64,000 nucleotides of DNA from an uncultured delta proteobacterium (GTDB lineage Bacteria > Desulfobacterota > Binatia > Binatales > Binataceae), in contig CAWCDG010000003.1 of NCBI GenBank assembly GCA_963794325.1, forward strand, positions 352,001 to 416,000, given 5' to 3'. Positions 1 through 64,000 of the stretch are shown here, piece by piece. How positions within the stretch are numbered: the stretch's first letter is position 1; every line of letters begins with the position of its first letter. The notes beneath the pieces are model-generated. The model did not search any database. It saw nothing but the letters and a program-made list of their open reading frames with translations, and was not told the origin of the DNA. A program made the position numbers and the translations under genes.

Positions 1-2
1 CC

Positions 3-689
3 AAGCTCGAGAATAAAATCTACCTCACCTTCACTTTCAGCGACGGCGACAATCTGCAGTACGATCAGCATCGGCTCCGAACCATCTGGGACGATCCGAA
101 TCGCGGCAAGGTGCCGCTCAACTGGACTATCAGCCCACTTCTGATCGATGCTGCGCCGATCATGCTCCACTACTACCAAAGCACACAGACACCAAACGAT
201 CTTATCGTCGCTGGGCCGTCGGGGGCAGGGTACACCTATCCCGGCGACTGGCCTTCCGCCGCTCTCGCAACCTTCACCAAGCGGACTGGCCAGTACATGA
301 CGCGCGCCGGACTGAAAGTGATCGACGCTCTGAACCTCACTGCGACGGGCTCGAACTCCAATTTGACGAAAACGGTTGCGCGAGAGTATGCGCGTTACGC
401 GCACCCTCTCGGGCTACTCTGTAACTGGCGGTTTGATTCCAGTTCCCTGCAAAGACCGGCGGGCCTTCCGGTGATAAGTCAGGCCATCATCAGCTCGGTC
501 GCGGAAGGACGGATTGCCACTGCATCGATAAGAGACTCGTGGACCAGCCATCACCCGCTCTTCGCAGCCATCCTCGTGGACGCGTGGAACATGACCCCGA
601 CCGACGTCAATACGCTGGCAGCATCGCTAGGAAAGCCGTTCGAAATCGTTCGCGGCGACGTCTTCTTCGACCTGATACGCAAGCATTAG
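3..689 (+). CDS. GxGYxYP-family putative glycoside hydrolase, C-terminal part (5'-truncated by window)
   Basis: Frame open from the window start (KLENKIYLTFTFSDGDNLQYD...); contains SDGDN and GPSGAGYTYP (GxGYxYP) motifs. Confidence 0.75.
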   Translation, partial: KLENKIYLTFTFSDGDNLQYDQHRLRTIWDDPNRGKVPLNWTISPLLIDAAPIMLHYYQSTQTPNDLIVAGPSGAGYTYPGDWPSAALATFTKRTGQYMTRAGLKVIDALNLTATGSNSNLTKTVAREYARYAHPLGLLCNWRFDSSSLQRPAGLPVISQAIISSVAEGRIATASIRDSWTSHHPLFAAILVDAWNMTPTDVNTLAASLGKPFEIVRGDVFFDLIRKH

Positions 690-799
690 GGTGTTCGCCC
701 CGTGAACGTTACCCCCTCGTTTTTCGGCCACATGAGTCCACCGCCGATCACCAACCGCGCATCTTCGGCTGATAAGGACGGAGTTGAGGAGTCAATACA

Positions 800-1945
800 A
801 TGAATGAAGTTGATCGCGAAATCGTCGCCGCCGTCCGCCGCTTCGTCGATCGCGACGTCATCCCAAACGCCTCCGCCCTCGAACATCGCGACGAATACCC
901 GCATGCGATGGTCGCCACGATGCGCGAGCTGGGCCTCTTCGGCGCCACCATCCCGGCCAAGTTCGGCGGCCTCGCCCTCAGCTTCCTGACCTACGCGCGC
1001 GTGATGGAAGAGCTCTCTCGCGGATGGATGAGTCTGGCCGGCGTCATTAACAGCCACCTGATCATGGCCTACGTTATTGCCAATCACGGCACCGACGCGC
1101 AGAAAACATATTTCCTGCCCGCGATGGCGCGCGGCGAAAAACGCGGCGGCCTCGCGCTGACCGAGCCGCATGCCGGCAGCGACGTACAATCGATTCGCAC
1201 CACCGCGACTCGCCGCGGCGACGACTATATTCTCACCGGCTCCAAGATGTTCATCACCAACGCGCGCCACGGCACGATGCTCGCGGTCGCCGCCAAAACC
1301 GACCCTCACGCCGATCCCGCCTACGCCGGCATCAGCATGTTCGCCGTCGAGAAAAGCGATCGCGGTCCCACCGTCAGCCGCAATCTCGACAAGCTGGGTT
1401 ACAAGGGTATCGACACCTGCGAAGTCCTGTTCGAAGACGTCCCGGTCCCCGCCGCAAATCTGATCGGCGGGGATGAAGGCGCGGGCTTCAAACAGGTGAT
1501 GAGCGCGCTGGAAGTCGGACGCATCAACGTAGCCGCGCGCGCAGTGGGAGTAGGGCAGGCCGCGTTCGAAACCGCAATCCGCTACGCGCAACAGCGCACC
1601 GCCTTCGGCAAACCCATCTGCCAGCATCAAGCCGTCCAGCTGCTGCTCGCCGATATGGCGACGCGAGTCGAAGCCGCGCGCCTGCTGGTCGCCAACGCCG
1701 CCCGCAAGAAAGACGCAAACGAACGATGCGACGTGGAAGCCGGGATGGCCAAACTTTTCGCCTCGGAAGCCTGCGCGAAAATCTCTCTCGATGCGATGCG
1801 AGTGCTGGGCGGCTACGGCTTCATGGCCGACTTCCCGGTCGAGCGCTTCTACCGCGACGCCCCGCTGATGATGATCGGCGAAGGCACCAACGAAATTCAG
1901 GCCCTCGTAATCGCCCGCGGCCTCCTGGCTCGGTACGCAATCTAA
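800..1945 (+). CDS. Acyl-CoA dehydrogenase
   Basis: ALTEPHAGSD, GSKMFITN, R.AFGKPI, GGYGF...ERFYRDA...IGEGTNEIQ motifs; GAGGAG RBS upstream. Confidence 0.95.
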   Translation: MNEVDREIVAAVRRFVDRDVIPNASALEHRDEYPHAMVATMRELGLFGATIPAKFGGLALSFLTYARVMEELSRGWMSLAGVINSHLIMAYVIANHGTDAQKTYFLPAMARGEKRGGLALTEPHAGSDVQSIRTTATRRGDDYILTGSKMFITNARHGTMLAVAAKTDPHADPAYAGISMFAVEKSDRGPTVSRNLDKLGYKGIDTCEVLFEDVPVPAANLIGGDEGAGFKQVMSALEVGRINVAARAVGVGQAAFETAIRYAQQRTAFGKPICQHQAVQLLLADMATRVEAARLLVANAARKKDANERCDVEAGMAKLFASEACAKISLDAMRVLGGYGFMADFPVERFYRDAPLMMIGEGTNEIQALVIARGLLARYAI

Positions 1946-1950
1946 ACGCG

Positions 1951-2035
1951 ATTGTTCCTCTTCCCTCGAGGGAAGAGGTTACTCCTCACAAATCCGGTTC
2001 CCCTTCCCTCGAGGGAAGGGGTTAGGGGTTAGGTT
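1951..2035. repeat. REP-like palindrome family A, two tandem units (CCCCTTCCC-N3-5-GGGAAGGGG-TTAGGGGTTAGG)
   Basis: Same motif at 5484-5562, 6957-7000, 15889-15928 and inverted at 37359-37401. Confidence 0.9.
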
Positions 2036-2039
2036 CTTC

Positions 2040-2771
2040 TCACTCGCCGCGCGCCAACTCATGCAACGCCCGCGCGCATTCCACCGGATGCGTAAACATC
2101 ACCTCGTGCCCGCTCTTCACGAACTTCAACGTCGGATTCTTCAACCTGCTCGAAAAATGCGGATGCCAATTGGGCGCACCCGCGACCGGCGTCTGATCGT
2201 CCTCGCACACGAGATAGCTGCTGGGAATGCCGGTAGCGAAGTAGGGCGCCATCGCCACCGGCGTCATCATCGGCGCGATCGGCTGAGGTCCCACCGCCGA
2301 CAGCACGTATTCCTTCAGCGCCGGCGCCATATCGTTGCTGAGCCCCTCAACAAATTCCTTCCCCATCATCTCGATCGGGATCGATCTCTCCGGCATCGAA
2401 TCCGCCCCCGCCGCGATCGGCGAGGTCGCCGGATCAATTATGGGCTGCCCATCGAGTGCCACCAGCGCCGTGACCCACACCACGCGCTTTATCCGCGACG
2501 GAATCTTTGCCGCGACGCCGGGAATCGTAAGTCCGCCGAGACTATGCCCCGCGAGCACGACGTTCTTCAGATCGTGCCGCTCAATAAATTCCGCGACACT
2601 ATCGACATAGCTCTGAAGGCTTACCTTGGATCGATCCGCCCGATTCATCCCATGCCCCGGCAGATCAACCGCATAAGCGCGATCGCCCAACTTCTCGAGC
2701 TGATTGATAACCGCAGCCCAGCACCATGCGCCATGCCAGGCGCCATGCACCAAAACAAAAGTCTCCGCCAT
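2040..2771 (-). CDS. Alpha/beta hydrolase (methylesterase-like)
   Basis: FVLVHGAWHGAWCW, GHSLGG nucleophile elbow, SGH catalytic His; start moved to ATG 2771 because the upstream ORF extension is repeat DNA. Confidence 0.9.
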   Translation of the reverse strand: MAETFVLVHGAWHGAWCWAAVINQLEKLGDRAYAVDLPGHGMNRADRSKVSLQSYVDSVAEFIERHDLKNVVLAGHSLGGLTIPGVAAKIPSRIKRVVWVTALVALDGQPIIDPATSPIAAGADSMPERSIPIEMMGKEFVEGLSNDMAPALKEYVLSAVGPQPIAPMMTPVAMAPYFATGIPSSYLVCEDDQTPVAGAPNWHPHFSSRLKNPTLKFVKSGHEVMFTHPVECARALHELARGE

Positions 2772-2816
2772 TTTCTTTCCCTCTGTTCTCCTAAGTGGGT
2801 CGCGGCAAAAAAAGAT

Positions 2817-2850
2817 CCGGGATTCTTCGCTGGGCTCTGAATGAAACAAA
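2817..2850. repeat. REP-like palindrome family C (CCGGGATTCTTC...CTGAATGAAACAAA)
   Basis: Both ends shared with 7060-7140, which carries an extra internal segment. Confidence 0.65.
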
Positions 2851-2885
2851 GACTGAGCAGCCTGGCTTTGTGATGTGATCGCAGA

Positions 2886-2946
2886 ACCCTCACCTACCGG
2901 CGGCTACGCCCGCCGGCCTCCTCTCCCGTAAAGTAACGGGCGAGGT
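2886..2946. repeat. REP-like palindrome family D (CCTCTCC..GGAGAGG hairpin, GCGTAGC-loop hairpin, GGTGAGG)
   Basis: Reverse complement has the same architecture as 5610-5668; related hairpin at 5744-5778. Confidence 0.65.
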
Positions 2947-2974
2947 AAATTCCCGCCCGCCTCCGCCCGACCCT

Positions 2975-3072
2975 GAGAGCGAAAGGTTGTCCTCAACATT
3001 TCGCGATTCTCAGTGGGTGCAGGGGTCACCCCTGCCGCGGAAGCGTGAAACCCGCGAAGGGTTTCACATTTA
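2975..3072. repeat. Multi-hairpin repeat family B
   Basis: GAGAGCGAAAGGTTGTCCTCAACATTTCGC...GGGTGCAGGGGTCACCCCTGCC...GTGAAACCC..GGGTTTCAC; left part repeated at 7152-7219, right part inverted at 11486-11538. Confidence 0.85.
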
Positions 3073-3093
3073 ATCAAGTGATTTCCCCTTCCC

Positions 3094-4308
3094 CTAACTC
3101 GCGACCGGCGTAACTTCCTGACCCTCTTTCAACGTCGCCGCCGGCACTACGATCACCATCTCGCCGCCGCTCAGTCCCTGCTTGACCTCGATGCCGTCCT
3201 GAAACTCGCGCCCAACCGTGATGGGCACCAGATGCACCGTATCGTCGCGCACGACCCACACCGAGTTGGCGCTACCGTCCGCGACGATCGCCTTCTTCGG
3301 CACCAGCACCATCGGCGCCGCCGCGGTCTGCGTCACGATCGATTGGAACGTCACCTTGGCGCTCATTTCCGGCTTGATAATTTTGAGGTCCGGCTGCAGG
3401 ATTTTGACCTCGACTTTCACCGTGCCTTTCTGCCGGTCGGCCTCCGGATAAATCTTCACCACCTGCGCCGTGAACGGATTGTCCGGATACGCATCCGGGA
3501 TCACCGTCGCCGGCGTGCCCATCTTGACCTTGGCGATATCGCTTTCATTGATATCGACTTCGCAACGCAAATCGCTCAGGTCCGCGAGCTGCGCGATATC
3601 GGTCGCGCCGCCGCCGCCCGGACTCTGGCCGAAGGCTGTAATCGTGTCGCCGAGTTCGCGATATTTCTGCAGCACCACGCCATTGATTGGCGACGTGATC
3701 ATCGTCTGGCTCACGTTGAACTTCGCGAAATCGATCGCGCCTTTGGCCTTGTTGAGCTCGGCTTCCGCTACCGATAGCTGATTCTCCGCGTCATCGAGCG
3801 CGTCCTTCGATTGCACTCCATCCTTATAGAGCGCGCGGAGCCGTTCCGCCCGCGCCTTTTTCAGCACGACATTCGCAGCGGCCAAATCGCGATCCGCGTA
3901 GGCCTGCCGCAACTGGGCCTGGTAATCGCGATCGTCGATCCGCGCGAGCAGGTCGCCGACTTTGACCTGCTGCCCTTCTTCGATCGGCTCGGCGAGTATC
4001 TGCCCGAGAATCTTGGTGCCGATCACGATGTACTTATGCCGCGTGATTATATACCCGCTGCCGGTCAGCACCGTGCCCGCCTGTCCCGCCTGCTTGACGC
4101 TGACGATCGCAGTCTGCACCTCGGGCGGACGGCCGAGCGTCTTTTGATAAACGACATATCCCGCCGCACCGACGACGCCGAGAATCGCGAGCGTGATCAC
4201 AACCGGCACTATCCGGCTCGGCTTTTTCGGATTCGCCGCGCGCGCAATCCGGAGCGACTCGAGCTCGCGGATATTCGGCCCCTTTGGTTGCTCGGTGGAC
4301 AAGGTCAC
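3094..4308 (-). CDS. Periplasmic adaptor (membrane fusion protein, MacA-like)
   Basis: N-terminal TM, lipoyl half motifs (EEGQQVKVGDLL; ITSPINGVV), helical hairpin, DINESDI. Confidence 0.92.
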   Translation of the reverse strand: MTLSTEQPKGPNIRELESLRIARAANPKKPSRIVPVVITLAILGVVGAAGYVVYQKTLGRPPEVQTAIVSVKQAGQAGTVLTGSGYIITRHKYIVIGTKILGQILAEPIEEGQQVKVGDLLARIDDRDYQAQLRQAYADRDLAAANVVLKKARAERLRALYKDGVQSKDALDDAENQLSVAEAELNKAKGAIDFAKFNVSQTMITSPINGVVLQKYRELGDTITAFGQSPGGGGATDIAQLADLSDLRCEVDINESDIAKVKMGTPATVIPDAYPDNPFTAQVVKIYPEADRQKGTVKVEVKILQPDLKIIKPEMSAKVTFQSIVTQTAAAPMVLVPKKAIVADGSANSVWVVRDDTVHLVPITVGREFQDGIEVKQGLSGGEMVIVVPAATLKEGQEVTPVAS

Positions 4309-5468
4309 ACGCTCCTGAGCGCATCTACTACCGGCATTTTCATCGCTTGCCGCGCCGGTAGCCAGCCCCCGACCATACCCATTACGGCGGCAAAAATCAG
4401 CGCCTCGATCACGATCGCGAACGTCACGTGGAAGCTGAATGCCAGCGTCGAGAACGTCACGAAATTTCCGAAGGTCGTCGACAACCCGTTGATCGGCATC
4501 GCAAGCAGGATTCCAATCACGCCCGCCGCCACCGCCAGCACCAGCGACTCGAGCAGAAACGACGTCATCACCGCGATCGGCGCAAAACCCAGCGCGCGCA
4601 ACGTCCCGATTTCAGTGGTCCGCGACGACACCGCCGCGTACATCGTGTTCATCGCGCCGAATATCGCGCCCACCGCCATTATCACCGCGACGATCATCCC
4701 GAGCACCCGCATCTGATTGGCGACTACCGCCTGATCCTTGTAGTAGTCGGCCTCGGTCTCCGCCTGCAGATTGATTCGCGGATCGTCGGCCAGCCTGCGA
4801 ATCAGCGCAGCGGCGTCCGCGCCCGGCATAAGTTTCAATCGCACATCTGCGTAATAGGCGCCGCGCTGCGCATCGTCCTGCACGTTATGAATATCGCCCC
4901 ACACCTCCGACTCGAACGATCCGCCCTGTGCCGCCATTATCCCGACGACTTTCCAATTTCCCCGTCCGAACCGCAGCGTCGATCCGATCTGCATATTCGC
5001 GTAATGCCCCTGCAGACCTTTCCCGACCACAACTTCATTGACCGACGGATTGAACATCCGTCCTTCGATAATCTTAACCTTGGGATGCACCTTCAGCGCG
5101 ATTGGCAGCACTCCGCGCACAACTATATTGTCGCGCCCGCCGCCGACCCGTTCCATCAACGCCTGCACCGGCAGCTCCGGCGATGCGTCCACGGTGCCAT
5201 CAGGCTCGCGCCGAATCTGCGGCAAGAACTTCATCGCATCAAACTGATCGAGCTGAATCGCCGAGTAGGTCTCGGTAGTGGCCCCCTTGCGCAACACGAT
5301 CACATTATCCGGATCTCCGGTATCCGAAATCGCCGAATTCAACCCCGCCACCAGCGCCATAACAATCACAAACACACAGACAACCAGCGCAATCCCACCG
5401 CCGGTCATAGCAGTAGAAACCCGCCGCACCAGCAGCGACCTGATATTATATTTCAGCGGTATCGCCAT
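4305..5468 (-). CDS. ABC transporter permease (MacB/FtsX family)
   Basis: RTTEIGTLRALGF, ESLVLA, C-terminal PARQA motifs; 4-bp overlap with the adaptor gene. Confidence 0.92.
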   Translation of the reverse strand: MAIPLKYNIRSLLVRRVSTAMTGGGIALVVCVFVIVMALVAGLNSAISDTGDPDNVIVLRKGATTETYSAIQLDQFDAMKFLPQIRREPDGTVDASPELPVQALMERVGGGRDNIVVRGVLPIALKVHPKVKIIEGRMFNPSVNEVVVGKGLQGHYANMQIGSTLRFGRGNWKVVGIMAAQGGSFESEVWGDIHNVQDDAQRGAYYADVRLKLMPGADAAALIRRLADDPRINLQAETEADYYKDQAVVANQMRVLGMIVAVIMAVGAIFGAMNTMYAAVSSRTTEIGTLRALGFAPIAVMTSFLLESLVLAVAAGVIGILLAMPINGLSTTFGNFVTFSTLAFSFHVTFAIVIEALIFAAVMGMVGGWLPARQAMKMPVVDALRSV

Positions 5469-5483
5469 CTAATTCCTATGCCC

Positions 5484-5562
5484 GATCCCCTTCCCGCGAG
5501 GGAAGGGGTCTCCAACAATCCGGTTCCCCTTCCCACTAAGGGAAGGGGTTAGGGGTTAGGTT
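5484..5562. repeat. REP-like palindrome family A, two tandem units
   Basis: CCCCTTCCCGCGAGGGAAGGGG...ATCCGGTTCCCCTTCCCACTAAGGGAAGGGGTTAGGGGTTAGGTT. Confidence 0.9.
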
Positions 5563-5609
5563 CCTAAGCATCATTCGCAATCCCAACCGCATCGCATCTT
5601 TCGTTCCTA

Positions 5610-5778
5610 ACCTCTCCTTGTCCGAGGAGAGGTCGGCGAAAGCCGCGTAGCGGTGTCGCCGGGTGAGGTGCAACGCCAGACATTTCAGTCGATCCATACT
5701 CGATTCCGAAAGCCAGAAAGTGGCGCCGCCCCCGAGCACTGCACCTCTCTCTAACCCTCTCCTTGGACAAGGAGAGGG
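5610..5778. repeat. REP-like palindromes family D (two hairpin units)
   Basis: CCTCTCCTTGTCCGAGGAGAGG and CCCTCTCCTTGGACAAGGAGAGGG. Confidence 0.7.
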
Positions 5779-5798
5779 CACTGGACAAAGGTTTCTCC

Positions 5799-6938
5799 TC
5801 ACGCAACCGTCCTCAATGCATCCACAATATTCCGCCGCGCCGCCGAGCTCGCCGGCACCATCGCACTCAACAGTCCTATCAACGCCGCAACAATCAGGGT
5901 TTCAGCCAGGATCGCCGGCGGCATCCGGATCGTTCCCAGCGGTCCGCCCACGTTGCCGACTGAAAATATCTTCAGCAGCACATAAGCCGATCCACACCCT
6001 ATAACCCCTCCGATAAGTCCTATGATCAAAGACTCGGCCAGCAGCAGAGACAAGATGGTGCGCGACGGAAATCCCATCGATCGCATCACCGCTATCTCGC
6101 CGCGCCGCTCGCGTATCGACATAGCCGCCGTATTCGCCGCGACCAGTCCTATCGTCAGCACCACGATAAATCCCAACAGCTCAGCCATCCTGAAAAACGT
6201 GCGGTACTGATCGAGGAAGCCGCCGATAAAGGCCGCCTCCGATTCCGACAAGGTCTCCGCCGACGAGTTGGCAAAGCCTTCATCGATAGTCGCAATCACC
6301 TGCGGCACGTTCTCCGGCTTATCCACCTTTATCCACATGTTATCGACGACACCGGGCCGGCCGGCAGCTTCTTCCAGGTAGTCTCTCCTGAACAACAGGA
6401 AATTCGGCGGCGCCTTGCCGCCAATCGTGCCTACGATTTGCAGCGTCACGTTGAACGGATAGAGCGTACCGCGCAGCTGTATCTGCTGCCCCAGATGCAG
6501 ATGAAAGCGCTTCATCGTCTCTGTGCCGACCAGCGCCGCGGTGCGAATCTTCTTGAACTGTTGGAACTGCTCCGGACTGATCCCCCAGTCGGGCCACATC
6601 TTATCGACATTCTCGGGATCAGCCGCCAGATTCGGAAACTGATCCGACACCTCATGGTACACGCCGCCAAACCAGCTCTCCGGCACCACTACCTCGACAT
6701 GCGGCAACGTAGCGACCCGCTGCTTGTAGGCAATCGGAATCGAGTAGGCCAGACCGGCCTTGTTATGCATCGCAATTCTGGTCGAGGAAGCCGTATTCCC
6801 GAGGATCTGATCGGCGACCGTGGGCACGCTAACCAGCGCCGAAAAAATAAACAGCGAAACCGCAATCGACAGCACAGTCAAAAACGTCCGCCGCTTACTC
6901 CGAACCAGATTCTTAAAAACGAGTGCCGTATACTTCAT
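5799..6938 (-). CDS. ABC transporter permease (MacB/FtsX family)
   Basis: KNLVRSKRRTFLT, RERRGEIAVMRSMGF, AESLI motifs; start set at ATG 6938 (upstream extension is repeat). Confidence 0.92.
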   Translation of the reverse strand: MKYTALVFKNLVRSKRRTFLTVLSIAVSLFIFSALVSVPTVADQILGNTASSTRIAMHNKAGLAYSIPIAYKQRVATLPHVEVVVPESWFGGVYHEVSDQFPNLAADPENVDKMWPDWGISPEQFQQFKKIRTAALVGTETMKRFHLHLGQQIQLRGTLYPFNVTLQIVGTIGGKAPPNFLLFRRDYLEEAAGRPGVVDNMWIKVDKPENVPQVIATIDEGFANSSAETLSESEAAFIGGFLDQYRTFFRMAELLGFIVVLTIGLVAANTAAMSIRERRGEIAVMRSMGFPSRTILSLLLAESLIIGLIGGVIGCGSAYVLLKIFSVGNVGGPLGTIRMPPAILAETLIVAALIGLLSAMVPASSAARRNIVDALRTVA

Positions 6939-6956
6939 AAGACTAACCCTCGATAC

Positions 6957-7000
6957 ATCCGGTCCCCCTTCCCGCTCGGGAAGGGGGTAGGGGTTAGGTT
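6957..7000. repeat. REP-like palindrome family A
   Basis: ATCCGGTCCCCCTTCCCGCTCGGGAAGGGGGTAGGGGTTAGGTT. Confidence 0.85.
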
Positions 7001-7059
7001 GCCAATCATCCTTCACCACCAGCATCGCTCACGCGCATCAGGGCGAGGCAAAGAAGGAG

Positions 7060-7219
7060 CCGGGATTCTTCCCCTTCGGCTGCGCTCAGGGCTTCGGCAG
7101 GTGGAAGCGGAATTATCCAGAAGCGACCTGAATGAAACAAAAACAAACCCCGAGAGCGAAAGGTCGTCCTCGACATTTCGCGATTTCCTATCACCGGGTG
7201 CAGGGGTCACCCCTGCCGC
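7060..7219. repeat. REP-like family C (7060-7140) followed by family B (7152-7219)
   Basis: Direct similarity to 2817-2850 and 2975-3038. Confidence 0.8.
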
Positions 7220-7243
7220 CCGCCGCGCAGGCGATTACCTTCC

Positions 7244-7969
7244 TCACGCATGCGCCGCCTCGGCCGGCGCTCCTCGCTTCCCCGGTTCAACCCCGGCCAA
7301 CACTCCCTTATCCAGCCGATAAACCGTATCCACATACCGCTCAGCCCGCGGGTCGTGCGTGACCATCACGATCGTCTTCGAAAACTGCCGATTCATATCC
7401 ACCAGCAATCCCAAAATTTCCTCAGCCGACTTCGCATCGAGATCTCCGGTCGGCTCGTCAGCAACAATAATCGTCGGGTCCGCCACAATCGCGCGCGCAA
7501 TCGCAACCCGCTGCTCCTGCCCGCCCGACAGCTGCCGTGGATAATGGTCCATCCGATCCGCGAGTCCGACGACCTTCAGCGCGGTCTCGACATGCTCCCG
7601 CCGCTCGGCCTTGTTCAGACTGGTCAGCAGCAGCGGCAACTCGACATTCTCAAACGCGGTCAGCACCGGAATAAGATTGTAGAACTGGAATACCAACCCG
7701 ATATGCCGCGCGCGCCAGCCGGCCAGGTCGCGCTCCTTCATCCCGGTAATTTCCTCACCGCCGACCGCCACTCGCCCGGTGCTCGCGTGATCGATTCCCG
7801 CGATCAGGTTCAGCATAGTGGTCTTACCCGACCCCGACGGCCCCATAATCGCGACGAAGCGCCCGACCGGAATCTGCACCGTCACATCGTCGAGCGCGCG
7901 CACTTCGAATTCGTCGCGCTTATAGATTCGGGTCACGTGTTCGAGATCGATTGCGTACTTTTCGTCCAT
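7244..7969 (-). CDS. ABC transporter ATP-binding protein (LolD/MacB type)
   Basis: [29 protein letters not shown]. Confidence 0.96.
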
Positions 7970-7997
7970 GACGATCCTTCCCTTTAACCCGTACCCT

Positions 7998-8576
7998 TCA
8001 CTTCCCCAGAGCGGCGATGTGGGTTGTTTTCAGCCGCGATATACGGCGTCGCTTAATTTGTATCTCACGCTTCAATTGCGAAGCTAAGCTCGCCAGCACC
8101 CGCGCCTTGGCCTCGGTAATCGCACGCCCGAGCTCGACCATCGTGATGCGTACCGGGCTCGCACCCGCCCGCCGCATCCCGGCGACCATCTCGCCCAGGA
8201 TAGAGGTGCGCTGTTCGTCGTCGCGTCGCGCTCGCTCCATATGCTCGAGCGCAATTTCGGGCTGCTGGTCCGCGAAATAAATCTTTACCTGCGTCTCGTC
8301 GAATACGAACAGCGGCTGCGCCGGCTCGCGCAGCATCTTGATAAAATACGCCCGGCCGCGCGGCGTGATCGCATAAATCTTCCGCGCCCGCCGTCCGCGC
8401 CGTTCCGTCCGCAACTTGACCAGCCCGTCGCCCGCCAGTTTCTTCAGCGCCGGGTATATCGATCCGTCGCTGACCCGGTAGAAAAACCCGACCGGGTCCT
8501 GAAACCGCTGCTTCAGGTCGTAGCCAGTCGCCTCCGACTCCATCAGAAACCCGAGGATCGGAAATTTGACATCCAT
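7998..8576 (-). CDS. PadR-family transcriptional regulator
   Basis: ILGFL...GYDLK...[10 protein letters not shown]...[10 protein letters not shown]; start at ATG 8576. Confidence 0.9.
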
Positions 8577-8744
8577 CCGCGGCGGCGTCTTGTTGTATTC
8601 CAAAAACGCCGACTTCGCCGGAAAGAGCTGAGCGCCGGGACGTTCGCGACGCAGTCCGTTCACGCTCGAGATTGACGACACCTGATGCATACCCATCAAG
8701 CCAATAGCTCGACTTGAGCTATGAGTCAACGAGCGTGGAAGAGA

Positions 8745-9275
8745 TCACGATGCAGCAATCCAGCTGCGCATGCTACGAAAGACGCGCCCGAGATTGCTCG
8801 AACCCGAAAGCGGCGCGGTTCGCGCACCCGCCGCAACCAGCTCGCGCATCCGCGCCGGTTCCGGCTCCGTGCCGAACACCACATCCCAGATAGGCGTGGT
8901 CACGCCGAAAATCGCGTCCGGCTCGCGCAAATGATGCGCCAGATGCCGCGCGCGCAGCCGCTCCTCAACCGCGCACGACGGCGTCGCGAAATGAATCCGG
9001 TAGTGCACGTACTCATACACACCGAATCCCGCGACGATACCGAACAAAAAGATCATCCCCGGCGCCGTCCCGAAGATGGCGGCCAATACGATCAACACGA
9101 CAGCGCTGGGAATCCACGCCCGTATCGCAAACACCGCGCGTGGGTCGACATGATGCTCATTATGCAGCGGCGTCACAAACGTCCGATGCGAATGCCCAAG
9201 CACCCCGTGAATGATGTATTCAAGGAGCGTCCACGCAAACACTCCCCCGACAAAAATCAGCGCACCAGCAATCAC
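8745..9275 (-). CDS. Fatty acid hydroxylase / sterol desaturase family protein
   Basis: His boxes HGVLGH, HNEHH, HYRIH, HLAHH; FGVTTPIWDVVFGT; TM segments. Confidence 0.88.
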   Translation of the reverse strand: MIAGALIFVGGVFAWTLLEYIIHGVLGHSHRTFVTPLHNEHHVDPRAVFAIRAWIPSAVVLIVLAAIFGTAPGMIFLFGIVAGFGVYEYVHYRIHFATPSCAVEERLRARHLAHHLREPDAIFGVTTPIWDVVFGTEPEPARMRELVAAGARTAPLSGSSNLGRVFRSMRSWIAAS

Positions 9276-9378
9276 CGCATGATCTTAGAACGCCTCCACC
9301 CCCTTATCAACGCAGTCCCCCGATTGCATGCATCGCGAAGTCGATGGCGGGCACGGCGGCCCGCCCCCACTGGAGTTC

Positions 9379-9407
9379 TTGACACCCTATTCAAGGATTG
9401 GAATACT
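9379..9407 (+). promoter_or_regulatory. Putative sigma-70 promoter overlapped by an inverted repeat (candidate PadR operator)
   Basis: TTGACA-17 bp-AATACT; TATTC-N8-GAATA inverted repeat spans the spacer and -10. Confidence 0.55.
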
Positions 9408-9445
9408 CTAATTCCCCAGCACGAAAAGGAAGTCGAGGTGACGAC

Positions 9446-10813
9446 ATGCACGACTCAGCCAATCCCTACCTGACCGGCAACTACGCTCCGTGGCGCGAGG
9501 AAACTGACGCGTTCGACCTCGAGATCGACGGCGAGCTGCCGCGCGAGCTCAACGGCGCCCTTTATCGCATCGGCCCCAACCCGCACTTCAAGCCGCCCGG
9601 CCGCTACCATTGGTTCGACGGCGACGGGATGGTCCATGCGTTCATCCTGCGCGACGGCCGCGCCGCCTATCGCAATCGCTACGTCCGCACTGACGGCCTC
9701 AAGGCTGAGATGAAAGCGGGGCGCGCGCTGTTCGGGGGATTGCTCGAGCAGCCGCGCGAGATGACCCCCGATCTGCCGCCATTCAAGAACGCTGCGAACA
9801 CCAATATCATCGGCTACGCCAACCGCTTGCTCGCGCTGTTCGAAGCCGCGTCGCCGCACGAGCTCCAACCGTTGACGCTCGAAACCATCGGCCTGTTCGA
9901 TTTCGGCGGCAAGTTGACCGGTCCCGTCACGGCGCATCCGAAGTTCGATCCCGTCACCGGCGACTTGCTGTTCTTTGCCTACCAACCGTTTCCGCCGTAC
10001 GCGACTTGGTACCGCGCGAGTCGCGACGGCAAGCTCCTCGAGTCGCGCCCAATCGATACCGGACTGCCCGTGATGATGCATGATTTTATCGCGACCGATA
10101 ACTATGCGATCTTTTTCGTGTGCCCGTCCGTGTTCCATCTCGAGAACGCGGCGGCGGGGAAGCCGCTCTTCAATTGGGAGCCGCAGCATGGAACCAAAAT
10201 CGGCGTGATGAACCGTAAGACCGGCGACGTGAAATGGTTTCAGGACGAAGCGTTCTTCATCTTTCATTTCCTGAACGCGTACGAAGAGCACGGGTCGCTG
10301 GTCGTCGATGGATGCAGAATGGAGTCGCTCGACATGAGCGGCAATTCATTTGGCGGCAAGCCTGCGATGCCGTGGCGATGGAATCTGAATCTTAAAGAGG
10401 GCTCGATGCGCCAGCGGCAAATCGATGACCTACCCTCCGAATTTCCGCGCTTCGACGAGCGCATCGCCGGCCGCAAGCATCGCTACGGCTACTTCGCCGG
10501 CGGCAATCCGGTATCTCCGCAACATGAGACGAGTTTCAAGGCGCTGCTCAAGCGCGACTACCAGACTGACAAACTCGAAGCTCACGACCTCGGCAAGAAC
10601 TTCGCTCCCGGAGAGCCGGTCTTCGTGCCACGCTCCGCGAAGTCGTCCGAGGACGATGGATGGGTGCTCGCGGTCTGGTATGACGAGGCGCTCAACCGCA
10701 GCGAGATGGTGGTGCTCAACGCGCAGAATTTCGCGGGCGCGCCCGTCGCGAGGATCAAATTGCAGCATCGCGTGCCGTGGGGCTTCCACGGCAACTGGGT
10801 GCCCGCGCAATGA
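9446..10813 (+). CDS. Carotenoid cleavage oxygenase / lignostilbene dioxygenase (RPE65 superfamily)
   Basis: RIGPNP, HWFDGDGMV, four Fe-binding His (TAHPK, MMHDF, FHFLN, GFHGNW), EPVFVP; GAGG RBS. Confidence 0.95.
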   Translation: MHDSANPYLTGNYAPWREETDAFDLEIDGELPRELNGALYRIGPNPHFKPPGRYHWFDGDGMVHAFILRDGRAAYRNRYVRTDGLKAEMKAGRALFGGLLEQPREMTPDLPPFKNAANTNIIGYANRLLALFEAASPHELQPLTLETIGLFDFGGKLTGPVTAHPKFDPVTGDLLFFAYQPFPPYATWYRASRDGKLLESRPIDTGLPVMMHDFIATDNYAIFFVCPSVFHLENAAAGKPLFNWEPQHGTKIGVMNRKTGDVKWFQDEAFFIFHFLNAYEEHGSLVVDGCRMESLDMSGNSFGGKPAMPWRWNLNLKEGSMRQRQIDDLPSEFPRFDERIAGRKHRYGYFAGGNPVSPQHETSFKALLKRDYQTDKLEAHDLGKNFAPGEPVFVPRSAKSSEDDGWVLAVWYDEALNRSEMVVLNAQNFAGAPVARIKLQHRVPWGFHGNWVPAQ

Positions 10814-11481
10814 AGAAGGCGACACGCTCCGCGCGCGCAATCGGCGACCTGCGTGTTCCCACCAGGAAAGCGTCGCTTGATCTCGCGCTGCTCGGATTGA
10901 TCGCGGAAGTGCCCGGCGTGTCCGGCTACGACATCATGAAGATCTTCGATCTGTCGATGGCGCATTACTGGCATGCGCATCCGACACAGATCTATCCGAC
11001 CCTGGAGCGCATGGAGTCGCTCGGGCTGATCAAGAGCCGCAACGTCGTGCAGCGCAATCGCCCGAACAAGCGCCTGTACACGATCAGGCCCTCGGGCGAG
11101 AGATTGTTGATCGAATGGCTCGAAAGCGGGTTCGAGGGAATCAACCTGAAGCATCCGCCGTTGCTGCGATGCCGGTTCCTCGGAAATCTCGGACCCGACC
11201 GCGCGATCGCAGCGCTCGAGGAGGAGCGCGAGGCGTGGGCGCGGCATCTGAAGGTTTATCGGCAACTCGAGCAGGGCTATTTCGCGGGCGGGAAAAGCTA
11301 TCGCGACGTGAACGCGATGTTCTCGTGGTTCACGCTCAAGCGCGGGATCGATTGGATGGAGGAAAATATCGGATGGTGCGAGTGGGCGATCGCCGAGATC
11401 GAGCGGAATCGCGCACTGTTCCCAGCCGAGAATATGCGCACCCAGATGAAGCCGCCGATACGAGCAAAACAATCCGCTTGA
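10810..11481 (+). CDS. PadR-family transcriptional regulator
   Basis: ALLGLI...SGYDI...QIYPTL...RPNKRLYTI; ATGA overlap with the oxygenase stop. Confidence 0.9.
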   Translation: MKKATRSARAIGDLRVPTRKASLDLALLGLIAEVPGVSGYDIMKIFDLSMAHYWHAHPTQIYPTLERMESLGLIKSRNVVQRNRPNKRLYTIRPSGERLLIEWLESGFEGINLKHPPLLRCRFLGNLGPDRAIAALEEEREAWARHLKVYRQLEQGYFAGGKSYRDVNAMFSWFTLKRGIDWMEENIGWCEWAIAEIERNRALFPAENMRTQMKPPIRAKQSA

Positions 11482-11485
11482 TTTC

Positions 11486-11538
11486 AATGTGAAACCTTCC
11501 CGGTTTCACGCTTCCTGGGCAGGGCTAAGCCCTGCACC
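11486..11538. repeat. Repeat family B, inverted copy
   Basis: Reverse complement GGTGCAGGGCTTAGCCCTGCCCAGGAAGCGTGAAACCGGGAAGGTTTCACATT matches 3016-3070. Confidence 0.8.
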
Positions 11539-11618
11539 TTAGTATTAAGAAAGATGCGGGCCCGAGCGAGTGCCGTAACCTTTTCGGGGCATTGCGGTTT
11601 CTGTAGATAGAGGCTGAT

Positions 11619-12275
11619 GTGTCCGCTCGATCTGTATCCTTATATTCGCGCTCTGCTGCGAGCGAGAACCGTCGCGCGGGCGTTGCGGAGCGTGGGTTGA
11701 AGGCGCGGGGCGCATCCATCATCGATGCTGGTTACGCGGCGGAGCGGGCGCTGATCGAGGCTGCGCAGCGGGATCGGGGGCGGTTCGGTGAGTTGTACGA
11801 GACTCACTTTGAGCGCGTGTATGCCTATGTTGTGCGGCGGGTGCGGGATCGAGATGAAGCGCAGGATATTACTGCCGATGTTTTTCATCTGGCGCTGAAA
11901 AGTTTGCCGCGCTTTGAGTGGCGCGGGGTGCCTTTTGCGGCGTGGCTCTTCAGAATTGCTTTCAACGAAATTGCCGATCGATCGAAGAGCACCGCCAAGC
12001 TTCGGGCTCATCAACGCGAGGCTGTAGTCGATGCAGTGGACGACAGTGGCGGTGTCGCGACTGGATATGAGGAGGCGGAGCGGCGTGGGCGGTTGTTCAA
12101 GCTCGTCGAGCGGCTGCCGCGCGATCAATCGCGGGTGATTACGATGCGGTTTGCGGAGGATAAATCGATTCGCGAAATCGCGGCTGCGCTCGGACGCTCC
12201 GAGGGCAGCGTCAAGCAGCTTCAATTCCGCGCCATGCAGAATTTGCGGGTGCGGTTGGGTGATTCGAATGGCTAA
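11619..12275 (+). CDS. ECF sigma factor
   Basis: Region 2 (AQDITADVF...FAAWLFRIAFN) and region 4 (SIREIAAALGRSEGSVKQLQFRA); start uncertain. Confidence 0.92.
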   Translation: MSARSVSLYSRSAASENRRAGVAERGLKARGASIIDAGYAAERALIEAAQRDRGRFGELYETHFERVYAYVVRRVRDRDEAQDITADVFHLALKSLPRFEWRGVPFAAWLFRIAFNEIADRSKSTAKLRAHQREAVVDAVDDSGGVATGYEEAERRGRLFKLVERLPRDQSRVITMRFAEDKSIREIAAALGRSEGSVKQLQFRAMQNLRVRLGDSNG

Positions 12276-13791
12276 GGGGAAACTGATCGAACAACTGGAC
12301 CATGCGGTGGAGGCGATCATGGCGAAGCCAGATGCGCCGCTCCCCACGTCGGATTCGCGGCTGGCGGCGATTCTGCGGATCGCGGGCGAGTTGCGGGATT
12401 TGCCGCGCGCCGATTTCAGGAATCGTCTGAAGGCTGATTTGGCAGCGCAATCGAAGGAGCTTGAATCTTCGCCGGCCGGTGGCAAGCCGCTGTTCACGCA
12501 TGCGGATATCGAAGAGCGCCTCAAGCAGTTGGCCGAACAGCCGAAATTTATCGTGCATGACGTGCGCGCGGCGCTGAGCGATTTGCCCGACATGTCGATG
12601 CGCTTCCTCGATTCGATGAATGCGCATCTTCTGGTAGCGTCGCGCGGCGATAAGCGCACGCATTGGGAGCGCCATCTCGGGTCCGACGAGATGATTTACG
12701 TGATGGATGGAGAGACCGATATTGTCACCTTGACCGACGGCGGGCCGGTCGAGTCGACGATTCACGCTGGCTCGTTGTTTGTTTGTCCCGAAGGAATGTG
12801 GCATCGCCTGACGCCGCGGCCGTTCGTGTCGGCGTTTTACCTGACGCCGAGCAACACCGAAGGCTCGGCCGCGGCAGACCCGCGGCCAAAGGGCGAGCGC
12901 GTCGCGAAGCGGCCAGTGCGCAGGGCAACCCTCGCGAAGCTCAAGGAGCACGATCTGCGCGCGGCACTGCGCTCGGTCCCGCATCTCAATATTACGGCGG
13001 ACACGACCGGCGAGGATGCTGACGCTGCCGTGCGCAGCATCGCGAAGATCGGGAATCTGACGCTCGGCGTAATGAGCTATACGGGTCTGACGCCCTGGGA
13101 GCGGCATCCCGATGGCGACGAGTTGCTGCTGGTGCTCGACGGCGAGCTCGCGGTGACGGCGCTTACCGACGACGGCCCGGTGAAGCGGAAGCTTCGCGCC
13201 GGCGAGGCCTTCGTGTGCCCGCAAGGATTGTGGCATCGGCAGTTCGCGGAGAAATCGGTGTCGATGCTGTACGGAACGCCGATCGAGCACGGTGCGGTTT
13301 CGTTCGCGGACGATCCGCGCGTCGAGAAAAAAGAAGCCAGCGCGCAGGGGCCGGGAGTTTCACGGAGCATCATGCCGTTCCTGAATATAGAGGGCGTTGC
13401 CAGCGCCGTGGATTTTTACAAGCGCGTGTTTGGCGCGACCGTGCTGATGCGCGACGAGGAGCCCAGCGGAATCGTGAGCCATGCGATGCTCAAGATGGGC
13501 GACACGACCGTGATGCTTTCCGACCCGACCTCGGCCGACGTACAACAGAACGACGTGAACCATCTCACGCGCTCGCCACGTTCGTACGGCGGCTCGCCGG
13601 TCCAGATGTACATCTACGTGGCGGACGTCGACCAAGTCGTGAAGCGCGCGATCGCCAACGGCGCCAGGGCGATCGACCAGGTCGAGAACCGCGACTGGGG
13701 CGACAGGTGTGGTGGGATCGAGGATCCCTACGGCCACATCTGGTTCGTAGGAACGCCGCTGAAGGATCTGCCTCCGAAGAAACTAAAATAG
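12268..13791 (+). CDS. Fusion: putative anti-sigma N-terminus, two cupin domains and a VOC/PhnB domain
   Basis: Duplicated WERH..(S/G)DE...CP.G.WHR cupins; C-terminal AVDFYKRVFGA...WGDRCG.IEDPYGHIW; overlaps the sigma stop. Confidence 0.8.
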   Translation: MAKGKLIEQLDHAVEAIMAKPDAPLPTSDSRLAAILRIAGELRDLPRADFRNRLKADLAAQSKELESSPAGGKPLFTHADIEERLKQLAEQPKFIVHDVRAALSDLPDMSMRFLDSMNAHLLVASRGDKRTHWERHLGSDEMIYVMDGETDIVTLTDGGPVESTIHAGSLFVCPEGMWHRLTPRPFVSAFYLTPSNTEGSAAADPRPKGERVAKRPVRRATLAKLKEHDLRAALRSVPHLNITADTTGEDADAAVRSIAKIGNLTLGVMSYTGLTPWERHPDGDELLLVLDGELAVTALTDDGPVKRKLRAGEAFVCPQGLWHRQFAEKSVSMLYGTPIEHGAVSFADDPRVEKKEASAQGPGVSRSIMPFLNIEGVASAVDFYKRVFGATVLMRDEEPSGIVSHAMLKMGDTTVMLSDPTSADVQQNDVNHLTRSPRSYGGSPVQMYIYVADVDQVVKRAIANGARAIDQVENRDWGDRCGGIEDPYGHIWFVGTPLKDLPPKKLK

Positions 13792-13808
13792 CAACGCGGA
13801 GAAAAATC

Positions 13809-14306
13809 ATGGCTCGCAAAGTGAAGACAGTTCCCGACGGTTGGCATAGCGTGACTCCGTTCCTGTGCGTTCAGGACGCAGGGCGAGCGATCGAGTTCTA
13901 TCGCAATGTGTTCGGCGCGACAGAATTGCAACGCATGGCGGAGCCGGACGGGAAAGTCACGCATGCGGTACTGAAGATTGGCGATTCGATCGTGCGGCTC
14001 TCCGACGACAGCTCGAAGCACGCGGCGGAGTGGGTGGCGAAGGGCTGGTCGCGTAGTCCGCAATCGCTGGGCGGCACGCCAGTGCATTTTTATGTTTACG
14101 TCGAGGACTCGGACGCCGTGTTCAAACGCGCGGTCGCCGCGGGCGCGAAAGCGATGGAACCGGTGACGGACAAGGAGTGGGGCGACAGGCTTGGCTCGCT
14201 GACAGATCCGTTCGGACATATCTGGATAGTGGCGACTCACAAAAGAGATGTGCCAACAGAGGAAGTCTCGAAGCGGCGCGCAGGAGTCAGTCGCGCGGCA
14301 AACTGA
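13809..14306 (+). CDS. VOC/glyoxalase (PhnB-like) protein
   Basis: VPDGWHSVTPFL...AIEFY..VFGA...WGDRLG.LTDPFGHIW. Confidence 0.92.
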   Translation: MARKVKTVPDGWHSVTPFLCVQDAGRAIEFYRNVFGATELQRMAEPDGKVTHAVLKIGDSIVRLSDDSSKHAAEWVAKGWSRSPQSLGGTPVHFYVYVEDSDAVFKRAVAAGAKAMEPVTDKEWGDRLGSLTDPFGHIWIVATHKRDVPTEEVSKRRAGVSRAAN

Positions 14307-14308
14307 AG

Positions 14309-15877
14309 ATGAAAATTTCACGCATCATTTCGATCGTGGCGGCGCTGCTGTTCCTCCTCGCGGTTGCGCGGTTGACGCGGTTGGAAAATGCCGGGCCGCC
14401 GCATGTGTTCGTGATGCTGCCCGGGCAGGAGCCGGCAACGATGTATCTGCCGGGGCCGGGAGATCCGTTCTATACGCTGTTTCCCAAACCAGTTTCGCAG
14501 CGGCCGCCGGCTGTCGTGCTGATTCACGGCTTCACGGGCGATCGCGTGCTGATGAGCGGGCTCGCACGACGACTGGCGGAGAATGGTTACGCAGTGCTGG
14601 CGATCGACGTAAACGGGCACGGCGAGAATCGAAATCCGTTCAATGGCGGCACGGCTGAGAGCGACAGTCTGCGCGCGAACGTGAAGACCGCGGTCGATTA
14701 TCTGCGCGACAACAACCTCGTCGACGGATCGCGAATCGTCGTGATGGGGCATTCGATGGGCGCGGGAGCAGCGCTCGACTACGCGAACAACGATCCCAGT
14801 ATCAAGGGCGCGGTGATGATTTCGGGCGGCTGGGCGCTCGGTCCAAATCGTCCGAGGGACGCTCTGTTCATTTTTGCCGAGCGCGATCCGAAGGAGCCGA
14901 TCCAAGACCCGTCCACGGCGATCGCGTCTCATCTGGCGGCAGTGCCGCAGATCGAACTCGGCAAGACCTACGGCGACTTCGCGCAAGGTAACGCGGTCGA
15001 GGCATTCCGGGTGCCGGGCGTCGATCACGTGACGATCGTCAATTCCCCGGTAGCCGCGACCACGATCGTGAAATGGCTCGACAGCACGTTCGGAACCACG
15101 AGAGCCGGCGCGATCAAAGTCAAAGACGCGCGGCGTGGATCGGCGAGATTCGCGCTGTTGATGTTTGTGATCCTGCTGATTCCGCTGGGACGGGTTTGCG
15201 GCTCGATGGCGCCAAGTTGGGCCGAGGAGCGGCCGGGACCGAGCGGATGGATGGGCCTGCTGATACTCGCCGGTGCGCTGATTGCGGCGATGCCGCTGAC
15301 GGCGGCGAATCCGGCGTCGTTCGTGCCGATCGTAGTCGGCAGTATCCAGATCTCATGGTTCATGGTCGCCGGATTGATCGTGTTAGGGGTAATCGCGCTG
15401 TCGCACCCGCTGGAGTGGTACCGAATCCGCGAAGGAGCGGGCGGCGCGATGATCGCCGGGGCGGCGGGCTTCGCGGTGGTGTACGTATGCCAGGTCGCGA
15501 TGTCCGTGATGTTGCATCACCTGTCGCTCTCGCCCGAGCGGCTGATGGTGATGGCGATGGCGACGGTCCTCATGTTCCCGTTCTGGATGGGGTTTGAGTT
15601 GCTGGTGCGGCGCGGCGGGCTGACGATTTCGACGGTGTGCGCGTCGCTCGGCCGTATCCTGATCCTGGTTTTGATGGCGGTGGGCGTGAGCCTGAACGTG
15701 TTGCCGTTCGTGTTGATGTTGATCCTGCCGATACTGGCGATTGCGTTCGTAATGATCGAAATATTCGCGGCGTCTGCGTACAGCGCGTCGCGCAATCTGG
15801 TGGCGATCGCGGTTTTTGAAACGCTATGGTTCGCCTGGATGATCGCAGCGGTGAGCCCGATCACATTTATGTTCTAG
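14309..15877 (+). CDS. Alpha/beta hydrolase with C-terminal multi-TM domain
   Basis: N-terminal anchor, LIHGF, GHSMG, VDH; about 8 hydrophobic helices at the C-terminus. Confidence 0.85.
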   Translation: MKISRIISIVAALLFLLAVARLTRLENAGPPHVFVMLPGQEPATMYLPGPGDPFYTLFPKPVSQRPPAVVLIHGFTGDRVLMSGLARRLAENGYAVLAIDVNGHGENRNPFNGGTAESDSLRANVKTAVDYLRDNNLVDGSRIVVMGHSMGAGAALDYANNDPSIKGAVMISGGWALGPNRPRDALFIFAERDPKEPIQDPSTAIASHLAAVPQIELGKTYGDFAQGNAVEAFRVPGVDHVTIVNSPVAATTIVKWLDSTFGTTRAGAIKVKDARRGSARFALLMFVILLIPLGRVCGSMAPSWAEERPGPSGWMGLLILAGALIAAMPLTAANPASFVPIVVGSIQISWFMVAGLIVLGVIALSHPLEWYRIREGAGGAMIAGAAGFAVVYVCQVAMSVMLHHLSLSPERLMVMAMATVLMFPFWMGFELLVRRGGLTISTVCASLGRILILVLMAVGVSLNVLPFVLMLILPILAIAFVMIEIFAASAYSASRNLVAIAVFETLWFAWMIAAVSPITFMF

Positions 15878-15888
15878 GACTCCCCATA

Positions 15889-15928
15889 TTCCGGTTCCCC
15901 TTCCCTCGAGGGAGGTTAGGGGTTAGGG
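15889..15928. repeat. REP-like palindrome family A (slightly degenerate)
   Basis: TTCCGGTTCCCCTTCCCTCGAGGGAGGTTAGGGGTTAGGG. Confidence 0.8.
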
Positions 15929-16035
15929 TGCCCGCTCATTCTCAGTGCACGAACGTGCTAAACTAATCGAAACAGATCGCTCGGTCTGCTTCATCTCTAA
16001 TTCAAACCGTCGCACGCGACGAAAGGAAAACAATC

Positions 16036-16497
16036 ATGCTCGAAACCGGGAAACCATTTGTGAATTTCAATCTGCAGAATCAGGACGGCCAGCCGATGAA
16101 GCTTGGCGATTTCGCGGGCAAGTGGCTGGTGGTGTACGTCTATCCCAAAGATGACACGCCGGGATGCACGATCCAGGGCAAGTCGTTCACCGCGAGCAAG
16201 GCGGACTTCGACGCGGCCGGAATCAAAGTGGTGGGAGTAAGTGCGGACGACGTTGCGTCGCACAAGAACTTCGCCAACAAGTTCGCGTTCACGATCGATC
16301 TGCTCGCGGATACCAACCATGAGCTGCTCAAGGCGGCGGGCGTCGGGCAGACCGACTACAACGGGACCAAGTATTGGAACCGGACCAGCTTTGTAATCGA
16401 TCCCAAGGGCAACCTGCGCAAGGTTTACGAAAAAGTGAATCCGCAAGGGCATGAAAAGGTGCTGCTCGACGATATCAAGGCGATGCAAAAGGGTTAG
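16036..16497 (+). CDS. bcp: Peroxiredoxin, BCP/PrxQ type (single Cys)
   Basis: YPKDDTPGCT motif, GVSAD, RTSFVIDP; only one Cys in the protein; AAGGA RBS. Confidence 0.92.
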   Translation: MLETGKPFVNFNLQNQDGQPMKLGDFAGKWLVVYVYPKDDTPGCTIQGKSFTASKADFDAAGIKVVGVSADDVASHKNFANKFAFTIDLLADTNHELLKAAGVGQTDYNGTKYWNRTSFVIDPKGNLRKVYEKVNPQGHEKVLLDDIKAMQKG

Positions 16498-16730
16498 CGT
16501 CCGGGCTCAGGATCGGGCTGCGATAGGCGGGTCGGGAACGTTTTGTTCTTGCCGTGAATTTTGCTTTGATAGATCAATGGGTAAGGCCCTGATCACACGG
16601 TGAGGACACCAGAACGTTTTGGCGGGTTACCTGAATTTCGGGCGAAATTTATCGTCCGATAATTAGATGGTCCGGTACTTGCCCTGCCTCATCATGACGC
16701 AAGAGTCTCTCTACATTCCAGGAGGAATGC

Positions 16731-18392
16731 ATGGTTAAGAAGATCGCTGCCATAGCCGGCGGCGTTTTCATCGGCCTTGTTGTTGCGTTTGCACGTGTTG
16801 GCGCGTTCCCGTTCTGGGGTTCCGATTCCGACGCTTCCAAAGCTCCCCCGACCCAGCAAGCGCAGGCAAATGGGGTGCAGCCGCTGCCCGCGCCGCCGGT
16901 GCCCGGAGTCCACGTCGCGCCGCCGCCGGCGCCCGCGGAGCCGAACACGCCCGAGCCGAACGAAAAGGTCGGCGTGATCACCTCCTTCGCGCCGCTCGTC
17001 AAGAAGATGATCCCGGCCGTCGTGAGCGTCAACGTCGTGCAGGATGTGAAAGTGTCCGGCATGCCGTTTGGCCCGCAGGCCGGACCTGGCGACGATAACG
17101 GCGGTGGCGATGAAGATCCGGGCGCGCAGGGTGGCGGTGGAGATCAAGGCGCCGTGCCGCCGGGCGGTGGCGGTGGCGATCCATTCGATCAGTTGCGCCG
17201 CTACTTCGGACAGGGCGGTCAGCGCGAATACAAGCAGCACGGGCTGGGTTCGGGCGTGATCGTGTCGGCCGACGGCTACATCCTGACCAACAATCATGTG
17301 GTCGGTAACGCAGAAGAAATCCACGTGACGCTGCAGGACCGGCGCGAGTTTACGGCGAAGGTAATCGGCAAGGATGCGAAGACCGACCTGGGGCTGATCA
17401 AAATCGACACCAAGGACGCGCTGCCGGTCGCGCCGCTGGGCGATTCTAAAACGACGGACGTCGGCGACTGGGTAATCGCAATCGGCAATCCGTTCAACGT
17501 AGGCATGACGGTGACGGCGGGAATCGTCAGCGCCAAGGGCCGAATCCTCGGCGGCGACTACGACGATTTCATTCAGACCGACGCGTCGATCAATCCCGGC
17601 AACTCGGGCGGCCCGCTGATCAATACCAAGGGCGAGGTAATCGGAATCAACACAGCGATCTACAGCCGCACCGGTGCCAACAACGGAATCGGTTTCGCTA
17701 TTCCAATCGACATGGCGCGCAACGTGATGGATCAGCTGAAGGCGCATGGGCGCGTGGTCCGCGGATGGCTGGGCGTCGAGATCCAGGAAGTGACGCCTGA
17801 CCTCGCGCAATCGTTCGGATTGCCGAAGCCCGAGGGCGCGCTGGTCGCGAGTGCGGACAAGGACGGCCCGGCCGGCAAGGGTGGAATCGAGCGCGGCGAT
17901 ATCGTGCTCAGCTTCAACGGCCATCCGGTGGACGACGAGCATGAGCTGCCGGCGCTGGTCGCGCAGACTCCGATCAATCAGAAGGTACCGGTCGAAGTTG
18001 TGCGCAACGGCAAGCACATGACAATCGACGTTACGATCGGCGAGCGCAAGGAACCGCAGGTCGCGTCGGCCAAGACCGAGACGCCGGGCGGTAACTGGGG
18101 TATGCAAGTCGGCGATATCACGCCCGAGATTGCGCAGCAGTTCCATCTCGAGGGCACCAAGGGCGTCGTGATCCAGAAGGTCGCCCCGGACAGCCCTTCG
18201 GCGGAAGCGGGTCTGCAGCCGGGCGACGTCGTGATGGAAGTTAATCACGACAAGGTCGCGACGGTTGCGGATTTCGTCGCGAAGGCCAAGGATGCGCAGG
18301 CCAATAAGAAGCCGGCGCTGCTGCTGGTTCAACGCGGCGGTGCGACGCTGTACACGGTGATCAAGCCGGCCGAGCCGCAGGGGCAGGGCTGA
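16731..18392 (+). CDS. degP: DegP/DegQ (HtrA) serine protease with two PDZ domains
   Basis: LTNNHVV, TDLG, IQTDASINPGNSGGPL; two PDZ-like regions; AGGAGG RBS. Confidence 0.93.
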   Translation: MVKKIAAIAGGVFIGLVVAFARVGAFPFWGSDSDASKAPPTQQAQANGVQPLPAPPVPGVHVAPPPAPAEPNTPEPNEKVGVITSFAPLVKKMIPAVVSVNVVQDVKVSGMPFGPQAGPGDDNGGGDEDPGAQGGGGDQGAVPPGGGGGDPFDQLRRYFGQGGQREYKQHGLGSGVIVSADGYILTNNHVVGNAEEIHVTLQDRREFTAKVIGKDAKTDLGLIKIDTKDALPVAPLGDSKTTDVGDWVIAIGNPFNVGMTVTAGIVSAKGRILGGDYDDFIQTDASINPGNSGGPLINTKGEVIGINTAIYSRTGANNGIGFAIPIDMARNVMDQLKAHGRVVRGWLGVEIQEVTPDLAQSFGLPKPEGALVASADKDGPAGKGGIERGDIVLSFNGHPVDDEHELPALVAQTPINQKVPVEVVRNGKHMTIDVTIGERKEPQVASAKTETPGGNWGMQVGDITPEIAQQFHLEGTKGVVIQKVAPDSPSAEAGLQPGDVVMEVNHDKVATVADFVAKAKDAQANKKPALLLVQRGGATLYTVIKPAEPQGQG

Positions 18393-18482
18393 TCGCAAAG
18401 TAAGTCATTATGCAGTTGACGCGGCGCATCGAGGAAATCGATGCGCCGCGTTTGTTTTGATACTCGGCGTCGAGGCTGCTGG

Positions 18483-19718
18483 ATGGAAGGTTCGCGAAAA
18501 TTTGATGTAGTGATCGCCGGCGCTGGTCCTGCTGGATTGGCGACGGCGCAGTTCCTTGTTAAGCAACGGCCGAGCCTGGCCGGGCGAATCGTCGCGATCG
18601 AGAAATCGGCGCATCCGCGATTCAAGGTTTGCGCCGGCGGCCTGATTCCCAAAACGATGCTCGCGCTCGACGAGCTTGGAATCGCGCTCGACGTTCCCTG
18701 CGTCGAAGTGATCCGCGGTGAAGCGGCGACGCCGGTTGGTGATGTCGATCTGTCGCGCGGCGGCGACGTGCTCGCGACGGTGATTCGTCGCGACCAGTTC
18801 GACGCGATGCTAGCGCGCGCCGCAGTCGAAGCGGGGGTCGAAATCGTCCAACGCGATCGGGTGCTCGAGGTTGATCAGGACGCAGACGGCGTGCGCGTCA
18901 GTACCGAGTGCGGCATCTACGAAGCGCGGGTGCTGGTCGGTGCTGACGGATCGGGCAGCCGGGTCCGTCGCGCAGTGTTTGGCGCTCGCAAGGAGACGAT
19001 CGGGCGCGCATTGATGACTGACGTCGCGGTCGATCCCGAGGGCACGCCTGAATTTATCGAAAAGCGCTATCGGTTCGACTTTCGATGCGTGAGCGGTGGG
19101 ATCAGCGGCTATAGCTGGTCGTTCCCGTGTCTGATCGACGGCACACCTCATCTTAACGTGGGAATCTACGATCAGCGCTCACACGAGTTCGCTGAACCAG
19201 GTGGCGAACAAGCGCGAATGATATCCGAACTCGTTTCGGCGTTTCCTGAACTTCGGCTTGACGGACTCAAGCGGCATGCGACGCGATGGCATTCGTTTCC
19301 GATTCGATGGTTCGATGCGCGCGACAGCTATAATCGGGGACGTGTCATTCTTGCCGGTGATGCTGCCGGTGTCGATCCATTGATGGGCGAAGGAATTTCG
19401 TGCGCCTTTGAGCACGGTAAGCTTGCCGCAAATGCGATAGCAAAGTTTCTCGATGGCGATGCCGGCGCGTTGCGGTCCTACGATCGCGAGCTGCATGACG
19501 GTGCTGTGGGAAAAAAGTTGCGCAAGCTCGCGTTTGCGGCGCGTCATTTCTATGGACCACGTCACAAGCTGTTCTTCCGGATCGCGCGCATCAGCCGCCG
19601 CGCGCAGGAAATTGGCGTCGATTGGTACAACGGCGCGCACTATCTCGATGAAGCACCTACGCCGCACCTGGTCGCTCGATGGGCGCGCACGGTTCTATTA
19701 GGTGACCCTCTGCGGTAA
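18483..19718 (+). CDS. FAD-dependent oxidoreductase, geranylgeranyl reductase family
   Basis: GAGPAG, KVCAGG, RDQFD, VGADG, GDAAG.DPLMGEGI. Confidence 0.88.
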   Translation: MEGSRKFDVVIAGAGPAGLATAQFLVKQRPSLAGRIVAIEKSAHPRFKVCAGGLIPKTMLALDELGIALDVPCVEVIRGEAATPVGDVDLSRGGDVLATVIRRDQFDAMLARAAVEAGVEIVQRDRVLEVDQDADGVRVSTECGIYEARVLVGADGSGSRVRRAVFGARKETIGRALMTDVAVDPEGTPEFIEKRYRFDFRCVSGGISGYSWSFPCLIDGTPHLNVGIYDQRSHEFAEPGGEQARMISELVSAFPELRLDGLKRHATRWHSFPIRWFDARDSYNRGRVILAGDAAGVDPLMGEGISCAFEHGKLAANAIAKFLDGDAGALRSYDRELHDGAVGKKLRKLAFAARHFYGPRHKLFFRIARISRRAQEIGVDWYNGAHYLDEAPTPHLVARWARTVLLGDPLR

Positions 19719-19752
19719 CATTTCGGTTGGCGCGTGCGGTGGAGGTAGTCAG

Positions 19753-20034
19753 GTGGCGGATCGAGTGCGAGTGGCGTCTTCGCGAAAGCGTGCGGGTGCC
19801 CGGCGGCCGCCGAAACAGAAGCGGTTGCGCCGGTTGGGAATCTTCGGGCTCGCCGCGCTGGTCATGCTGATTTTGGGTTTTTTGGCGAAACGAATAATGA
19901 TCCCTTCCGCCGTCCACTACATAGCGTATCGAGCGCCCGATCAGCCGCAGGCCAATCCGCCCGCGACATCGGAGCAACTCACGCCCGCCGATCAACGCCA
20001 ACTGGACAACATCCTCAAGCGCAAGGCCAAGTGA
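19753..20034 (+). CDS. Small single-pass membrane protein
   Basis: GGAGG RBS before GTG; basic N-terminus, one TM helix, C-terminal helix; fills the operon gap. Confidence 0.65.
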   Translation: MADRVRVASSRKRAGARRPPKQKRLRRLGIFGLAALVMLILGFLAKRIMIPSAVHYIAYRAPDQPQANPPATSEQLTPADQRQLDNILKRKAK

Positions 20035-20044
20035 CGATCAGTTG

Positions 20045-20881
20045 ATGGCGGGCTCGATGCAAATTGCGGACGACATGGGTTTTCGCGTCGAGCTTGAGCG
20101 CCCGCCGGCGCGAATCGTGTCGTTGGTGCCGAGCTTGACGGAGACGCTGTTCGCGCTGGGCTTCAATTCCGAAGTCGTCGGCGTCACGAAATTTTGTGTC
20201 GAACCCGTAGCAGCGGTGGCATCGATCCCAAAAGTCGGCGGGACCAAGAATCCCGACATCGCCGCGATCGTCAAGCTCGAACCAGAGCTGGTGATCGCCA
20301 ACGCCGAGGAGAACCGGCGGGAGGATGTCGAGCGTATGCGCGCGGCGGGTATCCCGGTGTTCACGACCTACCCGCGCACGGTGCCGGGGGCCGTCGAATC
20401 GATCCTCCGATTGGGCCGTGCGCTCAGTCGCGAAGCGCAGGCTGCCGCGCTGGCCAAGGAAATCACCTTGAGCGTGAGCGGGATCGAGGCGTCGCTCGGA
20501 GTATGGAGCAAGCTGCGGCTCCGCGTATTCTGCCCGATTTGGAAGAAGCCGTGGATGTCCTTCAACGCCGACACCTACGCGCATGACGTGCTGCGGATGC
20601 TTGGTTACAACAATATTTTTGCCTCGGCGGGCGAGCGCTATCCCGTCACCACGCTCGACGAAGCCGTCGAACTCCGCCCCGATATCGTGATACTTCCAGA
20701 CGAGCCGTATGAATTCGACGAGGACGACATCGCCGAGCTGAAGCCTCTGCTGCCGCCGGCGCTCAGCCGTCGCGTCTTGATAGTCAGTGGGCGCGACCTG
20801 CATTGGTATGGCGTTCATATGGTGCGGGGGCTCAAATCGCTGGCGGAGAGAATGGCGCGAGTCCGCGCCGCGGTTCTATAA
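20045..20881 (+). CDS. Helical-backbone metal/cobalamin-binding protein (BtuF-like)
   Basis: RIVSLVPSLTETLFALG, KVGGTKNPD, ANAEEN, LPDEPY.F. Confidence 0.88.
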   Translation: MAGSMQIADDMGFRVELERPPARIVSLVPSLTETLFALGFNSEVVGVTKFCVEPVAAVASIPKVGGTKNPDIAAIVKLEPELVIANAEENRREDVERMRAAGIPVFTTYPRTVPGAVESILRLGRALSREAQAAALAKEITLSVSGIEASLGVWSKLRLRVFCPIWKKPWMSFNADTYAHDVLRMLGYNNIFASAGERYPVTTLDEAVELRPDIVILPDEPYEFDEDDIAELKPLLPPALSRRVLIVSGRDLHWYGVHMVRGLKSLAERMARVRAAVL

Positions 20882-20911
20882 TCAGTTCGCCGGATCTTAC
20901 GAGAGGTAAGT

Positions 20912-21289
20912 ATGCTCGCGAAAATCAGTCTGACCGCCGCGTTCTTCCTGATGGCAGCGCCACCGCTTGCGTGCGCTTCGTTTCGTGACGCAGGCCGTCT
21001 GTCATCGACAACGCGCCCGTCGAATCAATCGCCGGTCGGCGTCGTTCTCGCTCAAGATGATCAACAAAACGTCGGCACTTCTGACAACGACAACGATAAC
21101 GATAACGACAACGATTCAACCGACAGTGACGACGACAAGCAGGACAGCGACGACAATCAGGCGGATCAGCAAAATGCAGACGGCACCGATCAGCAAGTTC
21201 CGCCGGCGGTGCTCGGCGGGTCCGACAATGATCGGAGCGATCCGCCGCAAGCACCGCAAAATGTTTATCCGGTGAACCCCTATCAATAG
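20912..21289 (+). CDS. Secreted acidic low-complexity protein
   Basis: Signal-peptide-like N-terminus, (DN)5 and D-rich tract; GAGG RBS and TATAAT upstream. Confidence 0.6.
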   Translation: MLAKISLTAAFFLMAAPPLACASFRDAGRLSSTTRPSNQSPVGVVLAQDDQQNVGTSDNDNDNDNDNDSTDSDDDKQDSDDNQADQQNADGTDQQVPPAVLGGSDNDRSDPPQAPQNVYPVNPYQ

Positions 21290-21340
21290 TCGCGCGGCGC
21301 TTGCTCACCTGGTTGCACAATAGTCTTCGGGGGATCCACG

Positions 21341-22543
21341 ATGCCCGCACCGCTGGACGGAATCAAAGTACTCGACCTGACCAAGCTCGCTCCGGGACCG
21401 TTCTGCACCATGATCCTGGCCGACCTTGGCGCTGAGGTGATCAGGATCGAGGAGCCGGGACCTCCCACCGGAAGGCGCGCGCAGCAAGCAGGCGCAGCAG
21501 GCACGCGCGCTGGCGCCAATAACTTCAACAGCTCGCCGCACAACGCACTTGCGCGCAACAAGAAATCGATCGGGATCAATCTCAAGAGCGGGGCGGGCAA
21601 GGAAGTTTACAGTCGGCTGGCACAGCGTGCCGACGTGATCGTCGAGGAGTATCGGCCGGGCGTCGCCAAGCGGCTCGGCATCGACTACGAGAAACTCGCG
21701 TCGCGCAATCCACGGCTGATTTATTGCGCCATCACCGGCTTTGGACAGACCGGTCCGTATCGCGACCTGGTCGGCCACGACATCAACTACATTGCCACTG
21801 CCGGCGTGCTCTCGATGTTTGGACGCCCCGGCCAACCACCGACGATTCCGCACAACGTCGTCGCCGACTATGCCGGTGGCGGGATGCAGGGCGCGATCGG
21901 AGTGCTCGCGGCGCTGGTCGCGCGCAACCAGACTGGGCGTGGGCAATACGTCGATATCTCGATGATGGACGGCAGTCTCGCGCTGCTGGCGCAGGCGTTC
22001 TCGACGTTTTTCGCCAACGGCAAACTGCCCAGGCGCGGCGAGACGATAAACGACGGCGGGATTCCGAATTACAACGTCTATCTGTGCAAGGACGACAAAT
22101 ACATTACGATCGCCGCGATCGAGCCGTGGTTCTTCGCCAATCTTTGCCGCGCGCTCGGCCGCGAGGATTTTATTCCGCACGAGTACGACTCGAGCAAGCG
22201 TCCGGAAATCGCGCGGGTGTTCACCGAGACCTTCAGAACCAAAACGCGCGACGAATGGTTCGAGATTCTGAGCAAGAGCGATATCTGCGTCGGACGAATG
22301 CTCACGCTCGACGAAGTGCCGAACGATCCGCAAGTACAAGCGCGCAACATGATCGTCGAAGTCGAAGGCAACGGCGGCCGGAAGTTCAAACAGGTCGGCA
22401 TATCGCCGAAGTTCTCGGATACGCCAGGATCGATCAGGTCGCTCGCGCCGCAACTCGGGCAGCATACCGACGAAATCCTTGGCGAGCTCGGCTACAGCAA
22501 GGAAGAGCTCGATCGCTGGCGCGAGTCCGGCGCCATCAAGTAG
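21341..22543 (+). CDS. Family III CoA-transferase (CaiB/BaiF/AMACR-like)
   Basis: LAPGPFCTMILADLGAEVI, RNKKSI, GHDINY, VADY active-site Asp. Confidence 0.95.
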   Translation: MPAPLDGIKVLDLTKLAPGPFCTMILADLGAEVIRIEEPGPPTGRRAQQAGAAGTRAGANNFNSSPHNALARNKKSIGINLKSGAGKEVYSRLAQRADVIVEEYRPGVAKRLGIDYEKLASRNPRLIYCAITGFGQTGPYRDLVGHDINYIATAGVLSMFGRPGQPPTIPHNVVADYAGGGMQGAIGVLAALVARNQTGRGQYVDISMMDGSLALLAQAFSTFFANGKLPRRGETINDGGIPNYNVYLCKDDKYITIAAIEPWFFANLCRALGREDFIPHEYDSSKRPEIARVFTETFRTKTRDEWFEILSKSDICVGRMLTLDEVPNDPQVQARNMIVEVEGNGGRKFKQVGISPKFSDTPGSIRSLAPQLGQHTDEILGELGYSKEELDRWRESGAIK

Positions 22544-22587
22544 TAGCGCGTTGCCCGCCGCATCGAATCACGGTTAAGATTCGAGCT

Positions 22588-23910
22588 ATGCCACAGCCAG
22601 TTCCGATGTTCATGCGCGGCCCGCACGATCCGATTCGAATCGAGCGCGCCGAAGGCCCATGGCTCTACGCCTCCGACGGCCACAAGATCCTCGATGCGGG
22701 CGGCGGCGCCGTCGTGGTGAATATCGGGCAAGGGCGTCGCGAAATCGCCGAGGTCGCAGCGCACACGATCGGCAAGCTCGATTATATTGTGCCGGTCTGG
22801 AACTCAGCTGAGCGCGAGCGGCTGGCCGAGCGGCTAACGCGATGGACTCCGGCAGGGCTTACGCGCTTCTTTTTTACCAGCGGTGGATCGGAGGCGGTCG
22901 AAGCGGCGCTGAAGTTCGCGATTCTCTACAACAAGGCTCGCGGCAAACAATCGAAGAGCAAAATCATCGGACGCCGCTTCTCATATCACGGCAACACCAT
23001 CGCGGCACTGTCAGCGGGCGGGAGCGGAAGGCGCGCCGACTACGAACACGTTCTGCTGGACTGGCCGAAGATCGATCCGACGTACTGCTACCGATGCCCA
23101 TGGGGCAAGACTTATCCGTCATGCGATCTCGACTGCGCGACCGCGCTCGAAAAAGAGATCCTCAAGCACGGTGCTGACTCGATCGCCGGATTCATTGCCG
23201 AGCCGATGATGGGATCGAGCGGCGGCGTCGTGCCGCCCGTCAAAGAGTACTGGCCGAAAATTCGGGAGATCTGCACGCGCTACGATGTGTTGCTGATAGC
23301 CGACGAAGTGATGACCGGTTTCGGCCGCACCGGCAAGCGCTTCGGTGTCGATCATTGGGACGTCGTGCCCGACATCCTGATCGGCGGCAAGGGACTCACC
23401 GGCGGCTACATGCCGATGGGAATGATCGCCGTGAAGGAATCGATGGTTGAAGAGCTTGAGCGGGCCAAGGCCGACTTCATGTTCTACACCTACAGCTCGC
23501 ACCCGGTGGCGTGCGCGGTCGCCGACGAAGTGCTCGCAATCATGGAGCGCGAACGGCTGGTGGAGCGATCGGCAGAGGTCGGCGCGCGGCTGGGTTCGAG
23601 CTTGAAGGAAGAGCTGTCGGGGCATCCGATGGTCGGTGACATCCGCGGCACCGGAATGTTCTGGGGGATCGAGCTGGTCCAGGACAAAGCGACGCGCGTG
23701 CCTTTTGCTCCTGAAAAAAAAGTGACCAATCGAGTGCTTGGCGCGGCGGTTCGGAAAGGGCTGTTCTTTTATCCGGCGACTGGGATGGCTGGAAAGGCCG
23801 GCGGCGACGCGATGATGATCACGCCGCCGTTCATCATCGGCGACGCGGAAATCGAGTTCATCATCCGCACGGCGCGCGCGGCCCTCGACGAGATCCAGCC
23901 TAACCTGTAG
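22588..23910 (+). CDS. Class III PLP-dependent aminotransferase
   Basis: SGGSEAVEAALK, SYHG, IADEVMTGFGRTG, GKG PLP lysine; start at ATG 22588. Confidence 0.95.
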   Translation: MPQPVPMFMRGPHDPIRIERAEGPWLYASDGHKILDAGGGAVVVNIGQGRREIAEVAAHTIGKLDYIVPVWNSAERERLAERLTRWTPAGLTRFFFTSGGSEAVEAALKFAILYNKARGKQSKSKIIGRRFSYHGNTIAALSAGGSGRRADYEHVLLDWPKIDPTYCYRCPWGKTYPSCDLDCATALEKEILKHGADSIAGFIAEPMMGSSGGVVPPVKEYWPKIREICTRYDVLLIADEVMTGFGRTGKRFGVDHWDVVPDILIGGKGLTGGYMPMGMIAVKESMVEELERAKADFMFYTYSSHPVACAVADEVLAIMERERLVERSAEVGARLGSSLKEELSGHPMVGDIRGTGMFWGIELVQDKATRVPFAPEKKVTNRVLGAAVRKGLFFYPATGMAGKAGGDAMMITPPFIIGDAEIEFIIRTARAALDEIQPNL

Positions 23911-23952
23911 CTTTTGACGCTAACGTCCTGGCTTTCGTGGAGAGACCGGCAC

Positions 23953-24825
23953 ATGGCCGATAGCATCATCGGGCCGACTTCGCATTACTTTTATTCGCAG
24001 CGGCTAAAGCTGCACTACGTCGATTGGGGCAATCCCGACAAGCCGCTGCTCGTGCTCGTGCACGGCGGCCGCGACCATTGTCGCAACTGGGATTGGGTCG
24101 CGCTCGATCTGCGCAAGCATTTTCATATCATCGCGCCCGACCTGCGCGGCCACGGCGACTCCGACTGGGCGGTCGGCAGCGGCTATTCGATGATCGATTA
24201 CGTTCTCGACTTGTCGCAGCTAATGAGCGCGGTTTCGAGCGAGCCTGCCACGCTCATCGGACATTCACTCGGCGGCGGAATCGTTTTGCAATACACCGGG
24301 ACGCATCCGGAAGCGGTAAAGCGCGTCGTTTCGATCGAAGGGATGGGTCCGCCACCCGGGATGATCAAGGACACGCCCGCCTACGATCGCATGAACAACT
24401 GGATCGGCCAGATGCAGACCCTCGCGCGGCGCAAGGTCCGCGAGTACCCGTCGATCGAGGAAGCTCTCGCGCGCATGATCGAGGCCAATCCGCATCTCAG
24501 CCGCGATCAGGCGCGTCACCTCACGATTTGGGGAATTCGGCGTAACGAGAACGGCACCTACTCCTGGAAGTTCGACAACTACGTTCACGCCACGTCGCCG
24601 TACATGTTCAACAATCGTGATGCGCGCGAAATCTGGGGGCGCATCACGTGCGCGACGCTGCTCATTCGCGGCACTGAATCGTGGGCGGGCGATTGGGTCA
24701 AGGACGGGCGCATCCAGGCGTTCAAGCACGCGGAATCGGTGACGGTCGACAAAGCCGGACATTGGGTGCATCACGATCGCCTCGACGAATTCCTGGCAGT
24801 CGCGCATCGCTTCCTCGGCGTGTAG
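23953..24825 (+). CDS. Alpha/beta hydrolase
   Basis: LVHGG, PDLRGHGDS, GHSLGG, AGHWVH. Confidence 0.92.
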   Translation: MADSIIGPTSHYFYSQRLKLHYVDWGNPDKPLLVLVHGGRDHCRNWDWVALDLRKHFHIIAPDLRGHGDSDWAVGSGYSMIDYVLDLSQLMSAVSSEPATLIGHSLGGGIVLQYTGTHPEAVKRVVSIEGMGPPPGMIKDTPAYDRMNNWIGQMQTLARRKVREYPSIEEALARMIEANPHLSRDQARHLTIWGIRRNENGTYSWKFDNYVHATSPYMFNNRDAREIWGRITCATLLIRGTESWAGDWVKDGRIQAFKHAESVTVDKAGHWVHHDRLDEFLAVAHRFLGV

Positions 24826-24842
24826 CGACATCGGCGCCACTC

Positions 24843-26906
24843 ATGCGACGACCTACACTTTCGCTGCGCACCGATCAGTTCGAATACGTTCAGCTGATTC
24901 TGCTGGCGGTCACCGTCGGCATTCTCGCGGCGCTCGGAAATCTGGGCTTTCGCCAACTGATCGAATTTTTCTCGTGGCTGTTTCGCGCGGTCGAGTGGAA
25001 CGCGCTCGGAATCCAGCACGCCGGATGGCATCGAGCGCTGATCCCGGCGATCCTGCTGAGCGGCGGCGTCGCGATCCTGTTGCTTGACCGCATCTTCCCG
25101 GGAGACGTGCTCGGTTACGGCTTTCCGAATTTCCTCGAAATGGTCAATCTCGGCACCGCTCGACTCAAGCGCCGTTGGATCTTCGTCAAAGCCGCGGGAG
25201 CCGCGCTTTCATTGGGCGCGGGCGCGTCGGTCGGACGCGAAGGTCCGATCGCGCAGGTCGGGGGTGCGATCGGCTCGACTATCGCGCAGCTCAGAAAATT
25301 GTCGCCGGACCGTGCCAAGGTGCTGATCGCTGCAGGAGCGGGTGCCGGTATCGCTACAACCTTCAATGCGCCCATTGGCGGCCTGATGTTCGCGCAGGAA
25401 GTCGTCCTGCTCGGCCACACCGAAATCGCCAATCTCACATTGCTGATCATCGCCACCTTCACCGCGGTTATTACTTCGCGCGCGATTCTCGGCAATGCGG
25501 TCGTCTTCATCACGCCCGAATTCGTGCTGCGCAGCTACTGGGAGATGGCGACCTATGCGCTCATGGGCGCGGCGCTCGGCGCACTGGCCGCAGGCTACAT
25601 CCGATTCTTCAACGCCACCGAGGCATGGTTTCGCCGGCTCGACCTACCCGTCTGGGTGAAGCTCGAGGCGGGACTTGCCGTCGTCGGCGTAATTGCAATC
25701 TGGCTTCCGCAAAACTTGTCCGACGGGTATCCGGTGATCAACCGCGCGATGGCCGGCGAGTTCGGCATCGGAATGCTGGCAGCGATGGCCTGCGCGAAAA
25801 TCTTCGCCAGCAGCGTCTCGCTCGGATGCGGTGCTCCGGGAGGCTCCTTCGGACCGACGTTCTTCATCGGCACGATGGCCGGCGGCCTGTTCCAGCGCAT
25901 CTCTTCGCTGGTAATTCCTTCGCTGACCGGACCTCGCGGATCGTACGCGCTGGTAGGGCTCGGTGCGTTTCTGGCTGGTACCACGCACGCGCCACTGACT
26001 GCGCTGTTCCTGCTCTGGGAGATGACGCACAGCGATACGATTGCGTTGCCCTCGATGATCGCGACGATCACGGCTCTGGTCGTGGCTCGCGCGATCGAAA
26101 CCGAATCGATCGACGAGTTCCGTCTCGCGCGCGCGGGCAAAAAGCTGCAGATTGGCCGCGAGCGGTTGGCGCTCACGCTCATACCAGTCAGCGCCGTCGT
26201 AACCAAGAACGTGACGATGGTGTCTGAAAACACTTCGCTCACGGAAGTTCTGCGCACCGCGGGTGAGACCGCCCAATCGACGTTGCCGGTCGTCGATAGC
26301 GACGGTAACTTCGTCGGGACGATCGTGGTCCGTGATCTGTTGTCGATGATCGGCGGCGGTCAAGAGCTTGGCCCGCTCGTCAACGCATTCGACATTTGCA
26401 ATACGCATGCTCCCACGGTGCCGCTCGACGCGAACCTCGATGAGGCGAGCCAGCTGATGGAGCACGACGGCCTCGACGAGATTCCGGTCGTCGATCGCAC
26501 CACACTGCGGTTTCTTGGGCTCGTGACGGGCAGGCATATTGCGCAAGCGCTCAATCGCGTGTCGGTGTCACTCTCGACGCTCGCGACCCGCGACTCAAAC
26601 ATTTACTGGGCGACCGGCTATCGCGTGACGCGGCTCACGGTTCCCGCTACCGCGGCGGGGAAAACTGTGCGTCAGATCGATCCGCGCGCGCGATTCAGCG
26701 TCACGGTTCTGGCTGTTCAGGATGCGAACAATCCGGACGGCGGTTTCGCGCCGATCACTCCTGACCTCCCATTGAAAGCAGGCGACGAATTGATCGCGGC
26801 AGGACGTCCGCAAGATATTCGGCAATTCACAGCTGAATTGGACAGCGTGGAACCTGTCGGCGCGGCGCGCGCCTCATCTCAGGCGAGCGGATCGGGAAAG
26901 ACGTAG
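24843..26906 (+). CDS. ClC-family anion channel/antiporter with CBS pair and TrkA-C (RCK-C) domain
   Basis: GREGP, FNAPIGG.MFAQE, GG.FGP, HAPLTA motifs; two CBS repeats; C-terminal AGKTVRQIDPR...LKAGDELI. Confidence 0.92.
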   Translation: MRRPTLSLRTDQFEYVQLILLAVTVGILAALGNLGFRQLIEFFSWLFRAVEWNALGIQHAGWHRALIPAILLSGGVAILLLDRIFPGDVLGYGFPNFLEMVNLGTARLKRRWIFVKAAGAALSLGAGASVGREGPIAQVGGAIGSTIAQLRKLSPDRAKVLIAAGAGAGIATTFNAPIGGLMFAQEVVLLGHTEIANLTLLIIATFTAVITSRAILGNAVVFITPEFVLRSYWEMATYALMGAALGALAAGYIRFFNATEAWFRRLDLPVWVKLEAGLAVVGVIAIWLPQNLSDGYPVINRAMAGEFGIGMLAAMACAKIFASSVSLGCGAPGGSFGPTFFIGTMAGGLFQRISSLVIPSLTGPRGSYALVGLGAFLAGTTHAPLTALFLLWEMTHSDTIALPSMIATITALVVARAIETESIDEFRLARAGKKLQIGRERLALTLIPVSAVVTKNVTMVSENTSLTEVLRTAGETAQSTLPVVDSDGNFVGTIVVRDLLSMIGGGQELGPLVNAFDICNTHAPTVPLDANLDEASQLMEHDGLDEIPVVDRTTLRFLGLVTGRHIAQALNRVSVSLSTLATRDSNIYWATGYRVTRLTVPATAAGKTVRQIDPRARFSVTVLAVQDANNPDGGFAPITPDLPLKAGDELIAAGRPQDIRQFTAELDSVEPVGAARASSQASGSGKT

Positions 26907-27538
26907 GGACGCGCACGTCCCGCTCGAATTTCTGCGCACATTTCCTCGACCGTCTTTACGTCGTTGTCGAATTCAGTCGCGACGGTCATGAACCATTTTC
27001 CAGTGGCGAAATGAGCGTCGCTGCCACCGACCGCGGTCAGCCCGAGCTTGAGTGCCGCGTCCTCGGCTCGCCGATTCTCCTCGACCGAGTTCTGACCGTT
27101 CAAAACTTCGACCGCCCCAATCGCCGCGCCATGACGGCTCAGCAGCGCATCCAGCCGCACTCCGTAGCCCGAATCGCGAAATGGATGCGCCGGAATTGCG
27201 ACGCCGCCCTCGTGATGAATCACTTCAATCAGGCTGTCGCTCTTGAGCATCCGCGCCGTCAGATCGAATCGCCGCATCACTTCTTCGTTCACCCCGAACA
27301 GCAGCAGATGGCCGAGGTCGGTGTCGGCCTCAATCCCTCTGAAGATGGCGATTTGAAATCGTTCCGCGAGTTCCGCGTACAGTCGCTCGACGTCGGCATC
27401 GATCGGGAACAGCCGATGCTCTGTAAAACAGATGGCGCCGAGGCCCCGTCCCGAACTCTTCGCGAATTCAAGATACTGCTCGGGTGCGACGTTGGAGTCT
27501 GACGAGAGCCTCGTGTGGACGTGGAGGTCGGCGATCAT
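26879..27538 (-). CDS. PHP-domain phosphoesterase
   Basis: DLHVHT, FTEH, GIE, GHLL, AHPFR, GGSDAH metal-binding motifs. Confidence 0.9.
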   Translation of the reverse strand: MIADLHVHTRLSSDSNVAPEQYLEFAKSSGRGLGAICFTEHRLFPIDADVERLYAELAERFQIAIFRGIEADTDLGHLLLFGVNEEVMRRFDLTARMLKSDSLIEVIHHEGGVAIPAHPFRDSGYGVRLDALLSRHGAAIGAVEVLNGQNSVEENRRAEDAALKLGLTAVGGSDAHFATGKWFMTVATEFDNDVKTVEEMCAEIRAGRARPYVFPDPLA

Positions 27539-27548
27539 CAACAGGACT

Positions 27549-29069
27549 TTACGGCTCGGCGAAGAAGTTGTCGCGCACCTGAATGTGGTCCTCGATCGAG
27601 AAAATTCGCGCCACCAGGAAAATCTGGGTCTGCACCATCAGGCGATCAGCTTCGGTCGGCACGGTTCCCCATAAGATGATCGTGTCACCGTCCATTTTGA
27701 AGCGCACTGAGCTGTAGCCCTGCATGTCCAGCGCCCGGCGAAGCGCCATCTCCCGCGGCGTTGTGTGCGGCGGATCAGCCGGCTCACCCGGGACGGGCGG
27801 CGCAGGATTCGGCTCTGACGGCACCGATCCATAGTCGGGTCCGGTATCGCCGTCGGAAGGCTGCGGCTGCGACGAATGAAAAATCAGGTAGCCCATCAGG
27901 AAAAATCCGCCGACCACCAACGCCATCAGTCGCGCCGAATGCCGCCGGCGCCGCCGCTCGTGAAAAATCGGCCCCGGAAAATCGTGCGGCGCGGCAACGT
28001 CGTCGAGCATGATCGTCTGCGCCTCGGGCGTCGCGCCGCGATCTGTCCCCGACAATCGTCCGGTCACGTCGGCGGCGCAGAACGAGCAGAAGTTCGAATC
28101 CACCGGGATGCTTCGGCCGCATCGCGGGCACTCAGTGTCGATCGCGTTGCTCAGCATCGTCGGCGCCGACGCGTGCTGCTCTTTGGACTTGACGCCGCTC
28201 AGGGGCAGCTTGAGTTGTGGACGCGCGGCCCGGCCGGAGGAATTGCGCTGCGGCGCAGCCATCGGCGTCCCTGACTTGATCGCCATCAGCCGCTGTCTGA
28301 ATTCCACGGCGTCAGCAACGCGCAAAGCCACGTCGTACTTGAGGGCCTGGTCGACCACTTCGCATAGCGCGGGAGTGACCTCAGGACATAGCGATCGCAA
28401 CGGAGGAAAACTGAACGGCGGCTCGAGCGCGGGGTCGCGGCCCGACAGCGCATGATGCATCGTGGCGCCCAGTGCATACAGGTCCGATCGGAACTCGACC
28501 TTGCCGCGATATTGTTCCGGCGGCGCGTAGCCTTGCGTGCCGATCATCGTCGCGTTGCTGAGCGGCTGGAACAGTCGCGCGATTCCAAAGTCGATGAGCT
28601 TGACCTGCTCCGACGGCGTTAGCATCACGTTCGACGGCTTCAGGTCGCGATAGATCACCGGCGGTTCCAGGTTGTGCAGATACTCGAGCGTGTCGAGAAC
28701 CTGCAGCGCCACGTCGATAACCTCGCTCTCGGGAAGCTGGCCGCCGGCGCTCTGGAGTTTCTGCTCCAGCGTTATCCCGCTGATGTACTCCATGACGAGA
28801 TAGTGATGGTTCTCATCGCTGAAGCGATCGAACACGCGCGGGATATGTTCGTTGCTGAGTTGCGCCAGCATGTCGGCTTCGCGCTGAAACGCCGCGACCG
28901 CCTGCTTCTGAGTTTCGGGGCTGGTGAAAGTATCGACCATCTCGGCCAGCGCACACTCGCGCGCGGCGAGCCGCAAGTCCTCGGCCAGATAGACGAGCTT
29001 CATCCCGCCGCCGCCAAGCGGCTTCATCACGCGGTAACGTCCGCCAATGATCGTGTTGGGCGCAATCAT
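27549..29069 (-). CDS. Membrane-anchored Ser/Thr kinase with WNK-like Lys placement, Zn ribbon, TM and BON-like domain
   Basis: GGGGMK, CALAE, FQREA, YRDLKPSN, DFG, GTQGYAPPE, SDLYALG; CPRCG...CSFC; TM after an RRRRRH stretch; GDTIILWGTV...IEDHIQV BON-like tail. Confidence 0.93.
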   Translation of the reverse strand: MIAPNTIIGGRYRVMKPLGGGGMKLVYLAEDLRLAARECALAEMVDTFTSPETQKQAVAAFQREADMLAQLSNEHIPRVFDRFSDENHHYLVMEYISGITLEQKLQSAGGQLPESEVIDVALQVLDTLEYLHNLEPPVIYRDLKPSNVMLTPSEQVKLIDFGIARLFQPLSNATMIGTQGYAPPEQYRGKVEFRSDLYALGATMHHALSGRDPALEPPFSFPPLRSLCPEVTPALCEVVDQALKYDVALRVADAVEFRQRLMAIKSGTPMAAPQRNSSGRAARPQLKLPLSGVKSKEQHASAPTMLSNAIDTECPRCGRSIPVDSNFCSFCAADVTGRLSGTDRGATPEAQTIMLDDVAAPHDFPGPIFHERRRRRHSARLMALVVGGFFLMGYLIFHSSQPQPSDGDTGPDYGSVPSEPNPAPPVPGEPADPPHTTPREMALRRALDMQGYSSVRFKMDGDTIILWGTVPTEADRLMVQTQIFLVARIFSIEDHIQVRDNFFAEP

Positions 29070-29128
29070 GCCTAAAATCAGAATCTAACCATTATCTGAT
29101 TTTATAACAGCCCGCGCGCTTCCCGGAT

Positions 29129-29470
29129 TCATCGCGCCAGCATGTCTTCCCGGGGTGTTCCGGAGAAGGCCGCATTAGCCCCACATATTATATGGATGAG
29201 GATGCCAAATGGCGGCCCCATCCCGTACGCTATCGACACGAAAAAGAACCACATGATGCCCTTGAAGGGCTTGCCGCGGTAGATGTGCCCGACGCCCGGA
29301 ACGATGCTGAGCACGAGCGCGATCACCGGGTTGAATCCCGAACCTCTGTGCAACAGCGATAAACGTGTCGTCGGCGCGCCGCACGATTTGCAATAGCTCG
29401 CCTCGGCGACGACGATCGGCTGGCCGCATCGCGAACAGAACCTCGGTTTTTCGAAATCAGCGTCAGCCAC
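29129..29470 (-). CDS. Zinc-ribbon membrane protein (TM2-like)
   Basis: FCSRCG...YCKSCG; ALVLSIVPGVGHIYRG; GTG start overlapping the upstream stop. Confidence 0.8.
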   Translation of the reverse strand: MADADFEKPRFCSRCGQPIVVAEASYCKSCGAPTTRLSLLHRGSGFNPVIALVLSIVPGVGHIYRGKPFKGIMWFFFVSIAYGMGPPFGILIHIICGANAAFSGTPREDMLAR

Positions 29471-30794
29471 GGAAGACAAACTGCGCGTCGCCGAAGCGTA
29501 CAGCCTCGCCGTCGTTCACCTTGGTTGGCTCGGTCACGCGCCGATTACCGACGAACGTCCCGTTCTGACTGTTCAGGTCGCGCACCACAAAGGCGCCGTT
29601 GGAATTCTCGATACTCGCGTGATGCCTCGAGATCGAGGAATGGCTGACCACGATTTCATTGTCCAGCGCGCGCCCGATGTGGGTAACCGCGCCGGGACGC
29701 ACGGGATACGCCTGCCCGGACGCGTCGATCAGGCTCGGCCCATCAACTTTGGCATTTGCTCCCGCCAGCCGTGTCGCGATATGCGCAGGATTCACCGCGT
29801 CGGATGCGAGCGAGGCCTGCTGGCGCGCGGGCGACGACGACCCGCGCAGATGGAACTTCATTTCGTAACCGCCGATGTTGACCCGATCGCCGTCGTGCAG
29901 ATCTACAGTCTCGATTCGCTTGCCGTTGACGAACGTACCGTCCTGCACCGCAAGATTCCTGATGACGTAATCAGCGCCGCGCCGCTCGATTACCGCGTGC
30001 CGTTGCTGCACCGACGGGTCGCCGAACAAGCCGACCGGGTTTTCTTCGGCGCGCCCAATCGTCGCGCGCGCTCCTTCGATTCGGTACTGGCGTCCGCGCA
30101 AGCGTCCCTGCTCGACGGTGACCCACGCGGCCTTGGTCATCTCTTGTACCAGCCCGATGAACAGTCCGATCGCAAGGCCGGTTATCGCCTCGCCAAAAAA
30201 TCGCGACGCCAGCCCGCCGCCGACGACCGATCCGATCAAATCAAATGCGATTCCGCCGACCGCTCCGCCAACCAGTCCACCGACCGCTCCCTTGGGCACG
30301 TTTTCCATCGTGAGCGTTGCCAATCCCACACCGGCGCCAACCAGCGCGCCATCGATGGCCCATCCCAACAGTCTTGCGATTATGAGAACGACGATCGATC
30401 CCGAAACCAGCTCACCATTCGGACTGAACCCGACGCCGCCAACTTGAAGGACCAGGTTGAAGACGTAGTTCCCGAGGTAAGTGGAGAGCAGCGACAGCAG
30501 CGCGCAAATACCGAAGCCGCGGAGGAATCGACGCTTGGCCTCCGGCGTCACGCGAACCTCTGAGGTGTCCACCGCCGTGATGAACGCGCCGATCGCTCCG
30601 GCCGCGATCGCCGCCGAGATGTAGTACGCGATCAAATCCCCGGTCGTCTGCGCCTCGCCCAGATGCGAATTGTGCGAAGCCAGTTCGACCGGGAGCCATC
30701 CGATCGCGCCACCCACCAGGCCCGCGAGAGCCTTGAAGGTCAATTCGCGCCGGTTCAGAGAATCGCTTTTCAGTAGAGCTAGAGGTGAGTCCAC
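29463..30794 (-). CDS. Multi-TM protein with two C-terminal FHA domains
   Basis: Gly-rich TM helices; IGR...RHA...GTFVNG and IGR...ISRHHA...SQNGTFV. Confidence 0.9.
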   Translation of the reverse strand: MDSPLALLKSDSLNRRELTFKALAGLVGGAIGWLPVELASHNSHLGEAQTTGDLIAYYISAAIAAGAIGAFITAVDTSEVRVTPEAKRRFLRGFGICALLSLLSTYLGNYVFNLVLQVGGVGFSPNGELVSGSIVVLIIARLLGWAIDGALVGAGVGLATLTMENVPKGAVGGLVGGAVGGIAFDLIGSVVGGGLASRFFGEAITGLAIGLFIGLVQEMTKAAWVTVEQGRLRGRQYRIEGARATIGRAEENPVGLFGDPSVQQRHAVIERRGADYVIRNLAVQDGTFVNGKRIETVDLHDGDRVNIGGYEMKFHLRGSSSPARQQASLASDAVNPAHIATRLAGANAKVDGPSLIDASGQAYPVRPGAVTHIGRALDNEIVVSHSSISRHHASIENSNGAFVVRDLNSQNGTFVGNRRVTEPTKVNDGEAVRFGDAQFVFRG

Positions 30795-30948
30795 GACGCC
30801 CTCGGCAGCAGCATCCAGGTGAAACAGTTACCAATATAATAGCCCGCATCCGCGCGCTGGAAAACGCCGTCGCTGAACAGCATGCAATCAGCGGGCTGCG
30901 GGGCTCATATTGCTCCCCCCGAACAAAAACAGGCATCATCGCGAGGCG

Positions 30949-32190
30949 ATGAGCATCGAAAATCTGGTTACTGAAAAGTTCGGCCCGCTGCAGGGCGTGA
31001 AGATCATCTCGACCGGAACCCTGATTGCGCAGCCGTTCGCCGCCGAACTGGCCGCCGAGATGGGCGCGGAGGTGATCCAAATCGAGCGGCCCGGAATTGG
31101 CGACGTCGGATGGCGCAATATCGGCATCCGGCTCAAGACCAGGGACGGCAAGTCCGCCGTTGCGACGACCTGGATCCAGGAACGCCGCAACGTGTTTTGC
31201 ATCTCGCTCGATCTGTCGAAGCCGCGCGGCCGCGAAATCTTTTTGAAACTCGTCGCGCGTGCCGACATCTGGATGGAAAGTTCGAGGCCGGGCACCTATC
31301 CGAAATGGAAGCTTGACGACGCGTCGGTTTGGAAGGTCAATCCGAAACTGGTGATCACTCACGTCTCGGGATTCGGACAAAGCGGCGATCCTGACTACGT
31401 CCATCGCGCGTCGTACGACGTGGTTGGGCAGGCGGTCGGCGGCACGATGATCCAGACCGGTTTTCCCGATCCGATTCCGCCGACGCGCGCCGCGCCGTGG
31501 ACCGGCGACTATATTACCGCGCTTTTCACGATGTGGTCGTCGCTCGCCGCGCTGACGTACGCGCGCACCACCGGCAAGGGTCAGTCGATCGACGTCGCGC
31601 AGTACGAAGCGATTCATAAAACGCTGGGCGGAACGATGGTTGAGTACTTCCAGAATGGCGTCGTGCGCGAGCGATCGGGCAATCGCGCGCAGGGCTTTCA
31701 GCCACTCGATTCTTTTCAGGCAATTGACGGATGGGTCGTGATGGGCGCGATAGGCGACGTGTACGCGCGGATGCTCGGCGTGATCGGGCTGGATCAGACC
31801 GACCCGAAATGGGAAACGGCGCGCACTCAGCTCGAATCGATCGAAGGGATCGAATTCGACGCGATCCTGCGCGGATGGATTTCCGAGCGCACTGTGAAAG
31901 ACGTCGTGACCGCGATGGCAGCCGCCAACGTGCCGTGCTCGCCGATTATGACGAGCAAGGACATCGCCGAGGACCCGCAATACCGCGCGCGCGGAATGCA
32001 CGTCGAATGGGAAGACGGGCAAGTGGGCAAGGTGAAGGGCATCGGCGTCGCGCCAAAGTTCTCGCGCACCCCGGGAAAAATCGTACGCGGATCCGTACCG
32101 CTCGGCCACGACAACGATCGCATCTATCGCGAGATGCTCGGCGTCAGCGCGGACGAACTCGAATCGCTCCGCCGCGAAAAGGTGATCTAA
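30949..32190 (+). CDS. Family III CoA-transferase (CaiB/BaiF-like)
   Basis: FGPLQGVKI...IAQPFAAE...GAEVIQIE, SGFGQSG, GDY. Confidence 0.92.
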   Translation: MSIENLVTEKFGPLQGVKIISTGTLIAQPFAAELAAEMGAEVIQIERPGIGDVGWRNIGIRLKTRDGKSAVATTWIQERRNVFCISLDLSKPRGREIFLKLVARADIWMESSRPGTYPKWKLDDASVWKVNPKLVITHVSGFGQSGDPDYVHRASYDVVGQAVGGTMIQTGFPDPIPPTRAAPWTGDYITALFTMWSSLAALTYARTTGKGQSIDVAQYEAIHKTLGGTMVEYFQNGVVRERSGNRAQGFQPLDSFQAIDGWVVMGAIGDVYARMLGVIGLDQTDPKWETARTQLESIEGIEFDAILRGWISERTVKDVVTAMAAANVPCSPIMTSKDIAEDPQYRARGMHVEWEDGQVGKVKGIGVAPKFSRTPGKIVRGSVPLGHDNDRIYREMLGVSADELESLRREKVI

Positions 32191-33014
32191 CTCGCGACTC
32201 TCGTCAAGAAGGTCTCGACCGATTTCCCGAATGCCTTCTCGTCCGGATAGCGGCCCAAGTCCAAAATGAAATAGGTCGCGCCTACTTCCTGCTCGGCGGC
32301 GACCTTTGCACGTGCCGCGCCGATATCGTCGAGCTTGATTCCGCGCCGCACGACAATCTCGGGAGCGTCGCGTCCAGCGGCGCGCGCACGTGAATTCAAT
32401 TCTTCAACTTTTGCTTTAAGTTCTGCCGCGGGCAGCATCGGATGCCAGCCGTCGCCGAACTTCACCACGCGATTCATCGCAGCCGGCCCGCTGCCTCCCA
32501 CCCAGATAGGCGGGCGGCGGGGCCTTGGCAGGAACATGAACGACGGGAACTTCACCAACGGGCCTGTGTAGGCGCCCGGCTCGTCAGCGCTGAACAGATG
32601 GTGAATCACGCTCAGCGTCTCATTGGTAATCGCGCCGCGCCGGTGAATGTCGACGCCGAGCGCGTCGAACTCCGGCTTCATCCATCCGACGCCGACGCCC
32701 AGGATCATTCGCTCGCCCGACAGTTCCTGGATCGTCGCGACCTGCTTCGCGGTCAACACGGCGGGCCGATAAGGAACGACCAGCACTGAAACGCCAAGCC
32801 GGATTTTCTCGGTCGCCCCGGCGATGAACGCCAGTGTCGCTAGCACGTCGAGATAACGTCCGCCACTGCCTTCGGTCTGGTCGACAGGGATGCACAAATG
32901 ATCCGATACAAAGAGCGCGTCGAAGCCGGCTTGCTCAGCGATTCGTGTGCATGCGCGAATCGTCGCGCGATTGGATTGCGGACCCATGTTGCGGATTGCG
33001 ACGCCAAATTTCAT
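32187..33014 (-). CDS. LLM-class (probably F420-dependent) oxidoreductase
   Basis: AEQAGFD.LFVSDH, AKQVATI, LGVGVGW..EF, PPIWVGG, GDGW. Confidence 0.88.
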   Translation of the reverse strand: MKFGVAIRNMGPQSNRATIRACTRIAEQAGFDALFVSDHLCIPVDQTEGSGGRYLDVLATLAFIAGATEKIRLGVSVLVVPYRPAVLTAKQVATIQELSGERMILGVGVGWMKPEFDALGVDIHRRGAITNETLSVIHHLFSADEPGAYTGPLVKFPSFMFLPRPRRPPIWVGGSGPAAMNRVVKFGDGWHPMLPAAELKAKVEELNSRARAAGRDAPEIVVRRGIKLDDIGAARAKVAAEQEVGATYFILDLGRYPDEKAFGKSVETFLTRVAS

Positions 33015-33109
33015 CGCTGACTCCTCCAGCTACATCACGACACTGAAAAGAAGACTGGCAAGCGCGCGCGCATCCAGTCAAACTACTCGGCCACTGGAGG
33101 CGACAACGC

Positions 33110-33742
33110 GTGGGCCGTCCATCCGCGAAGCAACGCAAGCCTTATAACCTCGACGCGATCCTCGACGTGGCGGTGCGCGTGTTTCGCGAGCGCGGCTACG
33201 ACGGCAGCACGCTCGACGACGTCGCGCGCGCCGCGGGAATCACCAAGGCCAGCATCTACTATCACGTCCGCAGCAAGGAAGAGCTGCTGGCGCGCGGCGT
33301 CGGCCGCGCGCTCGACGCGCTGTTCGCGGTGCTCGACGAGCGGCCCGCAAAGCGCGGCCGCGCGGCGGCGCGTCTCAGGTACATCGTGCACCGCACCATC
33401 GAGATCACCGTTGAGCAATTGCCCGAAGTGGCTCTCCTGCTGCGTGTGCGCGGCAATACCCCGGTCGAGCGGCGAATCATGGAACGGCGCCGCGCGTTTG
33501 ACCATCTGATCGCGAGGCTGATGCGCAACGCGCAGCGACAGGGCGATTTGCGCGCCGATATCGAGCCGCGGCTGGCGACGCGTCTGCTCTTCGGAATGCT
33601 TAACTCGATCACTGAATGGTATCGGACCGGCGGCGACCTCGATGCGCCGGAAGTGGCCGAGGCAGTTTTCCGGATTGCGTTCGAGGGAATGGAGCAGGGC
33701 GCTCAACGCCGCATTTTGACAAATCAACCAAATGGTAGGTAA
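33110..33742 (+). CDS. TetR-family regulator, PaaR-like
   Basis: HTH (LDDVARAAGITKASIYYHVRSKEELL); LLLRVRGNT and RLLFGMLNSITEWY resemble actinobacterial PaaR; GGAGG RBS. Confidence 0.88.
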   Translation: MGRPSAKQRKPYNLDAILDVAVRVFRERGYDGSTLDDVARAAGITKASIYYHVRSKEELLARGVGRALDALFAVLDERPAKRGRAAARLRYIVHRTIEITVEQLPEVALLLRVRGNTPVERRIMERRRAFDHLIARLMRNAQRQGDLRADIEPRLATRLLFGMLNSITEWYRTGGDLDAPEVAEAVFRIAFEGMEQGAQRRILTNQPNGR

Positions 33743-33745
33743 AAT
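33716..33745 (+). promoter_or_regulatory. Putative sigma-70 promoter with TetR-type operator inside the tetR 3' end
   Basis: TTGACA (33716)-18 bp-TAAAAT (33740); ACC-N8-GGT in the spacer. Confidence 0.55.
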
Positions 33746-33760
33746 AGATTCAGGTGTCAT

Positions 33761-34789
33761 ATGCCGATGAGTGAATTCGAAATCCCCGCAGGCGGCCTGG
33801 TCGAGGCGCCAGCCGTCGCCCAGCCGAATATTTTTCCGATCGAATGGCGATGCGAGACGCCTAAGCTCGCCGAGATTTACGAGCGCGCCAAGCGCGAGGG
33901 CTTCAATCCCGCGGATATCAACTGGAGCGAGCTTTTGCCCGAGGCATGGAGCGACGACCAGAAGGTCGCGATCATGTACTGGTGGGCGCTCCTTTCCAAC
34001 TTCGACTCGTCGGGGCCGGCGGTGTTCGCCCGCGCGACGATTCATGCGTGGGAGATGCACGAGGAAGATCCGGTCCGCAAATGTTTCTTCTCGATTACCC
34101 GCGACGAGACCAATCACGAGGAAACCTGCCAGCGCGTTATTCAGCGCCTGGTCCCGAACGGCCCGCAGGGCTTCACTCCCACCAGCGAACTGCAGCGCGT
34201 CGCGCTGAACAATATCGGCTGGCTCTATCATAACGGCGGCCGCTACTGGACCGGTTACAACCGCGCGATCGATCGCTATCCGCTCGCCGTCATCTTCACC
34301 TCGTTCATGATGGGCGAAGTGGCGTCGTCAACGCTGTTCCACGGCATGGCGCATGCCACGACTCATCCGGTGTTCCGCGAAATCTTCACCAAGATCGGTC
34401 GCGACGAAGCACGTCATTTGCAAATCTGCATCAACCTGCTCGAGAAGGAGTGGCCCGGCCTCACCGACGAGCACAAGACCTTCATCACCAAGCAGCTTCG
34501 CGCGGGCTTCGTGTTCCTCTCGATGGTGCTATGGGAGCCGCCCGCACAGTTCTGGGATTTGCCCGGTTACTTTCTGCATAACCACAGGATTCTGTTGCGC
34601 ACCGCGCGCGAGGCGGGACTCGGAATCCTCACCTACGAGCAACAAGCCGACAATTGGCGGCTCGCGATCGCGCGCGTCCGCAAGCTGGTCGAGCGATGGG
34701 ACATCCAGTTCCCCGCGATTCCGGAACTTGATATTGAAGGAGTTGACGTCGGCGATATCACCGCCGAAGACATCATCCCCGTGTTCTAG
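33761..34789 (+). CDS. Ferritin-like di-iron protein of unknown function
   Basis: Two D-E-x-x-H motifs (RDETNH, RDEARH) plus helix carboxylates (NFD, MGE). Confidence 0.8.
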   Translation: MPMSEFEIPAGGLVEAPAVAQPNIFPIEWRCETPKLAEIYERAKREGFNPADINWSELLPEAWSDDQKVAIMYWWALLSNFDSSGPAVFARATIHAWEMHEEDPVRKCFFSITRDETNHEETCQRVIQRLVPNGPQGFTPTSELQRVALNNIGWLYHNGGRYWTGYNRAIDRYPLAVIFTSFMMGEVASSTLFHGMAHATTHPVFREIFTKIGRDEARHLQICINLLEKEWPGLTDEHKTFITKQLRAGFVFLSMVLWEPPAQFWDLPGYFLHNHRILLRTAREAGLGILTYEQQADNWRLAIARVRKLVERWDIQFPAIPELDIEGVDVGDITAEDIIPVF

Positions 34790-34810
34790 ATTGATTGTGA
34801 GGCCACGAAT

Positions 34811-35584
34811 ATGAGCGTCGATTTGTCGGTCGAAAGCGGTCTCGCGGAAATCGTTCTCAACCGTCCCGACAAGATGAACGCGTTGAATGACGCGATGGTC
34901 GCCGATCTCAACGGCGCTCTCGATCGCGCGGCGTCGCAAGGTGTGCGCGCCATGATGATTCGCGGCGAGGGGCCGGCATTCTGCGCAGGCCGCGATCTCG
35001 CGGACGCGCATCCAGGCGACGAAGACGCCGAAGCGATAATCGAGACAAGCTTCAATCCGCTGATGAAGCGAATCGTCGCGTTCCCCGCGCCGACCTTCGC
35101 CGCGGTTCAAGGCGCGTGCCTGGGCGCGGGCCTCGGCCTCGCACTCGGATGCGACGTCGTCTACGTCGCCGACGACGCGAAGATCGGATCGCCGTTCGCG
35201 CGAATCGGCGCAGTGCTGGACTCTGGCGGCCATTCGTTTTTCGTCTCGCGGTTGGGAGCGCATCGCGCGCTCGAGCTGATCTACACCGGACGATTGCTGT
35301 CCGGCATCGAAGCCGCGCAGCTCGGCCTTGTCAATCGCAGCATGACCAAGGATTCGCTGGTCGCGGAGACGCGCAAGATCGCGTCGCAGGTTGCGCAAGG
35401 TCCCACCGCAGCGTTCATGATGTCCAAGCATCTGGTGCGCAGGATCGATGAAGAGGCGATGGGCCTGTTCGCAGTTCTGAAGCTTGAAGCTCAAGCCCAA
35501 GGCGCGGCGGGAAGGACCGCGGACTACAAGGAAGGCATCACGGCTTTCCAACAAAAGCGCGCCGCGAAGTTCGTAGGTAAGTAG
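34811..35584 (+). CDS. Enoyl-CoA hydratase/isomerase, PaaG-like
   Basis: LNRPDKMNA, AFCAGRDL, GAGLGLALGCD, IGAVLDSGG (single catalytic Asp rather than two Glu). Confidence 0.9.
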   Translation: MSVDLSVESGLAEIVLNRPDKMNALNDAMVADLNGALDRAASQGVRAMMIRGEGPAFCAGRDLADAHPGDEDAEAIIETSFNPLMKRIVAFPAPTFAAVQGACLGAGLGLALGCDVVYVADDAKIGSPFARIGAVLDSGGHSFFVSRLGAHRALELIYTGRLLSGIEAAQLGLVNRSMTKDSLVAETRKIASQVAQGPTAAFMMSKHLVRRIDEEAMGLFAVLKLEAQAQGAAGRTADYKEGITAFQQKRAAKFVGK

Positions 35585-35608
35585 CCAAGTCGAGCGGAGT
35601 AACAGACG

Positions 35609-35866
35609 ATGCAAGAAAAGATCAAAGTTGGATTCCAGGCTTTCGTTTCCGATGGTGGCGAGGAGTTCGGCGCGGTTCGCCAGGTTGCGCCGAACGGACG
35701 GCCCGAGCTGGTTATCTACGTCGAGAACGCCGGCGACTTCACGGTGCCGATCAGCGCCGTCGAGGCAGTGCATTCGGAGAAGGTCGTGCTGAACTGCGCC
35801 AAGCTCGATCGCAAGCTGCGGCATGCGATCGGCCACGCGCACGACAGTGAAAAGCGCGGCGCTTAG
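35609..35866 (+). CDS. Small hypothetical protein (possibly PRC-barrel-like)
   Basis: GGAG RBS, beta-rich pattern (FTVPISAVEAV..EKVVL). Confidence 0.7.
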   Translation: MQEKIKVGFQAFVSDGGEEFGAVRQVAPNGRPELVIYVENAGDFTVPISAVEAVHSEKVVLNCAKLDRKLRHAIGHAHDSEKRGA

Positions 35867-37251
35867 CCGGAGACCTGGGATAGAAGATACACAAGTCCCT
35901 CCGACATTGTTGGGTGCGCGAAGATCGCATCGCGCAACGCTGTATAAGGTAGCCGCCCAACCATCGCAGTCTGAACCGCGGCCATCAGCTCGCTCGCCTC
36001 GATACCGAACGCGGTGAAGCCGATGATTTGGTCGCTGTCTTTGCCGATCAGCATCTTCATGAAGCCGCGCGGTTCGGCAATCGTGTGCGTGCGAAGCACA
36101 TTCTCCATCGGCAATTTTGCGATACGGTATTCGATCTTGTCGCGCTTCGCCTCGGACTCGTTGCGCCCGACCCGCGCCAGTTCCGGATCGGTGAACATGC
36201 AGAACGGCACCAGGCGATCCTTCGTGGTTCGATTGCCGCCCTTCAAGTTGTCACGCACCACGCGGAAGTCGTGGTACGCGACGTGTGTGAATTGAGGACT
36301 ACCCGCGCAATCGCCCATCGCCCAAACATTGGCAGCGGTCGTCTCCAGCCGCTCGTTGACCTTGATAAAACCTCGCTCGTCGAGTTCGACGCCGGCTTGC
36401 TCCAATCCGATTCCTTTCGTATTCGGCGTGCGTCCCGTCGCCACGAGAAGATCGGTGCCTTCGATGGTCCGTTCGCCGGGACCGTCTTTTGCGTGAACCC
36501 GAACCTCCTTGCCTGATTGTCCCTCCACCCGGCAGACTTGAGTTCCGAGCAATACCTCGATTCCCTCGTCGCGAAACAGTTCAAGGAGAGCAGCCCCTAC
36601 GTCGGGATCTTCCCGGTCGGCGAGTTGCGCGCCTTGTTCAATCACGGTCACATCCGATCCGAACCGCCGTATCGCCTGCGCCAGTTCAAGCCCGATGTAA
36701 CCTCCGCCGACCACGATGAGGTGACGTGGCAGATGGTCTAGGTCGAGCACCTCGATATGCGTCATCGGGTTAGCTGCGGCGAGTCCGGGAACATTGGGTA
36801 TCGTCGAGCGCGATCCCAGATCCAGGAACACACGTTCGCCAACGACGCGTCGAGTGCCGCCATCGTTGAGCGCGACTTCAACGGTTTTCGGAGCGACGAA
36901 GCGTGCTTCACCCATGATCAGTTCTATTCCGGCGTCCGCGGTACGCTGCGCGTGGAACTGATGCTCCGCTTCGACCATCTTGCGTTTGCGCTGCTGAACG
37001 CCCGCCATGTTGATTCGGAGTTGATCCATCTCGAGTCCGAATTCCGCGCCGCGCCGCGCAATTGACGCCACTCTTGCGGAGTAGGCCACGTTCTTGCTCG
37101 GCAGGCACGCGATATTCGGGCACGAGCCGCCGAGCCATCTCCGCTCGACCATCGCCGTGCGATGGCCCTCACCGGCCATAGTCCAGGCTGTCCACTTGCC
37201 GGCTTCTCCGCTTCCTAGAACCAGAATTTGGTACTTTTCTGCGTCAGGCAT
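35863..37251 (-). CDS. Pyridine nucleotide-disulfide oxidoreductase (RclA / lipoamide dehydrogenase-like)
   Basis: GSGEAG, GGSCPNIACLPSK, GGGYIGLE, ATGR.PN, GD, HPTMSE. Confidence 0.93.
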   Translation of the reverse strand: MPDAEKYQILVLGSGEAGKWTAWTMAGEGHRTAMVERRWLGGSCPNIACLPSKNVAYSARVASIARRGAEFGLEMDQLRINMAGVQQRKRKMVEAEHQFHAQRTADAGIELIMGEARFVAPKTVEVALNDGGTRRVVGERVFLDLGSRSTIPNVPGLAAANPMTHIEVLDLDHLPRHLIVVGGGYIGLELAQAIRRFGSDVTVIEQGAQLADREDPDVGAALLELFRDEGIEVLLGTQVCRVEGQSGKEVRVHAKDGPGERTIEGTDLLVATGRTPNTKGIGLEQAGVELDERGFIKVNERLETTAANVWAMGDCAGSPQFTHVAYHDFRVVRDNLKGGNRTTKDRLVPFCMFTDPELARVGRNESEAKRDKIEYRIAKLPMENVLRTHTIAEPRGFMKMLIGKDSDQIIGFTAFGIEASELMAAVQTAMVGRLPYTALRDAIFAHPTMSEGLVYLLSQVSG

Positions 37252-37358
37252 TGTCCCATCTCCTTACTAATGATCATGGGTTTGTCTAACTATGAGAGGT
37301 TCTCCATCACCTTTGCCGCATTCACTGTAAAGGCGGTGCATCGTTGTGGAAACTCAGA

Positions 37359-37401
37359 AACCTAACCCCTAACCCCTTCCCATAGTGGGAAGGGGAACAA
37401 T
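37359..37401. repeat. REP-like palindrome family A, inverted copy
   Basis: AACCTAACCCCTAACCCCTTCCCATAGTGGGAAGGGGAACAAT. Confidence 0.88.
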
Positions 37402-37417
37402 CGCACAGGGGAGTCGG

Positions 37418-38533
37418 TTAGCGGGCGGCGGCTGATGACGGAATCGGAACCGGATCCTTGAGCGGCTCCGTGTTCCACTTCTTGAGTTCGGGCAGCACAT
37501 ACTTCGCGAAGCACTTGATGCTGCGTTCGGCGTCTTCGTACGGCATTCCGCCGAAACTGAAATTGAAGAACACGCCGTTGGCGTCGATCGTGTCGCGGAC
37601 GAACGCGCACTTCTCGATCACCTGGTCGGGCGTGCCCCACGGCATCAGCATCGCGAAGTCGCGCGCGGCAACCTCCGGACCGGTCTTCTTTATGAACTTG
37701 CTTACGTTGCTGTAGAACTCGTAGCCCTTCTTGGTGCCGAAATCCGGCGACGTCATCTCGTAGTGCTTCATGACGGTGTGGTAGTTGGCGGCGATCCATT
37801 TCATCGCGAGCTCTTCGGCGCGGTCCTTGTTTTCATCGACGACGCAGAAGCCGCCGGAAAGCGGCTTGGGTATTGGCGCCGCCCCGTTAACCTCACGCCA
37901 GACCTTGTGATAGACCTCGAAATCCTTCTTGACGGCGTCCCACGGTTTTTGCGGAATCACGAGCAGGCCGACCCCAAGCTTCGCCATTATCGGCATCGAT
38001 TCGGGCGAGACTGCGGCGGCGTAGGTGCGGCCCTTGAATGAGCGCGCGGGGCGCGGACGAATCTCGCGGCGCGGCTGGCGGGTGAATTTGCCGCCTTCCA
38101 TGTAGCCGTTTTCGAGCGCGTTCAAAACCAGCTCAGCGTACTCGACAAACAGGTTGCGGCCTTCGTTCTGATCGATACGGAAGCCGTCGTATTCGATTCG
38201 CGCGAGGCCGCGACCGAGGCCGAGGATCACGCGGCCGTTGGAGACGTGATCGAGCAGCGCGACCTGCTCGGCGACGCGGATGGGATCGTGCCACGGCAGG
38301 ACGACGACGCCCGAGCCGAGCTTTATGTGCGTGGTGCGGCCCGCCATGTACGAGAGGAATTGCAGCACGTCGGGGCACATCGTGTAGTCGTCGAAGTGAT
38401 GCTCGACGCCCCAGATAGAATCGAAGCCCAGCGGCTCGGCCATTTCGGCGAGGCGCAACTCGTTGCGATAAACCTCGGCGTCGGGAAGTGCGTTATCGGG
38501 ATTCTGGAATACTGCGCCATAGCCAACGTGCAT
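37418..38533 (-). CDS. LLM-class flavin-dependent oxidoreductase (luciferase-like)
   Basis: AEPLGFDSIWGVEHHF, PIRVAEQ, LGLGRG; GAGGAGG RBS before ATG 38533. Confidence 0.92.
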   Translation of the reverse strand: MHVGYGAVFQNPDNALPDAEVYRNELRLAEMAEPLGFDSIWGVEHHFDDYTMCPDVLQFLSYMAGRTTHIKLGSGVVVLPWHDPIRVAEQVALLDHVSNGRVILGLGRGLARIEYDGFRIDQNEGRNLFVEYAELVLNALENGYMEGGKFTRQPRREIRPRPARSFKGRTYAAAVSPESMPIMAKLGVGLLVIPQKPWDAVKKDFEVYHKVWREVNGAAPIPKPLSGGFCVVDENKDRAEELAMKWIAANYHTVMKHYEMTSPDFGTKKGYEFYSNVSKFIKKTGPEVAARDFAMLMPWGTPDQVIEKCAFVRDTIDANGVFFNFSFGGMPYEDAERSIKCFAKYVLPELKKWNTEPLKDPVPIPSSAAAR

Positions 38534-38644
38534 GATAAGAACCTCCTCGATCGAATCGCCGAGCTTAGGACAGTCATAGATCGGGCAAGTATAGAAGTAC
38601 AGGTCGTCGCGATCGGCTTTTCCCAGTTTCGCGATCGTGCTCAA

Positions 38645-39742
38645 ATGCGCGGTGTGCCCAACGCCGACGCGACCAGAACCGCGAGCAACCCTCAACCTTC
38701 CACCCCGCAAGCTGTGGTGATGGGGCCGACGGCGGCGTCGCTGTTCCTGGTCGTTACGATTGATCCGCGCCCTGAAAGCGTGACAGCAGTCCGCTCGCTC
38801 TGCGCCGACTTAGCCAACCTGCTGCGCGCAGTTGGGTTCCGCGATACCGCGGCAAAGCTTACCTGCGTGATGAGCTTTGGCTCCGCGGCGTGGGATCGGC
38901 TGTTCGGAGAGCCCCGCCCGGCGGAACTCCATCCGTTCCGGGAGATCAGCGCCGGATCGCGGCACGCAGTATCGACGCCGGGCGACGTGCTTTTCCACAT
39001 CCGCGCCGAGCGGACGGATCTCTGTTTCGAACTCGCCACGCAGATCATGTCCGCACTCGGCGACTCGGTTACCGTCGAAGACGAAGTCCACGCCTTCCGC
39101 TATTTTGACAATCGCGATCTGCTCGGCTTCGTGGATGGCACCGAGAACCCGGTCGATAACGAGGCGCTCGAGGCCGCGCTGGTCGGCGAAGACGATCCAG
39201 CCTTTGCCGGCGGCAGTTACGTGATCGTTCAGAAGTATCTGCACGATCTCATGGGATGGAACGCGTTGCAGACCGAAGTCCAGGAGCGGATCATCGGCCG
39301 CACCAAGGTTTCGGATATCGAATTGGACGACACCGTCAAACCGACCTCCGCGCACAACGCGCTTAACACCATCGTTGAAGATGGGGTCGAGAAGAAGATC
39401 TTCCGCGCCAACGGGATCTTCGGCCGCCCGGGACAGACCGAGTTCGGTACGTACTTCATCGGTTACGCGCGCTCGCCGCGGACGATGGAGCAAATGCTCC
39501 AGAACATGTTCGTGGGACAGCCCCCGGGCAATTACGATCGAATACTGGACTTCAGCCGCGCCGTCACCGGCAGTTTGTTCTTCGCGCCGCCGGCATCGTT
39601 CCTCGACAGCGTAACGCCCACCGGCGAAGTGGCAGCGGCCGCACCCGCCGCCAATCAGACCGGCTCTTCGCCAGATACCCCGCTTGCCAGCGACGGCTCG
39701 CTCGGCATCGGCTCACTGAAAGGAGAATCGCGCGATGAATAA
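38645..39742 (+). CDS. dyp: Dye-decolorizing peroxidase (DyP) with encapsulin targeting peptide
   Basis: GFVDGTEN, QKYLHD, IGRTK, SAH; C-terminal DGSLGIGSLKG after an Ala/Pro linker; start 38645 or 38654. Confidence 0.95.
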   Translation: MRGVPNADATRTASNPQPSTPQAVVMGPTAASLFLVVTIDPRPESVTAVRSLCADLANLLRAVGFRDTAAKLTCVMSFGSAAWDRLFGEPRPAELHPFREISAGSRHAVSTPGDVLFHIRAERTDLCFELATQIMSALGDSVTVEDEVHAFRYFDNRDLLGFVDGTENPVDNEALEAALVGEDDPAFAGGSYVIVQKYLHDLMGWNALQTEVQERIIGRTKVSDIELDDTVKPTSAHNALNTIVEDGVEKKIFRANGIFGRPGQTEFGTYFIGYARSPRTMEQMLQNMFVGQPPGNYDRILDFSRAVTGSLFFAPPASFLDSVTPTGEVAAAAPAANQTGSSPDTPLASDGSLGIGSLKGESRDE

Positions 39743-40544
39743 TCTGCACCGCGAGCTCGCCCCCATCTCGGACGGCGCGTGGGCTCAAATCGAAGAAGAA
39801 GCGCAGCGCACCCTGAAACGCTACCTGGCAGGGCGTCGGGTCGTCGACGTGAAAGGTCCGGGCGGCGTCATGCTGTCTGCGGTCGGTACCGGGCATTTGC
39901 GCGATCTGGCGGCTCCCGGCGACGGCATCATTGCGCGGCAACGTCAGGTCAAGGCGCTGGTCGAACTCCGCGCTCGATTCCAACTCGATCGGCAGGCGAT
40001 CGACGACGTCGATCGCGGCGCAAATGATGCGGACTGGCAGCCGTTGAAAGATGCGGCGAAGCGGATAGCGTTCACCGAAGACCGCGCGATCTTCGACGGG
40101 TACGCCGCCGCCGGAATCGAAGGCATTCGGCAAGGGACCAGCAACAAAATCGCGGCGCTGCCCATAGACCCGGCTCATTATCCCGACGCTGTCGCCGAGG
40201 CGCTGAGCCAGCTGCGCCTCGCCGGCGTCAACGGGCCGTATTCGGTGGTGATGGGCGCCGACGCGTACACGGCGCTGAGCGAGGCCAGCGATCACGGCTA
40301 TCCTGTAATCGAGCACATACAGCGGCTGGTCAACGACGAAATCATTTTCGCTTCCGCGCTCGCTGGAGCGTTCGTATTGACGACGCGCGGCGGCGACTTC
40401 GAACTTCATCTCGGCCAGGACGTCTCGATCGGCTATGCGAGCCACGACGATAAGCACGTCAGCCTGTACCTGCAGGAATCGATGACCTTCTTGCTGTTGA
40501 CGGCTGAAGCCTCGGTCGCGCTCAAGCCCGCATCGCGGAAATAG
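39735..40544 (+). CDS. Family 1 encapsulin shell protein
   Basis: MNNLHRELAPIS..AW.QI, RRVVDV.GP, EDRAIFDG, RGGDFELHLGQD.SIGY; overlaps the DyP stop. Confidence 0.96.
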   Translation: MNNLHRELAPISDGAWAQIEEEAQRTLKRYLAGRRVVDVKGPGGVMLSAVGTGHLRDLAAPGDGIIARQRQVKALVELRARFQLDRQAIDDVDRGANDADWQPLKDAAKRIAFTEDRAIFDGYAAAGIEGIRQGTSNKIAALPIDPAHYPDAVAEALSQLRLAGVNGPYSVVMGADAYTALSEASDHGYPVIEHIQRLVNDEIIFASALAGAFVLTTRGGDFELHLGQDVSIGYASHDDKHVSLYLQESMTFLLLTAEASVALKPASRK

Positions 40545-40564
40545 CTCCGCGCCTGCCTGCCGTG

Positions 40565-42220
40565 CTAGGCGCGGCGGCTGGAGGTTCTGCTTTCGGCCAG
40601 GCGGCGGGCAGCTTCGCCGATTGCGCCTGCTCGGTGCCATCGCGAGTACTCTTCGACGGTCAGGCCGTGCGCCAGTTCCAATGCTACGGACAGTCCTGCC
40701 AGCACGAACACCTCGCCCAGCACGCTGATGCGCGGGGCGAGGCCGAGGCCGCCGCCTTCGTTGGGAATCGGGACGTGGATGACGAGGTCGGCGAGTTGGC
40801 CGAGGCTGGAGTCCTTGTTGCCGGTGATTGCGATCAGTTGCGCGCCTTGCTCGCGGATGGCGGTGGCCGTCGAGAGCAATTCGTCGGTGCTGCCGCTGTT
40901 GGAAATCGCGATGACGACGTCACGCGGATGCACCTGGCCGAGGCTGCCGTGCAGGGTTTCGGTCGCATGCAGAAAAGTCGCGGGCGTGCCGACCGAGCAG
41001 AACACGCTGGCGGCGTAGCGCGCGACGTGCTCAGGCTTGCCGACTCCCGTCACGTGGACGCGTCCGCCGCGACCGAGTGCGGTGCGGATTATCTCGACGG
41101 TGCGCGAGATGGCGGCAATGTTCAAGCTGCCGCGGAGTGCGGCGAGCTCGGCGAGGGCGAGATCGAAAAACTTTTCGACTTCGCCGGTCGAGTCACCAAT
41201 TGCGGCGGCGCGCGGCTCGGCGTCGCGGCTCGGTGTCGGCAGCGCCAGCGGCTCGGCATAGAGGTCGAGAATTTCCTCGCGCACTTCGAACCCCGACGGA
41301 AAAGCGCCGAGGCGCGTAACCGCGACCGCGCCGGCTGCATTGGCGAGGCGTCCAATTTTGTCCCATGGCAGACCGAGACGCAGGCCGGCGAAGATTCCCG
41401 CGAGAAACGCATCGCCTGCACCGGTCGAGTCCACTTGCTTGACCTTGAAGGCGGGCACGCGAATGGAGGTATCGCGCGCGGCGATCGAGCATCCTTTGTC
41501 GCCTTCGGTGATTACGACGGCGCGGTTTCCGTACTTCGCGCGAATCGCGTCGGCTATCTTCAACGAATCGCGTCCATTGCCGGCTATCTCTCGTGCCGCC
41601 GCTTTCGAGGGCTTGAGCCAGGTTGCGAGCTTCAGTGCGCGCTCGAGTTCAGCGCGCGTGCCGAGCGAACCGATCGCGTCAGAGGGTGGCACGTCAACGT
41701 CGAGGATCGTGGGAATCGAATGAGTGCGCGCGAATAGGAGAATCGCGATTACCGTGCGCAGCGGGAGCTGCGAAATCTCGGTCGAAACCAGATTGGCGCG
41801 GCGGATGAACGCGCCGTGGCGGTTGCGGACCTCGGCCGGAGTGAGCTCGCCGGTCGCACCACGCGCCATGTAGATTGCGCGATCGCCGGCGGTATCAACA
41901 AAGATCGTCGCGAAGGCCGTCGCGGTGCCGTCGAAGGTCAGGTGATGGCGGATGCCGAGGCGATCCATCCCGTCGCGCAGGAATTCGCCGTTGCGGTCAT
42001 CGCCCATCTTGCCGAAGATGCCGGTTTTGAGCCCGAGGATTCGGCCCCATCCGAGATGGTTAAGGACCAGGCCTCCGACTTGCGTGCGCTCGATCGCGGC
42101 GCTGGCGGTATGCGCGCGGAGCAGGATTTTTTCGTCGGCGCGAATGATGCGCGGCGTGCGGTAGAACAGGTCAACGACCATGCTGCCGCATCCGACGACG
42201 TCGAGTTTTTCTTCAGCCAT
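40565..42220 (-). CDS. PfkB-family sugar kinase fused to a KpsF/GutQ-type SIS isomerase domain
   Basis: GKMGDD.NG, VDSTGAGDAF; then VTGVGKP.HVA, TPATFLHATETLHGSLG, AISNSGST, WH.AGAIG. Confidence 0.88.
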   Translation of the reverse strand: MAEEKLDVVGCGSMVVDLFYRTPRIIRADEKILLRAHTASAAIERTQVGGLVLNHLGWGRILGLKTGIFGKMGDDRNGEFLRDGMDRLGIRHHLTFDGTATAFATIFVDTAGDRAIYMARGATGELTPAEVRNRHGAFIRRANLVSTEISQLPLRTVIAILLFARTHSIPTILDVDVPPSDAIGSLGTRAELERALKLATWLKPSKAAAREIAGNGRDSLKIADAIRAKYGNRAVVITEGDKGCSIAARDTSIRVPAFKVKQVDSTGAGDAFLAGIFAGLRLGLPWDKIGRLANAAGAVAVTRLGAFPSGFEVREEILDLYAEPLALPTPSRDAEPRAAAIGDSTGEVEKFFDLALAELAALRGSLNIAAISRTVEIIRTALGRGGRVHVTGVGKPEHVARYAASVFCSVGTPATFLHATETLHGSLGQVHPRDVVIAISNSGSTDELLSTATAIREQGAQLIAITGNKDSSLGQLADLVIHVPIPNEGGGLGLAPRISVLGEVFVLAGLSVALELAHGLTVEEYSRWHRAGAIGEAARRLAESRTSSRRA

Positions 42221-43355
42221 TGCGCCCCGCCGATTTTCGTTCGGTTGCCGGCGCGTGCCCGGCGGGCGAAGCGTATTCGCTGACCCATCCACGCTCAAGC
42301 ATCTCGGCGTTGCGCTCGCGCAGCGCTGCGAAGCGTGCGGAAAATTCCCGGCGCTCCGTCTCATTCATCGTTGGCGTGCCCGCGCCGACCGCATCGCCGT
42401 CGATGACGCCAAGTTCCTTGAGCGAGGCCTTGAGCGTTGCAATGGTTGGCCGATACGACTTGGCGCCTCGCCTGAACGTGCAGGTGATGCGAAATTCCTC
42501 GATCGCATCGGCATACAAGCGCATCAGCTCGACGTCGCCCGAACGGCAGACCTGCCATGCGCGCTGCCATTCACGAGGCATCGCATTGGCCGGGCCCGCG
42601 ACGACGCCGTAGGGACGGGTGCGCTGGGTCAGGTAGCGATTCCAGTAATGGCGCATGCGGTCGCCGACGCCCTCGGGCGGCGCGAACAAATCGAAGATCA
42701 GATAAGCGTTGCCTGCGTAGATCGCGAATTCGTGACCCGCTTTGAAGTGCGACGCGGCGCGGGTGTAGTTGCCGATCACGGTCTTGCTCGCGGTGACTTT
42801 GATGCCCCGCACGTACGGCAGCTTCGCCATCGCCTTGACGTCACGGGTGTGCAGATGCGGCGCTTTGCCCGGCGCAGCGATGTCGGCGTTGTCGTAAAGA
42901 AACAGCGGAAGCATCCGGCCCGCGCGATTGAAGACGGCGCCGATGTCGCGCTCGACGAATTCGGCGGGATGCTCGACGTCTTTGATCGACAGCGGAGCGA
43001 CGACTACTGCGTCGGCGCCGGCGTGGATCGCGTGAGTGAGATTGTCGAGCGTGTCGGCGCGCGTGTGAGCGGTGATGCCGGCCCATGCTTCGATTTTCTT
43101 GGCGGCGGACGCGCGCGCGCGGCGGCATTCGTCGATCGCGATTCGTACGACCGCCTGGCGACGCGAGTTGTCGATACGATCCCACTCGCCGGTGGTGCCC
43201 GCGGCGAAGATGATATCTGCGCCATTGCCGTCCTGGAGTGCAAAGCGGATGACACTGCGCTGCTGATCTTCGAGGAGGCGGCCGCGCGCGTCGAGAATCG
43301 TGACGACGGGGATGGAGAGACCGGGGCGCGGGATGTAGTCGTCGAGCGAATTCAC
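42213..43355 (-). CDS. DHDPS/NAL-family class I aldolase
   Basis: GTTGE, LYD, RGIKVT (Schiff-base Lys); overlaps the downstream kinase start. Confidence 0.85.
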   Translation of the reverse strand: MNSLDDYIPRPGLSIPVVTILDARGRLLEDQQRSVIRFALQDGNGADIIFAAGTTGEWDRIDNSRRQAVVRIAIDECRRARASAAKKIEAWAGITAHTRADTLDNLTHAIHAGADAVVVAPLSIKDVEHPAEFVERDIGAVFNRAGRMLPLFLYDNADIAAPGKAPHLHTRDVKAMAKLPYVRGIKVTASKTVIGNYTRAASHFKAGHEFAIYAGNAYLIFDLFAPPEGVGDRMRHYWNRYLTQRTRPYGVVAGPANAMPREWQRAWQVCRSGDVELMRLYADAIEEFRITCTFRRGAKSYRPTIATLKASLKELGVIDGDAVGAGTPTMNETERREFSARFAALRERNAEMLERGWVSEYASPAGHAPATERKSAGRNG

Positions 43356-43400
43356 GGCGGCGATTCTAGCAGAAGAGGCAGCAAGCTCGCGATTCGCCTA

Positions 43401-44099
43401 CTAACCGATGCCCAGGCCCAGGTCGGTGGTGAAGCTCCAGTGGGTTTCGTCCATGGAGGCGTAGTTTTCGAGCTTCAATCTGATTGTCAGTCGATAGGTG
43501 CCGTCGGCGGAGAGCGCTGCGACCGGAGGGTTTTCGTACCAGATGCTTTTTCTGCAGACGTCGAGCATCATCTGATCGATTTTCGCTTTGCCCGAGTGCT
43601 GTTCGAGGATCAGTTCGGTGAGCTTGCCTTTTTTATCCATGACGGCGGTGATGACGACGGCTTTGATTTCGGTGGGCAGCCTGGTTCGTGAAATCTCTTC
43701 GGTTCGCTCGGCCTCGATGAGTCGTGCGTAGATGTGATCGAGAATTACGCCGGCGAAATTCCCGAACTTGGCGGCCTTGTCGTTGAGCAGGCGCACTGTG
43801 CCGGGGTTGGCATCGTTACCAACCACCCGCGAAATGCCGGGATCGGTTTGATAGGTGCGCGGCCCGGCCGTGACGGGGCCATGATCGAGCAGCATGCCCT
43901 CGCCGCGCTTGGGAACCGGGTTGATAGCGAACGGATTGACCGGGGTTCCGCCGACATCGTTCAGACTGGACAACAATTTAGGCTGGCCGGAGTCGGGGGC
44001 AGGGGGCGGCGGTTGATCGTTCGCGGCGCACCCGGCGGCAAAGATTGCGACGGCGAAAAGCGTCGCTGTGAAAAACCGATTACGTCTTGCGCGGCTCAT
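43401..44099 (-). CDS. Lipoprotein with TonB/TolA C-terminal-like domain
   Basis: Lipobox AAGC; VVITAVMDKKGKLTE...QHSG.AKIDQ...ENPP pattern. Confidence 0.7.
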   Translation of the reverse strand: MSRARRNRFFTATLFAVAIFAAGCAANDQPPPPAPDSGQPKLLSSLNDVGGTPVNPFAINPVPKRGEGMLLDHGPVTAGPRTYQTDPGISRVVGNDANPGTVRLLNDKAAKFGNFAGVILDHIYARLIEAERTEEISRTRLPTEIKAVVITAVMDKKGKLTELILEQHSGKAKIDQMMLDVCRKSIWYENPPVAALSADGTYRLTIRLKLENYASMDETHWSFTTDLGLGIG

Positions 44100-45670
44100 T
44101 TGGATTTTCCCCGCTGAATACTCTGGTCCGAATCCAGGGCCAGGATCGCCGGACGCGCTTCATTGTAGTCGGCGACGAAAGCGTCGAAAAGTTCTTCGCC
44201 GAATGCGCGTTCCTCGGCGCGAACCTTGTCGTTGTGCTCTTTGGCGATCGCGTCGCCGATGCGCGCGAGCAACTCGAGCGTCGGCGAATAGTTCAACTGC
44301 GCCGTGAAGCCGCCGGAGAAATCATACGTGCCGTCGGGGAGCACGTGCGAGCTGAGCTTCGAATTCAAGCCGCCATCGCCAGTCGCGAGCACCCGCAAAA
44401 AATCGCCGGCCACCAGGTCCATCACCTGATGCACGCCCGGTGGTGCGACGAGCTGCGGGACAGCATTCATCCGGTTGACGAAAGTACAAGCGACGGGGTC
44501 GCGATAGTAATCGGTGGTGAATCCGATGTTAGCGAGGCCGAAATTCATGTTGAGACTGGTAATCTGGCCCGAGGCGATCGTGCGATAACTGCCATGCGAG
44601 ATTTCGCCGAGAGCGATACTGTCGCCCGCCGGTTGCATCGCGGCGCTGAACGGCGTGAGCAGGCCATTGCGAAGCATAATCGTGAAGTGGATGTGGCCGT
44701 GGTCGAAACCCTCGCGCATCCAGTAGTTGCCGTGCGCGTCGACAATGTCGGATTTGGCGACCACCGCGGGCACCACCTTGCGATAGAAATCATAAAGCAG
44801 CGGGTATTTTTTCAGCGCGTCGAGGCGCACTTCCATATCGACATTGAACAGCACGATCGGGCCCGCGGGCGAACTGAATTCGTCCAGCAGATTGTTGAAC
44901 TTGAAGTAGTGATCGAACTTGGCCGCGAGATGCGGCATCTGGCGGCGGAACCGGTCGAGGCCGGCGCGGTCATGGTGATTGAACTTGCCCGGCGCAATAT
45001 CCCACGGCGGTTTCAGATCTCCGTGAAACTCGCGAAGCGTATCGGCCATCGTATCGACCAGCGCGCCGAGGCCGTAGGTGTCGATCATCAGCTCGCCGGC
45101 GAGTGTCCCGGTCACGCTCGAAATGTTGTCGGGAGTGGAGTCGGCGGAAGGCTTGAGCGCGAAGATACCCGAAAATCGCGCGGGCTCTTCCGGACTGCGG
45201 CATCGATTCACCAGCGTGTAGAGAAAGTCAGCGCCGTCCGGCTGGCCCGCGACGCAAATCTGATGCGTGCCGTCGGGCAGGTCGTGCCACGGAATTTCCG
45301 GCTTCGAGTAGAGCGCGGCGGCGCGAATCATCGTCGATTGCCGGGGCGGGAGCTCGTCGACGACTTTCTGAAGCGACGGCCCAAGCTTGGGATGGAACGA
45401 GAGTTTGCGCTGGAAAGCGAGTTGGCGATCGAAGATCGCGATTGCACGCGACGCCCGCTCCGGACCCGGTGGCGCCAGTAAAAGAATTGGCGCGAGAAGA
45501 GGGCGGCTATCAGCCGCGAATCCGGTATTCGACGCTGTCGGCGCTGGCGCGGGCTTCGGAAGCGAAGATGCGGCGCAGCTGGTAATCGCGCAAATCGTGA
45601 TTATTATTGCTGCGAACGAGGTGGTTAGAGCGATACGGAAAAACCGAAGACGCAGCCGTAACGGGCGAAT
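44096..45670 (-). CDS. Large hypothetical (lipo)protein; start uncertain
   Basis: Long ORF overlapping the downstream ATG; signal peptide and ITSC lipobox near 45580-45650 but no canonical in-frame start just before it. Confidence 0.65.
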
Positions 45671-45733
45671 TGTTTGCGATACCTTGCGATGGTATCCTGC
45701 AATACAATAGGTAGAAGAGTCCGGGAAATTAAA

Positions 45734-45973
45734 ATGAAAACTGGAATCCATCCTGAATACCGCCGCTGCACGGTTGTTTGTGCATGCGGCAACACCTTCG
45801 AAACGCGCTCGACGCTCAAGGAGCTTCACGTCGAGGTCTGCTCGAAGTGCCATCCTTTTTATACTGGCACACAGCGCCTGGTCGATACCGCTGGGCGCGT
45901 CGAGCGGTTCAATCGCAAGTACGGCATCAAGAAGCCGGCTGAAAAGACGGCGGAAACCGCCGCCGAAAAGTAG
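45734..45973 (+). CDS. rpmE: 50S ribosomal protein L31 (Zn-binding type)
   Basis: MKTGIHPEY...CACG...[11 protein letters not shown]...GRVERF. Confidence 0.97.
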
Positions 45974-46033
45974 CATAGCAACTCCCGCCGCCTGCGGTGC
46001 CCGGCGCACCCGGGTGCGCGGGGGAGAATCCAT

Positions 46034-46067
46034 CGGCACGGCCATCGCGGCCGCGCCGTTCTTTTTT
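46034..46067 (+). terminator. Intrinsic terminator after rpmE
   Basis: CGGCACGGCC-ATCGC-GGCCGCGCCG hairpin followed by TTCTTTTTT. Confidence 0.7.
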
Positions 46068-46111
46068 GAGGGGCGATTTTTCGGTTTTGTCGGTCGCGAG
46101 CGTGAAGGGCG

Positions 46112-47173
46112 ATGCTGGATAAGGCGAGTGCAATCGAAGAGCGGGTCGCGGAACTCGAGCGCAAGCTCGCGGATCCCGCCACGCTCGGCAATCAGCGCGA
46201 ATACGCAAAGCTCGCGAAGGAGCGATCGCAGCTCTCCGAAGCGGCGCAGTGCGCGCGTGAGTATATTCGCATCGCGGATGAAATCGCGGGGCACAAATCG
46301 ATCCTCGACGGCAATGACGCCGACTTGCGCGAGCTCGCCAAGGCCGAGATGCCCACGCTGCAGAAGAATCTCGGCGCGGTCGAAGAGAAGCTCAAGGAGC
46401 TGCTCACGCCGCGCGACCCCAACGACGAAAAAAATGTCATCCTGGAAATACGAGCAGGCACTGGCGGGGAAGAGGCGTCGCTGTTTGCCGGCGATTTATT
46501 CCGAATGTACACCCGATATGCCGAGCGGCACGGGTTCAAGCTCGAAACTCTCAGCATGAGCGACACCGGTCTTGGCGGAATCAAGGAAGTGATCGCGCTG
46601 GTGACGGGACGCGGCGCATACTCGCGCCTGAAGTACGAAGGCGGGGTGCATCGCGTGCAGCGCGTGCCGGAGACCGAAGGATCGGGACGCATCCACACCT
46701 CGGCGGTCACAGTTGCGGTGATGCCGGAAGCCGACGAGGTCGAAGTCAATATCAACGAGGCGAAGGATCTCAGGATCGACGTGATGCGCGCGTCGGGACC
46801 GGGCGGGCAGAGCGTCAACACCACTGACTCGGCGGTGCGAATCACGCATATTCCGAGCGGGATGGTGATAATCCAGCGCGACGAGAAATCGCAGCATAAG
46901 AACAAGGCGAAGGCGTTGAAGATCCTGCGCGCGCGATTGCTCGAGCAGGCGCAGTCCGAGCAGCAAGCGAAAATCGCGCAGACGCGCAAATCGATGGTGG
47001 GGACGGGTGACCGCTCGGAACGCATTCGCACCTACAACTTTCCGCAATCGCGCGTGACCGACCATCGCGTCAACGTGACGATTCATCAGCTCGACAATTT
47101 TCTCGACGGCGCAATCGATCCGGTAATCGACGCGCTCGCCGCGTACGATCGCGAGCAGTCGCTCGGCGCATAG
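46112..47173 (+). CDS. prfA: Peptide chain release factor 1
   Basis: EIRAGTGGEEA, HRVQRVPETE (PxT), GPGGQ, RIRTYNFPQ. Confidence 0.98.
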   Translation: MLDKASAIEERVAELERKLADPATLGNQREYAKLAKERSQLSEAAQCAREYIRIADEIAGHKSILDGNDADLRELAKAEMPTLQKNLGAVEEKLKELLTPRDPNDEKNVILEIRAGTGGEEASLFAGDLFRMYTRYAERHGFKLETLSMSDTGLGGIKEVIALVTGRGAYSRLKYEGGVHRVQRVPETEGSGRIHTSAVTVAVMPEADEVEVNINEAKDLRIDVMRASGPGGQSVNTTDSAVRITHIPSGMVIIQRDEKSQHKNKAKALKILRARLLEQAQSEQQAKIAQTRKSMVGTGDRSERIRTYNFPQSRVTDHRVNVTIHQLDNFLDGAIDPVIDALAAYDREQSLGA

Positions 47174-47180
47174 CACGCCG

Positions 47181-48050
47181 ATGAGAGAGCGGCGCGCGCT
47201 GGAGGCGATCGACAAGGCGTCACGCCGGCTCGCGGTCGCCGGCATCGAATCGTCCCGGCTCGACGCTGAAGTCCTGATGGCGGAAGCGGCGGGCGTCCCG
47301 CGTGAAGCGGTAATCACCGGTTCAATCGCGCTTTCGCCCGAGACACTAAACAAATTCGACGCGATGATTGCGCAGCGCGAGAAACGCGAGCCGGTCGCGT
47401 ATATCGTCGGCCACAAGGAATTCTACTCGTTCGATTTCGAAGTCACTCCTGCCGTGCTGATTCCGCGGCCGGAGACTGAGTTCGTTGTCGGCGCGGCGCT
47501 GCAATATGTAAAGGCGAAGCCGGATGCGCGCGTGCTCGATATCGGCACGGGGTCAGGCGCGATCGCGATTGCAATCGCCGTTAACGCGCCGCACGCGCAG
47601 GTGACGGTGGCGGATATTTCCGCTGACGCGCTTGAGGTGGCGTCGCGCAATGTCCGGCGTCATCGGGTCGAAGATCGGCTGATGCTCCGACTCGCCGACT
47701 GCTTCGACGTACTCGACGGCGGACCGAGTTTGGGCAAATTTGACGTGATAGTCTCCAATCCGCCTTACCTGGATGACGCTGAAATCGCCGCTCTGGAGCC
47801 CGACGTGCGCGGCTTCGAGCCGCGAGTTGCTCTGAGCGCGGGCGCCGGGGGCCTCGATATCCTGTACAGGATCGCGGCGGGCGCCCCCGGACATCTTGCG
47901 CGCGACGGCGAGCTGATAGTGGAGGTGGGGATGCAGCAGGCGCCTCTGGTCGTTAAGCTTTTCCAGGACGCGGGCATGAGCGTCGCCGCTGTGATAAACG
48001 ATTTCGCGGGGTATCCGCGTGTGGTGCGGGCGCGCAGAGAAGGGACGTAA
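47181..48050 (+). CDS. prmC: Release factor glutamine methyltransferase
   Basis: LIPRPETE, DIGTGSG, SNPPY; follows prfA. Confidence 0.97.
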   Translation: MRERRALEAIDKASRRLAVAGIESSRLDAEVLMAEAAGVPREAVITGSIALSPETLNKFDAMIAQREKREPVAYIVGHKEFYSFDFEVTPAVLIPRPETEFVVGAALQYVKAKPDARVLDIGTGSGAIAIAIAVNAPHAQVTVADISADALEVASRNVRRHRVEDRLMLRLADCFDVLDGGPSLGKFDVIVSNPPYLDDAEIAALEPDVRGFEPRVALSAGAGGLDILYRIAAGAPGHLARDGELIVEVGMQQAPLVVKLFQDAGMSVAAVINDFAGYPRVVRARREGT

Positions 48051-48056
48051 CTCAGA

Positions 48057-49313
48057 ATGGAAAAAATGATCATTCACGGCGGCGTTCCGCTGCGCGGGAC
48101 CGTCACGCTCAGCGGCAGCAAGAATGCGGCGCTGCCGATCATGATGGCGTCGTTGCTGACGTCCGAGCCGCTTCATCTCACCAACGTCCCGCGGCTTCGC
48201 GATGTAAAGACTGCGATGGACCTGCTGACCCAACTGGGCGTCGAGGCGCGCTGGACTGATGAGCATCGCGTCGAGCTGCGCGCCGCCAACGTCACCTCCC
48301 ACGAGGCGTCGTACGAATTGGTCAAGACGATGCGCGCGTCGTTCGTCGTGCTGGGGCCGCTGCTGGCGCGGACCGGACGTGCTCGCGTCTCTACTCCGGG
48401 AGGTTGCGCGATCGGTGCGCGTCCGGTGAATTTGCATATCTCGGGGATTCGCGCGCTCGGCAGCAAGATCCAGTTCCGTCACGGTTACGTCGAGGCGCAT
48501 GCCGAGAAGCTGACGGGCGGGCGCATCTGGTTGGATTCTCCGTCGGTCGGCGCAACTGAAAATATTCTGATGGCGGCGGTGACGGCGCGTGGCCGGACGG
48601 TGATCGAAAACGCGGCGCGCGAACCCGAGGTGCAGGATCTCGCTCGAGTGCTGGTTGCGATGGGCGCGAAGATCAGCGGCGCCGGCACACACGTGATCGA
48701 AATCGAAGGCGTCGAGCGGCTGCATGGCGCCGAACACGAAGTTATACCGGATCGAATCGAAGCCGGCTCGATGATGGCGGCCGCGGCGATTACCGGCGGC
48801 GACGTTACGATCACGAACGCGCCGATCGAGCATCTCGATAGTGTCGCAACCAAGCTGCGCGAGGCGGGCGTCACGGTCGAGGCGAACGGCAACGGCATTC
48901 GTGTCGCGCGCCTCAATGGACTCAAGTCGGTCGAGCTGCGCACGCTGCCGTATCCGGGCTTTCCGACCGACCTCCAGGCGCAGATGATGGCGATGCTGAC
49001 GCAGGCCGACGGCAGCTCGGTGATCACGGAAACGATTTTCGAGAACCGCTTCATGCACGCGCAGGAACTGGCGCGGATGGGCGCCGACATTTTGATGAAA
49101 GGACCCACCGCCGTGGTGCGCGGGCCGTCAAAGCTGAGCGGCGCGCCGGTGATGGCGACCGACCTGCGCGCCAGCATGGGATTGATAATCGCGGGCCTCG
49201 CGGCCGAGCACACCACCGAGCTGAGCCGTATCTACCACCTGGATCGCGGGTATGAAGCTCTCGATGCCAAGCTCTCGAGCCTCGGCGCCAGAATCGAGCG
49301 CGCGCAAGAATAA
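48057..49313 (+). CDS. murA: UDP-N-acetylglucosamine 1-carboxyvinyltransferase
   Basis: SGSKNAALP, PGGCAIGARP, PGFPTDLQAQ, DLRA, HLDRGY. Confidence 0.98.
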   Translation: MEKMIIHGGVPLRGTVTLSGSKNAALPIMMASLLTSEPLHLTNVPRLRDVKTAMDLLTQLGVEARWTDEHRVELRAANVTSHEASYELVKTMRASFVVLGPLLARTGRARVSTPGGCAIGARPVNLHISGIRALGSKIQFRHGYVEAHAEKLTGGRIWLDSPSVGATENILMAAVTARGRTVIENAAREPEVQDLARVLVAMGAKISGAGTHVIEIEGVERLHGAEHEVIPDRIEAGSMMAAAAITGGDVTITNAPIEHLDSVATKLREAGVTVEANGNGIRVARLNGLKSVELRTLPYPGFPTDLQAQMMAMLTQADGSSVITETIFENRFMHAQELARMGADILMKGPTAVVRGPSKLSGAPVMATDLRASMGLIIAGLAAEHTTELSRIYHLDRGYEALDAKLSSLGARIERAQE

Positions 49314-50719
49314 TGAGACCCCGCGTCCTCAAGTCTCAGACGCCGGAATTCAGAAAATTCCTGGATGCGATACTCACGCGCCGAGGCGGTGACAGCGCCG
49401 CCATCGATGCCGCGGTGTCGAAGATAATCGCCGACGTGCGAAAGCGTGGCGATCGCGAGCTGATCGAGCTGACGGCCAAATTTGACCACGTGAAGCTTAC
49501 CGCGAAGACGCTGCGCGTGACGCCGGCGGAACGGCAATCGGCGATCAATCGAATCCCGCCCGAGGATCGCCGCGCGCTCGAATTGGCGGCTGAGCGAATC
49601 GCGGACTTTCATCGTCGTACGATGGAGAAATCTTTCATCTATCGCGACAAGTCCGGGATGCGGCTGGGGCAGATGGTGCAGCCGATGCGCCGCGTCGGGA
49701 TTTACGTGCCGGGTGGGCTCGGCGCGTATCCGTCGTCGGTGCTGATGAATGCGATTCCAGCAAAGGTCGCGGGCGTCGCCGAAATCGTGATGGTTTCGCC
49801 GCCCTCGTCGGAGGGCGAGCGGCTGGCCGTGCTGGCGGCAGCGGAGATTGCGGGAGTCGACGAATTCTACCGCGTCGGCGGAGCGCATGCGGTCGCGGCC
49901 CTCGCATACGGCACGGAGAGCATCAAGCCGGTGGACAAGATCGTCGGCCCCGGCAACGCGTACGTGCAGGCCGCGAAGCGGATGGTTTACGGAGTCACCG
50001 ATATCGACAAGATGGCGGGACCGAGCGAGGTGCTGGTGATCGCCGACGACCGCGCGAACCCCGAATGGATCGCCGCCGACCTGATCGCGCAGGCCGAGCA
50101 CGGTTCCGGCGACGAGGCTGCGGTGCTGTTGACGACCTCGGCGAGTATCGCTGATCGTGTCGCCGAGGCGGTTGAAGTCGCGTTGAAGAGTCTCCCACGA
50201 GCGCGCCAGGTCGAGGCTGCGCTGATCAAACGCGGCGCGATGGTCGTCGTCGGCGATCTCAACGAGGCCTTCGATCTTGCCAATGAGATCGGCCCGGAGC
50301 ATCTCGAGCTCGACCTGCGCAATCCGTCGCGATGGCTGCCTAAGGTCAAAGCCGCCGGCGCCGTTTTCTTAGGCCCGCTGACCCCCGCGCCGCTTGGCGA
50401 CTACCTGGCGGGTCCGAATCACGTGCTGCCGACCGGTGGAGCGGCGCGCTTCGCATCGCCCTTGGGTGCATACGATTTCCTGAAACGAACCAGTATAATC
50501 GAGGCGTCGATGAGCGCGATTGCGGCGCTGGGACCTACCGTCGCGCATCTGGCGCGGATGGAGGGGTTCGAGGGTCATGCACGCGCGATGGAACTCCGCG
50601 CCAACGGCGCAGATGGAAAGGCAAAGCGGGCAGGCGGGAAAAATGCAAAGGCACGGGTGACTCCAGCACCCGGTACTAAGAATGCAAAACAAACGAAAGA
50701 TATTACGAAACGAATCTAA
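49313..50719 (+). CDS. hisD: Histidinol dehydrogenase (with basic C-terminal extension)
   Basis: GIYVPGG, GPGNAYV, AGPSE, QAEH, EHLE, GDYLAGPNHVLPT. Confidence 0.97.
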   Translation: MRPRVLKSQTPEFRKFLDAILTRRGGDSAAIDAAVSKIIADVRKRGDRELIELTAKFDHVKLTAKTLRVTPAERQSAINRIPPEDRRALELAAERIADFHRRTMEKSFIYRDKSGMRLGQMVQPMRRVGIYVPGGLGAYPSSVLMNAIPAKVAGVAEIVMVSPPSSEGERLAVLAAAEIAGVDEFYRVGGAHAVAALAYGTESIKPVDKIVGPGNAYVQAAKRMVYGVTDIDKMAGPSEVLVIADDRANPEWIAADLIAQAEHGSGDEAAVLLTTSASIADRVAEAVEVALKSLPRARQVEAALIKRGAMVVVGDLNEAFDLANEIGPEHLELDLRNPSRWLPKVKAAGAVFLGPLTPAPLGDYLAGPNHVLPTGGAARFASPLGAYDFLKRTSIIEASMSAIAALGPTVAHLARMEGFEGHARAMELRANGADGKAKRAGGKNAKARVTPAPGTKNAKQTKDITKRI

Positions 50720-51347
50720 GACCGGACCGGTCGCTCGGCTGGCGACGGCTGCGGCCAAGCGCAGCGCCGAGGTCGAGCGCAAGACGCGTGAGACGAGCGT
50801 CACCGCCTCGCTCAAGCTCGACGGGACAGGGCGCGGCGAGGCGAAGACCGGCGTTCCGTTCCTCGATCACATGCTCGAGAGTTTCGCACGCCACGGATTC
50901 TTCGATCTGAAGGTCGAAGCCAGCGGCGATCTGCATATAGATGACCATCACACGGTCGAAGATGTGGGGATGGTCGTGGGGCGTGCGTTCCGACAGGCGC
51001 TAGGCGATCGCGCGGGAATCAAGCGTTTCGGCGAGGCGACGGTGCCGCTGGACGAGGCCCTCTGCACCGCGATTGTCGATATCAGTGGGCGTGCGTACCT
51101 CGGCTACAACGTGCCGATCAGCCAGGAGCGGGTCGGCAACTTTCAGACCGAGCTGGTGCACGACTTCATGAAGGCGATGACCGACGAAGTCGGGATGAAC
51201 TTGCATCTCATCCTGCTGAGCGGCCGCAACCCGCATCACATCATCGAGGCTACGTTCAAGGCGCTGGCGCGCGCGATGGACCATGCGACGGCGCGCGAGC
51301 CCCGGCTCTCAGGCGTGCTGTCGACCAAAGGCACGCTCAGCAGCTAG
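50682..51347 (+). CDS. hisB: Imidazoleglycerol-phosphate dehydratase (monofunctional); start uncertain
   Basis: R.TRET, FLDHML, DDHHTVED, PLDEAL, NPHHIIEA.FKA, STKG. Confidence 0.96.
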   Translation: MQNKRKILRNESKTGPVARLATAAAKRSAEVERKTRETSVTASLKLDGTGRGEAKTGVPFLDHMLESFARHGFFDLKVEASGDLHIDDHHTVEDVGMVVGRAFRQALGDRAGIKRFGEATVPLDEALCTAIVDISGRAYLGYNVPISQERVGNFQTELVHDFMKAMTDEVGMNLHLILLSGRNPHHIIEATFKALARAMDHATAREPRLSGVLSTKGTLSS

Positions 51348-51352
51348 ATCGC

Positions 51353-52090
51353 TTGTTCGAGAAGTTCACCGTTATTCCCTCGATTGACCTGAAGGGCGGC
51401 CAGGTCGTGCGCTTGCTCCGCGGCGACATGAGCAAGGCGACCGTCTATGGCGCGCATCCGGCGGAGACGGCGCGTCAGTTCGAGGAGGCGGGGGCGGAAC
51501 TTATCCACATAGTAGATCTCGATGGCGCGATTGCCGGAGCGCCGCGGAATATCGAGGCGATCGCGCAAATTCGCGCATCGGTGAAATGCGCAATCGACGT
51601 GAGCGGCGGCCTGCGCACAATCGAAGCGGTGCGCGCAGCGTTCGCCACCGGCGCCGACCGCGTCTCGATTGGCTCCGCTGCGTTGCTGAATCCAGGACTG
51701 GTCCGTGACGCTTGCGCGGAGTTCCCTGAAAAAATTTTCGGATCGATCGATATTCGCGACGGCAAGCTAGCGATCAAAGGATGGGTCGAGACGAGCCAGC
51801 TCACTGTCGCCGAAGCCGCGGGACGGTTCCGCAACGCTGGGGTTGCCGCTGCGATCGTGACGGACATCGCTCGCGACGGCGCGCAGGTCGGCGTCGATTC
51901 AGCTCGCATCGAGGAACTCGCCAAGGCGGTAGGCATTCCAGTGATTGCGTCGGGCGGCGTCGCTAGTCTCGACGACATCCGCGCTCTTAGGACCCGGTTC
52001 GAAACTGGGGTGGTGGGAGTAGTCGTCGGGCGGGCGCTGTACGAAGGAAATTTCAGCTTGCGCGACGCGTTGGCCGCTGCAGTTGGATAA
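51353..52090 (+). CDS. hisA: ProFAR isomerase
   Basis: IPSIDLKGGQVVRL, HIVDLDGA, GGLR, TDIARDG, IASGG, GRALYEG. Confidence 0.96.
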   Translation: MFEKFTVIPSIDLKGGQVVRLLRGDMSKATVYGAHPAETARQFEEAGAELIHIVDLDGAIAGAPRNIEAIAQIRASVKCAIDVSGGLRTIEAVRAAFATGADRVSIGSAALLNPGLVRDACAEFPEKIFGSIDIRDGKLAIKGWVETSQLTVAEAAGRFRNAGVAAAIVTDIARDGAQVGVDSARIEELAKAVGIPVIASGGVASLDDIRALRTRFETGVVGVVVGRALYEGNFSLRDALAAAVG

Positions 52091-52275
52091 GAATCGCACG
52101 CCGAAGTGAGTCGCTATAGCTACCGTACAGCTCCAGATATCTGTTTTATATTCCTTTAAATCTTTTGATACTTTTACTTATTATTTTGAAGTGTCAACTG
52201 ATGGTTCTCTATGCTGCATAGCACAATAGTGAGCGGATTAGCCTAGCCCTGATAGCAGTTGCGGATCAAAGACGC

Positions 52276-52304
52276 TTGACATTCAGTTGGTGCTTGTAGA
52301 CAAT
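52276..52304 (+). promoter_or_regulatory. Putative sigma-70 promoter for the flp genes in an AT-rich region
   Basis: TTGACA-17 bp-GACAAT, downstream of an AT-rich tract at about 52135-52200. Confidence 0.55.
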
Positions 52305-52539
52305 GCCGAAGCTGGGTAAAGATACGATTTCAACTTCTCAACTAATCACAACCAATCAAGAATAAATACCGAGTAAGATTGGATATGGTACGCGGTAAAT
52401 TGTCGAGCTTGCTAGCCATAGATGTTTTTACCTTGAGAGGCGATTTTCTCTACAAGCCGTAAATTTTGTCGCAAAAGGCGCGGGAGAGGGACTCACGCGC
52501 ATGATTGTTCGAAACACTAAACGGACGGAGGACACGGAA

Positions 52540-52710
52540 ATGGACCTGATCAGAAAATTGTACGTGAAGGCTGATGGATTGGCGCGCGGCCAGACGATGG
52601 CTGAGTACGCGTTGATTCTCGCCGCAGTTGCAGTCGTAGTTTTCGCCGGCTACCAGACCATGGGTACGACGATCACCACGCTGCTGAGCAGCGTTGACGG
52701 CAAGCTGTAA
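52540..52710 (+). CDS. flp: Flp/Fap (Tad) prepilin 1
   Basis: GGAGG RBS; G-QTMAEY cleavage/Flp motif followed by a hydrophobic helix; 56 aa. Confidence 0.92.
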   Translation: MDLIRKLYVKADGLARGQTMAEYALILAAVAVVVFAGYQTMGTTITTLLSSVDGKL

Positions 52711-52741
52711 TCCCGCAACCGATCGTAGACGATTGTGTGCA

Positions 52742-52772
52742 GCCGGCGGGGGTTTTGTTCCTCCGCCGGTTT
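52742..52772 (+). terminator. Hairpin between the flp genes
   Basis: GCCGGCGGGGG-TTTTGT-TCCTCCGCCGGT followed by TTT. Confidence 0.55.
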
Positions 52773-52833
52773 AATCCCAATTCGACACGAGATTCAGGCA
52801 GCCGAAATTATCCGCTGCCACCCGGAGTTTACA

Positions 52834-52998
52834 ATGTTTACCAAGCTATTTTTGAAAACCAGGGACTTTGCGCGCGGCCAGACGATGGCTGAGTATGCGT
52901 TGATTCTTGCGGCAGTTGCAGTCGTAGTTTTCGCCGGCTACCAGACCATGGGTACGACGATCACGACGCTGCTATCCAGCGTGGACACCAGTCTCTAG
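52834..52998 (+). CDS. flp: Flp/Fap (Tad) prepilin 2
   Basis: GGAG RBS; same G-QTMAEY motif; 54 aa. Confidence 0.9.
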   Translation: MFTKLFLKTRDFARGQTMAEYALILAAVAVVVFAGYQTMGTTITTLLSSVDTSL

Positions 52999-53045
52999 TC
53001 GCGCCGTCAGCTATTGCTCGATAATCCGCTCAGGCTGCGTCCATT

Positions 53046-54050
53046 TTAAGGACGCAGTCTGACCTGCGGATTTGCGCACCATCGCGGCATCCGGCCGGCG
53101 AACCCGTCCAGGATATTGTCGACCGCGATTGCCGCCATTCGGGCGCGAGCGTTAATGCTCGCGCTGCCGATGTGCGGCGTGATCACGACATTGTTGAGTC
53201 GAAGAACTGGATCTCGACGTGCAATAGGCTCCGGATCGGTAACATCCAGACCCGCACCAGCCAAGCGGCCAGATTTCAGCGCAGCCAGCATCGCAGCCTG
53301 ATCGATGACAGCGCCGCGCGCCGTGTTGATTAGAATCGCGCGCGGCTTCATCAGAGCAAACTCGCGCGCCCCGATCATGTGATGCGTCTTTGCCGTCAGC
53401 GGCACGTGAATCGATACATAGTCAGATCGGGCCAGTAAACTATTCAAGCTGACACCGGCCGCGAGGCGCGCGTCGCGCGACAGCTTTCGATTCCCTGGCG
53501 GATGCTTCAGATACAGCACGCGCATCTCGAAGCCCATAGCGCGGCGCGCCATCGCCTGGCCGATCGCACCGAATCCGATTAGTCCGAGCGTGCTCGAATG
53601 CACGTCGTGGCCCAGCATGGTCATCGGTCCCCACGTGCGCCATTTGCCCGCGCGTACGTGACGGTCAGCCTCGGCGATTCTGCGCGCCGTCGCCATCAGC
53701 AGGCCGAAGGCAAGATCTGCGGTGGCCTCGGTCAGCACGCCGGGCGTATGACCGACCGCGATGCCGGCGCGGGTCGCCGCCTCGAGATCAATGTTATCGA
53801 CGCCCACCGCCAGGTTGCTGATGACGCGGAGCCGCGGCGCGCCCGCAATCACGCTCGCGTCGATCTTGTCGGTGACCATCGAGAGCACCGCGTCGGCATT
53901 CGTCAGCGCCGCTCGCAGCGCCGCGGCCGGTGGCGGCATCTCTTTATCCCAGACCAAAACTCTAACCGCGTCGCGCAGCCGTATCAGCGCACCAGGGTCG
54001 ATCTGGCGTGTCACGAAGACTGTTCTGCTGGTTCGCGGCGTCCGCGGCAT
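53046..54050 (-). CDS. D-2-hydroxyacid dehydrogenase (glyoxylate/hydroxypyruvate reductase-like)
   Basis: AVGVDNID, GFGAIG, INTARG, GLDVTDPEP, PHIGSA. Confidence 0.93.
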   Translation of the reverse strand: MPRTPRTSRTVFVTRQIDPGALIRLRDAVRVLVWDKEMPPPAAALRAALTNADAVLSMVTDKIDASVIAGAPRLRVISNLAVGVDNIDLEAATRAGIAVGHTPGVLTEATADLAFGLLMATARRIAEADRHVRAGKWRTWGPMTMLGHDVHSSTLGLIGFGAIGQAMARRAMGFEMRVLYLKHPPGNRKLSRDARLAAGVSLNSLLARSDYVSIHVPLTAKTHHMIGAREFALMKPRAILINTARGAVIDQAAMLAALKSGRLAGAGLDVTDPEPIARRDPVLRLNNVVITPHIGSASINARARMAAIAVDNILDGFAGRMPRWCANPQVRLRP

Positions 54051-54107
54051 ACGGCGAAACTCCCCGGCGGTTCAAATAGTTCTGTGGCTCTGCTATACGC
54101 GACAAGC

Positions 54108-56279
54108 GTGGCTGACTCTATCATTGCATCAATAGTTTCGTCGGCTCGTTCGAGCGGGCGGTCGGTTCTCACGGAAGTCGAGAGCAAGCGGATTTTGCAT
54201 TCGCTCGGGCTGCCGGTCCTCGTGCCGGAAGTTGCTGCGACGGCTGACGACGCAGTGCTGGCGGCGTCGCGGATCGGATTTCCGGTGGTGCTGAAAGTGC
54301 TGTCCCCCAAGGTGAGTCACAAGACCGACGTCGGCGGAGTCGAACTGAATCTCGCTGACGACGCCGCGGTGCGCGAGGCTTTCGAGCGGATTCGCCGGAA
54401 TCTCGCTGCCAAAGCCCGCGACGCGCACTTCGAAGGCGTCGCGGTACAGCCGATGGCGAAGCAGGGCGTCGAGCTGATCGCCGGGACGTTTCGCGACGAT
54501 CGATTCGGGGCGATGGTGATGGTCGGGCTCGGCGGGGTGTTGGTCGAAGTGGTGAAGGATACGGCGCTGGCGCTGGCTCCGATTAGCGGGCGAGAGGCAT
54601 CGGCGATGCTCGCGAGGCTGCGCGGCGCGCAGATTCTCCGCGGCGTCCGCGGTCAGTCGGGCGTCGATCAAGATGCGATCGTGTCGCTCCTCGAAACCAT
54701 TTCCGGGATCGCATGGACCCATCCCGAGATCGCCGAGATGGATCTCAACCCGGTCGTCGCATATGGAGACGGCCTCGCAATCCTGGACGCGCGAATCGTG
54801 CTCGCAGGCGTCACCTCGGCAACTCCGCAGCCCGATCCGCATCGAGCGGCGCGGCTCAAAAATCTCGAGCGCGCGTTCAACCCGCGCGCCGTTGTCGTGA
54901 TCGGCGACAAGCGGATGGGCGGGTACATGTGGCTGCGCGCGATGGCGCATCTCAAGGGCAAGCTTTATTCGGTGCAGATCGATCCGAATGAAATACCGGG
55001 AATCGAGGCGATGGGCGTCGAGAATCGCAAGAGTCTCGCCGAGATCACCGAGCCCATCGATTATGCGGTCAGCGCCGTTCCGCGCCAGATCGCGCCGCGA
55101 ATTTTGAAAGATTGCGTCGCTAATCACGTCGGTTCGATCGGGTTTTTCACGTCGGGATTTTCGGAGACGTCGGAAGAGCTGGGAATTCGCCTCGAAGGCG
55201 AGCTGCGCGACATCGCGATCAACTCGGAAATCGCGCTGGTCGGACCGAATTGCATGGGGCTGTACAGCCCGGGCGCCGGTCTGCGCAATTTTCCCGAAGA
55301 AAAAATCGGTGACGCCGGCGACGTCTGTTTCATCTCACAAAGTGGCACGCACACGATCAATTTTTGTCTCCAGGCCCCGAGCCACGGCATCCAGGTGAAT
55401 AAGGCGGCTTCGATCGGCAACGTCCTCGTGCTAGAGGCGGCGGATTACATCGACCTGATGGCGGCCGACCCCGCAACGCGTGTGATCGGAATGTATATCG
55501 AAGGGGTACGCGACGGGCGGCGCTTCTTCGACAGCGTCCGGCACGCAGCCGAGCGGCATCCGGTGGTGATCTGGAAGGGCGGCGTTACCGAGGCCGGCGC
55601 GCGCGCGACGTTCTCGCACACCGGCTCGCTCGCGACGCCGGAGGCGACCTGGCGCACCGTCGTACGGCAGAGTGGGGCGGTCGAAGTCGCCAGCCTCGAC
55701 GCGATGCTCGATGCGGTCGAGCTGTTCGCGCGGGCCAAGCGCCTCGCGGGCCGCAGGATGGGGCTGGTCGCGATGACCGGAGGGCAATCCGTGGTAATCA
55801 CCGACACGTTCGCGACCGCCGGCCTGGAGATTCCCGCGCTGTCGGACTCCTCGTACGATGAACTGAAATCATTCTTCAACGTGATCGGCGGCAGCTATCG
55901 CAATCCGCTCGACGCCGGCGGCACCATCGGCGCCGGTCATCATCAGGGCAATCTTGATCGTATCCTCGAGATTCTCGAACGCGATTCGGTTATCGACGCA
56001 ATCGTGCTCGAAGTCGGCACGGGACTTCGCGCCGCGCGATGGGCCGCGCATGAGGATGAAATCACCGGCCTGCTCGATAAGCTCGCGGACTTTGGCAACC
56101 GCTCGACCAAGCCTTTCGCAATCGTGATGCATCCGGCGCATGTCGAGGCGATCGTCGCACGCGGCAAGGAGCTGGCGCGTGCGCGCGGCCTGGTGGTGTT
56201 CGACAGTTTCGAGCGCGCCGCGGCCGCATTCCGCACGGTGTCGGACTACTGGGCAAATCGCGCGCGGCAGGGCAGTTAG
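54108..56279 (+). CDS. ADP-forming acyl-CoA synthetase, beta-alpha domain order
   Basis: N-terminal ATP-grasp (GFPVVLK...SHKTDVGGV, DLNP); then GPNCMG, SQSG, SHTGSLA, NPLD; GTG start. Confidence 0.9.
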   Translation: MADSIIASIVSSARSSGRSVLTEVESKRILHSLGLPVLVPEVAATADDAVLAASRIGFPVVLKVLSPKVSHKTDVGGVELNLADDAAVREAFERIRRNLAAKARDAHFEGVAVQPMAKQGVELIAGTFRDDRFGAMVMVGLGGVLVEVVKDTALALAPISGREASAMLARLRGAQILRGVRGQSGVDQDAIVSLLETISGIAWTHPEIAEMDLNPVVAYGDGLAILDARIVLAGVTSATPQPDPHRAARLKNLERAFNPRAVVVIGDKRMGGYMWLRAMAHLKGKLYSVQIDPNEIPGIEAMGVENRKSLAEITEPIDYAVSAVPRQIAPRILKDCVANHVGSIGFFTSGFSETSEELGIRLEGELRDIAINSEIALVGPNCMGLYSPGAGLRNFPEEKIGDAGDVCFISQSGTHTINFCLQAPSHGIQVNKAASIGNVLVLEAADYIDLMAADPATRVIGMYIEGVRDGRRFFDSVRHAAERHPVVIWKGGVTEAGARATFSHTGSLATPEATWRTVVRQSGAVEVASLDAMLDAVELFARAKRLAGRRMGLVAMTGGQSVVITDTFATAGLEIPALSDSSYDELKSFFNVIGGSYRNPLDAGGTIGAGHHQGNLDRILEILERDSVIDAIVLEVGTGLRAARWAAHEDEITGLLDKLADFGNRSTKPFAIVMHPAHVEAIVARGKELARARGLVVFDSFERAAAAFRTVSDYWANRARQGS

Positions 56280-56306
56280 ACTCGCGGAGAGCCAGAGGTG
56301 CTGAAT

Positions 56307-57485
56307 ATGGACCGGCTCGTATCTGAACGCGCACGACCTTACTTCGAGAAGGTGGGAAAGCTCGCGCCGATAATCCGCGAACATGCCGACCGCGCCGAGC
56401 GCGATGCGCAGATGCCGCGTGAGGTAATCGATGCGTTCCATGAAGCCGGGCTGTTTCGGATTCTCCTGCCGCGCCAAATGGGCGGCGGCGAACTGACGAT
56501 TCCCGATTCGCTGCGGCTGTGCGAGGAAGTTTCGTGCATCGACGCGTCGGCGGGTTGGAATCTCGCAATTTGTTCGGGCAGTCCGCTGTTTGGACACAAT
56601 CTTTCTCGCGCGGCATTCGAAAAGGTTTACGGCGATCCGCGCGGAATGAGCGCTGGTTCGCTGAATCCCGCGACTACCCGGGTTGTTGCAGTTGACGGCG
56701 GATGGCGTTTCAGCGGCAAAGCGACTTACGCCAGCGCCTCGGCTCACGCGACCCATTTGATGGCGGCGGGGATGGTGCTGCGCGACGGTGCGCCGCAAAT
56801 CATCAACGGCTTCCCCGTGATGCGAGCGGGGCTGTTCCCAATCAAACAAGCCGAGATCCTCAATACCTGGGCGACCTCCGGGATGCGCGGCACTGGCAGT
56901 AACGATTGCGTCTTCGAGAACGTCTTTGTCCCCGATGAATTCACCTTCGACTGGCTGAACGCGAAAACGCCATGGCAGCGTGGCCCATTCGCGAACATTC
57001 CGTTGCAGCTGCAATTTGTCGGCGGCCTGGTCTCGGTGGTGCTCGGCACCGCTCGCCACGCCCTCGACTCGCTTAACGAAATCGCGCAGGTCAAAGTGCC
57101 GGCGGCGACTCGGGCAACGTTGCGCGAGCGACCCCTCGCACAGATCCAGTTCGCGCAGGCGGAAGGCCTTCTGCACGCAGCGCGCGCCTACTTCTACAGT
57201 TGCAATGATGAAATTTGGCGCAAGGGCGAGGCCGGCGAGAGGTTTAGCATCGAGGACCGGGCGCACGCGCGGCTCGCGGTGGTCACTGCTGCGAAGCTGG
57301 CGGTGAATGCGGTCGATTTGGTCGCGGACGCTGCCGGCATGAACTCGGCGCAGACATCGTGTCCAATCGAGCGATGCTGGCGCGACATCCATACCGCGAC
57401 GCAACACGTCCTGATGAACACGTCCCGCTTCGAGGTAGTAGGCCGCGTCCTGTTCGGCCTGGATCCGGGCTCGCCGGTAATCTGA
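56307..57485 (+). CDS. Acyl-CoA-dehydrogenase-fold flavin-dependent monooxygenase (HsaA/HpaB-like)
   Basis: AGLFRILLP..MGG.E, W.FSGK..YAS, GMRGTGSND, ERCWRDIH.ATQH. Confidence 0.88.
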   Translation: MDRLVSERARPYFEKVGKLAPIIREHADRAERDAQMPREVIDAFHEAGLFRILLPRQMGGGELTIPDSLRLCEEVSCIDASAGWNLAICSGSPLFGHNLSRAAFEKVYGDPRGMSAGSLNPATTRVVAVDGGWRFSGKATYASASAHATHLMAAGMVLRDGAPQIINGFPVMRAGLFPIKQAEILNTWATSGMRGTGSNDCVFENVFVPDEFTFDWLNAKTPWQRGPFANIPLQLQFVGGLVSVVLGTARHALDSLNEIAQVKVPAATRATLRERPLAQIQFAQAEGLLHAARAYFYSCNDEIWRKGEAGERFSIEDRAHARLAVVTAAKLAVNAVDLVADAAGMNSAQTSCPIERCWRDIHTATQHVLMNTSRFEVVGRVLFGLDPGSPVI

Positions 57486-57497
57486 AAAAGCATCTGG

Positions 57498-57523
57498 TGT
57501 ACAAAAGTAGCGGGATGTACAAT
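57498..57523 (+). promoter_or_regulatory. Toxin-antitoxin promoter/operator with two TGTACA palindromes
   Basis: TGTACA at 57498-57503 and 57516-57521; the second overlaps a TACAAT -10. Confidence 0.6.
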
Positions 57524-57556
57524 TGAGTCAAGTTTAAATCTCTGAGTTCACAAATT

Positions 57557-57838
57557 ATGCGCACGACCAAAAAATCCACTGATGCTGCGGTCACTACAGC
57601 CGCCGCACGCAAGAACTTTTCTGATTTGATCAACCGCGTTGCCTACGGGAAAGACCGCGTCGTTCTGACGCGCCGCAACAAGCCATTAGCCGCAGTAGTA
57701 CCGATCGAAGATATCGCGCTGATCGAAGAAATCGAGGACCGGGAAGATCTAAAGGCAGCGCGCGCCGCGCTTCGCGAAGCGAAACGTAAGGGCACGATCC
57801 CGTGGGCGCGCATCAAGAAGGAGCTGAACCTCCCCTGA
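57557..57838 (+). CDS. Phd/YefM-family antitoxin
   Basis: ARKNFSDLINRV...RVVLTRRNKPLAAVVP; acidic C-terminal half. Confidence 0.92.
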   Translation: MRTTKKSTDAAVTTAAARKNFSDLINRVAYGKDRVVLTRRNKPLAAVVPIEDIALIEEIEDREDLKAARAALREAKRKGTIPWARIKKELNLP

Positions 57839-57845
57839 CCTCGCG

Positions 57846-58103
57846 ATGGCGTACGCGATCGAGTTCGTACCAAGCGCGAAGCGCGAGTTAAAAAAGCTTC
57901 CACGAGAAGTTCAGCTCAAGCTAAATCAACGTATCGATTCGCTTTCGATCGAGCCCCGTCCGCGCGGCTCCAAGAAGCTGAAAGGGGCGACTGAACTGTC
58001 GCGAATCCGCGTTGGCGACTACCGAGTCGTCTACGAAGTACGGGACAAGCTTCTCGTCGTCTTAGTGGTTCGCGTCGCGCACCGTCGCGAGGTCTATCGT
58101 TGA
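57846..58103 (+). CDS. relE: RelE-family toxin
   Basis: AKRELKKLP...PRPRGSKKLKG...RIRVGDYRVVY...HRREVYR. Confidence 0.93.
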   Translation: MAYAIEFVPSAKRELKKLPREVQLKLNQRIDSLSIEPRPRGSKKLKGATELSRIRVGDYRVVYEVRDKLLVVLVVRVAHRREVYR

Positions 58104-58106
58104 TGC

Positions 58107-59501
58107 TTACCGCGGTGGTTCGAGCACCGTCATCACTGTGCCCGTTGTCGCATCGCCATCCAGGAACGCAAGCCATCGTCCTCTAAGCGACCAGCTCATC
58201 GTGACCGTGCCCTGCGCCGGACCTTCGGCCAATAGAAACGCGCTGTCGTAATGCAGCGAGTACGTGACGATTTTTCGCCACGGCACCGGTTTGCTCGGCG
58301 CATAGATCTGCATCGCTGCTTCGTCCGCGCCCTTCGAATAGGCCATCGTGCTCTCCGCGAGCATCTCCGGCCATGTCTCGAAGCCCAACGATTTCACATC
58401 AACCTGCCCCTGCTCGGACTGCGCTACTGCGACTTGCGCGGGGATCGGCATCGCGGGCCGCTCGATTGCCCGCGCGAACGTGAGATTCTTGTTGCCCAGC
58501 GTGACGGTGTCGCTGCCCGCGGCGAACGAAGCCGCGCCCGTCGATACGCCCATCAGATGCTCGGCGCCGGTCGCAATGTTGTATTTGAATACGCCGATCG
58601 TGTGCTGCGTCGGATCGGGACCGACGTAAATAAACGAGCCTTCGTCGTCCTTGTCCCAATCGAGTACGTGGATCGGCTGGCGCACATGAAACCTGGTGCA
58701 GGTCGAGGCGCGCCGATCGATTATCACCGGCGGTGCGCCTGCGTCGCCCTGGCCGACCGCATAGACACCGTGCGCGCTCCAACTGAGCGGAGACATCGGG
58801 CACGACAACTTCAGTGGCGCGACAGAGCCGGCGCCGGTGATGACGATCAACTGCAAGCCGTTCGAAGGTGTTGGCGGCGGTTGAACGTCGGGCTCATCGG
58901 GATTGGCTTTCGGCATCTCCTCGCCAGATCCCGATTCTTCCGGCGGCTTGGGATGCTGCCGCAGCGCGAGCGCGATCGTGGCGTCATTCAGCCAGCTCAT
59001 CGAGATCGAGTCGAACTTGCCGTTGAAGCTGGCGATCGGGTTGCCCGGACCGGTGGCGATGAGGTCGCGAACGATCACATCGACTCGATCGCCGCCCGTT
59101 GCGACCATCGCCGTCGCCAGCGTCAGTCCGTTGGGGCTGACCCCGACGTCCGCGATCGTTCCATTCTCAGCGGCAGCCGGTCCGGTCTCCGCCGCGAGGA
59201 TTCGTCCGGTTCGCCACGCGGCGCCACCCAGGCCGTACATGACGGTGTGTCCGTCCTGCGTCCCGACCACGCCAATCTCCTCGCCGTTCTGCATCCAGAT
59301 CGGCGGACGCGACGGAATCGGCGCGAACCCTTGCGGCATCGCGACGTTGGTCAGCACCTTGATACCATTGGTCACCGCCAGCGTTGTGGATCGTGCAACA
59401 AATGGCGGCGGGCTGGGCTTGAGCGCGTCGCTACCACTCGAGCACGAGGTGACGCTCACGACAGTCAGAGCGAGAATCAGGATGAAGACAGACCTGGGCA
59501 T
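58107..59501 (-). CDS. Hypothetical lipoprotein, probable beta-propeller
   Basis: Lipobox VTSC; repeated SPNG / SW / WS.RGRWLAF TolB-like strands. Confidence 0.72.
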   Translation of the reverse strand: MPRSVFILILALTVVSVTSCSSGSDALKPSPPPFVARSTTLAVTNGIKVLTNVAMPQGFAPIPSRPPIWMQNGEEIGVVGTQDGHTVMYGLGGAAWRTGRILAAETGPAAAENGTIADVGVSPNGLTLATAMVATGGDRVDVIVRDLIATGPGNPIASFNGKFDSISMSWLNDATIALALRQHPKPPEESGSGEEMPKANPDEPDVQPPPTPSNGLQLIVITGAGSVAPLKLSCPMSPLSWSAHGVYAVGQGDAGAPPVIIDRRASTCTRFHVRQPIHVLDWDKDDEGSFIYVGPDPTQHTIGVFKYNIATGAEHLMGVSTGAASFAAGSDTVTLGNKNLTFARAIERPAMPIPAQVAVAQSEQGQVDVKSLGFETWPEMLAESTMAYSKGADEAAMQIYAPSKPVPWRKIVTYSLHYDSAFLLAEGPAQGTVTMSWSLRGRWLAFLDGDATTGTVMTVLEPPR

Positions 59502-59553
59502 CAGAAAGCGGTAGTGTATTTAGGACGTTCGAAAAAGGCGACCCATTCAAAGA

Positions 59554-61377
59554 ATGAAGAATCCGTTTAGTGATCGATTGTGGATAAGTCGCGAGGTCCG
59601 CCTCGCCATCATTGTCGCGATTTTGTGTGCCGTCGGCGCGGTTGCATGCACGTCGCGCCATTGGACAATCGGAATCACAGTCCTTGGAATCGCCGCTGCG
59701 ATGGTAGCGGCCTTCTATTTTGCGGTCGTCAAACCGGCGCGAATTCCGAGTGACAGTGTCCTGATGGTTCGCCTCGCAGGCACGATCGAAGAAGACGTGA
59801 AAAACTCGCCCCTCGATCAGCTCATGCGTCGCGGCGGAATCAGCCTCGACCATCTCCGCTATGCGTTCGAGTCGGCGGCTATCGACAACGATGTTCGAGC
59901 GATCGTCGTCGAGATCGCCAGCTTCGGCGCCGGTCTGGCCACCGCGCACGAAATCCATCGCCTGATGCGCGCCGCTCAACAGGGCGGCAAGCGTGTGATC
60001 GCGCTGCTTCGCGGTGATGACGCAGGATTGCGCGAATACCTGGTCGCGGCCGGAGCCGGTGAAATAGTTGCCAATCCGGACACGATGCTCACGATGCTCG
60101 GGGTCGCGACCGGCGGTGTGTTCCTCAAGAACGCGCTCGACAAGCTGAAAATCCAGGCGCAAACCCTGCAATGGAAGGAATACAAGGGCGCCGCCGAGAT
60201 GCTCGGCCGCGACACGATGTCGCCGGCGGTGCGCGAGAGCATGGAGGCGATCGTCGCGGACTGGCAGAAAATCCTGGTCGAGGCGATCGCATCGGCTCGC
60301 CAACTGTCTCCTGACAAAGTGCGCGACCTGCTCTCGGCGGGCTTCGTCAGCACAAAATTCGCGGTGGAGAATAAGCTGATCGATCGCGAAGGCTATATTG
60401 AAGACATCCGCTCCGAGTTCGATCCCGAGGCCAAGCACAAAGTATTCGTCAACCTGGCACGATACCGCCGTCACGCGATCTTCACCCGCGAGCGCGGGCC
60501 GCGCCCGCGAATCGCGCTGGTGCACGCCAGCGGCCCGGTGATTTCGGGCGAAGCGCCCGCAACCGGCGAATATATAAGCGGCGTCGCAACCGCCGCGCAG
60601 CTCGATCGCGCGTCGCGCGACGAGCGCGTCAAAGCAATCGTGTTTCGCGTGAATTCACCGGGCGGCTCCGCAGTCGGCTCCGACCTGGTCTGGCGCGCCG
60701 TGCGCGAGGCGCAGGGCCGCGGTAAGCCGGTCGTCGTCTCGATGGGCGACGTCGCGGGCTCGGGAGGCTACTACGTCGCAGCGGGCGCCGACGCGATCGT
60801 CGCAGAGGCGGCGACGATCACGGGCTCGATCGGCGTCGTCTACGCGAAGTTCAATCTCGGCAGTCTGCTCACAGAGCTGGGCGTCCATTTCGATTTCGTC
60901 AAAAGCGCGCCGATCAGCGACGCGATGTCGATGGCGCGCGCGATGACCGACGCCGAACTCGCACAGCTCAACGAAACCGTCGGCCATCTGTATTCGGCGT
61001 TCACTGCGAAGGTCGCGGAAGGCCGTCACCTCACCCCCGAGCAGGCGGAAGCCGTCGCGAAGGGACGCATTTGGAGCGGTCTCGCAGCCAAGGAGCGCGG
61101 ACTGATCGACGAAGTCGGCGGCCTCTCAACCGCAGTGGCAATCGCGCGAGACCGAGCGCATATCGCCGCGGATAAGCGCCATCAACTGGTGACCTACCGC
61201 GGTGAGCGCCGATGGCTGGATTTTCGCGGCAGCAGCGCCGACGCGGAATTATCAACGTCGTGGACAATCCGCGCAGCCGCCAGCACTCTTGGCATCCCAA
61301 CCCGCTGGGCGCCCGCGATGCTCGAGCTGCTAATCCGCGGCGGCGTGATGCTCCTGTGCCCGTTCATCGAGCTGTAG
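59554..61377 (+). CDS. sppA: Signal peptide peptidase SppA (long form)
   Basis: YKGAAE catalytic Lys, RVNSPGGS, SMGDVAGSGGYY, TGSIGV, GRIWSG. Confidence 0.95.
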   Translation: MKNPFSDRLWISREVRLAIIVAILCAVGAVACTSRHWTIGITVLGIAAAMVAAFYFAVVKPARIPSDSVLMVRLAGTIEEDVKNSPLDQLMRRGGISLDHLRYAFESAAIDNDVRAIVVEIASFGAGLATAHEIHRLMRAAQQGGKRVIALLRGDDAGLREYLVAAGAGEIVANPDTMLTMLGVATGGVFLKNALDKLKIQAQTLQWKEYKGAAEMLGRDTMSPAVRESMEAIVADWQKILVEAIASARQLSPDKVRDLLSAGFVSTKFAVENKLIDREGYIEDIRSEFDPEAKHKVFVNLARYRRHAIFTRERGPRPRIALVHASGPVISGEAPATGEYISGVATAAQLDRASRDERVKAIVFRVNSPGGSAVGSDLVWRAVREAQGRGKPVVVSMGDVAGSGGYYVAAGADAIVAEAATITGSIGVVYAKFNLGSLLTELGVHFDFVKSAPISDAMSMARAMTDAELAQLNETVGHLYSAFTAKVAEGRHLTPEQAEAVAKGRIWSGLAAKERGLIDEVGGLSTAVAIARDRAHIAADKRHQLVTYRGERRWLDFRGSSADAELSTSWTIRAAASTLGIPTRWAPAMLELLIRGGVMLLCPFIEL

Positions 61378-61385
61378 CGCCTTCG

Positions 61386-62309
61386 CTACAGCGGGGAGCG
61401 TTGGAGTTCTTCGCGGATCGAGTACATCTTCTGCCGCGCTTCGCTGATGTACGCGTCGAGGTTGCGGCGATGGTTCGCGAACAGGCCGTCGGGCGATCCG
61501 TTCATCACGATTAGCGGCTTCATCACCGCCGCTTTGCCCAGCGCGTCGATCGAATCGTCGAACAAGGTCTTCAGCACCGGGTCGTCCTTGATCTGTCCCG
61601 CGTACTCGCGCTCGAGCGCCTCCATCATGTGATACATCACGTACGCGTAGCCCTGCGAATGATAAAAGTAGTGATCGCAGTCCCAGCTATGGACCGGGCT
61701 GCCGTCGTCCTTGGTCGAACGGTAGAGGTTCGCATGCGCGTCGCCGAGCAGGTCGGTCCACGTCTGGATCAGCCGAATCAGCTCGACCGCGCGCGTATTC
61801 AGCTCGCGCGAGTCCGGCGGCGTCGTGTGCAAGCCCGCGACGTATGCGCGCAGATGCCGGACGCCGTCGTCGTATTTGCTTTCGGCCGACGGCAGGATCC
61901 ATTTCTCGGCGTCGTTGCGGAAATCAGTGTCGGCAACCACCAGGTTTGGATCGTACTGATTCGACGAAACCTTGGTCAGGTGATCCTTGAAGATGCGCGT
62001 CGTCTCGCGCACCGCCATGATGATGCCGAGCTGGCGATCGGAGTTATTGTCCGCCGTGACCTTTGGCCCCCACAGGAAGAAGTCGTTCGGCCGCCATCCG
62101 AATCCGGTGTGCAGCTCATGGTCCATGATCGCCGCGAGCGTCGACGCATAGATCTCGCCGGGGACAATCGGCTTGTCAGGCGGAAAAGTCGCGTTGATGT
62201 CGTAGCCGAGTTGATCGTGATGCTTCTGCCCGAAATGAAGCGCGAGGTTTCCGCCAATCCAGATCAGAAGGAGGGCCGCAGCCCCATACAGGAGTCGGTT
62301 CCGGTTCAT
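61386..62309 (-). CDS. DUF2333-like protein
   Basis: N-terminal TM; GW.PND, DN...QLG, W.LPSAES.Y, D..FY..QG, P.IVMNG...LFANH pattern recalled for DUF2333. Confidence 0.7.
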   Translation of the reverse strand: MNRNRLLYGAAALLLIWIGGNLALHFGQKHHDQLGYDINATFPPDKPIVPGEIYASTLAAIMDHELHTGFGWRPNDFFLWGPKVTADNNSDRQLGIIMAVRETTRIFKDHLTKVSSNQYDPNLVVADTDFRNDAEKWILPSAESKYDDGVRHLRAYVAGLHTTPPDSRELNTRAVELIRLIQTWTDLLGDAHANLYRSTKDDGSPVHSWDCDHYFYHSQGYAYVMYHMMEALEREYAGQIKDDPVLKTLFDDSIDALGKAAVMKPLIVMNGSPDGLFANHRRNLDAYISEARQKMYSIREELQRSPL

Positions 62310-62335
62310 CGCCGGACGGAACTATAACACGATCC

Positions 62336-63130
62336 CTACGACACCGCGCGCAGTGGAACTACTGCGGCGCTCGCGCTCTTGAGCTCGTCGCGGCTGGTGC
62401 CCAACTGCTTGATCAATGGAAACACGGCGCGGGTCAGGAATACTCTAGGACTGATTCCGCCGCCGCCGATTCGAAGGTTCTCGTGATACTTCGGAATCAG
62501 GCCGTCGCCGGGCATCTTGAACTTCGCGATCACATGCGCGAGATCCGACAAGGTGCCGACGCGGTCTTCTGCCATCTCGATTTCGACCATCGAGCGGTAG
62601 AAGCCGGCGTGCGCGGCCTCGTCACGGCTCACGAGAAAAAAGATCGCTTCGAGCGTCGGGTCGTGCTCGGCTTCGGCGCGATCCTTTTGCGCGCGATACG
62701 CCAGATACGTCGCCGATTCCTGCAGCGCCCCGTAACAGCTCATCTGGCGGCGCGTCGCGAACGGCGCATCCCACTTCCGCGAGAACACGTCCGCCTCCAG
62801 CTTGTCGAATTGCGCCTGCGTGCGCAGCCCGGAACGAATCAGGTACTCGCGAAACACCAGCCCGTGACGCGATTCCTCGTAGCTCCACGCGTTCTGAAAC
62901 CACGCGAGTCCGAACACCCCGCGCAACAACTCGTTGCCCGCTTGCGTGTAATCGGGCAGGAACATTTCCTCGGCGCAGTAGGTCTCGATACGAATCGCGC
63001 GCTCTTCGGAGTTCATCTCGGGAGCTAGCTGGTCCCACGGCACATCGTCGAAAAGATTCCAGCGGCGCTTGCGCTCCGCAGTCTCGAAGAATTCCATGTA
63101 TGCGCGGTAGAACTTTTCTTTCGCAGTCAT
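62336..63130 (-). CDS. Soluble acyl-ACP desaturase-like di-iron protein
   Basis: E..LPDY, WSYEESRHG, LQESAT, RDEAAH..FY, FKMPG. Confidence 0.88.
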   Translation of the reverse strand: MTAKEKFYRAYMEFFETAERKRRWNLFDDVPWDQLAPEMNSEERAIRIETYCAEEMFLPDYTQAGNELLRGVFGLAWFQNAWSYEESRHGLVFREYLIRSGLRTQAQFDKLEADVFSRKWDAPFATRRQMSCYGALQESATYLAYRAQKDRAEAEHDPTLEAIFFLVSRDEAAHAGFYRSMVEIEMAEDRVGTLSDLAHVIAKFKMPGDGLIPKYHENLRIGGGGISPRVFLTRAVFPLIKQLGTSRDELKSASAAVVPLRAVS

Positions 63131-63244
63131 CTAGCGGGGATTCAGACTCGATCGCGGACGAGGCTATGCGATCACGCTAGCACGCGGTCAATTAACAACC
63201 TAACTAGGATTGTGCCTTTTGGGACAAATGTCTGAAAAATCGGA

Positions 63245-64000
63245 TCAGAAAATACTTAATAAACGTTTAGTTAACGAGGCGCTCTTCGCCACGTCCGAGG
63301 GTGCCAGCAGCGCGATCGACGCGATTGGCTTGCCGCCCTCGGTCACATTCGCGGTTCCGATCTGCTGTCCCGCTTTGAGCGGCGCTGCGATCGACGGCGG
63401 CAGATTGTAATCGACTTTGATCGCATTCTTCGCGTCGCCGCGCTTCAAGAACACCCCTGCATCGTCACCCCAGACCGGCTTGATACTAGCCGTGTCGGCG
63501 TTGCTTATCGCGACGGTTTGCCCGATCGGGGCGCCTTTCTTGGCGATCGGATGCATCTCGTAATTCAGAAATCCTTGCGACAACATCTCGGACGCTTCCT
63601 TGAAATTCGTCAGCTTGTGCTGACTGCCGAGCACCACCGCGATCAGCCTCAGGCCATTGCGTTTTGCAGTGGCGACCACGTTGAACCCTGCCTTGTCGTA
63701 GAACCCGGTCTTGAGCCCGTCGCATCCGGGATAGGTCCGCACCATGTGATTCGTATTGCGCAGGATGAAGGTCCCGGCGCGAAACGGCGCCGTGTCGATC
63801 GACGACCATCGCACGATGTCCGGATATTTGATCAGCTCGCGCGCGAGAATCGCCTGATCGAATGCGCTCGCGACGTCGGCCTGCTCGCCCTTCGACGGCG
63901 GCAGTCCGTTAACCGAGAAGTAGTGCGAGTCCTTCATCCCGATCGCCGCGGCCTGCTGATTCATCATCACGACGAACGATTCCGTCGATCCCGCGATATA
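63245..64000 (-). CDS. dacA: D-alanyl-D-alanine carboxypeptidase (PBP5/6), 5'-truncated by window
   Basis: FVVMMN, SAFD.A.LA, RNTN, DGLKTG (KTG), PBP5 C-terminal APLKAGQQIG. Confidence 0.9.
   Translation of the reverse strand, partial: YIAGSTESFVVMMNQQAAAIGMKDSHYFSVNGLPPSKGEQADVASAFDQAILARELIKYPDIVRWSSIDTAPFRAGTFILRNTNHMVRTYPGCDGLKTGFYDKAGFNVVATAKRNGLRLIAVVLGSQHKLTNFKEASEMLSQGFLNYEMHPIAKKGAPIGQTVAISNADTASIKPVWGDDAGVFLKRGDAKNAIKVDYNLPPSIAAPLKAGQQIGTANVTEGGKPIASIALLAPSDVAKSASLTKRLLSIF

Follow-up and report, generated by a model that had tools for sequence, protein, structure and literature searches.

A conserved gene triad of FHA protein, zinc-ribbon protein and lysine-shifted kinase as a probable membrane signalling module in Binataceae

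Three adjacent genes within the 64,000-nucleotide stretch of DNA analysed here (the window), which encode a polytopic FHA protein, a small Zn-ribbon membrane protein and a Hanks-type Ser/Thr kinase, probably constitute a Binataceae membrane signalling module, and it is this triad, rather than a five-part circuit, that we favour as the functional unit of the locus. In the 80 loci listed from the 365 relatives found, all belonging to the one family Binataceae and with kinase identities of 51-92%, the three genes are adjacent and co-oriented without exception, with the FHA gene upstream, the Zn-ribbon gene between and the kinase gene after. Part of this conservation reflects shared ancestry, given that the loci all belong to a single family. 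A sequence-only reading of the locus had described a complete operon of phosphothreonine reader, kinase writer and candidate PHP eraser converging on a ClC protein, and had proposed a gene-neighbourhood comparison across relatives. That comparison upholds reader, writer and Zn-ribbon protein as a unit of overlapping or short-gapped genes, whereas the other two genes are loosely attached: PHP lies co-oriented and at most 150 bp behind the kinase in 63/74 loci, and ClC is found at background level.

Table 1 Features of the cluster and its neighbours, in window positions
Feature	Position	Strand	Basis
ClC channel/transporter, two CBS + TrkA_C, convergent neighbour	24843..26906	+	Pfam
Cytosolic metal-dependent phosphoesterase of the PHP family, 219 aa, often found downstream of the kinase but dispensable	26879..27538	-	Pfam PHP + PHP_C
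Hanks-type Ser/Thr kinase, 506 aa	27549..29069	-	ORF, Pkinase 1.4e-35
Kinase C-terminal BON-like domain, residues ~438-498, predicted extracytoplasmic	27576..27758	-	structure model and fold search
Kinase single membrane helix, residues 379-397	27879..27935	-	hydropathy peak 1.94
Kinase zinc ribbon, C314, C317, C328, C331	28077..28130	-	four Cys invariant, 80/80 listed loci
Kinase A42 codon, Ala at canonical beta3 (VAIK) lysine place	28944..28946	-	aligned to Lys of StkP VAVK
Kinase K24 codon, Lys at third-Gly place of glycine loop (GGGGMK; GxGxxG)	28998..29000	-	StkP alignment
Small Zn-ribbon membrane protein	29129..29470 (113 aa from GTG); 29129..29479 (116 aa from TTG)	-	ORF and start context
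FHA protein, 443 aa, polytopic membrane, two cytoplasmic FHA domains	29463..30794	-	ORF, Pfam, conserved neighbourhood
FHA domain 2, residues ~372-435, canonical phosphothreonine-binding set	29490..29681	-	alignment; best Pfam FHA stretch 372-435
FHA domain 1, residues ~229-315, degenerate, YscD-like	29850..30110	-	alignment, Pfam PF16697
FHA-protein N-terminal membrane region, residues ~19-217, rich in Gly, with 4 or more hydrophobic helices	30144..30740	-	hydropathy
Divergent intergenic region 5' of FHA gene	30795..30909	.	putative promoter region

The positions and spacings first given for the five genes all hold, with the four cluster genes on the minus strand. The Zn-ribbon gene overlaps the FHA gene by 17 nt at the FHA stop if it starts at the TTG (29479) and by 8 nt, GTGGCTGA, if it starts at the GTG (29470); the 8-nt form is the one kept in relatives, where the two genes overlap in 72/80 listed loci with a median of 8 nt. 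A gap of 59 bp (29070..29128) leads to the kinase gene, a distance that stays within 150 bp in 78/80 listed loci. A further 10 bp separates the kinase from the PHP ATG at 27538, and the PHP stop (26879) and ClC stop (26906) give the reported 28-bp overlap of 3' ends. The intergenic region ahead of the FHA gene is likely the promoter region of the unit; its single sigma-70-like site (30863..30836, minus strand, TTTCCA-16-TATTAT) is no evidence in itself, given 1 found against 1.0 expected from shuffles.

The FHA protein, 49-93% identical to its homologues in the loci, matches Pfam FHA in two stretches (7e-36) and Yop-YscD_cpl (3.2e-24), the best stretch of the latter (PF16697) falling in the first domain. 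The claim of a dual-FHA protein thus stands for the two stretches, but only the second domain carries the full phosphothreonine-binding residue set: G374, R375, S389, R390, H392, S409 and N411 are invariant in 32/32 sequences, and T413 is nearly so (at least 90% of the 32). The first domain retains G247, R248 and H266, while Q263, A282 and D/E replace S389, S409 and N411 of the second at three phosphate-contact places. Ahead of both domains, hydropathy segments at 54-72, 129-147, 173-196 and 199-217 mark a membrane region with many invariant Gly, Trp and Pro positions in the homologue alignment. Residues 1-225 matched no Pfam family at E up to 10, and a search of Atlas with the membrane region gave only leads below 0.9.

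The small protein combines an N-terminal Cys4 zinc ribbon, whose C12, C15, C27 and C30 are invariant in 28/28, with a two-helix TM2-like hairpin (hydropathy helices at 45-63 and 74-95); its Zn-ribbon and TM2-like Pfam matches lie at or below cut-off. Its ribbon had been noted as similar to that of the kinase, and 9/21 positions are indeed identical, but the CxxC...CxxC motif is common, occurring in 26/50 members of the lysine-shifted kinase clade described below and in 31/69 canonical relatives.

The kinase comprises, in order, a kinase domain, a linker, a zinc ribbon, one membrane helix, a Pro-rich spacer and a BON-like domain, and its top PDB relatives are StkP, PknB and PknA. Every catalytic residue is kept except the beta3 lysine, which is replaced by alanine; E64, D142, K144, N147, D160, T174 and T178 are invariant in 80/80 listed loci. 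The proposed WNK-like character is borne out in this one respect, as a lysine in the glycine loop (K24) accompanies the alanine (A42) in 26/26 homologues and in all 80 listed loci. According to PMC1821047, the K24 place is equivalent to K233 of WNK1 and G55 of PKA. Lysine-shifted kinases form one bacterial clade (51/123 tree rows, support 100/100), which holds without the motif columns (98.3 SH-aLRT), and because they group together in this way we regard the layout as a selected, inherited state and not as decay. One branch splits this clade from the canonical bacterial kinases that stand nearest to it by identity and that share its GGGGM...VYL / CA.KEM context. We found no published description of the lysine-shifted bacterial clade.

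By sequence, the kinase does not appear to be a relative of eukaryotic WNKs: no WNK occurs among the best 60 of its 701 PDB matches, and Pfam detects no WNK accessory domains in it. Like WNKs, it has a small residue at the beta3 lysine place, a lysine at the third glycine and the other catalytic residues kept. WNK kinases, however, have Cys at the beta3 place and a DLG motif, where this kinase has Ala and DFG.

Beyond the kinase domain, the ribbon scores 21.7 bits against Pfam Zn_Ribbon_1, under the cut-off of 25, and an Arg run (RRRRR) precedes the membrane helix. The kinase had been said to end in an extracytoplasmic BON-like domain, and this is supported by fold only: the modelled tail (mean pLDDT 76, alpha-beta-beta-alpha-beta order) finds OsmY (8rjx, E 3.2e-3, TMq 0.64), DolP (6xmv) and CdsD (4qo6) as its top PDB matches, at fold E-values of 3e-3 to 1e-2 with none at or below 1e-3, but Pfam BON (PF04972) reaches just 13.3 bits (E 0.1), where its cut-off is 27. 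The tail would thus share its fold with the BON proteins OsmY, DolP and BonA and the ring-building domains of YscD/CdsD and, like the BON envelope proteins, is predicted to be periplasmic; unlike in those proteins, the domain occurs here only once and as part of a kinase, with a sequence match below the Pfam cut-off. Another lysine-shifted kinase, P0336, has a clear Pfam BON match (1.3e-12) together with a PDZ domain.

The PHP gene is an accessory of the module, predicted to be usually co-transcribed behind the kinase. Where present, its gap has a median of 10 bp, with 4-bp overlaps in 4 loci. The link is broken in 11/74 loci by 226-281 bp spacing, unrelated genes between, relocation or loss. 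The protein (model pLDDT 93) has H6, H8, D14, E40, H41, E70, H77, H118, D174 and H176 invariant in 36/36. Sequence and model alike resemble nucleotide/RNA phosphoesterases and not PHP tyrosine phosphatases. Among solved structures, searches by sequence, by profile and by fold place it nearest to TM0559, RNase AM, a pAp phosphatase, histidinol phosphatases and the PHP domains of PolIII. The best matches, TM0559 (2anu, the same size at ~220 aa), RNase AM/TrpH (7ug9, 9etk) and the Cv1693 pAp phosphatase (2yb1), share its complete metal-ligand set; identity to them is only 17-24%, and the gene here, unlike theirs, lies behind a kinase gene in most loci. CpsB/YwqE, the only protein phosphatases of the PHP family known to us, are tyrosine-specific and act on the phosphotyrosine of BY-kinases; they share the PHP fold, but the Binataceae cluster holds no BY-kinase. 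In the fold search CpsB/YwqE (2wjd, 3qy6) come no higher than places 46-47, with TMq 0.48-0.50 and E 4.5e-3 to 5.5e-3, and they give no sequence or profile match at E up to 1. Most likely the protein acts as a phosphoesterase on small molecules or nucleic acids, and its proposed role as eraser is not supported, although, given the tight spacing, the full metal site and the lack of a nearby PP2C (none in the cluster by Pfam, or among 47 other window ORFs scanned), it may yet serve as the phosphatase of the module.

The original proposal in full, in which FHA reader, kinase writer and PHP eraser make up one envelope- or osmotic-sensing circuit targeting the neighbouring ClC, draws on these features of PHP, on the regulatory domains of ClC (Voltage_CLC 2.7e-79, two CBS stretches and TrkA_C by Pfam), on its position beside the cluster in 58/67 loci, and on the BON-like fold and WNK-type lysine placement of the kinase; WNKs regulate ion transport and are sensitive to chloride. 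We nevertheless consider it quite improbable. PHP resembles CpsB/YwqE by fold only; it is replaced or lost while the triad is kept in L038, L043, L075 and L078, is split off by inserted unrelated genes in L035, L049 and L069 (on the opposite strand in L035 and L069), and has moved along with ClC and a hydrolase in L076. The PHP and ClC genes are convergent, and co-transcription is therefore not possible. The ClC junction is broken in 11/67 loci, that of ClC with the unrelated flanking hydrolase in 4/65 (adjacent in 61/65) and that of the upstream CoA-transferase in 24/68 (kept in 44/68), so that ClC is a syntenic neighbour whose adjacency, at 56/67 no better than that of the hydrolase, falls within the background synteny of Binataceae; convergence of the circuit on it is not supported, and the accompanying caution that the link may be positional coincidence was right. 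The kinase shows no relation to WNKs beyond the lysine shift, and osmotic, envelope or chloride sensing by the cluster would be speculation drawn only from the BON-like fold and the eukaryotic analogy.

One could also suppose that loss of the beta3 lysine, universal in the listed loci, ended catalysis and left a pseudokinase or scaffold that signals by conformation or binding only; the bSTK atlas preprint and PMC12599244 show that current classification treats bacterial families without this lysine as pseudokinases. This we judge unlikely, as no listed locus departs from the HRD-Asp, Asn, DFG-Asp, alphaC Glu or the two activation-loop Thr, unlike in the bacterial pseudokinase families described, the invariant lysine sits exactly at the place of the WNK working lysine (PMC1821047), and each of the listed loci also encodes a canonical phosphothreonine reader next to the kinase. 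Far less probable still is that the cluster serves anti-phage defence in the manner of PD-T4-6 or MADS kinases: the kinase domain does match the PADLOC PD-T4-6 and mad6 models (best 3.4e-59) and, well below cut-offs, NCBIfam MAD6 and PglW, but these matches span the generic kinase domain only, PADLOC gives no match for the FHA, Zn-ribbon or ClC protein, and the locus is stably syntenic and chromosomal amid metabolic genes across 80 genomes, unlike defence islands.

In the three-gene module that we favour, the kinase would be active, with K24 as its ATP-phosphate lysine, and its BON-like domain would report on conditions in the envelope or periplasm. Autophosphorylation may occur on the invariant activation-loop T174/T178, with T304 in the juxtamembrane linker a possible further site, and the second FHA domain could dock on such a phosphothreonine, thereby recruiting or regulating whatever the Gly-rich membrane domain does. 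The Zn-ribbon/two-helix protein would act as the membrane adaptor of the complex, its synthesis presumably kept in step with that of the FHA protein by the gene overlap.

The closest known kind of system is the mycobacterial PknB / FhaA / FhaB(FipA) / PstP cluster and related Hanks-kinase-FHA modules. In both, a Hanks kinase in the membrane carries a sensor domain outside the cytoplasm, and FHA readers are encoded alongside, one of them membrane-anchored; the FHA domains here score 102.7 bits against NCBIfam FhaB/FipA, below its cut-off of 125. The Binataceae cluster differs in having a BON-like rather than a PASTA sensor and a lysine shifted to the glycine loop, in lacking a PP2C phosphatase and cell-wall genes, in its polytopic FHA protein, which pairs a degenerate FHA domain with a canonical one, and in the Zn-ribbon/two-helix protein as an obligatory third member.

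A kinase gene in an operon with an FHA gene is ordinary as such, modules of this kind being common in bacteria; the most interesting part of the observation is the clade to which the kinase belongs. Its catalytic domain gives a Pfam match to Pkinase at 1.4e-35, and the sequence-only reading had called it WNK-like, a description that holds for the layout of the lysines. When the domain is aligned to pneumococcal StkP, the VAVK lysine faces an alanine, A42, and a lysine, K24, takes the place of the third glycine of GxGxxG. We compared the best 80 of 365 relatives from a genome scan, all of them Binataceae-type MAGs with kinase identities of 51–92%, and at 80/80 loci the beta3 (VAIK) lysine is absent, with Ala in its place and a Lys in the glycine loop instead. 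K24 and A42 are likewise invariant in 26/26 aligned homologues. The HRD-Asp (D142), the catalytic-loop Asn (N147), the DFG-Asp (D160) and the alphaC Glu (E64) are conserved without exception across the 80 loci, as are K144, both threonines of the activation loop (T174, T178) and all four cysteines of the ribbon, and 79 loci keep the linker threonine T304. In WNK1, according to its description (PMC1821047), the working lysine K233 sits at the place of PKA G55, which is the position of K24.

This WNK-type placement is broader than a Binataceae oddity. When 1.84 billion cluster representatives were searched with the kinase domain, 61 of the best 150 hits had Lys and Ala at the two places, and the canonical kinases most closely related, also bacterial, carry Gly and Lys within the same GGGGM.VYL / CA.KEM context. 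In a maximum-likelihood tree of 123 domains, comprising that of the window and those of 122 representatives matched over the whole domain (28 partial ones were omitted), all 51 lysine-shifted rows fell on one side of one branch, with ultrafast bootstrap and SH-aLRT values of 100 each and an SH-aLRT of 98.3 when 13 columns around the two motifs were left out. This single well-supported branch indicates that the shift arose once within a bacterial lineage and was inherited, and that it reflects neither decay nor WNK ancestry. The C-terminal domains across the clade are varied, including TPR, Sel1, FGE-sulfatase, SPOR, BamE, PQQ, NfeD, TIR and BON+PDZ (database representatives P0241–P0349), and a Pfam zinc ribbon was found in 18 of 59 scanned members. 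The zinc ribbon does not set the shifted clade apart, since it occurs in 26/50 shifted kinases and 31/69 canonical relatives.

The lysine arrangement is all that WNKs have in common with this kinase. The defining features of WNKs are the DLG motif with its chloride pocket and their accessory domains, whereas the kinase reads DFG at 80/80 loci and contains no WNK-specific domain by Pfam. Its best PDB matches are StkP, PknB, PknA and PknG, with no WNK among the 60 matches listed. The term WNK-like holds for the lysine placement and not for ancestry, the DLG motif or accessory domains.

One account of the WNKs (PMC1821047) presents them as the sole functional family of protein kinases without a beta3 lysine, and recent surveys, a 2025 review and a bacterial kinase atlas preprint, class bacterial kinases without it as pseudokinases. 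Seven such bacterial families are named in the accessible text of these two sources (ActPs1-3, DLHK, GLW, CP1 and DYD), and none of them, as presented there, has HRD and DFG both intact together with a lysine in the glycine loop and anchoring in the membrane. In the literature as far as it was accessible we found neither a bacterial family with a glycine-loop lysine, of which the preprint's supplementary family tables may list one, nor a report of a bacterial WNK-like kinase. On balance, we lean slightly towards regarding the clade as a bacterial kinase family that is active, widespread and so far undescribed and that places its lysine in the WNK manner. Were its enzymes active, the lysine shift would have been invented a second time, independently of the WNKs, and they would offer a simple bacterial system for asking what that shift is good for. 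A whole bacterial clade with the WNK arrangement keeps all other catalytic residues, and its Binataceae members have a dedicated phosphothreonine reader encoded alongside; the clade would also be a caution against automatic pseudokinase labels.

The five reading frames of the cluster lie where the sequence-only reading had put them, and its description of their junctions was accurate throughout: the Zn-ribbon and kinase genes are 59 bp apart, 10 bp separate the kinase stop from the PHP ATG, the FHA and Zn-ribbon genes share a start-stop overlap, and the convergent PHP and ClC ends overlap by 28 bp. The domains were borne out by Pfam, with the BON-like one an exception at the level of sequence. 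None of the five proteins reached the curated cut-off of an NCBIfam model, so that none is a named equivalog. Homologues of the window genes carry the names Candidatus Binatus or Binataceae, and the G+C content of the window is about 61%. An LLM-type oxidoreductase, acyl-CoA dehydrogenases and hydrolases lie around the cluster together with the two CoA-transferase genes that surround it; the signalling genes are placed in an otherwise metabolic region.

Coordinates of the cluster genes and of the CoA-transferase genes on either side, in window positions
Feature	Position	Strand	Remark
ClC	24843..26906	+	ORF
PHP	26879..27538	-	ORF
Kinase	27549..29069	-	ORF
Small Zn-ribbon protein	29129..29470/29479	-	ORF
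FHA protein	29463..30794	-	ORF
Family III CoA-transferase	21341..22543		surrounds cluster
Family III CoA-transferase	30910..32190		surrounds cluster

The FHA and Zn-ribbon genes stand upstream of the kinase gene and co-oriented with it at all 80 loci, all from one bacterial family; the two overlap in 72, and in 78 the Zn-ribbon gene is separated from the kinase by at most 150 bp. A PHP gene follows the kinase within 150 bp in 63 of the 74 loci that extend at least 1 kb downstream, and ClC lies convergent next to PHP in 56/67. As controls, an unrelated hydrolase gene adjoins ClC in 61/65 loci, and a CoA-transferase gene is found upstream in 44/68. The triad of FHA, Zn-ribbon and kinase genes alone stands above background synteny, so that conservation of the neighbourhood, which the sequence-only reading had put forward as a check on its circuit, holds for the triad but is no better for ClC than for the control hydrolase. 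The PHP gene is spaced 226–281 bp from the kinase at the Binataceae loci L070, L071 and L073, of which L071, like L025, L037 and L066, has kinase or neighbours matching only in pieces that look like assembly frameshifts; the spacings of these four loci are not trusted. Kinase and PHP are interrupted by a minus-strand DsbA-like gene at L069, by two minus-strand genes at L035 and by a DUF1329 gene at L049; at L076 PHP, ClC and the hydrolase have been relocated as a group in inverted orientation; and PHP is absent from L043, L075 and L078, as well as from L038, where a Gp49-like gene (5290-5640) takes its place.

In the 443-residue FHA protein, the second FHA domain (FHA2) keeps G374, R375, S389, H392 and N411 invariant in 32/32 sequences. 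The first (FHA1) keeps only Gly, Arg and His; three of its contact places hold Gln, Ala and Asp/Glu, and it resembles the cytoplasmic domain of YscD. The N-terminal region is Gly-rich, has at least four hydrophobic helices and matches no Pfam family at E up to 10. An Atlas search with a homologue of the FHA protein's membrane region gave leads that were all below 0.9 and were hypothetical membrane proteins, and one cluster with FHA on 17% of its members. Many homologues (P0122–P0211) are annotated 27–60 aa longer at the N-terminus (470–504 aa); the reading frame in the window cannot extend past 443 aa, and start-codon calls in the family are inconsistent. The small protein combines an invariant Cys4 ribbon with a two-helix hairpin in which a TM2-like motif, PG.G..Y.G...W.F, is conserved; its Pfam scores are 19.7 bits against 27.9 for TM2, 20 against 24.3 for DUF6677 and 24.9 against 24.8 for Zn_ribbon_NUD. 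Its ribbon is indeed similar to that of the kinase, as the sequence-only reading had noted (9/21 identical), but CxxC-type ribbons are generic in this kinase group. A phospho-site threonine in its cytoplasmic part was considered and dropped, no threonine there being invariant.

Beyond its ribbon, the kinase continues with a run of Arg, a hydrophobic helix (379-397), a spacer rich in Pro and a conserved stretch of about 65 residues, which had been called BON-like. At the level of sequence this did not hold, the C-terminal domain scoring 13.3 bits (E 0.1) against a gathering score of 27 for PF04972 (BON) and 14 against 24 for the YscD BON-like domain model. A structural model built from 37 sequences (mean pLDDT 76) shows the order helix-strand-strand-helix-strand, and BON proteins are its nearest structures in the PDB: OsmY, DolP and CdsD take ranks 1–3 and BonA rank 40, at E-values of 3e-3 or weaker, with SpoIIIAH also among the lower-ranked neighbours. 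Judged from this model, the term BON-like appears fair at fold level only.

From the adjacency of the triad, its residue conservation, topology and folds, we infer kinase activity, binding, a signal and an output, and propose a three-protein membrane module. The lysine-shifted kinase, presumed active, would carry an envelope-facing BON-like domain and phosphorylate itself on T174/T178, perhaps also on T304; FHA2 of the polytopic partner would read this mark, and the small Zn-ribbon protein would act as a membrane adaptor. Such a module would work like the PknB-FhaA/FhaB and PpkA-Fha systems, which are comparable kinase-FHA modules, but it has another sensor and another lysine placement, lacks a PP2C and includes a Zn-ribbon protein in addition.

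Reader and writer, as the FHA protein and the kinase had been cast, retain a conserved linkage, while the candidate eraser and the ClC target find no support. The PHP protein matches Pfam PHP and PHP_C, has an invariant His/Asp/Glu metal set and is modelled at a pLDDT of 93. By sequence, profile and fold its nearest solved relatives are TM0559, RNase AM, BVU_3505, PsfC and the Cv1693 pAp phosphatase, together with PolIII PHP domains, EndoQ and histidinol phosphatases, so that the closest comparisons are nucleotide or RNA phosphoesterases. No match to CpsB/YwqE was obtained by sequence or profile at E up to 1, and by fold Cps4B and YwqE come at ranks 46–47, after 43 matches at E <=1e-3. PHP may still act on a phosphoprotein, though nothing except position points to such a substrate, and it is best read as accessory and often co-transcribed. 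No member of the PP2C/SpoIIE family was found in the five cluster genes, the two flanking genes or a further 47 ORFs of the window, a scan that covered ORFs from 100 aa upwards without overlapped alternatives. The fullest form of the circuit would make the kinase a bacterial functional analogue of WNK, whose independently relocated lysine renders the active site responsive to an anion or ionic strength and whose BON-like ectodomain adds envelope input, with FHA reading the mark, PHP resetting it and the neighbouring, unusual ClC under control. We consider this very improbable, and an undescribed kinase family much more likely; the picture of a WNK-like kinase next to a chloride channel is unsupported beyond synteny within one family, and ClC is a neighbour.

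The ClC protein itself matches Voltage_CLC at 2.7e-79 in Pfam, with two CBS stretches and TrkA_C C-terminal of the CBS pair, and all NCBIfam ClC models stay below their cut-offs. At residues 91-95 it reads GYGFP, conserved in 61/64 locus hits, where chloride-selective ClCs have GSGIP; GREGP is kept in 64/65. The stretch after EMT (around residues 393-398) is variable and often lacks the Tyr that serves as a chloride ligand.

The 59-bp spacer between the Zn-ribbon and kinase genes (29070..29128) is AT-rich in a genome of 61% G+C, and measures 57-64 bp in close relatives and only 1-20 bp in many distant ones. It could contain an internal promoter specific to the Binatus group; promoter and terminator counts in a scan equalled chance, and a search for RNA elements gave nothing relevant at E up to 0.1. 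In a search for longer relatives of the Zn-ribbon protein, 1 of 230 candidates (P0391, 214 aa, FHA-bearing) covered 30% of the query; in it an FHA domain runs into the beginning of the Zn-ribbon protein, and it probably arose by a frameshift in the overlapping genes. In P0241 (494 aa) a single ORF spans the Zn-ribbon protein and the kinase. Neither need be a true fusion, as frameshifts or faulty gene calling among such tightly spaced genes may have produced both, and they were set aside as too thin for Rosetta-stone evidence.

The junctions between kinase, PHP and ClC are insertion hot spots. The Gp49-like gene of L038 is of toxin-antitoxin type, and a weak HEPN AbiU2-like ORF lies at these junctions at L072:9045-9635. 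For the kinase cluster itself, a reading as anti-phage defence was rejected. At L021:12420-16067 an adenylate cyclase of 1215 aa carries a double zinc ribbon, an AAA domain and TPR repeats.

Follow-up and report, generated by a model that had tools for sequence, protein, structure and literature searches.

Genomic locus and domain architecture of P0001

The window, i.e. the whole stretch of 64,000 nucleotides analyzed here, carries at positions 27549–29069 a gene for a receptor-type Ser/Thr kinase of 506 amino acids, termed P0001, which was identified from its open reading frame, its translation and Pfam. This gene and the other features given with coordinates below are located on the minus strand. 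The protein consists of a cytoplasmic kinase domain, a zinc ribbon, one predicted transmembrane helix, a Pro-rich linker and a periplasmic BON-like domain, in this order. The Pfam profile Pkinase (PF00069) matches residues 12–213 with an E value of 1.4e-35 and 123.4 bits, compared with a cut-off of 31.7. The AF2 model of the kinase domain (residues 1–270, 28260–29069) shows a bilobal kinase fold with a pLDDT of 95.3 and a pTM of 0.92, and its best Foldseek matches are Stk1/PknB of S. aureus and PknA/PknB of M. tuberculosis (TM 0.75–0.83).

The kinase domain is followed, ahead of the membrane helix, by a four-Cys zinc ribbon of the form CPRCG...CSFC (residues 314–331, 28077–28130). Its Pfam matches (Zn_Ribbon_1, DUF7575 and DZR) all stay below the cut-off; the Cys columns are kept in the orthologs and in basal members of the clade described below. 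The predicted transmembrane helix ARLMALVVGGFFLMGYLIFH (residues 379–398, 27876–27935) follows an RRRRR motif and was assigned by eye from the hydrophobicity of this stretch. The C-terminal BON-like domain (residues ~438–498, 27576–27758) was recognized in an AF2 model of the last 120 amino acids, in which this part reaches a pLDDT of ~90 and shows the order α-β-β-α-β. The best Foldseek rows for this domain are weak and consistently BON proteins: OsmY (1.8e-3), followed by CdsD, DolP, BonA and Kbp. On the C-terminus of P0001 itself the Pfam BON profile is sub-threshold (E value 0.11, 13.2 bits, cut-off 27), and a precomputed PF04972 match is present in two of the orthologs.

The gene order FHA protein, zinc-ribbon membrane protein, kinase is conserved in 8/8 ortholog loci from eight genomes of the family. 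In the window, the first operon gene (29463–30794) encodes a membrane protein of 443 amino acids with two FHA domains (Pfam FHA, 7e-36, two stretches), which also shows a below-cut-off NCBIfam match to FhaB/FipA-like proteins (1.9e-29). It overlaps by 17 nt with the next gene (29129–29479), which encodes a zinc-ribbon and TM2-like small membrane protein of 116 amino acids (Pfam matches near or below the cut-off) and is located between the FHA and the kinase gene in all eight loci. FHA domains bind phospho-Thr, and a kinase encoded near an FHA gene is therefore expected to be active. Downstream, the gene for a PHP-domain metallohydrolase of 220 amino acids (26879–27541; Pfam PHP and PHP_C; NCBIfam CehA/McbA-type, below the cut-off) starts 7 nt past the kinase stop. 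It directly follows the kinase gene in four of the eight loci, is nearby in one more, and possibly belongs to the kinase operon. A ClC chloride-channel gene (CBS and TrkA_C domains) is located ~0.65 kb past the kinase gene, and its end overlaps the PHP gene; a ClC gene is found near the operon in five of the eight related loci.

A paired exchange in the glycine-rich loop and strand β3

The N-lobe of P0001 reads LGGGGMKLVYLAEDLRLAARECALAEM (residues 18–44). Within the glycine-rich loop LGGGGMKLVY (residues 18–27, 28989–29018), the third Gly is replaced by Lys (K24, codon AAG, 28998–29000), and in strand β3, CALAEM (residues 39–44, 28938–28955), the VAIK Lys is replaced by Ala (A42, codon GCC, 28944–28946). 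In a HMMER alignment with StkP of S. pneumoniae, K24 faces the Ala of GRGGMA, i.e. the third-Gly position, and A42 faces the Lys of VAVK; the β3 (VAIK) Lys expected of a Hanks-type kinase is absent. The closest paralog in the genome of the window, LGGGGMGMVY...RPCAIKEM, is canonical at both positions. The initial annotation had reported the same two codons and read them as the paired change that defines WNK kinases. Direct reading of the DNA confirmed the codons exactly, and the StkP alignment, together with the description of the WNK change as a move of K72 to position 55 of the glycine-rich loop (PKA numbering; PMC1821047), places the pair at the WNK-defining positions. Here, the equivalence of K24 to K233 of WNK rests on literature numbering and on the alignment to canonical kinases.

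The other motifs that had been called intact (the αC Glu in FQREA, YRDLKPSN, DFG and APPE) were all found in the translation of P0001. The αC helix FQREADMLAQL (28857–28889) contains Glu64 (GAA, 28878–28880), the catalytic loop YRDLKPSN (residues 140–147, 28629–28652) provides D142, K144 and N147, the DFG motif covers residues 160–162 (28584–28592), and the APPE motif (residues 182–185) holds E185. An alignment of 50 sequences of the clade, diverging to 50% identity, revealed K24, K144, N147, D160 and E185 as invariant, and E64 (98%), D142 and A42 as conserved in at least 90% each. At position 42, Ala is found in 98% of the clade, whereas 100% of the canonical relatives have Lys there, and the activation-loop residue T174 is found in 96% of the clade versus 59% of these relatives.

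The exchange is a conserved trait of a single clade

We collected 424 relatives and aligned them from the glycine-rich loop to the DFG motif. Lys at position 24 is combined with Ala or Ser at position 42 (K/A proteins) in 290 of them, 129 carry K42 together with a residue other than Lys at position 24, and five are other or gapped. K24 is present in all 290 K/A proteins, no protein has Lys at both positions, and a convincing G+A intermediate was not found among the 424 sequences. The co-occurrence of a glycine-loop Lys with a non-Lys β3 residue, a point raised by the initial annotation, is borne out by these counts. E64, D142, N147 and D160 are all kept in 287 of the 290 K/A proteins at a divergence down to 48% identity, which shows that the remaining catalytic residues are kept by selection.

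The pair is also stable at closer range. All 120 close homologs (81–97% identity) retain GGGGMK...ALA; the pair is therefore not due to chance or error. Across 44 distinct genes of related genomes, K24 is encoded by AAG (29) or AAA (15) and A42 by GCC (36), GCG (six) or GCT (two), that is, both residues are fixed despite synonymous codon turnover at both sites.

In a tree of 124 rows, the K/A sequences (n = 50) are grouped in a single clade (SH-aLRT 99), which lies within the canonical bacterial kinases. One change accounts for the trait, and the outcome is the same without the two trait columns. As a single event gave rise to all K/A sequences, the perfect co-occurrence of K24 and A42 represents one evolutionary observation rather than many independent ones. 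Only two of 270 positions, 24 and 42, separate the clade from its canonical relatives if a clade-defining position is required to show a consensus of at least 85% in the K/A clade and a frequency of at most 15% in the canonical relatives. Taken together, the K24/A42 pair is a conserved family trait of single origin within the bacterial kinases. In a profile search of genome contigs with the clade alignment, the matches listed (at least 80 loci) were all canonical (G, S or A with Lys) or weakly aligned, and a search of a protein cluster atlas returned generic bacterial Ser/Thr kinase clusters only.

Distribution and canonical paralogs

An ortholog-level match is present in 75 of the 81 sampled genomes of the family to which the window belongs (labelled Binataceae by the sources), including 55 of 56 high-quality genomes, and in 28 of 30 genera; it is absent from all other families sampled. 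The genes that were fetched and checked for the two residues were K/A in 44 of 44 cases. A strict DNA pattern, which is blind to variants such as GGGGQK, was found across 401 genomes of the phylum in five genomes of the family and in one other genome (G024); we took the latter match for a false positive that is not a kinase. Besides the orthologs, three extra K/A paralogs lie next to FHA genes. In three metatranscriptome libraries from soil, contigs of relatives match the kinase gene with ~90–98% identity, one of which, 255 nt in length, spans the codons of both K24 and A42. They lend weak support to the model proposed below: such libraries may contain DNA, contigs of relatives do not prove transcription of the kinase gene, and stretches that lack coverage carry no meaning.

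Canonical G/K paralogs are also present in all five genomes examined for them, either of ~800 amino acids (L003-type) or of ~580 amino acids with a C-terminal FHA domain (L002-type). Their kinase domains are 51–55% identical to that of P0001 and share the motifs PP[VI]IYRD, GYAPPEQY and PPFSFPP, but they read GGMG...CA[IV]KEM, with Gly and Lys at positions 24 and 42. For the same genome pairs, the kinase-domain identities of the K/A kinase (91/90/77/75%) can be compared with those of the paralogs (94/96/84/87% and 94/93/85/77%). The somewhat faster divergence of the K/A kinase domain could reflect a slightly relaxed or altered constraint.

A relocated lysine as the most probable explanation

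Based on sequence conservation and on the analogy to WNK kinases, we propose that P0001 is probably a catalytically competent membrane kinase of the Hanks type (PknB/StkP-like), in which the Lys anchoring the ATP phosphates has moved from strand β3 to position 24, independently of WNK. According to this model, an ancestral canonical kinase of the LGGGGMG...CAIKEM type would have undergone a duplication in the ancestor of the Binataceae or not long before it, and one duplicate would have gained the pair of G-to-K and K-to-A exchanges. The K/A copy would then have become a near-universal single-copy gene of this family, joined in some cases by further paralogs that have different sensor domains. 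As in WNK1, K24 would reach the cleft from the start of strand β2 and contact the ATP phosphates and E64, while phosphotransfer would be carried out by D142, N147 and D160 as usual. P0001, a receptor kinase whose periplasmic domain is BON-like, would most likely autophosphorylate on Thr and pass its signal to the membrane protein with two FHA domains at the head of the operon. The exchanges, their conservation and single origin, the intact catalytic core, the fold and the operon are observations, from which we infer that P0001 is active, binds ATP via K24, has an FHA partner and responds to an input signal; for the activity and for K24 as the ATP anchor, conservation and the WNK precedent are the grounds.

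Alternatively, the loss of the β3 Lys may have ended phosphotransfer and left a protein that acts as a scaffold or receptor by binding ATP or through its conformation, and for example regulates the canonical paralogs or holds the FHA protein, with K24 serving nucleotide binding or structure. By the usual sequence definition, the missing VAIK Lys would make P0001 a pseudokinase, and the 2025 atlas of bacterial Ser/Thr kinases (bSTK atlas) and a review (PMC12599244), in the families that they describe, class every family without this Lys accordingly. The slightly faster divergence compared with the canonical paralogs fits such a loss as well, and canonical kinases and a PP2C fusion encoded elsewhere in the genome could supply phosphorylation. 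But scaffolding pseudokinases usually lack several catalytic residues: of the seven bacterial families described in the bSTK atlas, the HRD Asp is likewise missing from six and the DFG Asp from several. In the K/A proteins, by contrast, the four catalytic residues are kept in nearly all members down to the most divergent ones. Moreover, just one invariant residue is new, a Lys, and it occupies the one position that is known from WNK to rescue catalysis, as described in PMC1821047 and PMC13686953. We therefore regard inactivity of P0001 as unlikely.

P0001 could also be active without using K24 as a substitute for the β3 Lys. ATP would then be positioned without such a Lys, as in some atypical kinases, for which binding of ATP in non-canonical ways is described (review PMC12599244), and K24 would be conserved for regulation or for contacts with the substrate, an anion or a lipid. 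This is very unlikely in our view: gaining K24 and losing K42 go together perfectly among the 424 proteins, no other position defines the clade, and the position of K24 equals that of the catalytic Lys of WNK (PMC1821047).

The initial annotation had left open whether the WNK-like arrangement arose by convergence or by relatedness to WNK. Common descent or horizontal transfer would account for changes at the same two positions, and WNK3 is among the better eukaryotic Foldseek matches (ranks 34, 39 and 45). Its identity of 24–26%, however, is no better than that of Aurora or TLK2, and neither WNK accessory domains nor RFx[VI] motifs were found in P0001. The best 60 matches of a PDB sequence search are headed by StkP, PknB, PknA and PknG and do not include a WNK, and a search with a 35-amino-acid N-lobe segment retrieved StkP and Stk1 only. 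By sequence, P0001 is closest to canonical bacterial kinases, among them the paralogs from the same genome, and the K/A clade is nested among such kinases in our 124-row tree of K/A sequences and their relatives. We therefore consider true kinship with WNK extremely improbable and reject descent from it on the bacterial nesting of the clade and the low identity to WNK3, so that of the two origins convergence stands. Among solved structures, too, those closest to P0001 are StkP, PknB and PknA and not WNK, so that the relocation to K24 is convergent.

An error of sequencing or assembly, or decay of the gene in a single strain, is a negligible alternative, for which we found no support apart from the two in-frame stops of one ortholog (G438). 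The initial annotation had already argued against error and decay. Both, as well as a strain-specific mutation, are effectively refuted by an intact frame of 506 amino acids and by a pair that is fixed across clade and family, in all of the 120 homologs and the 44 checked genes, with synonymous codon variation.

Possible chloride or osmotic sensing and significance

As an extension of the preferred model, the Lys may have been moved for a WNK-like reason, making P0001 an independently evolved bacterial sensor kinase for intracellular chloride or osmotic conditions; we consider this rather improbable. With the β3 position vacated, the active site would have room for chloride as an inhibitory anion, or for regulation that depends on water or osmolytes. 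In WNK, chloride sensing and inhibitor selectivity are described to rest on the odd placement of the Lys, and a canonical Lys would clash with the chloride site (PMC13686953). This clash, OsmY as the best structural match of the ectodomain and the nearby ClC gene are hints that are compatible with such a role and go no further.

If the relocation proposed here is true, it would be a second case, independent of WNK and found in bacteria, and the WNK solution would be a repeatable evolutionary outcome. The swap is minimal, with only two clade-defining positions, and the canonical paralogs in the same genomes are natural controls, which makes for a simple test system. With the K/A kinase one can ask in what order both changes can occur, and whether the move is neutral or provides regulation by anions or osmolytes or a nucleotide preference. 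A signalling gene that is near-universal in an abundant, uncultured lineage from soil would be wrongly classified by pipelines whose sequence rules call every bacterial kinase without the VAIK Lys a pseudokinase.

Comparison with known kinases

WNK kinases were treated by Kannan et al. (2007, PMC1821047) as the sole functional protein kinase family without the β3 Lys, and a Lys at position 55 can stand in for K72 in them (PMC1821047; PMC13686953). P0001 resembles WNK1–4 in that a Lys takes the place of the third Gly in GxGxxG and strand β3 lacks one, and both keep the αC Glu, the catalytic Asn, the Asp of the HRD-type motif and the Asp that binds metal, as far as the WNK side is described in these two sources. 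The β3 residue differs, being Ala in P0001 and Cys in WNK1 according to the initial annotation and a review (PMC12599244). P0001 further differs from WNK in being a predicted single-pass membrane receptor with a zinc ribbon and a BON-like ectodomain. The WNK motif is DLG, whereas P0001 has DFG. No Pfam match to the autoinhibitory, CCT-like (PF2) and coiled-coil regions of WNK was obtained for P0001, and the RFx[VI] motif (OSR1/SPAK) is absent, the single R.F.[VI] match being located in the periplasmic domain.

A charge shifted from position 72 towards the glycine-rich loop is likewise described for CAK-chloro (Met72 with Arg55) and for POMK/SGK196, which has a Lys in this loop (PMC1821047; PMC12599244). 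These are small-molecule or sugar kinases with further changes in the core. CAK-chloro has lost E91, whereas the core of P0001 is otherwise that of a fully canonical protein kinase, and POMK carries DLD instead of the DFG kept in P0001.

The pseudokinase families of the bSTK atlas (CP1, DYD, ActPs1–3, DLHK and GLW) resemble P0001 in the missing VAIK Lys. According to their descriptions, the losses in these families extend to the HRD Asp, the DFG Asp or the αC Glu, as for example in the DYD family with its K-to-R exchange and no αC Glu, while P0001 keeps D142, D160 and E64; a Lys in the glycine-rich loop does not feature in these descriptions. Our literature searches yielded no description of a bacterial kinase with a WNK-style relocated Lys, just as the initial annotation knew of no characterized bacterial example. 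A study of the myxobacterial kinome by Perez and colleagues in PNAS from 2008 reportedly might discuss kinases without the Lys of subdomain II.

The systems closest to P0001 are StkP, PknB/Stk1 and PknA, which represent its best sequence matches (E values of 2.7e-36 to 1e-24). They differ in keeping the VAIK Lys, with Gly, Ser or Ala at the third position of the glycine-rich loop, and in using PASTA sensors instead of a BON-like domain. Common to all of them and P0001 is the layout of kinase, linker, transmembrane helix and extracellular sensor, and their partnership with FHA proteins has a counterpart in the gene neighboring P0001, the product of which contains FHA domains resembling those of FhaB/FipA (below the cut-off).

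Structure of the kinase gene and position of the relocated lysine

The K/A kinase is encoded on the minus strand (27549..29069); the open reading frame and its translation give a protein of 506 amino acids, of which residues 12-213 match the Pfam Pkinase profile (E 1.4e-35). Residues 18-44 read LGGGGMKLVYLAEDLRLAARECALAEM. The codons of Lys24 (AAG, 29000-28998) and Ala42 (GCC, 28946-28944), read directly from the window sequence, are exactly those given in the initial annotation, and the motifs described there as intact were all found in the translation: FQREA with the αC glutamate (E64), YRDLKPSN (140-147), DFG (160-162) and APPE (182-185). A HMMER alignment to pneumococcal StkP places K24 opposite the Ala of GRGGMA, the third-Gly position, and A42 opposite the Lys of VAVK. 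According to Kannan et al. (2007; PMC1821047), WNK kinases have K72 (PKA numbering) moved into the G-loop, to position 55. This position corresponds to the third Gly of GxGxxG, so K24 and the WNK lysine occupy equivalent positions, and alignment and published position agree with the WNK-type pairing that had been proposed.

Behind the kinase domain, a Pfam scan identified a four-Cys zinc ribbon (residues 314-331). It is followed by a hydrophobic helix predicted by reading of the sequence (residues 379-398), a Pro-rich linker and a C-terminal domain with α-β-β-α-β order in the predicted structure. The best structural matches of this domain, all of them weak, are BON proteins (OsmY at 1.8e-3, then CdsD, DolP and BonA), and Pfam BON matches it with an E-value of 0.11. 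In clade members from metagenomes, the C-terminal sensors vary (FGE-sulfatase, NfeD, Sel1/TPR), while the Zn ribbon is retained.

The paired substitution arose once

The pattern GGGGMK...ALA is kept in all 120 listed homologs (81-97% identity), so that ordinary Gly and Lys in homologs, the sign of a strain-specific mutation, did not appear there. We then took the best 150 matches of a HMMER scan covering 1.84 billion 50%-identity cluster representatives. Among these, K24 and A42 (S42 once) persist down to ∼51% identity to the query, and canonical relatives, at ≤55% identity, show G/S/A together with K. Co-occurrence, which the initial annotation had suggested examining, was scored in 424 collected proteins whose best alignment spans the G-loop to DFG, a similarity-selected and redundant set rather than a random sample: 290 combine K24 with A/S42, 129 combine a non-K24 residue with K42, none has K+K, and the remaining five are S/R, G/E, S/A and two alignment gaps.

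We built a maximum-likelihood tree from 124 kinase domains, those of the query and of the 123 representatives covered almost completely. All 50 K/A(S) rows group in a single clade (SH-aLRT 99), which is nested among canonical bacterial kinases. One state change is enough to explain this tree, and dropping both trait columns (24 and 42) leaves the result unaltered. The co-occurrence of K24 and A42 therefore goes back to a single ancient event, after which the pair was strictly maintained. It characterizes the clade and is not a mutation, and the earlier argument against a sequencing error or simple decay is borne out by its fixation.

Distribution within the Binataceae and relation to paralogs

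Homologs are labelled as Candidatus Binatus or Candidatus Binataceae, with a few "Deltaproteobacteria bacterium", "Acidoferrum" and "Limnocylindrales". At E ≤ 1e-95, matches were found in 75 of 81 Binataceae species-representative genomes, including that of the window, in 55/56 high-quality genomes and in 28/30 genera; these counts take in four unpublished genomes (G468, G482, G495 and G442). In the six genomes that gave no match, completeness is 53-94%. Within the class, 41 genomes from 15 families were sampled: the gene is present in the five Binataceae genomes only, and two genomes of another family hold a 51-54% homolog of the canonical G/K type. A strict DNA pattern applied to 401 genomes of the phylum returned the same five Binataceae genomes and one further match, which we interpret as a false positive outside the kinases. 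Within this sampling, the K/A clade is confined to the Binataceae.

A few Binataceae genomes carry two or three copies, and the extra copies (59-65% identity; loci L143-L149, L151 and L152) are likewise K/A; the first match below them, at 56% identity, is G/K. At L148, two K/A kinase genes are adjacent on opposite strands. Genome G438 contains an ortholog-level match (C15:851724-852521, 68% identity) with two in-frame stops (one TGA, one TAA), which could reflect pseudogenization or faulty assembly, in addition to a 61%-identity K/A paralog (L147).

The K/A kinase is one of five Pkinase loci in the window's genome. Three retain the canonical β3 Lys: two close paralogs (GVGGMG...VAVKEM and GGGGMG...CAIKEM), both also found in the four other Binataceae genomes examined, and a more distant third. 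The fifth locus, between the FHA-tailed and the ∼790-aa canonical paralogs (L002 and L003), encodes a 679-aa protein in which a Zn ribbon, a degenerate kinase-like region and a PP2C phosphatase are fused (plus strand, L005 826-2865 on contig C4). Its kinase-like region covers Pkinase profile positions 51-198 only and contains no recognizable HRD or DFG.

The catalytic core is maintained

Comparing the 50 rows of the clade with the remaining 74 (clade consensus ≥85%, residue ≤15% outside), we found only columns 24 and 42 to be clade-specific, 2 of 270 positions. Across a divergence to 50% identity, K24, K144, N147, D160 and E185 are invariant in the clade and A42, E64, D142 and R63 stand at ≥90%; E64, D142, N147 and D160 are jointly retained in 287 of 290 K/A proteins. 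Thr174 of the activation loop is present in 96% of the clade versus 59% outside. In 44 distinct genes, codons turn over while the residues are fixed (K24: AAG 29, AAA 15; A42: GCC 36, GCG 6, GCT 2).

The main rival explanation, a nucleotide-binding pseudokinase, is unlikely given this core. In its favor, the K/A kinase domain has diverged somewhat further than both canonical paralogs: identities are 91/90/77/75% versus 94/96/84/87% and 94/93/85/77% for the same genome pairs. We regard it as probable that the protein is an active PknB-like receptor kinase with a relocated G-loop lysine, of single Binataceae origin, convergent with WNK and engaged in FHA signaling. A gene duplication in this lineage would have been followed, once, by the two-residue swap; the predicted active kinase would use K24 and would signal via the FHA protein encoded in its own operon.

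Genomic context and expression

Two genes precede the kinase gene on the same (minus) strand: the first, ending at 29463, encodes a membrane protein of 443 aa that carries two FHA domains (Pfam 7e-36), and the second the 116-aa Zn-ribbon/TM2-like protein ZnTM. The FHA gene 3′ end and the predicted TTG start of the ZnTM gene overlap by 17 nt (29463-29479), suggesting translational coupling. The order FHA, ZnTM, kinase is conserved at all eight ortholog loci from eight Binataceae genomes, and three extra K/A paralogs likewise adjoin FHA genes. FHA domains read phospho-threonine, and this neighborhood thus fits an active kinase.

Starting 7 nt past the kinase stop, a minus-strand gene (26879-27541) encodes a PHP-domain metallohydrolase (PHP and PHP_C; NCBIfam CehA/McbA-type below cut-off). 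It directly follows the kinase gene in four of eight loci, and after an insertion in one more. It may be co-transcribed with the kinase, and its product is a possible phosphoesterase or protein phosphatase. Convergent to the operon, and overlapping the end of the PHP gene with its 3′ end, is a plus-strand ClC chloride-channel gene (24960-26906; Voltage_CLC 1.7e-79, two CBS domains, TrkA_C). The flanking genes at 30910-34789 are metabolic and unrelated to the operon, their synteny being kept in some relatives: a gene of CoA-transferase family III (Pfam 1.2e-93) and three ORFs whose sequences alone suggested a luciferase-like oxidoreductase, a TetR-type regulator and a ferritin/di-iron-like protein.

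The boldest reading, in which the swap would make the kinase a WNK-like sensor of anions or osmotic conditions, draws on two circumstantial hints, the OsmY-like ectodomain and the ClC gene, which is near the operon in five of eight related loci. Given WNK chloride sensing this neighbor is suggestive, but synteny among members of a single family is weak evidence, and we consider the reading quite improbable.

The window stretch is matched in soil metagenomes. Soil metatranscriptome contigs of relatives, from three libraries, align to the kinase gene at ∼90-98% identity; one of 255 nt (28827-29081, five differences) covers the K24 and A42 codons. Because such libraries may contain DNA, these contigs weakly support expression.

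Relation to WNK and other kinases

A PDB sequence search returned StkP (2.7e-36), S. aureus PknB/Stk1, M. tuberculosis PknB and PknA, and PknG at the top, with no WNK chain among the best 60 matches. AF2 models residues 1-270 with confidence (pLDDT 95.3, pTM 0.92), and Foldseek places Stk1, PknA and PknB first (28-32% identity, TM 0.75-0.83); WNK3 follows at ranks 34, 39 and 45 (24-26% identity), alongside Aurora and TLK2. The initial annotation had left open convergence with or relationship to WNK. These rankings and the nesting of the clade inside bacterial kinases make descent from WNK very improbable, and convergence is supported.

As the initial annotation had supposed, the literature searched, with subscription journals largely outside its scope, yielded no report of a WNK-type lysine in a bacterial protein kinase. 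In the available parts of the 2025 bacterial STK atlas (bioRxiv 10.1101/2025.01.12.632604) and of its accompanying review (PMC12599244), seven pseudokinase families are described and WNK appears only as a eukaryotic analogy. A term search of the 2026 WNK review (PMC13686953) for "bacteria" and "prokaryot" gave no hit; this review states that a clash with the chloride site is avoided by where WNK carries its lysine. Kannan et al. (2007; PMC1821047) describe a comparable displacement of charge, Met72/Arg55, in a subfamily of small-molecule kinases.

The K/A kinase thus resembles WNK in having a Lys at G-loop position 55 and none in β3, but differs in its PknB-like sequence and in the absence of WNK accessory domains (Pfam scan) and RFx[VI] motifs. 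Its best matches in both sequence and structure are StkP, PknB/Stk1 and PknA, of which StkP carries Ala at the position equivalent to 24 and the Lys of VAVK.

Follow-up and report, generated by a model that had tools for sequence, protein, structure and literature searches.

Aerobic breakdown of phenylacetate and benzoate through epoxides of their CoA esters is generally ascribed to either PaaABCDE or BoxAB. PaaABCE and BoxB are di-iron epoxidases acting on aryl-CoA, and the epoxide is processed by PaaG and BoxC, respectively. A different kind of single-subunit di-iron enzyme is represented by the arylamine N-oxygenases AurF and CmlI, which act on aromatic substrates without a dedicated reductase gene. 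In Thermus thermophilus, the operon order is tabulated as paaR-paaA-paaB-paaC-paaD-paaZ (PMC6651687, Table 5), and PaaA and PaaC have been put forward as markers for recognising the pathway in genomes by a 2026 survey covering 6,536 of them (PMC13186573). R2lox, a dimetal protein related to the R2 subunit of ribonucleotide reductase (RNR), is described as a protein of unknown function, without established catalytic turnover or substrate (PMC9314684). Our literature search found no link between R2lox or ferritin-like proteins and paa clusters, and no description of paa genes in Binatota or Eremiobacterota; the one paper that mentions both R2lox and such clusters is, by its title, about hydroxyurea cytotoxicity.

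Results

The window, a stretch of 64,000 nucleotides from an uncultured member of the Binataceae, contains at 33110-35584 three open reading frames (ORFs), all on the plus strand and exactly where the original prediction had placed them. They encode a PaaR-type TetR repressor of 210 aa (33110..33742), a 342-aa R2/R2lox-like dimetal-carboxylate protein that we call FER (33761..34789), and a PaaG-like crotonase of 257 aa (34811..35584), and are separated by 18 nt (TetR/FER) and 21 nt (FER/crotonase). A CoA-transferase and an LLM oxidoreductase had been proposed to lie directly upstream, and both were found by Pfam and NCBIfam scans. The former is a family III CoA-transferase (30910..32190, plus strand; Pfam CoA_transf_3, 314.6 bits) that scored under every NCBIfam equivalog cut-off (best CaiB, 280 against 413), occurs upstream of FER in most Binatia-like loci and is a possible route to the acyl-CoA substrate. 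The latter is an F420-dependent LLM-class oxidoreductase (32187..33014, minus strand; Pfam Bac_luciferase; NCBIfam TIGR03619, 218.6 bits against a cut-off of 166.9), whose gene is divergent from the TetR gene and keeps its position in most Binatia-like loci. Downstream, a conserved ORF of 85 aa (35609..35866, plus strand), which matched nothing in Pfam and NCBIfam scans, was recovered by tblastn from 26 Binatus-like loci (64-96% identity), where it usually lies directly 3' of the crotonase gene. A DyP-encapsulin pair is located 3 kb downstream and is absent from most loci. FER as an encapsulin cargo was considered and rejected: the encapsulin-ferritin matches reached 15-17 bits against cut-offs of 90-125 and covered one ExxH helix, most loci have no such pair, and the neighbours outside Binatia differ.

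Loci of FER relatives were analysed with up to 8 kb on either side (~17 kb each), comprising 66 Binatia-like loci and 14 from other phyla (L067-L080), i.e. 80 loci or, counting the window, 81 sequences. The TetR gene lies directly upstream of FER in 48/63 Binatia-like and 7/14 other loci, and the crotonase gene directly follows FER in 61/64 Binatia-like loci. Given this conservation, with 641 FER homologues obtained by search and 513 genomic relatives of the locus, chance is excluded as an explanation for the unit. FER has no conserved reductase gene as a neighbour; a Pyr_redox_2 gene present in the window at 35863-37251 was seen again in only 5/66 Binatia-like loci.

The 120 FER homologues listed are 67-98% identical over their whole length of ~340 aa. 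The family is small: of 1.84 billion representatives, those belonging to it form only 234 clusters at 50% identity. Some sources label homologues 'rubrerythrin', the ESM Atlas returned only clusters named 'ferritin-like domain-containing protein', and a query with the distant member P0139 gave three proteins, none of them named. No fusion was found among proteins of 600-2000 aa, a search that counts as weak evidence. The AlphaFold model of FER is all-helical (pLDDT 90.5), and the expected ferritin-fold pattern D...ExxH...E...ExxH is present as D82, E116xxH119, E186 and E216xxH219. In an alignment of 32 family members, D215 is invariant, conservation of E116, H119, E186 and H219 is 90% or higher, and the column of the first ligand holds D or E. 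The C-terminal tail, ending ...EDIIPVF, is conserved as well.

No Pfam or NCBIfam model was passed by FER, and its sub-threshold Pfam matches (AurF, Rubrerythrin, COQ7) were all ferritin-like. The highest, AurF/CmlI (PF11583), scored 25.3 bits against a gathering cut-off of 29.6 and covered only residues 176-266; many FER homologues carry a precomputed PF11583 label (PF11583.15). As a single sequence, FER retrieved nothing meaningful from the PDB, and R2lox was reached by the family profile only (R2lox, E 4e-7 to 5e-5; RNR R2, 5e-4; AurF, 0.38). All 29 Foldseek matches of FER to the PDB at E <= 0.001 were R2lox or RNR R2 (best E 1.7e-4, TM 0.39-0.56). By profile and fold, the closest solved relatives are R2lox proteins (PDB 4hr0, 6qrz, 7qbk, 3ee4), whose match spans positions 32-245 of the FER profile. 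The two families have in common a size of about 300-340 aa, an N-terminal 'LYE(R/K)AK..WNP.D' motif and an R2-type fold with E/D, ExxH, E and ExxH ligands, the (D)ExxH motifs of FER aligning with DEAKH and DE(G/S)RH of R2lox and D82 lying opposite E69; identity in the Foldseek alignments is merely 13-17%. The residues of the R2lox Tyr-Val ether cross-link, which we take to be V72 and Y162 (the numbers appear in PDB titles), are not found in FER: G85 aligns with Val72 of Geobacillus R2lox, and no Tyr occurs in residues 177-185 before E186, where the alignment may be off by one. Class I RNR R2/NrdF likewise agrees with FER in fold and ligand scaffold (Foldseek E 3.5e-4 at best; profile E 5e-4). 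FER has no radical Tyr of the R2 type, as the corresponding position, which in E. coli R2 is presumably four residues after the first ExxH His, is occupied by Cys123, four residues past H119, and the family consensus is also Cys. Pfam scans of the window ORFs revealed no nrd genes near FER. A clear match to a characterised non-epoxidase family, which would speak against an aryl-CoA role, was thus not obtained, the closest characterised relative being R2lox, itself without known function.

The original prediction also held that FER does not resemble PaaA, PaaC or BoxB, and on this point all comparisons agreed. FER matched neither PF05138 (PaaA_PaaC) at E <= 0.1 nor NCBIfam TIGR03225 (BoxB), alignment of the family profile by hhalign gave probabilities of 1.35% with E. 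coli PaaA and 0.7% with the BoxB of a Binataceae locus (L053, see below), and the profile retrieved no PaaA, PaaC or BoxB chain from the PDB at E <= 10. By sequence, FER belongs to neither the PaaA/PaaC (PF05138) nor the BoxB family.

The TetR protein (Pfam TetR_N and TetR_C_24) had been likened to actinobacterial PaaR. A phmmer search of the PDB bore this out, with a match to S. coelicolor SCO3833 (2iai) over residues 7-176 (E 1.9e-60, 207 bits; identity ~60%, judged by eye), compared to 74.5 bits for the second-best solved TetR, fatty-acid regulators included. A 2026 preprint (bioRxiv 10.64898/2026.06.06.730586) gives SCO3833 the name PaaR and the role of paa operon repressor. Judged by its sequence, the TetR protein is a close relative of a PaaR that controls paa genes; its best NCBIfam match, Bacillus FadR, reached 67 bits where the cut-off is 200.

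Between the divergent LLM and TetR genes, the promoter region contains a candidate operator, the imperfect palindrome GACTGG-N15-CCAGTC (33053..33079, assigned to neither strand), which is the sole instance of ACTGG-N13-19-CCAGT within the window. It is kept 5' of the TetR gene in Binatus-genus loci, but in more distant Binataceae the right arm is not. The Thermus PaaR consensus is given as AACnAACGTTnGTT (PMC6651687), and comparison of the palindrome with AACnAACGTTnGTT and with the putative Streptomyces site AACGA-N4-TCGGT revealed no resemblance. Among the dyads of the Eremiobacterota loci, the most frequent is ACGCCG-N10-CGGCGT, a GC-rich hairpin located 5' of the TetR gene in three loci and 3' of FER in one; it could equally be a terminator-like element, and does not resemble the published PaaR sites. 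No palindrome was found to be common to the TetR-FER promoter and the paa-gene promoters of the other loci. A promoter-like site, TTGACA-18-TAAAAT (33716..33745, plus strand; 11/12), known from pattern matching only, lies inside the TetR gene at its 3' end and 16 nt ahead of the start of FER; the consensus scan yielded two sites in the region against 0.7 expected.

The crotonase (Pfam ECH_1, 181 bits) was expected to carry the single Asp typical of PaaG, and the Asp of its GAVLDSGG motif indeed aligns with that of 'GLIPDCGG' in E. coli PaaG (4fzw_C), presumably the catalytic residue of PaaG. In alignments with the hydratase 5zai and 4fzw_C, G and F replace the two hydratase Glu, so that the enzyme combines the PaaG Asp with loss of both Glu. 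Its best NCBIfam match, PaaG (TIGR02280), scored 190.2 bits against an equivalog cut-off of 345.15. The crotonase is probably an enoyl-CoA or epoxide isomerase.

Outside Binatia, FER has the paa surroundings whose complete lack would argue against an aryl-CoA role. In the set L067-L080, 13 of 14 loci showed at least one paa marker (PaaZ, PaaN or PaaI); the 11 Eremiobacterota loci of this set, being syntenic, amount to roughly one evolutionary observation. PaaZ (TIGR02278, 989-1029 bits against a cut-off of 563) was present in L072, L074, L076 and L077, PaaN (TIGR02288, 762-816 bits against 579) in L070, L073, L078 and L079, and PaaI (TIGR02286, 129-146 bits against 119) in all four loci tested; by tblastn with the E. 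coli protein, PaaI was found in 10/14 loci and is the commonest paa neighbour. A PaaK-like ligase accompanies PaaZ, PaaN and PaaI among the neighbours in Eremiobacterota and Actinomycetota. In two Actinomycetota loci (L074 and L080), PaaZ directly follows FER. The genes of L074 are arranged operon-like as TetR-FER-PaaZ (gaps of ~68 and ~8 nt), and this locus also encodes a crotonase 62% identical to that of the window. In L080, FER is preceded, at a gap of 4 nt, by a homogentisate-dioxygenase-like cupin and this in turn by 4HPPD (429 bits against 277). The 4HPPD/homogentisate route uses no CoA esters, and its presence counts against a simple aryl-CoA reading. In one Binataceae locus (L053), TetR-FER-crotonase is immediately followed by BoxB and BoxC, each scoring above its equivalog cut-off; the pair was seen in this 1 of the 81 sequences.

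PaaZ, PaaN and PaaI were found in 0/66 Binatia-like loci including the window, and the module of the window is therefore without a ring-opening step. The absence of paaABCE from the window, noted at the outset, held up on closer inspection: PF05138 was not found among its 59 ORF translations, and tblastn queries with the five E. coli proteins PaaA to PaaE (E <= 1e-4) gave nothing in the window and 0/80 loci. Across ~250 ORFs scanned in the window and the loci, the only PF05138 member was the BoxB of L053, and the lower-pathway genes paaF, paaH and paaJ were likewise absent from the loci searched by tblastn. Since the loci span only ~17 kb, paaABCDE could sit elsewhere in FER genomes. As to a replacement of paaABCE by FER homologues in paa clusters, the loci point both ways: FER adjoins PaaZ in L074 and L080 in loci devoid of PaaABCDE, but in L053, where BoxB and BoxC directly follow, FER is no stand-in for a missing epoxidase.

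Discussion

We tentatively regard the unit as a gene for a PaaR-type repressor joined to genes for two enzymes of aromatic acyl-CoA catabolism. The genomic context supports an aromatic acyl-CoA role for FER, which may represent a novel type of oxygenase for aromatic rings, because the unit is conserved and in other phyla adjoins ring-opening genes at the place usually held by the epoxidase. That FER is a third aryl-CoA epoxidase is plausible, although we would not rely on it. The reading of the unit as a whole is supported by the link to PaaR, the paa context, the TetR-FER-PaaZ order, the absence of PaaABCDE from the loci, the R2-type ligands without radical Tyr, and the pairing of FER with the crotonase.

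In the scheme that we infer, from substrate and reaction to electron donor and regulation, FER would be an O2-activating two-metal enzyme (Fe/Fe or Mn/Fe). An aromatic acid would first be activated as a CoA ester, in the window through the family III CoA-transferase and in other phyla through the PaaK-like ligase, and the ester would release the PaaR-type repressor. FER would then draw electrons from a general cellular donor, reduce O2 at the dimetal site and oxygenate the ring of the aryl-CoA by epoxidation or hydroxylation. The PaaG-like crotonase would isomerise the product, and the ring would be opened by PaaZ or PaaN, encoded beside FER in other phyla.

The original prediction of a single-subunit aryl-CoA oxygenase with PaaR and PaaG partners is thus upheld in the PaaR likeness, the PaaG pattern and the lack of relation to PaaA and BoxB, and weakened by the BoxB of L053 and the want of a conserved reductase. 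The label 'minimal module' overstates the content of the window itself: no reductase is conserved, ring-opening genes are missing from all 66 Binatia-like loci, paaABCDE could lie outside the ~17 kb of each locus, and BoxB co-occurs in L053.

Alternatively, though we consider this unlikely, FER may be an accessory oxidase of the PaaR regulon that acts on a side product or common intermediate of the epoxide pathways and not as ring epoxidase. Conceivable tasks, by conjecture, are the salvage towards homogentisate of hydroxyphenylacetate or its CoA ester, arising by epoxide rearrangement, or the oxidation of a pathway aldehyde. If so, the adjacent crotonase would act as the ordinary 3,4-dehydroadipyl-CoA isomerase, whose step the paa and box routes share. 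An accessory function would account for L053, where BoxB and BoxC after TetR-FER-crotonase demonstrate that a canonical epoxidase and FER coexist in one cluster, for the 4HPPD-cupin-FER series of L080, for the frequency of PaaI, by its NCBIfam name a hydroxyphenylacetyl-CoA thioesterase, and for the lack of a conserved reductase partner. It does not explain why FER occupies the Thermus epoxidase-gene place in TetR-FER-PaaZ (L074) and FER-PaaZ (L080), nor why PaaABCDE is found in 0/80 loci, and the side reactions named remain conjecture.

Considerably less probable is a function on aliphatic acyl chains, such as R2lox proteins may have. FER would then use O2 to hydroxylate or desaturate a fatty acid or acyl-CoA, regulated by a FadR-like TetR and together with an ordinary enoyl-CoA isomerase, and its paa neighbours would reflect synteny without functional link. 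C16/C18 hydroxy fatty acids are described as co-purifying with R2lox (PMC9314684), FadR is the best NCBIfam match of the TetR protein, a Mycobacteriales locus (L069) contains a thiolase and a methylmalonyl-CoA-mutase-like gene with no paa gene, and a generic acyl-CoA ligase lies upstream of FER in L057. However, the TetR protein scores 207 bits to PaaR SCO3833 and <= 75 to other solved TetR proteins, fatty-acid regulators included, FER has paa or box markers as neighbours in Eremiobacterota, in two distinct Actinomycetota loci and in one Binataceae locus, and it lacks the R2lox cross-link residues. That FER is a non-catalytic ferritin-like protein for metal storage, metal delivery or O2/redox sensing, co-transcribed with PaaR by chance, is very improbable: the sub-threshold rubrerythrin and encapsulin-associated ferritin matches and the name 'rubrerythrin' of some homologues point that way, but these matches extend no further than the second ExxH helix and, with 15-20 bits, fall well short of the cut-offs, the fold and N-terminal motif are those of the 300-aa R2/R2lox enzyme scaffold and not of 24-mer ferritins, and the listed homologues retain their high identity across phyla over the whole protein, C-terminal tail included.

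If FER is a ring oxygenase of aryl-CoA, its route would escape surveys of aromatic-degradation potential in Binatia, Eremiobacterota and similar soil phyla, the pathway could be built with far fewer parts, and an R2lox-like protein would for the first time be placed in a physiological context. As a sister family of R2lox with a defined pathway context and a regulator, it leads to testable substrates. If it is instead an accessory oxidase, FER would still be a new and conserved member of the PaaR regulon.

Among known systems, the proposed ring oxygenase would parallel PaaABC(D)E, a ferritin-superfamily dimetal oxygenase under PaaR control whose product is handled by PaaG and PaaZ; in L074, FER holds the place of the Thermus epoxidase genes, between TetR/paaR and PaaZ. 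PaaABC(D)E is encoded by several genes, whereas FER is a single gene with no counterparts of PaaB, PaaC, PaaD or PaaE nearby. BoxAB with BoxC offers a second parallel, in that an enzyme of crotonase fold cleaves what the di-iron aryl-CoA epoxidase has formed; the BoxB of L053 (466 aa) is a PF05138 member, in contrast to FER. By descent, FER may derive from the RNR R2/R2lox lineage and not from PaaA or BoxB, as we tentatively propose. With still greater reserve, we suggest that FER may be the founding member of a third class of aryl-CoA ring oxygenases, dimetal enzymes of independent origin, encoded by a single gene and derived from R2/R2lox, which would do the job of PaaABCDE or BoxAB in Binatia, Eremiobacterota and some Actinomycetota with a general electron donor. 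From R2lox it differs in its first ligand, Asp in place of E69, and like R2lox it has a C-terminal tail, which in R2lox is suspected of partner binding (PMC9314684).

Organization of the TetR-FER-crotonase unit

Three consecutive ORFs on the forward strand (33110-35584), separated by gaps of 18 and 21 nt, encode a TetR regulator of 210 aa (33110-33742; TetR_N and TetR_C_24), the 342-aa ferritin-fold protein FER (33761-34789) and a crotonase of 257 aa (34811-35584; ECH_1, 181 bits). The GC content of the unit is about 61%, with high third-position GC, and the neighbouring genes are alike. The genes immediately upstream encode a family III CoA-transferase (30910-32190, forward strand) and, on the reverse strand, an F420-type LLM oxidoreductase (32187-33014; TIGR03619, 218.6 bits versus a cut-off of 166.9). 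Besides the unit, no other paa or box pathway member was found in the 64-kb window; PF05138 matched none of its 59 ORF translations, and tblastn with E. coli PaaA-E gave no match. A genome-contig scan found 513 relatives, and among the 80 loci examined the closest belong to Candidatus Binatus (99% protein identity).

Several other genes were recorded in the window. An 85-aa ORF lacking a family match lies 3' of the crotonase gene (35609-35866) and recurs with 64-96% identity in 26 Binatus-like loci, in some of which it is relocated or inverted. Further downstream (38246-40544), the gene of a DyP-type peroxidase and, immediately after it, that of a family 1 encapsulin (Linocin_M18, 323 bits) form a pair carried by only some Binatus loci; as listed, the DyP ORF starts 155 residues ahead of its domain and overlaps an opposite-strand LLM gene, so that its true start is probably later. 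On the reverse strand (27549-30794), genes for a zinc-ribbon-containing Ser/Thr kinase, a zinc-ribbon/TM2 protein and a double-FHA protein form a cluster whose synteny with the FER region extends across Binataceae. The window also holds a carotenoid-oxygenase-like gene (RPE65, 484 bits) whose flanking genes encode two PadR regulators and a fatty-acid hydroxylase-family protein (8745-11481), a type II toxin-antitoxin pair of Phd/YefM antitoxin and ParE toxin (57557-58103), a soluble acyl-ACP-desaturase-like di-iron gene (62336-63130; FA_desaturase_2), and a second family III CoA-transferase gene (21341-22543; 374 bits), a homologue of whose neighbourhood adjoins FER directly upstream in one Binatia-like locus (L063).

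The regulator and the crotonase

Searched against all PDB sequences, the TetR protein matched 2iai ('putative transcriptional regulator SCO3833') over residues 7-176 with 207 bits (E = 1.9e-60), the second-best match reaching 74.5 bits. A 2026 Streptomyces regulator preprint gives SCO3833 the name PaaR and has it repressing the phenylacetic acid operon (bioRxiv 10.64898/2026.06.06.730586). The original prediction of a PaaR-like regulator is thus well founded by sequence, its DNA and effector binding being putative.

The best NCBIfam model for the crotonase is PaaG, at 190 bits versus a cut-off of 345, so that the protein is not a PaaG equivalog. In the alignment, the Asp of its GAVLDSGG motif stands opposite the Asp of 'GLIPDCGG' in E. 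coli PaaG, and the two Glu positions of true hydratases are occupied by Gly and Phe. The crotonase is predicted to be an isomerase-type enzyme of the PaaG kind.

FER belongs to a small family with predicted R2/R2lox ancestry

All Pfam and NCBIfam scores of FER were under cut-off, the best being AurF (25.3 bits versus a cut-off of 29.6), followed by Rubrerythrin and COQ7, with all three matches confined to the second ExxH helix. No curated family in Pfam or NCBIfam covers the protein, and its homologues carry the source names 'hypothetical' or 'rubrerythrin'. A total of 641 homologous matches was obtained; the 120 listed show 67-98% identity and bear the labels Binataceae, Eremiobacterota, Mycobacteriales, Actinomycetota and Dehalococcoidia. 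Among 1.84 billion representatives, only 234 clusters at 50% identity were found, many of them fragments; subfamilies of 26-47% identity also turned up. It is a small family with strong conservation. An alignment of 32 sequences, with identity down to 22%, revealed an invariant D215 and at least 90% conservation of E98, D115, E116, H119, E186, R218 and H219, while the first ligand column is occupied by D or E (D82 in the window FER).

The AlphaFold model built from the family alignment has high confidence (pLDDT 90.5) and is all-helical. Foldseek comparison with the PDB yielded 29 matches at E ≤ 0.001, all of them R2-like ligand-binding oxidases or class I RNR R2/NrdF proteins (best E = 1.7e-4; TM 0.39-0.56; identity 13-17%). 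The family profile retrieved R2lox (E = 4e-7 to 5e-5), RNR R2 (5e-4), acyl-ACP desaturase (2e-3) and AurF (0.38) from the PDB, and none of PaaA, PaaC and BoxB at E ≤ 10. With hhalign probabilities of 1.35% for E. coli PaaA and 0.7% for BoxB of a related locus, the expectation that FER would be unlike these epoxidases was borne out.

FER thus belongs, distantly, to the R2/R2lox lineage. It has in common with R2lox the N-terminal motif 'LYE.AK..WNP.D' and the two (D)ExxH motifs, which align in register; D82 faces E69 of R2lox. FER has G85 at the position aligned with Val72 and no Tyr ahead of E186, and is therefore not a typical R2lox; nor is it an R2, since Cys123 occupies the position at which E. 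coli R2 has its radical Tyr. The C-terminal tail (last 25 residues, ...FPAIPELDIEGVDVGDI..EDIIPVF) is conserved across phyla and recalls the partner-binding tail by which RNR R2 binds R1. A partner-binding role has also been raised for the C-terminal tail of R2lox (PMC9314684).

Conserved neighbourhoods of FER

Of the 80 loci, 66 were classed as Binatia-like by FER identity and record labels (L001-L066). Some of the 80 loci are on long contigs, among them OY970324.1 (4.58 Mb; L013), CAWKOR010000001.1 (4.34 Mb; L051), CAWEEQ010000004.1 (3.85 Mb; L023) and, from Eremiobacterota, CAWJMF010000002.1 (2.38 Mb; L070). The crotonase gene lies directly 3' of FER in 61 of the 64 with sufficient flank and the TetR gene directly 5' in 48 of 63, and the LLM and CoA-transferase genes are found upstream in most. 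None of the 66 contains PaaZ, PaaN, PaaI or a PaaK-like ligase. In a single locus, L053, the unit is followed by BoxC (TIGR03222, 748 versus 712) and BoxB (TIGR03225, 685 versus 499), which are present in no other of the 80 loci. Both L053 (13203-14273) and the unrelated L074 (9038-9781) have a gene for an APH-family phosphotransferase in the vicinity of the FER cluster (34% identity).

The other 14 loci (L067-L080) are from Eremiobacterota/Vulcanimicrobiota (11) and Actinomycetota (3, one of them Mycobacteriales). Their TetR proteins are 52-57% identical, and the gene adjoins FER in 7 loci and lies at most 3.7 kb away in 2 further. Markers of the paa pathway were present in 13 of the 14, L069 containing no paa gene. 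PaaZ scored well over cut-off in L072, L074, L076 and L077 and was partial in two loci (a MaoC fragment in L070; the 5' part in L080, interrupted by the contig end). PaaN was over cut-off in L070, L073, L078 and L079, and L075 has a copy of 57% identity; PaaI occurred in 10 loci and a PaaK-like ligase, under cut-off, in 4. In L080, FER is preceded by 4HPPD and then a homogentisate-dioxygenase-like cupin, and is followed by PaaZ. E. coli PaaA, B, C, D, E, X and Y as queries matched none of the 80 loci.

Eleven Eremiobacterota loci (L067, L068, L070-L073, L075-L079) carry an orphan 2-oxoacid dehydrogenase E1 alpha-like gene (E1_dh; TIGR03181, about 300-310 bits, under the cut-off of 411) with no adjoining E1 beta or E2 gene. 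It is divergent from TetR-FER, or from FER itself where TetR is absent; in L076 it has the orientation of PaaZ and overlaps that gene. In L067, L068, L070, L072 and L077 the gene directly after FER encodes an ammonium transporter (Ammonium_transp, about 300 bits); in several Eremiobacterota loci this transporter gene separates FER from the PaaK-like, PaaN and PaaI genes. L068 additionally contains a separate AurF-family di-iron gene (2421-3368; PF11583, 60.4 bits, over cut-off), 4.6 kb upstream of FER.

Possible role of FER

Functional statements on the unit are based on homology and gene order. On these grounds a role for FER in aromatic acyl-CoA catabolism under PaaR control is probable. The 11 Eremiobacterota loci share their gene order and amount to about one observation, so that independent support is drawn from some four lineages: Binatia (PaaR and PaaG-like crotonase, with box genes in one locus), Eremiobacterota and two Actinomycetota loci. 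The favoured reading of its chemistry, more tentative and in line with the original prediction of a third, single-subunit type of aryl-CoA oxygenase, is that FER might oxygenate the aryl-CoA ring in an O2-dependent reaction, after which the PaaG-like isomerase and PaaZ or PaaN would process the product.

A number of observations speak against FER simply replacing PaaABCE. BoxB is co-located with FER in L053, the loci examined share no conserved reductase, ring-opening genes are absent from the surroundings of FER in the Binatia loci, including the window, and the homogentisate genes of L080 represent a route without CoA esters. Moreover, the loci are short and lower-pathway genes are absent from them too, so that paaABCDE could equally be located elsewhere in these genomes. 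It is rather unlikely that FER acts instead as an accessory oxidase of the PaaR regulon, and more doubtful still that it oxidizes aliphatic acyl groups, as R2lox is suspected to do; a non-catalytic ferritin-like protein seems very improbable.

Our literature search found no paper in which paa clusters are tied to an R2lox-like or ferritin-like protein. A 2026 pathway survey uses PaaA and PaaC as markers and, in its abstract and searched text, does not mention a ferritin-like protein; its supplementary tables cover cluster configurations without epoxidase and may bear on the novelty of FER (PMC13186573).

For ring oxygenation by FER, the comparison with a known paa operon concerns L074, in which TetR (2980-3582), FER (approximately 3651-4673) and PaaZ (4682-6712) follow one another, with a crotonase 62% identical to that of the window 3.5 kb beyond PaaZ. 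The PaaR-controlled operon of Thermus thermophilus has the order paaR-paaA-paaB-paaC-paaD-paaZ (PMC6651687); the arrangement in L074 matches this frame, FER occupying the position of paaABCD.
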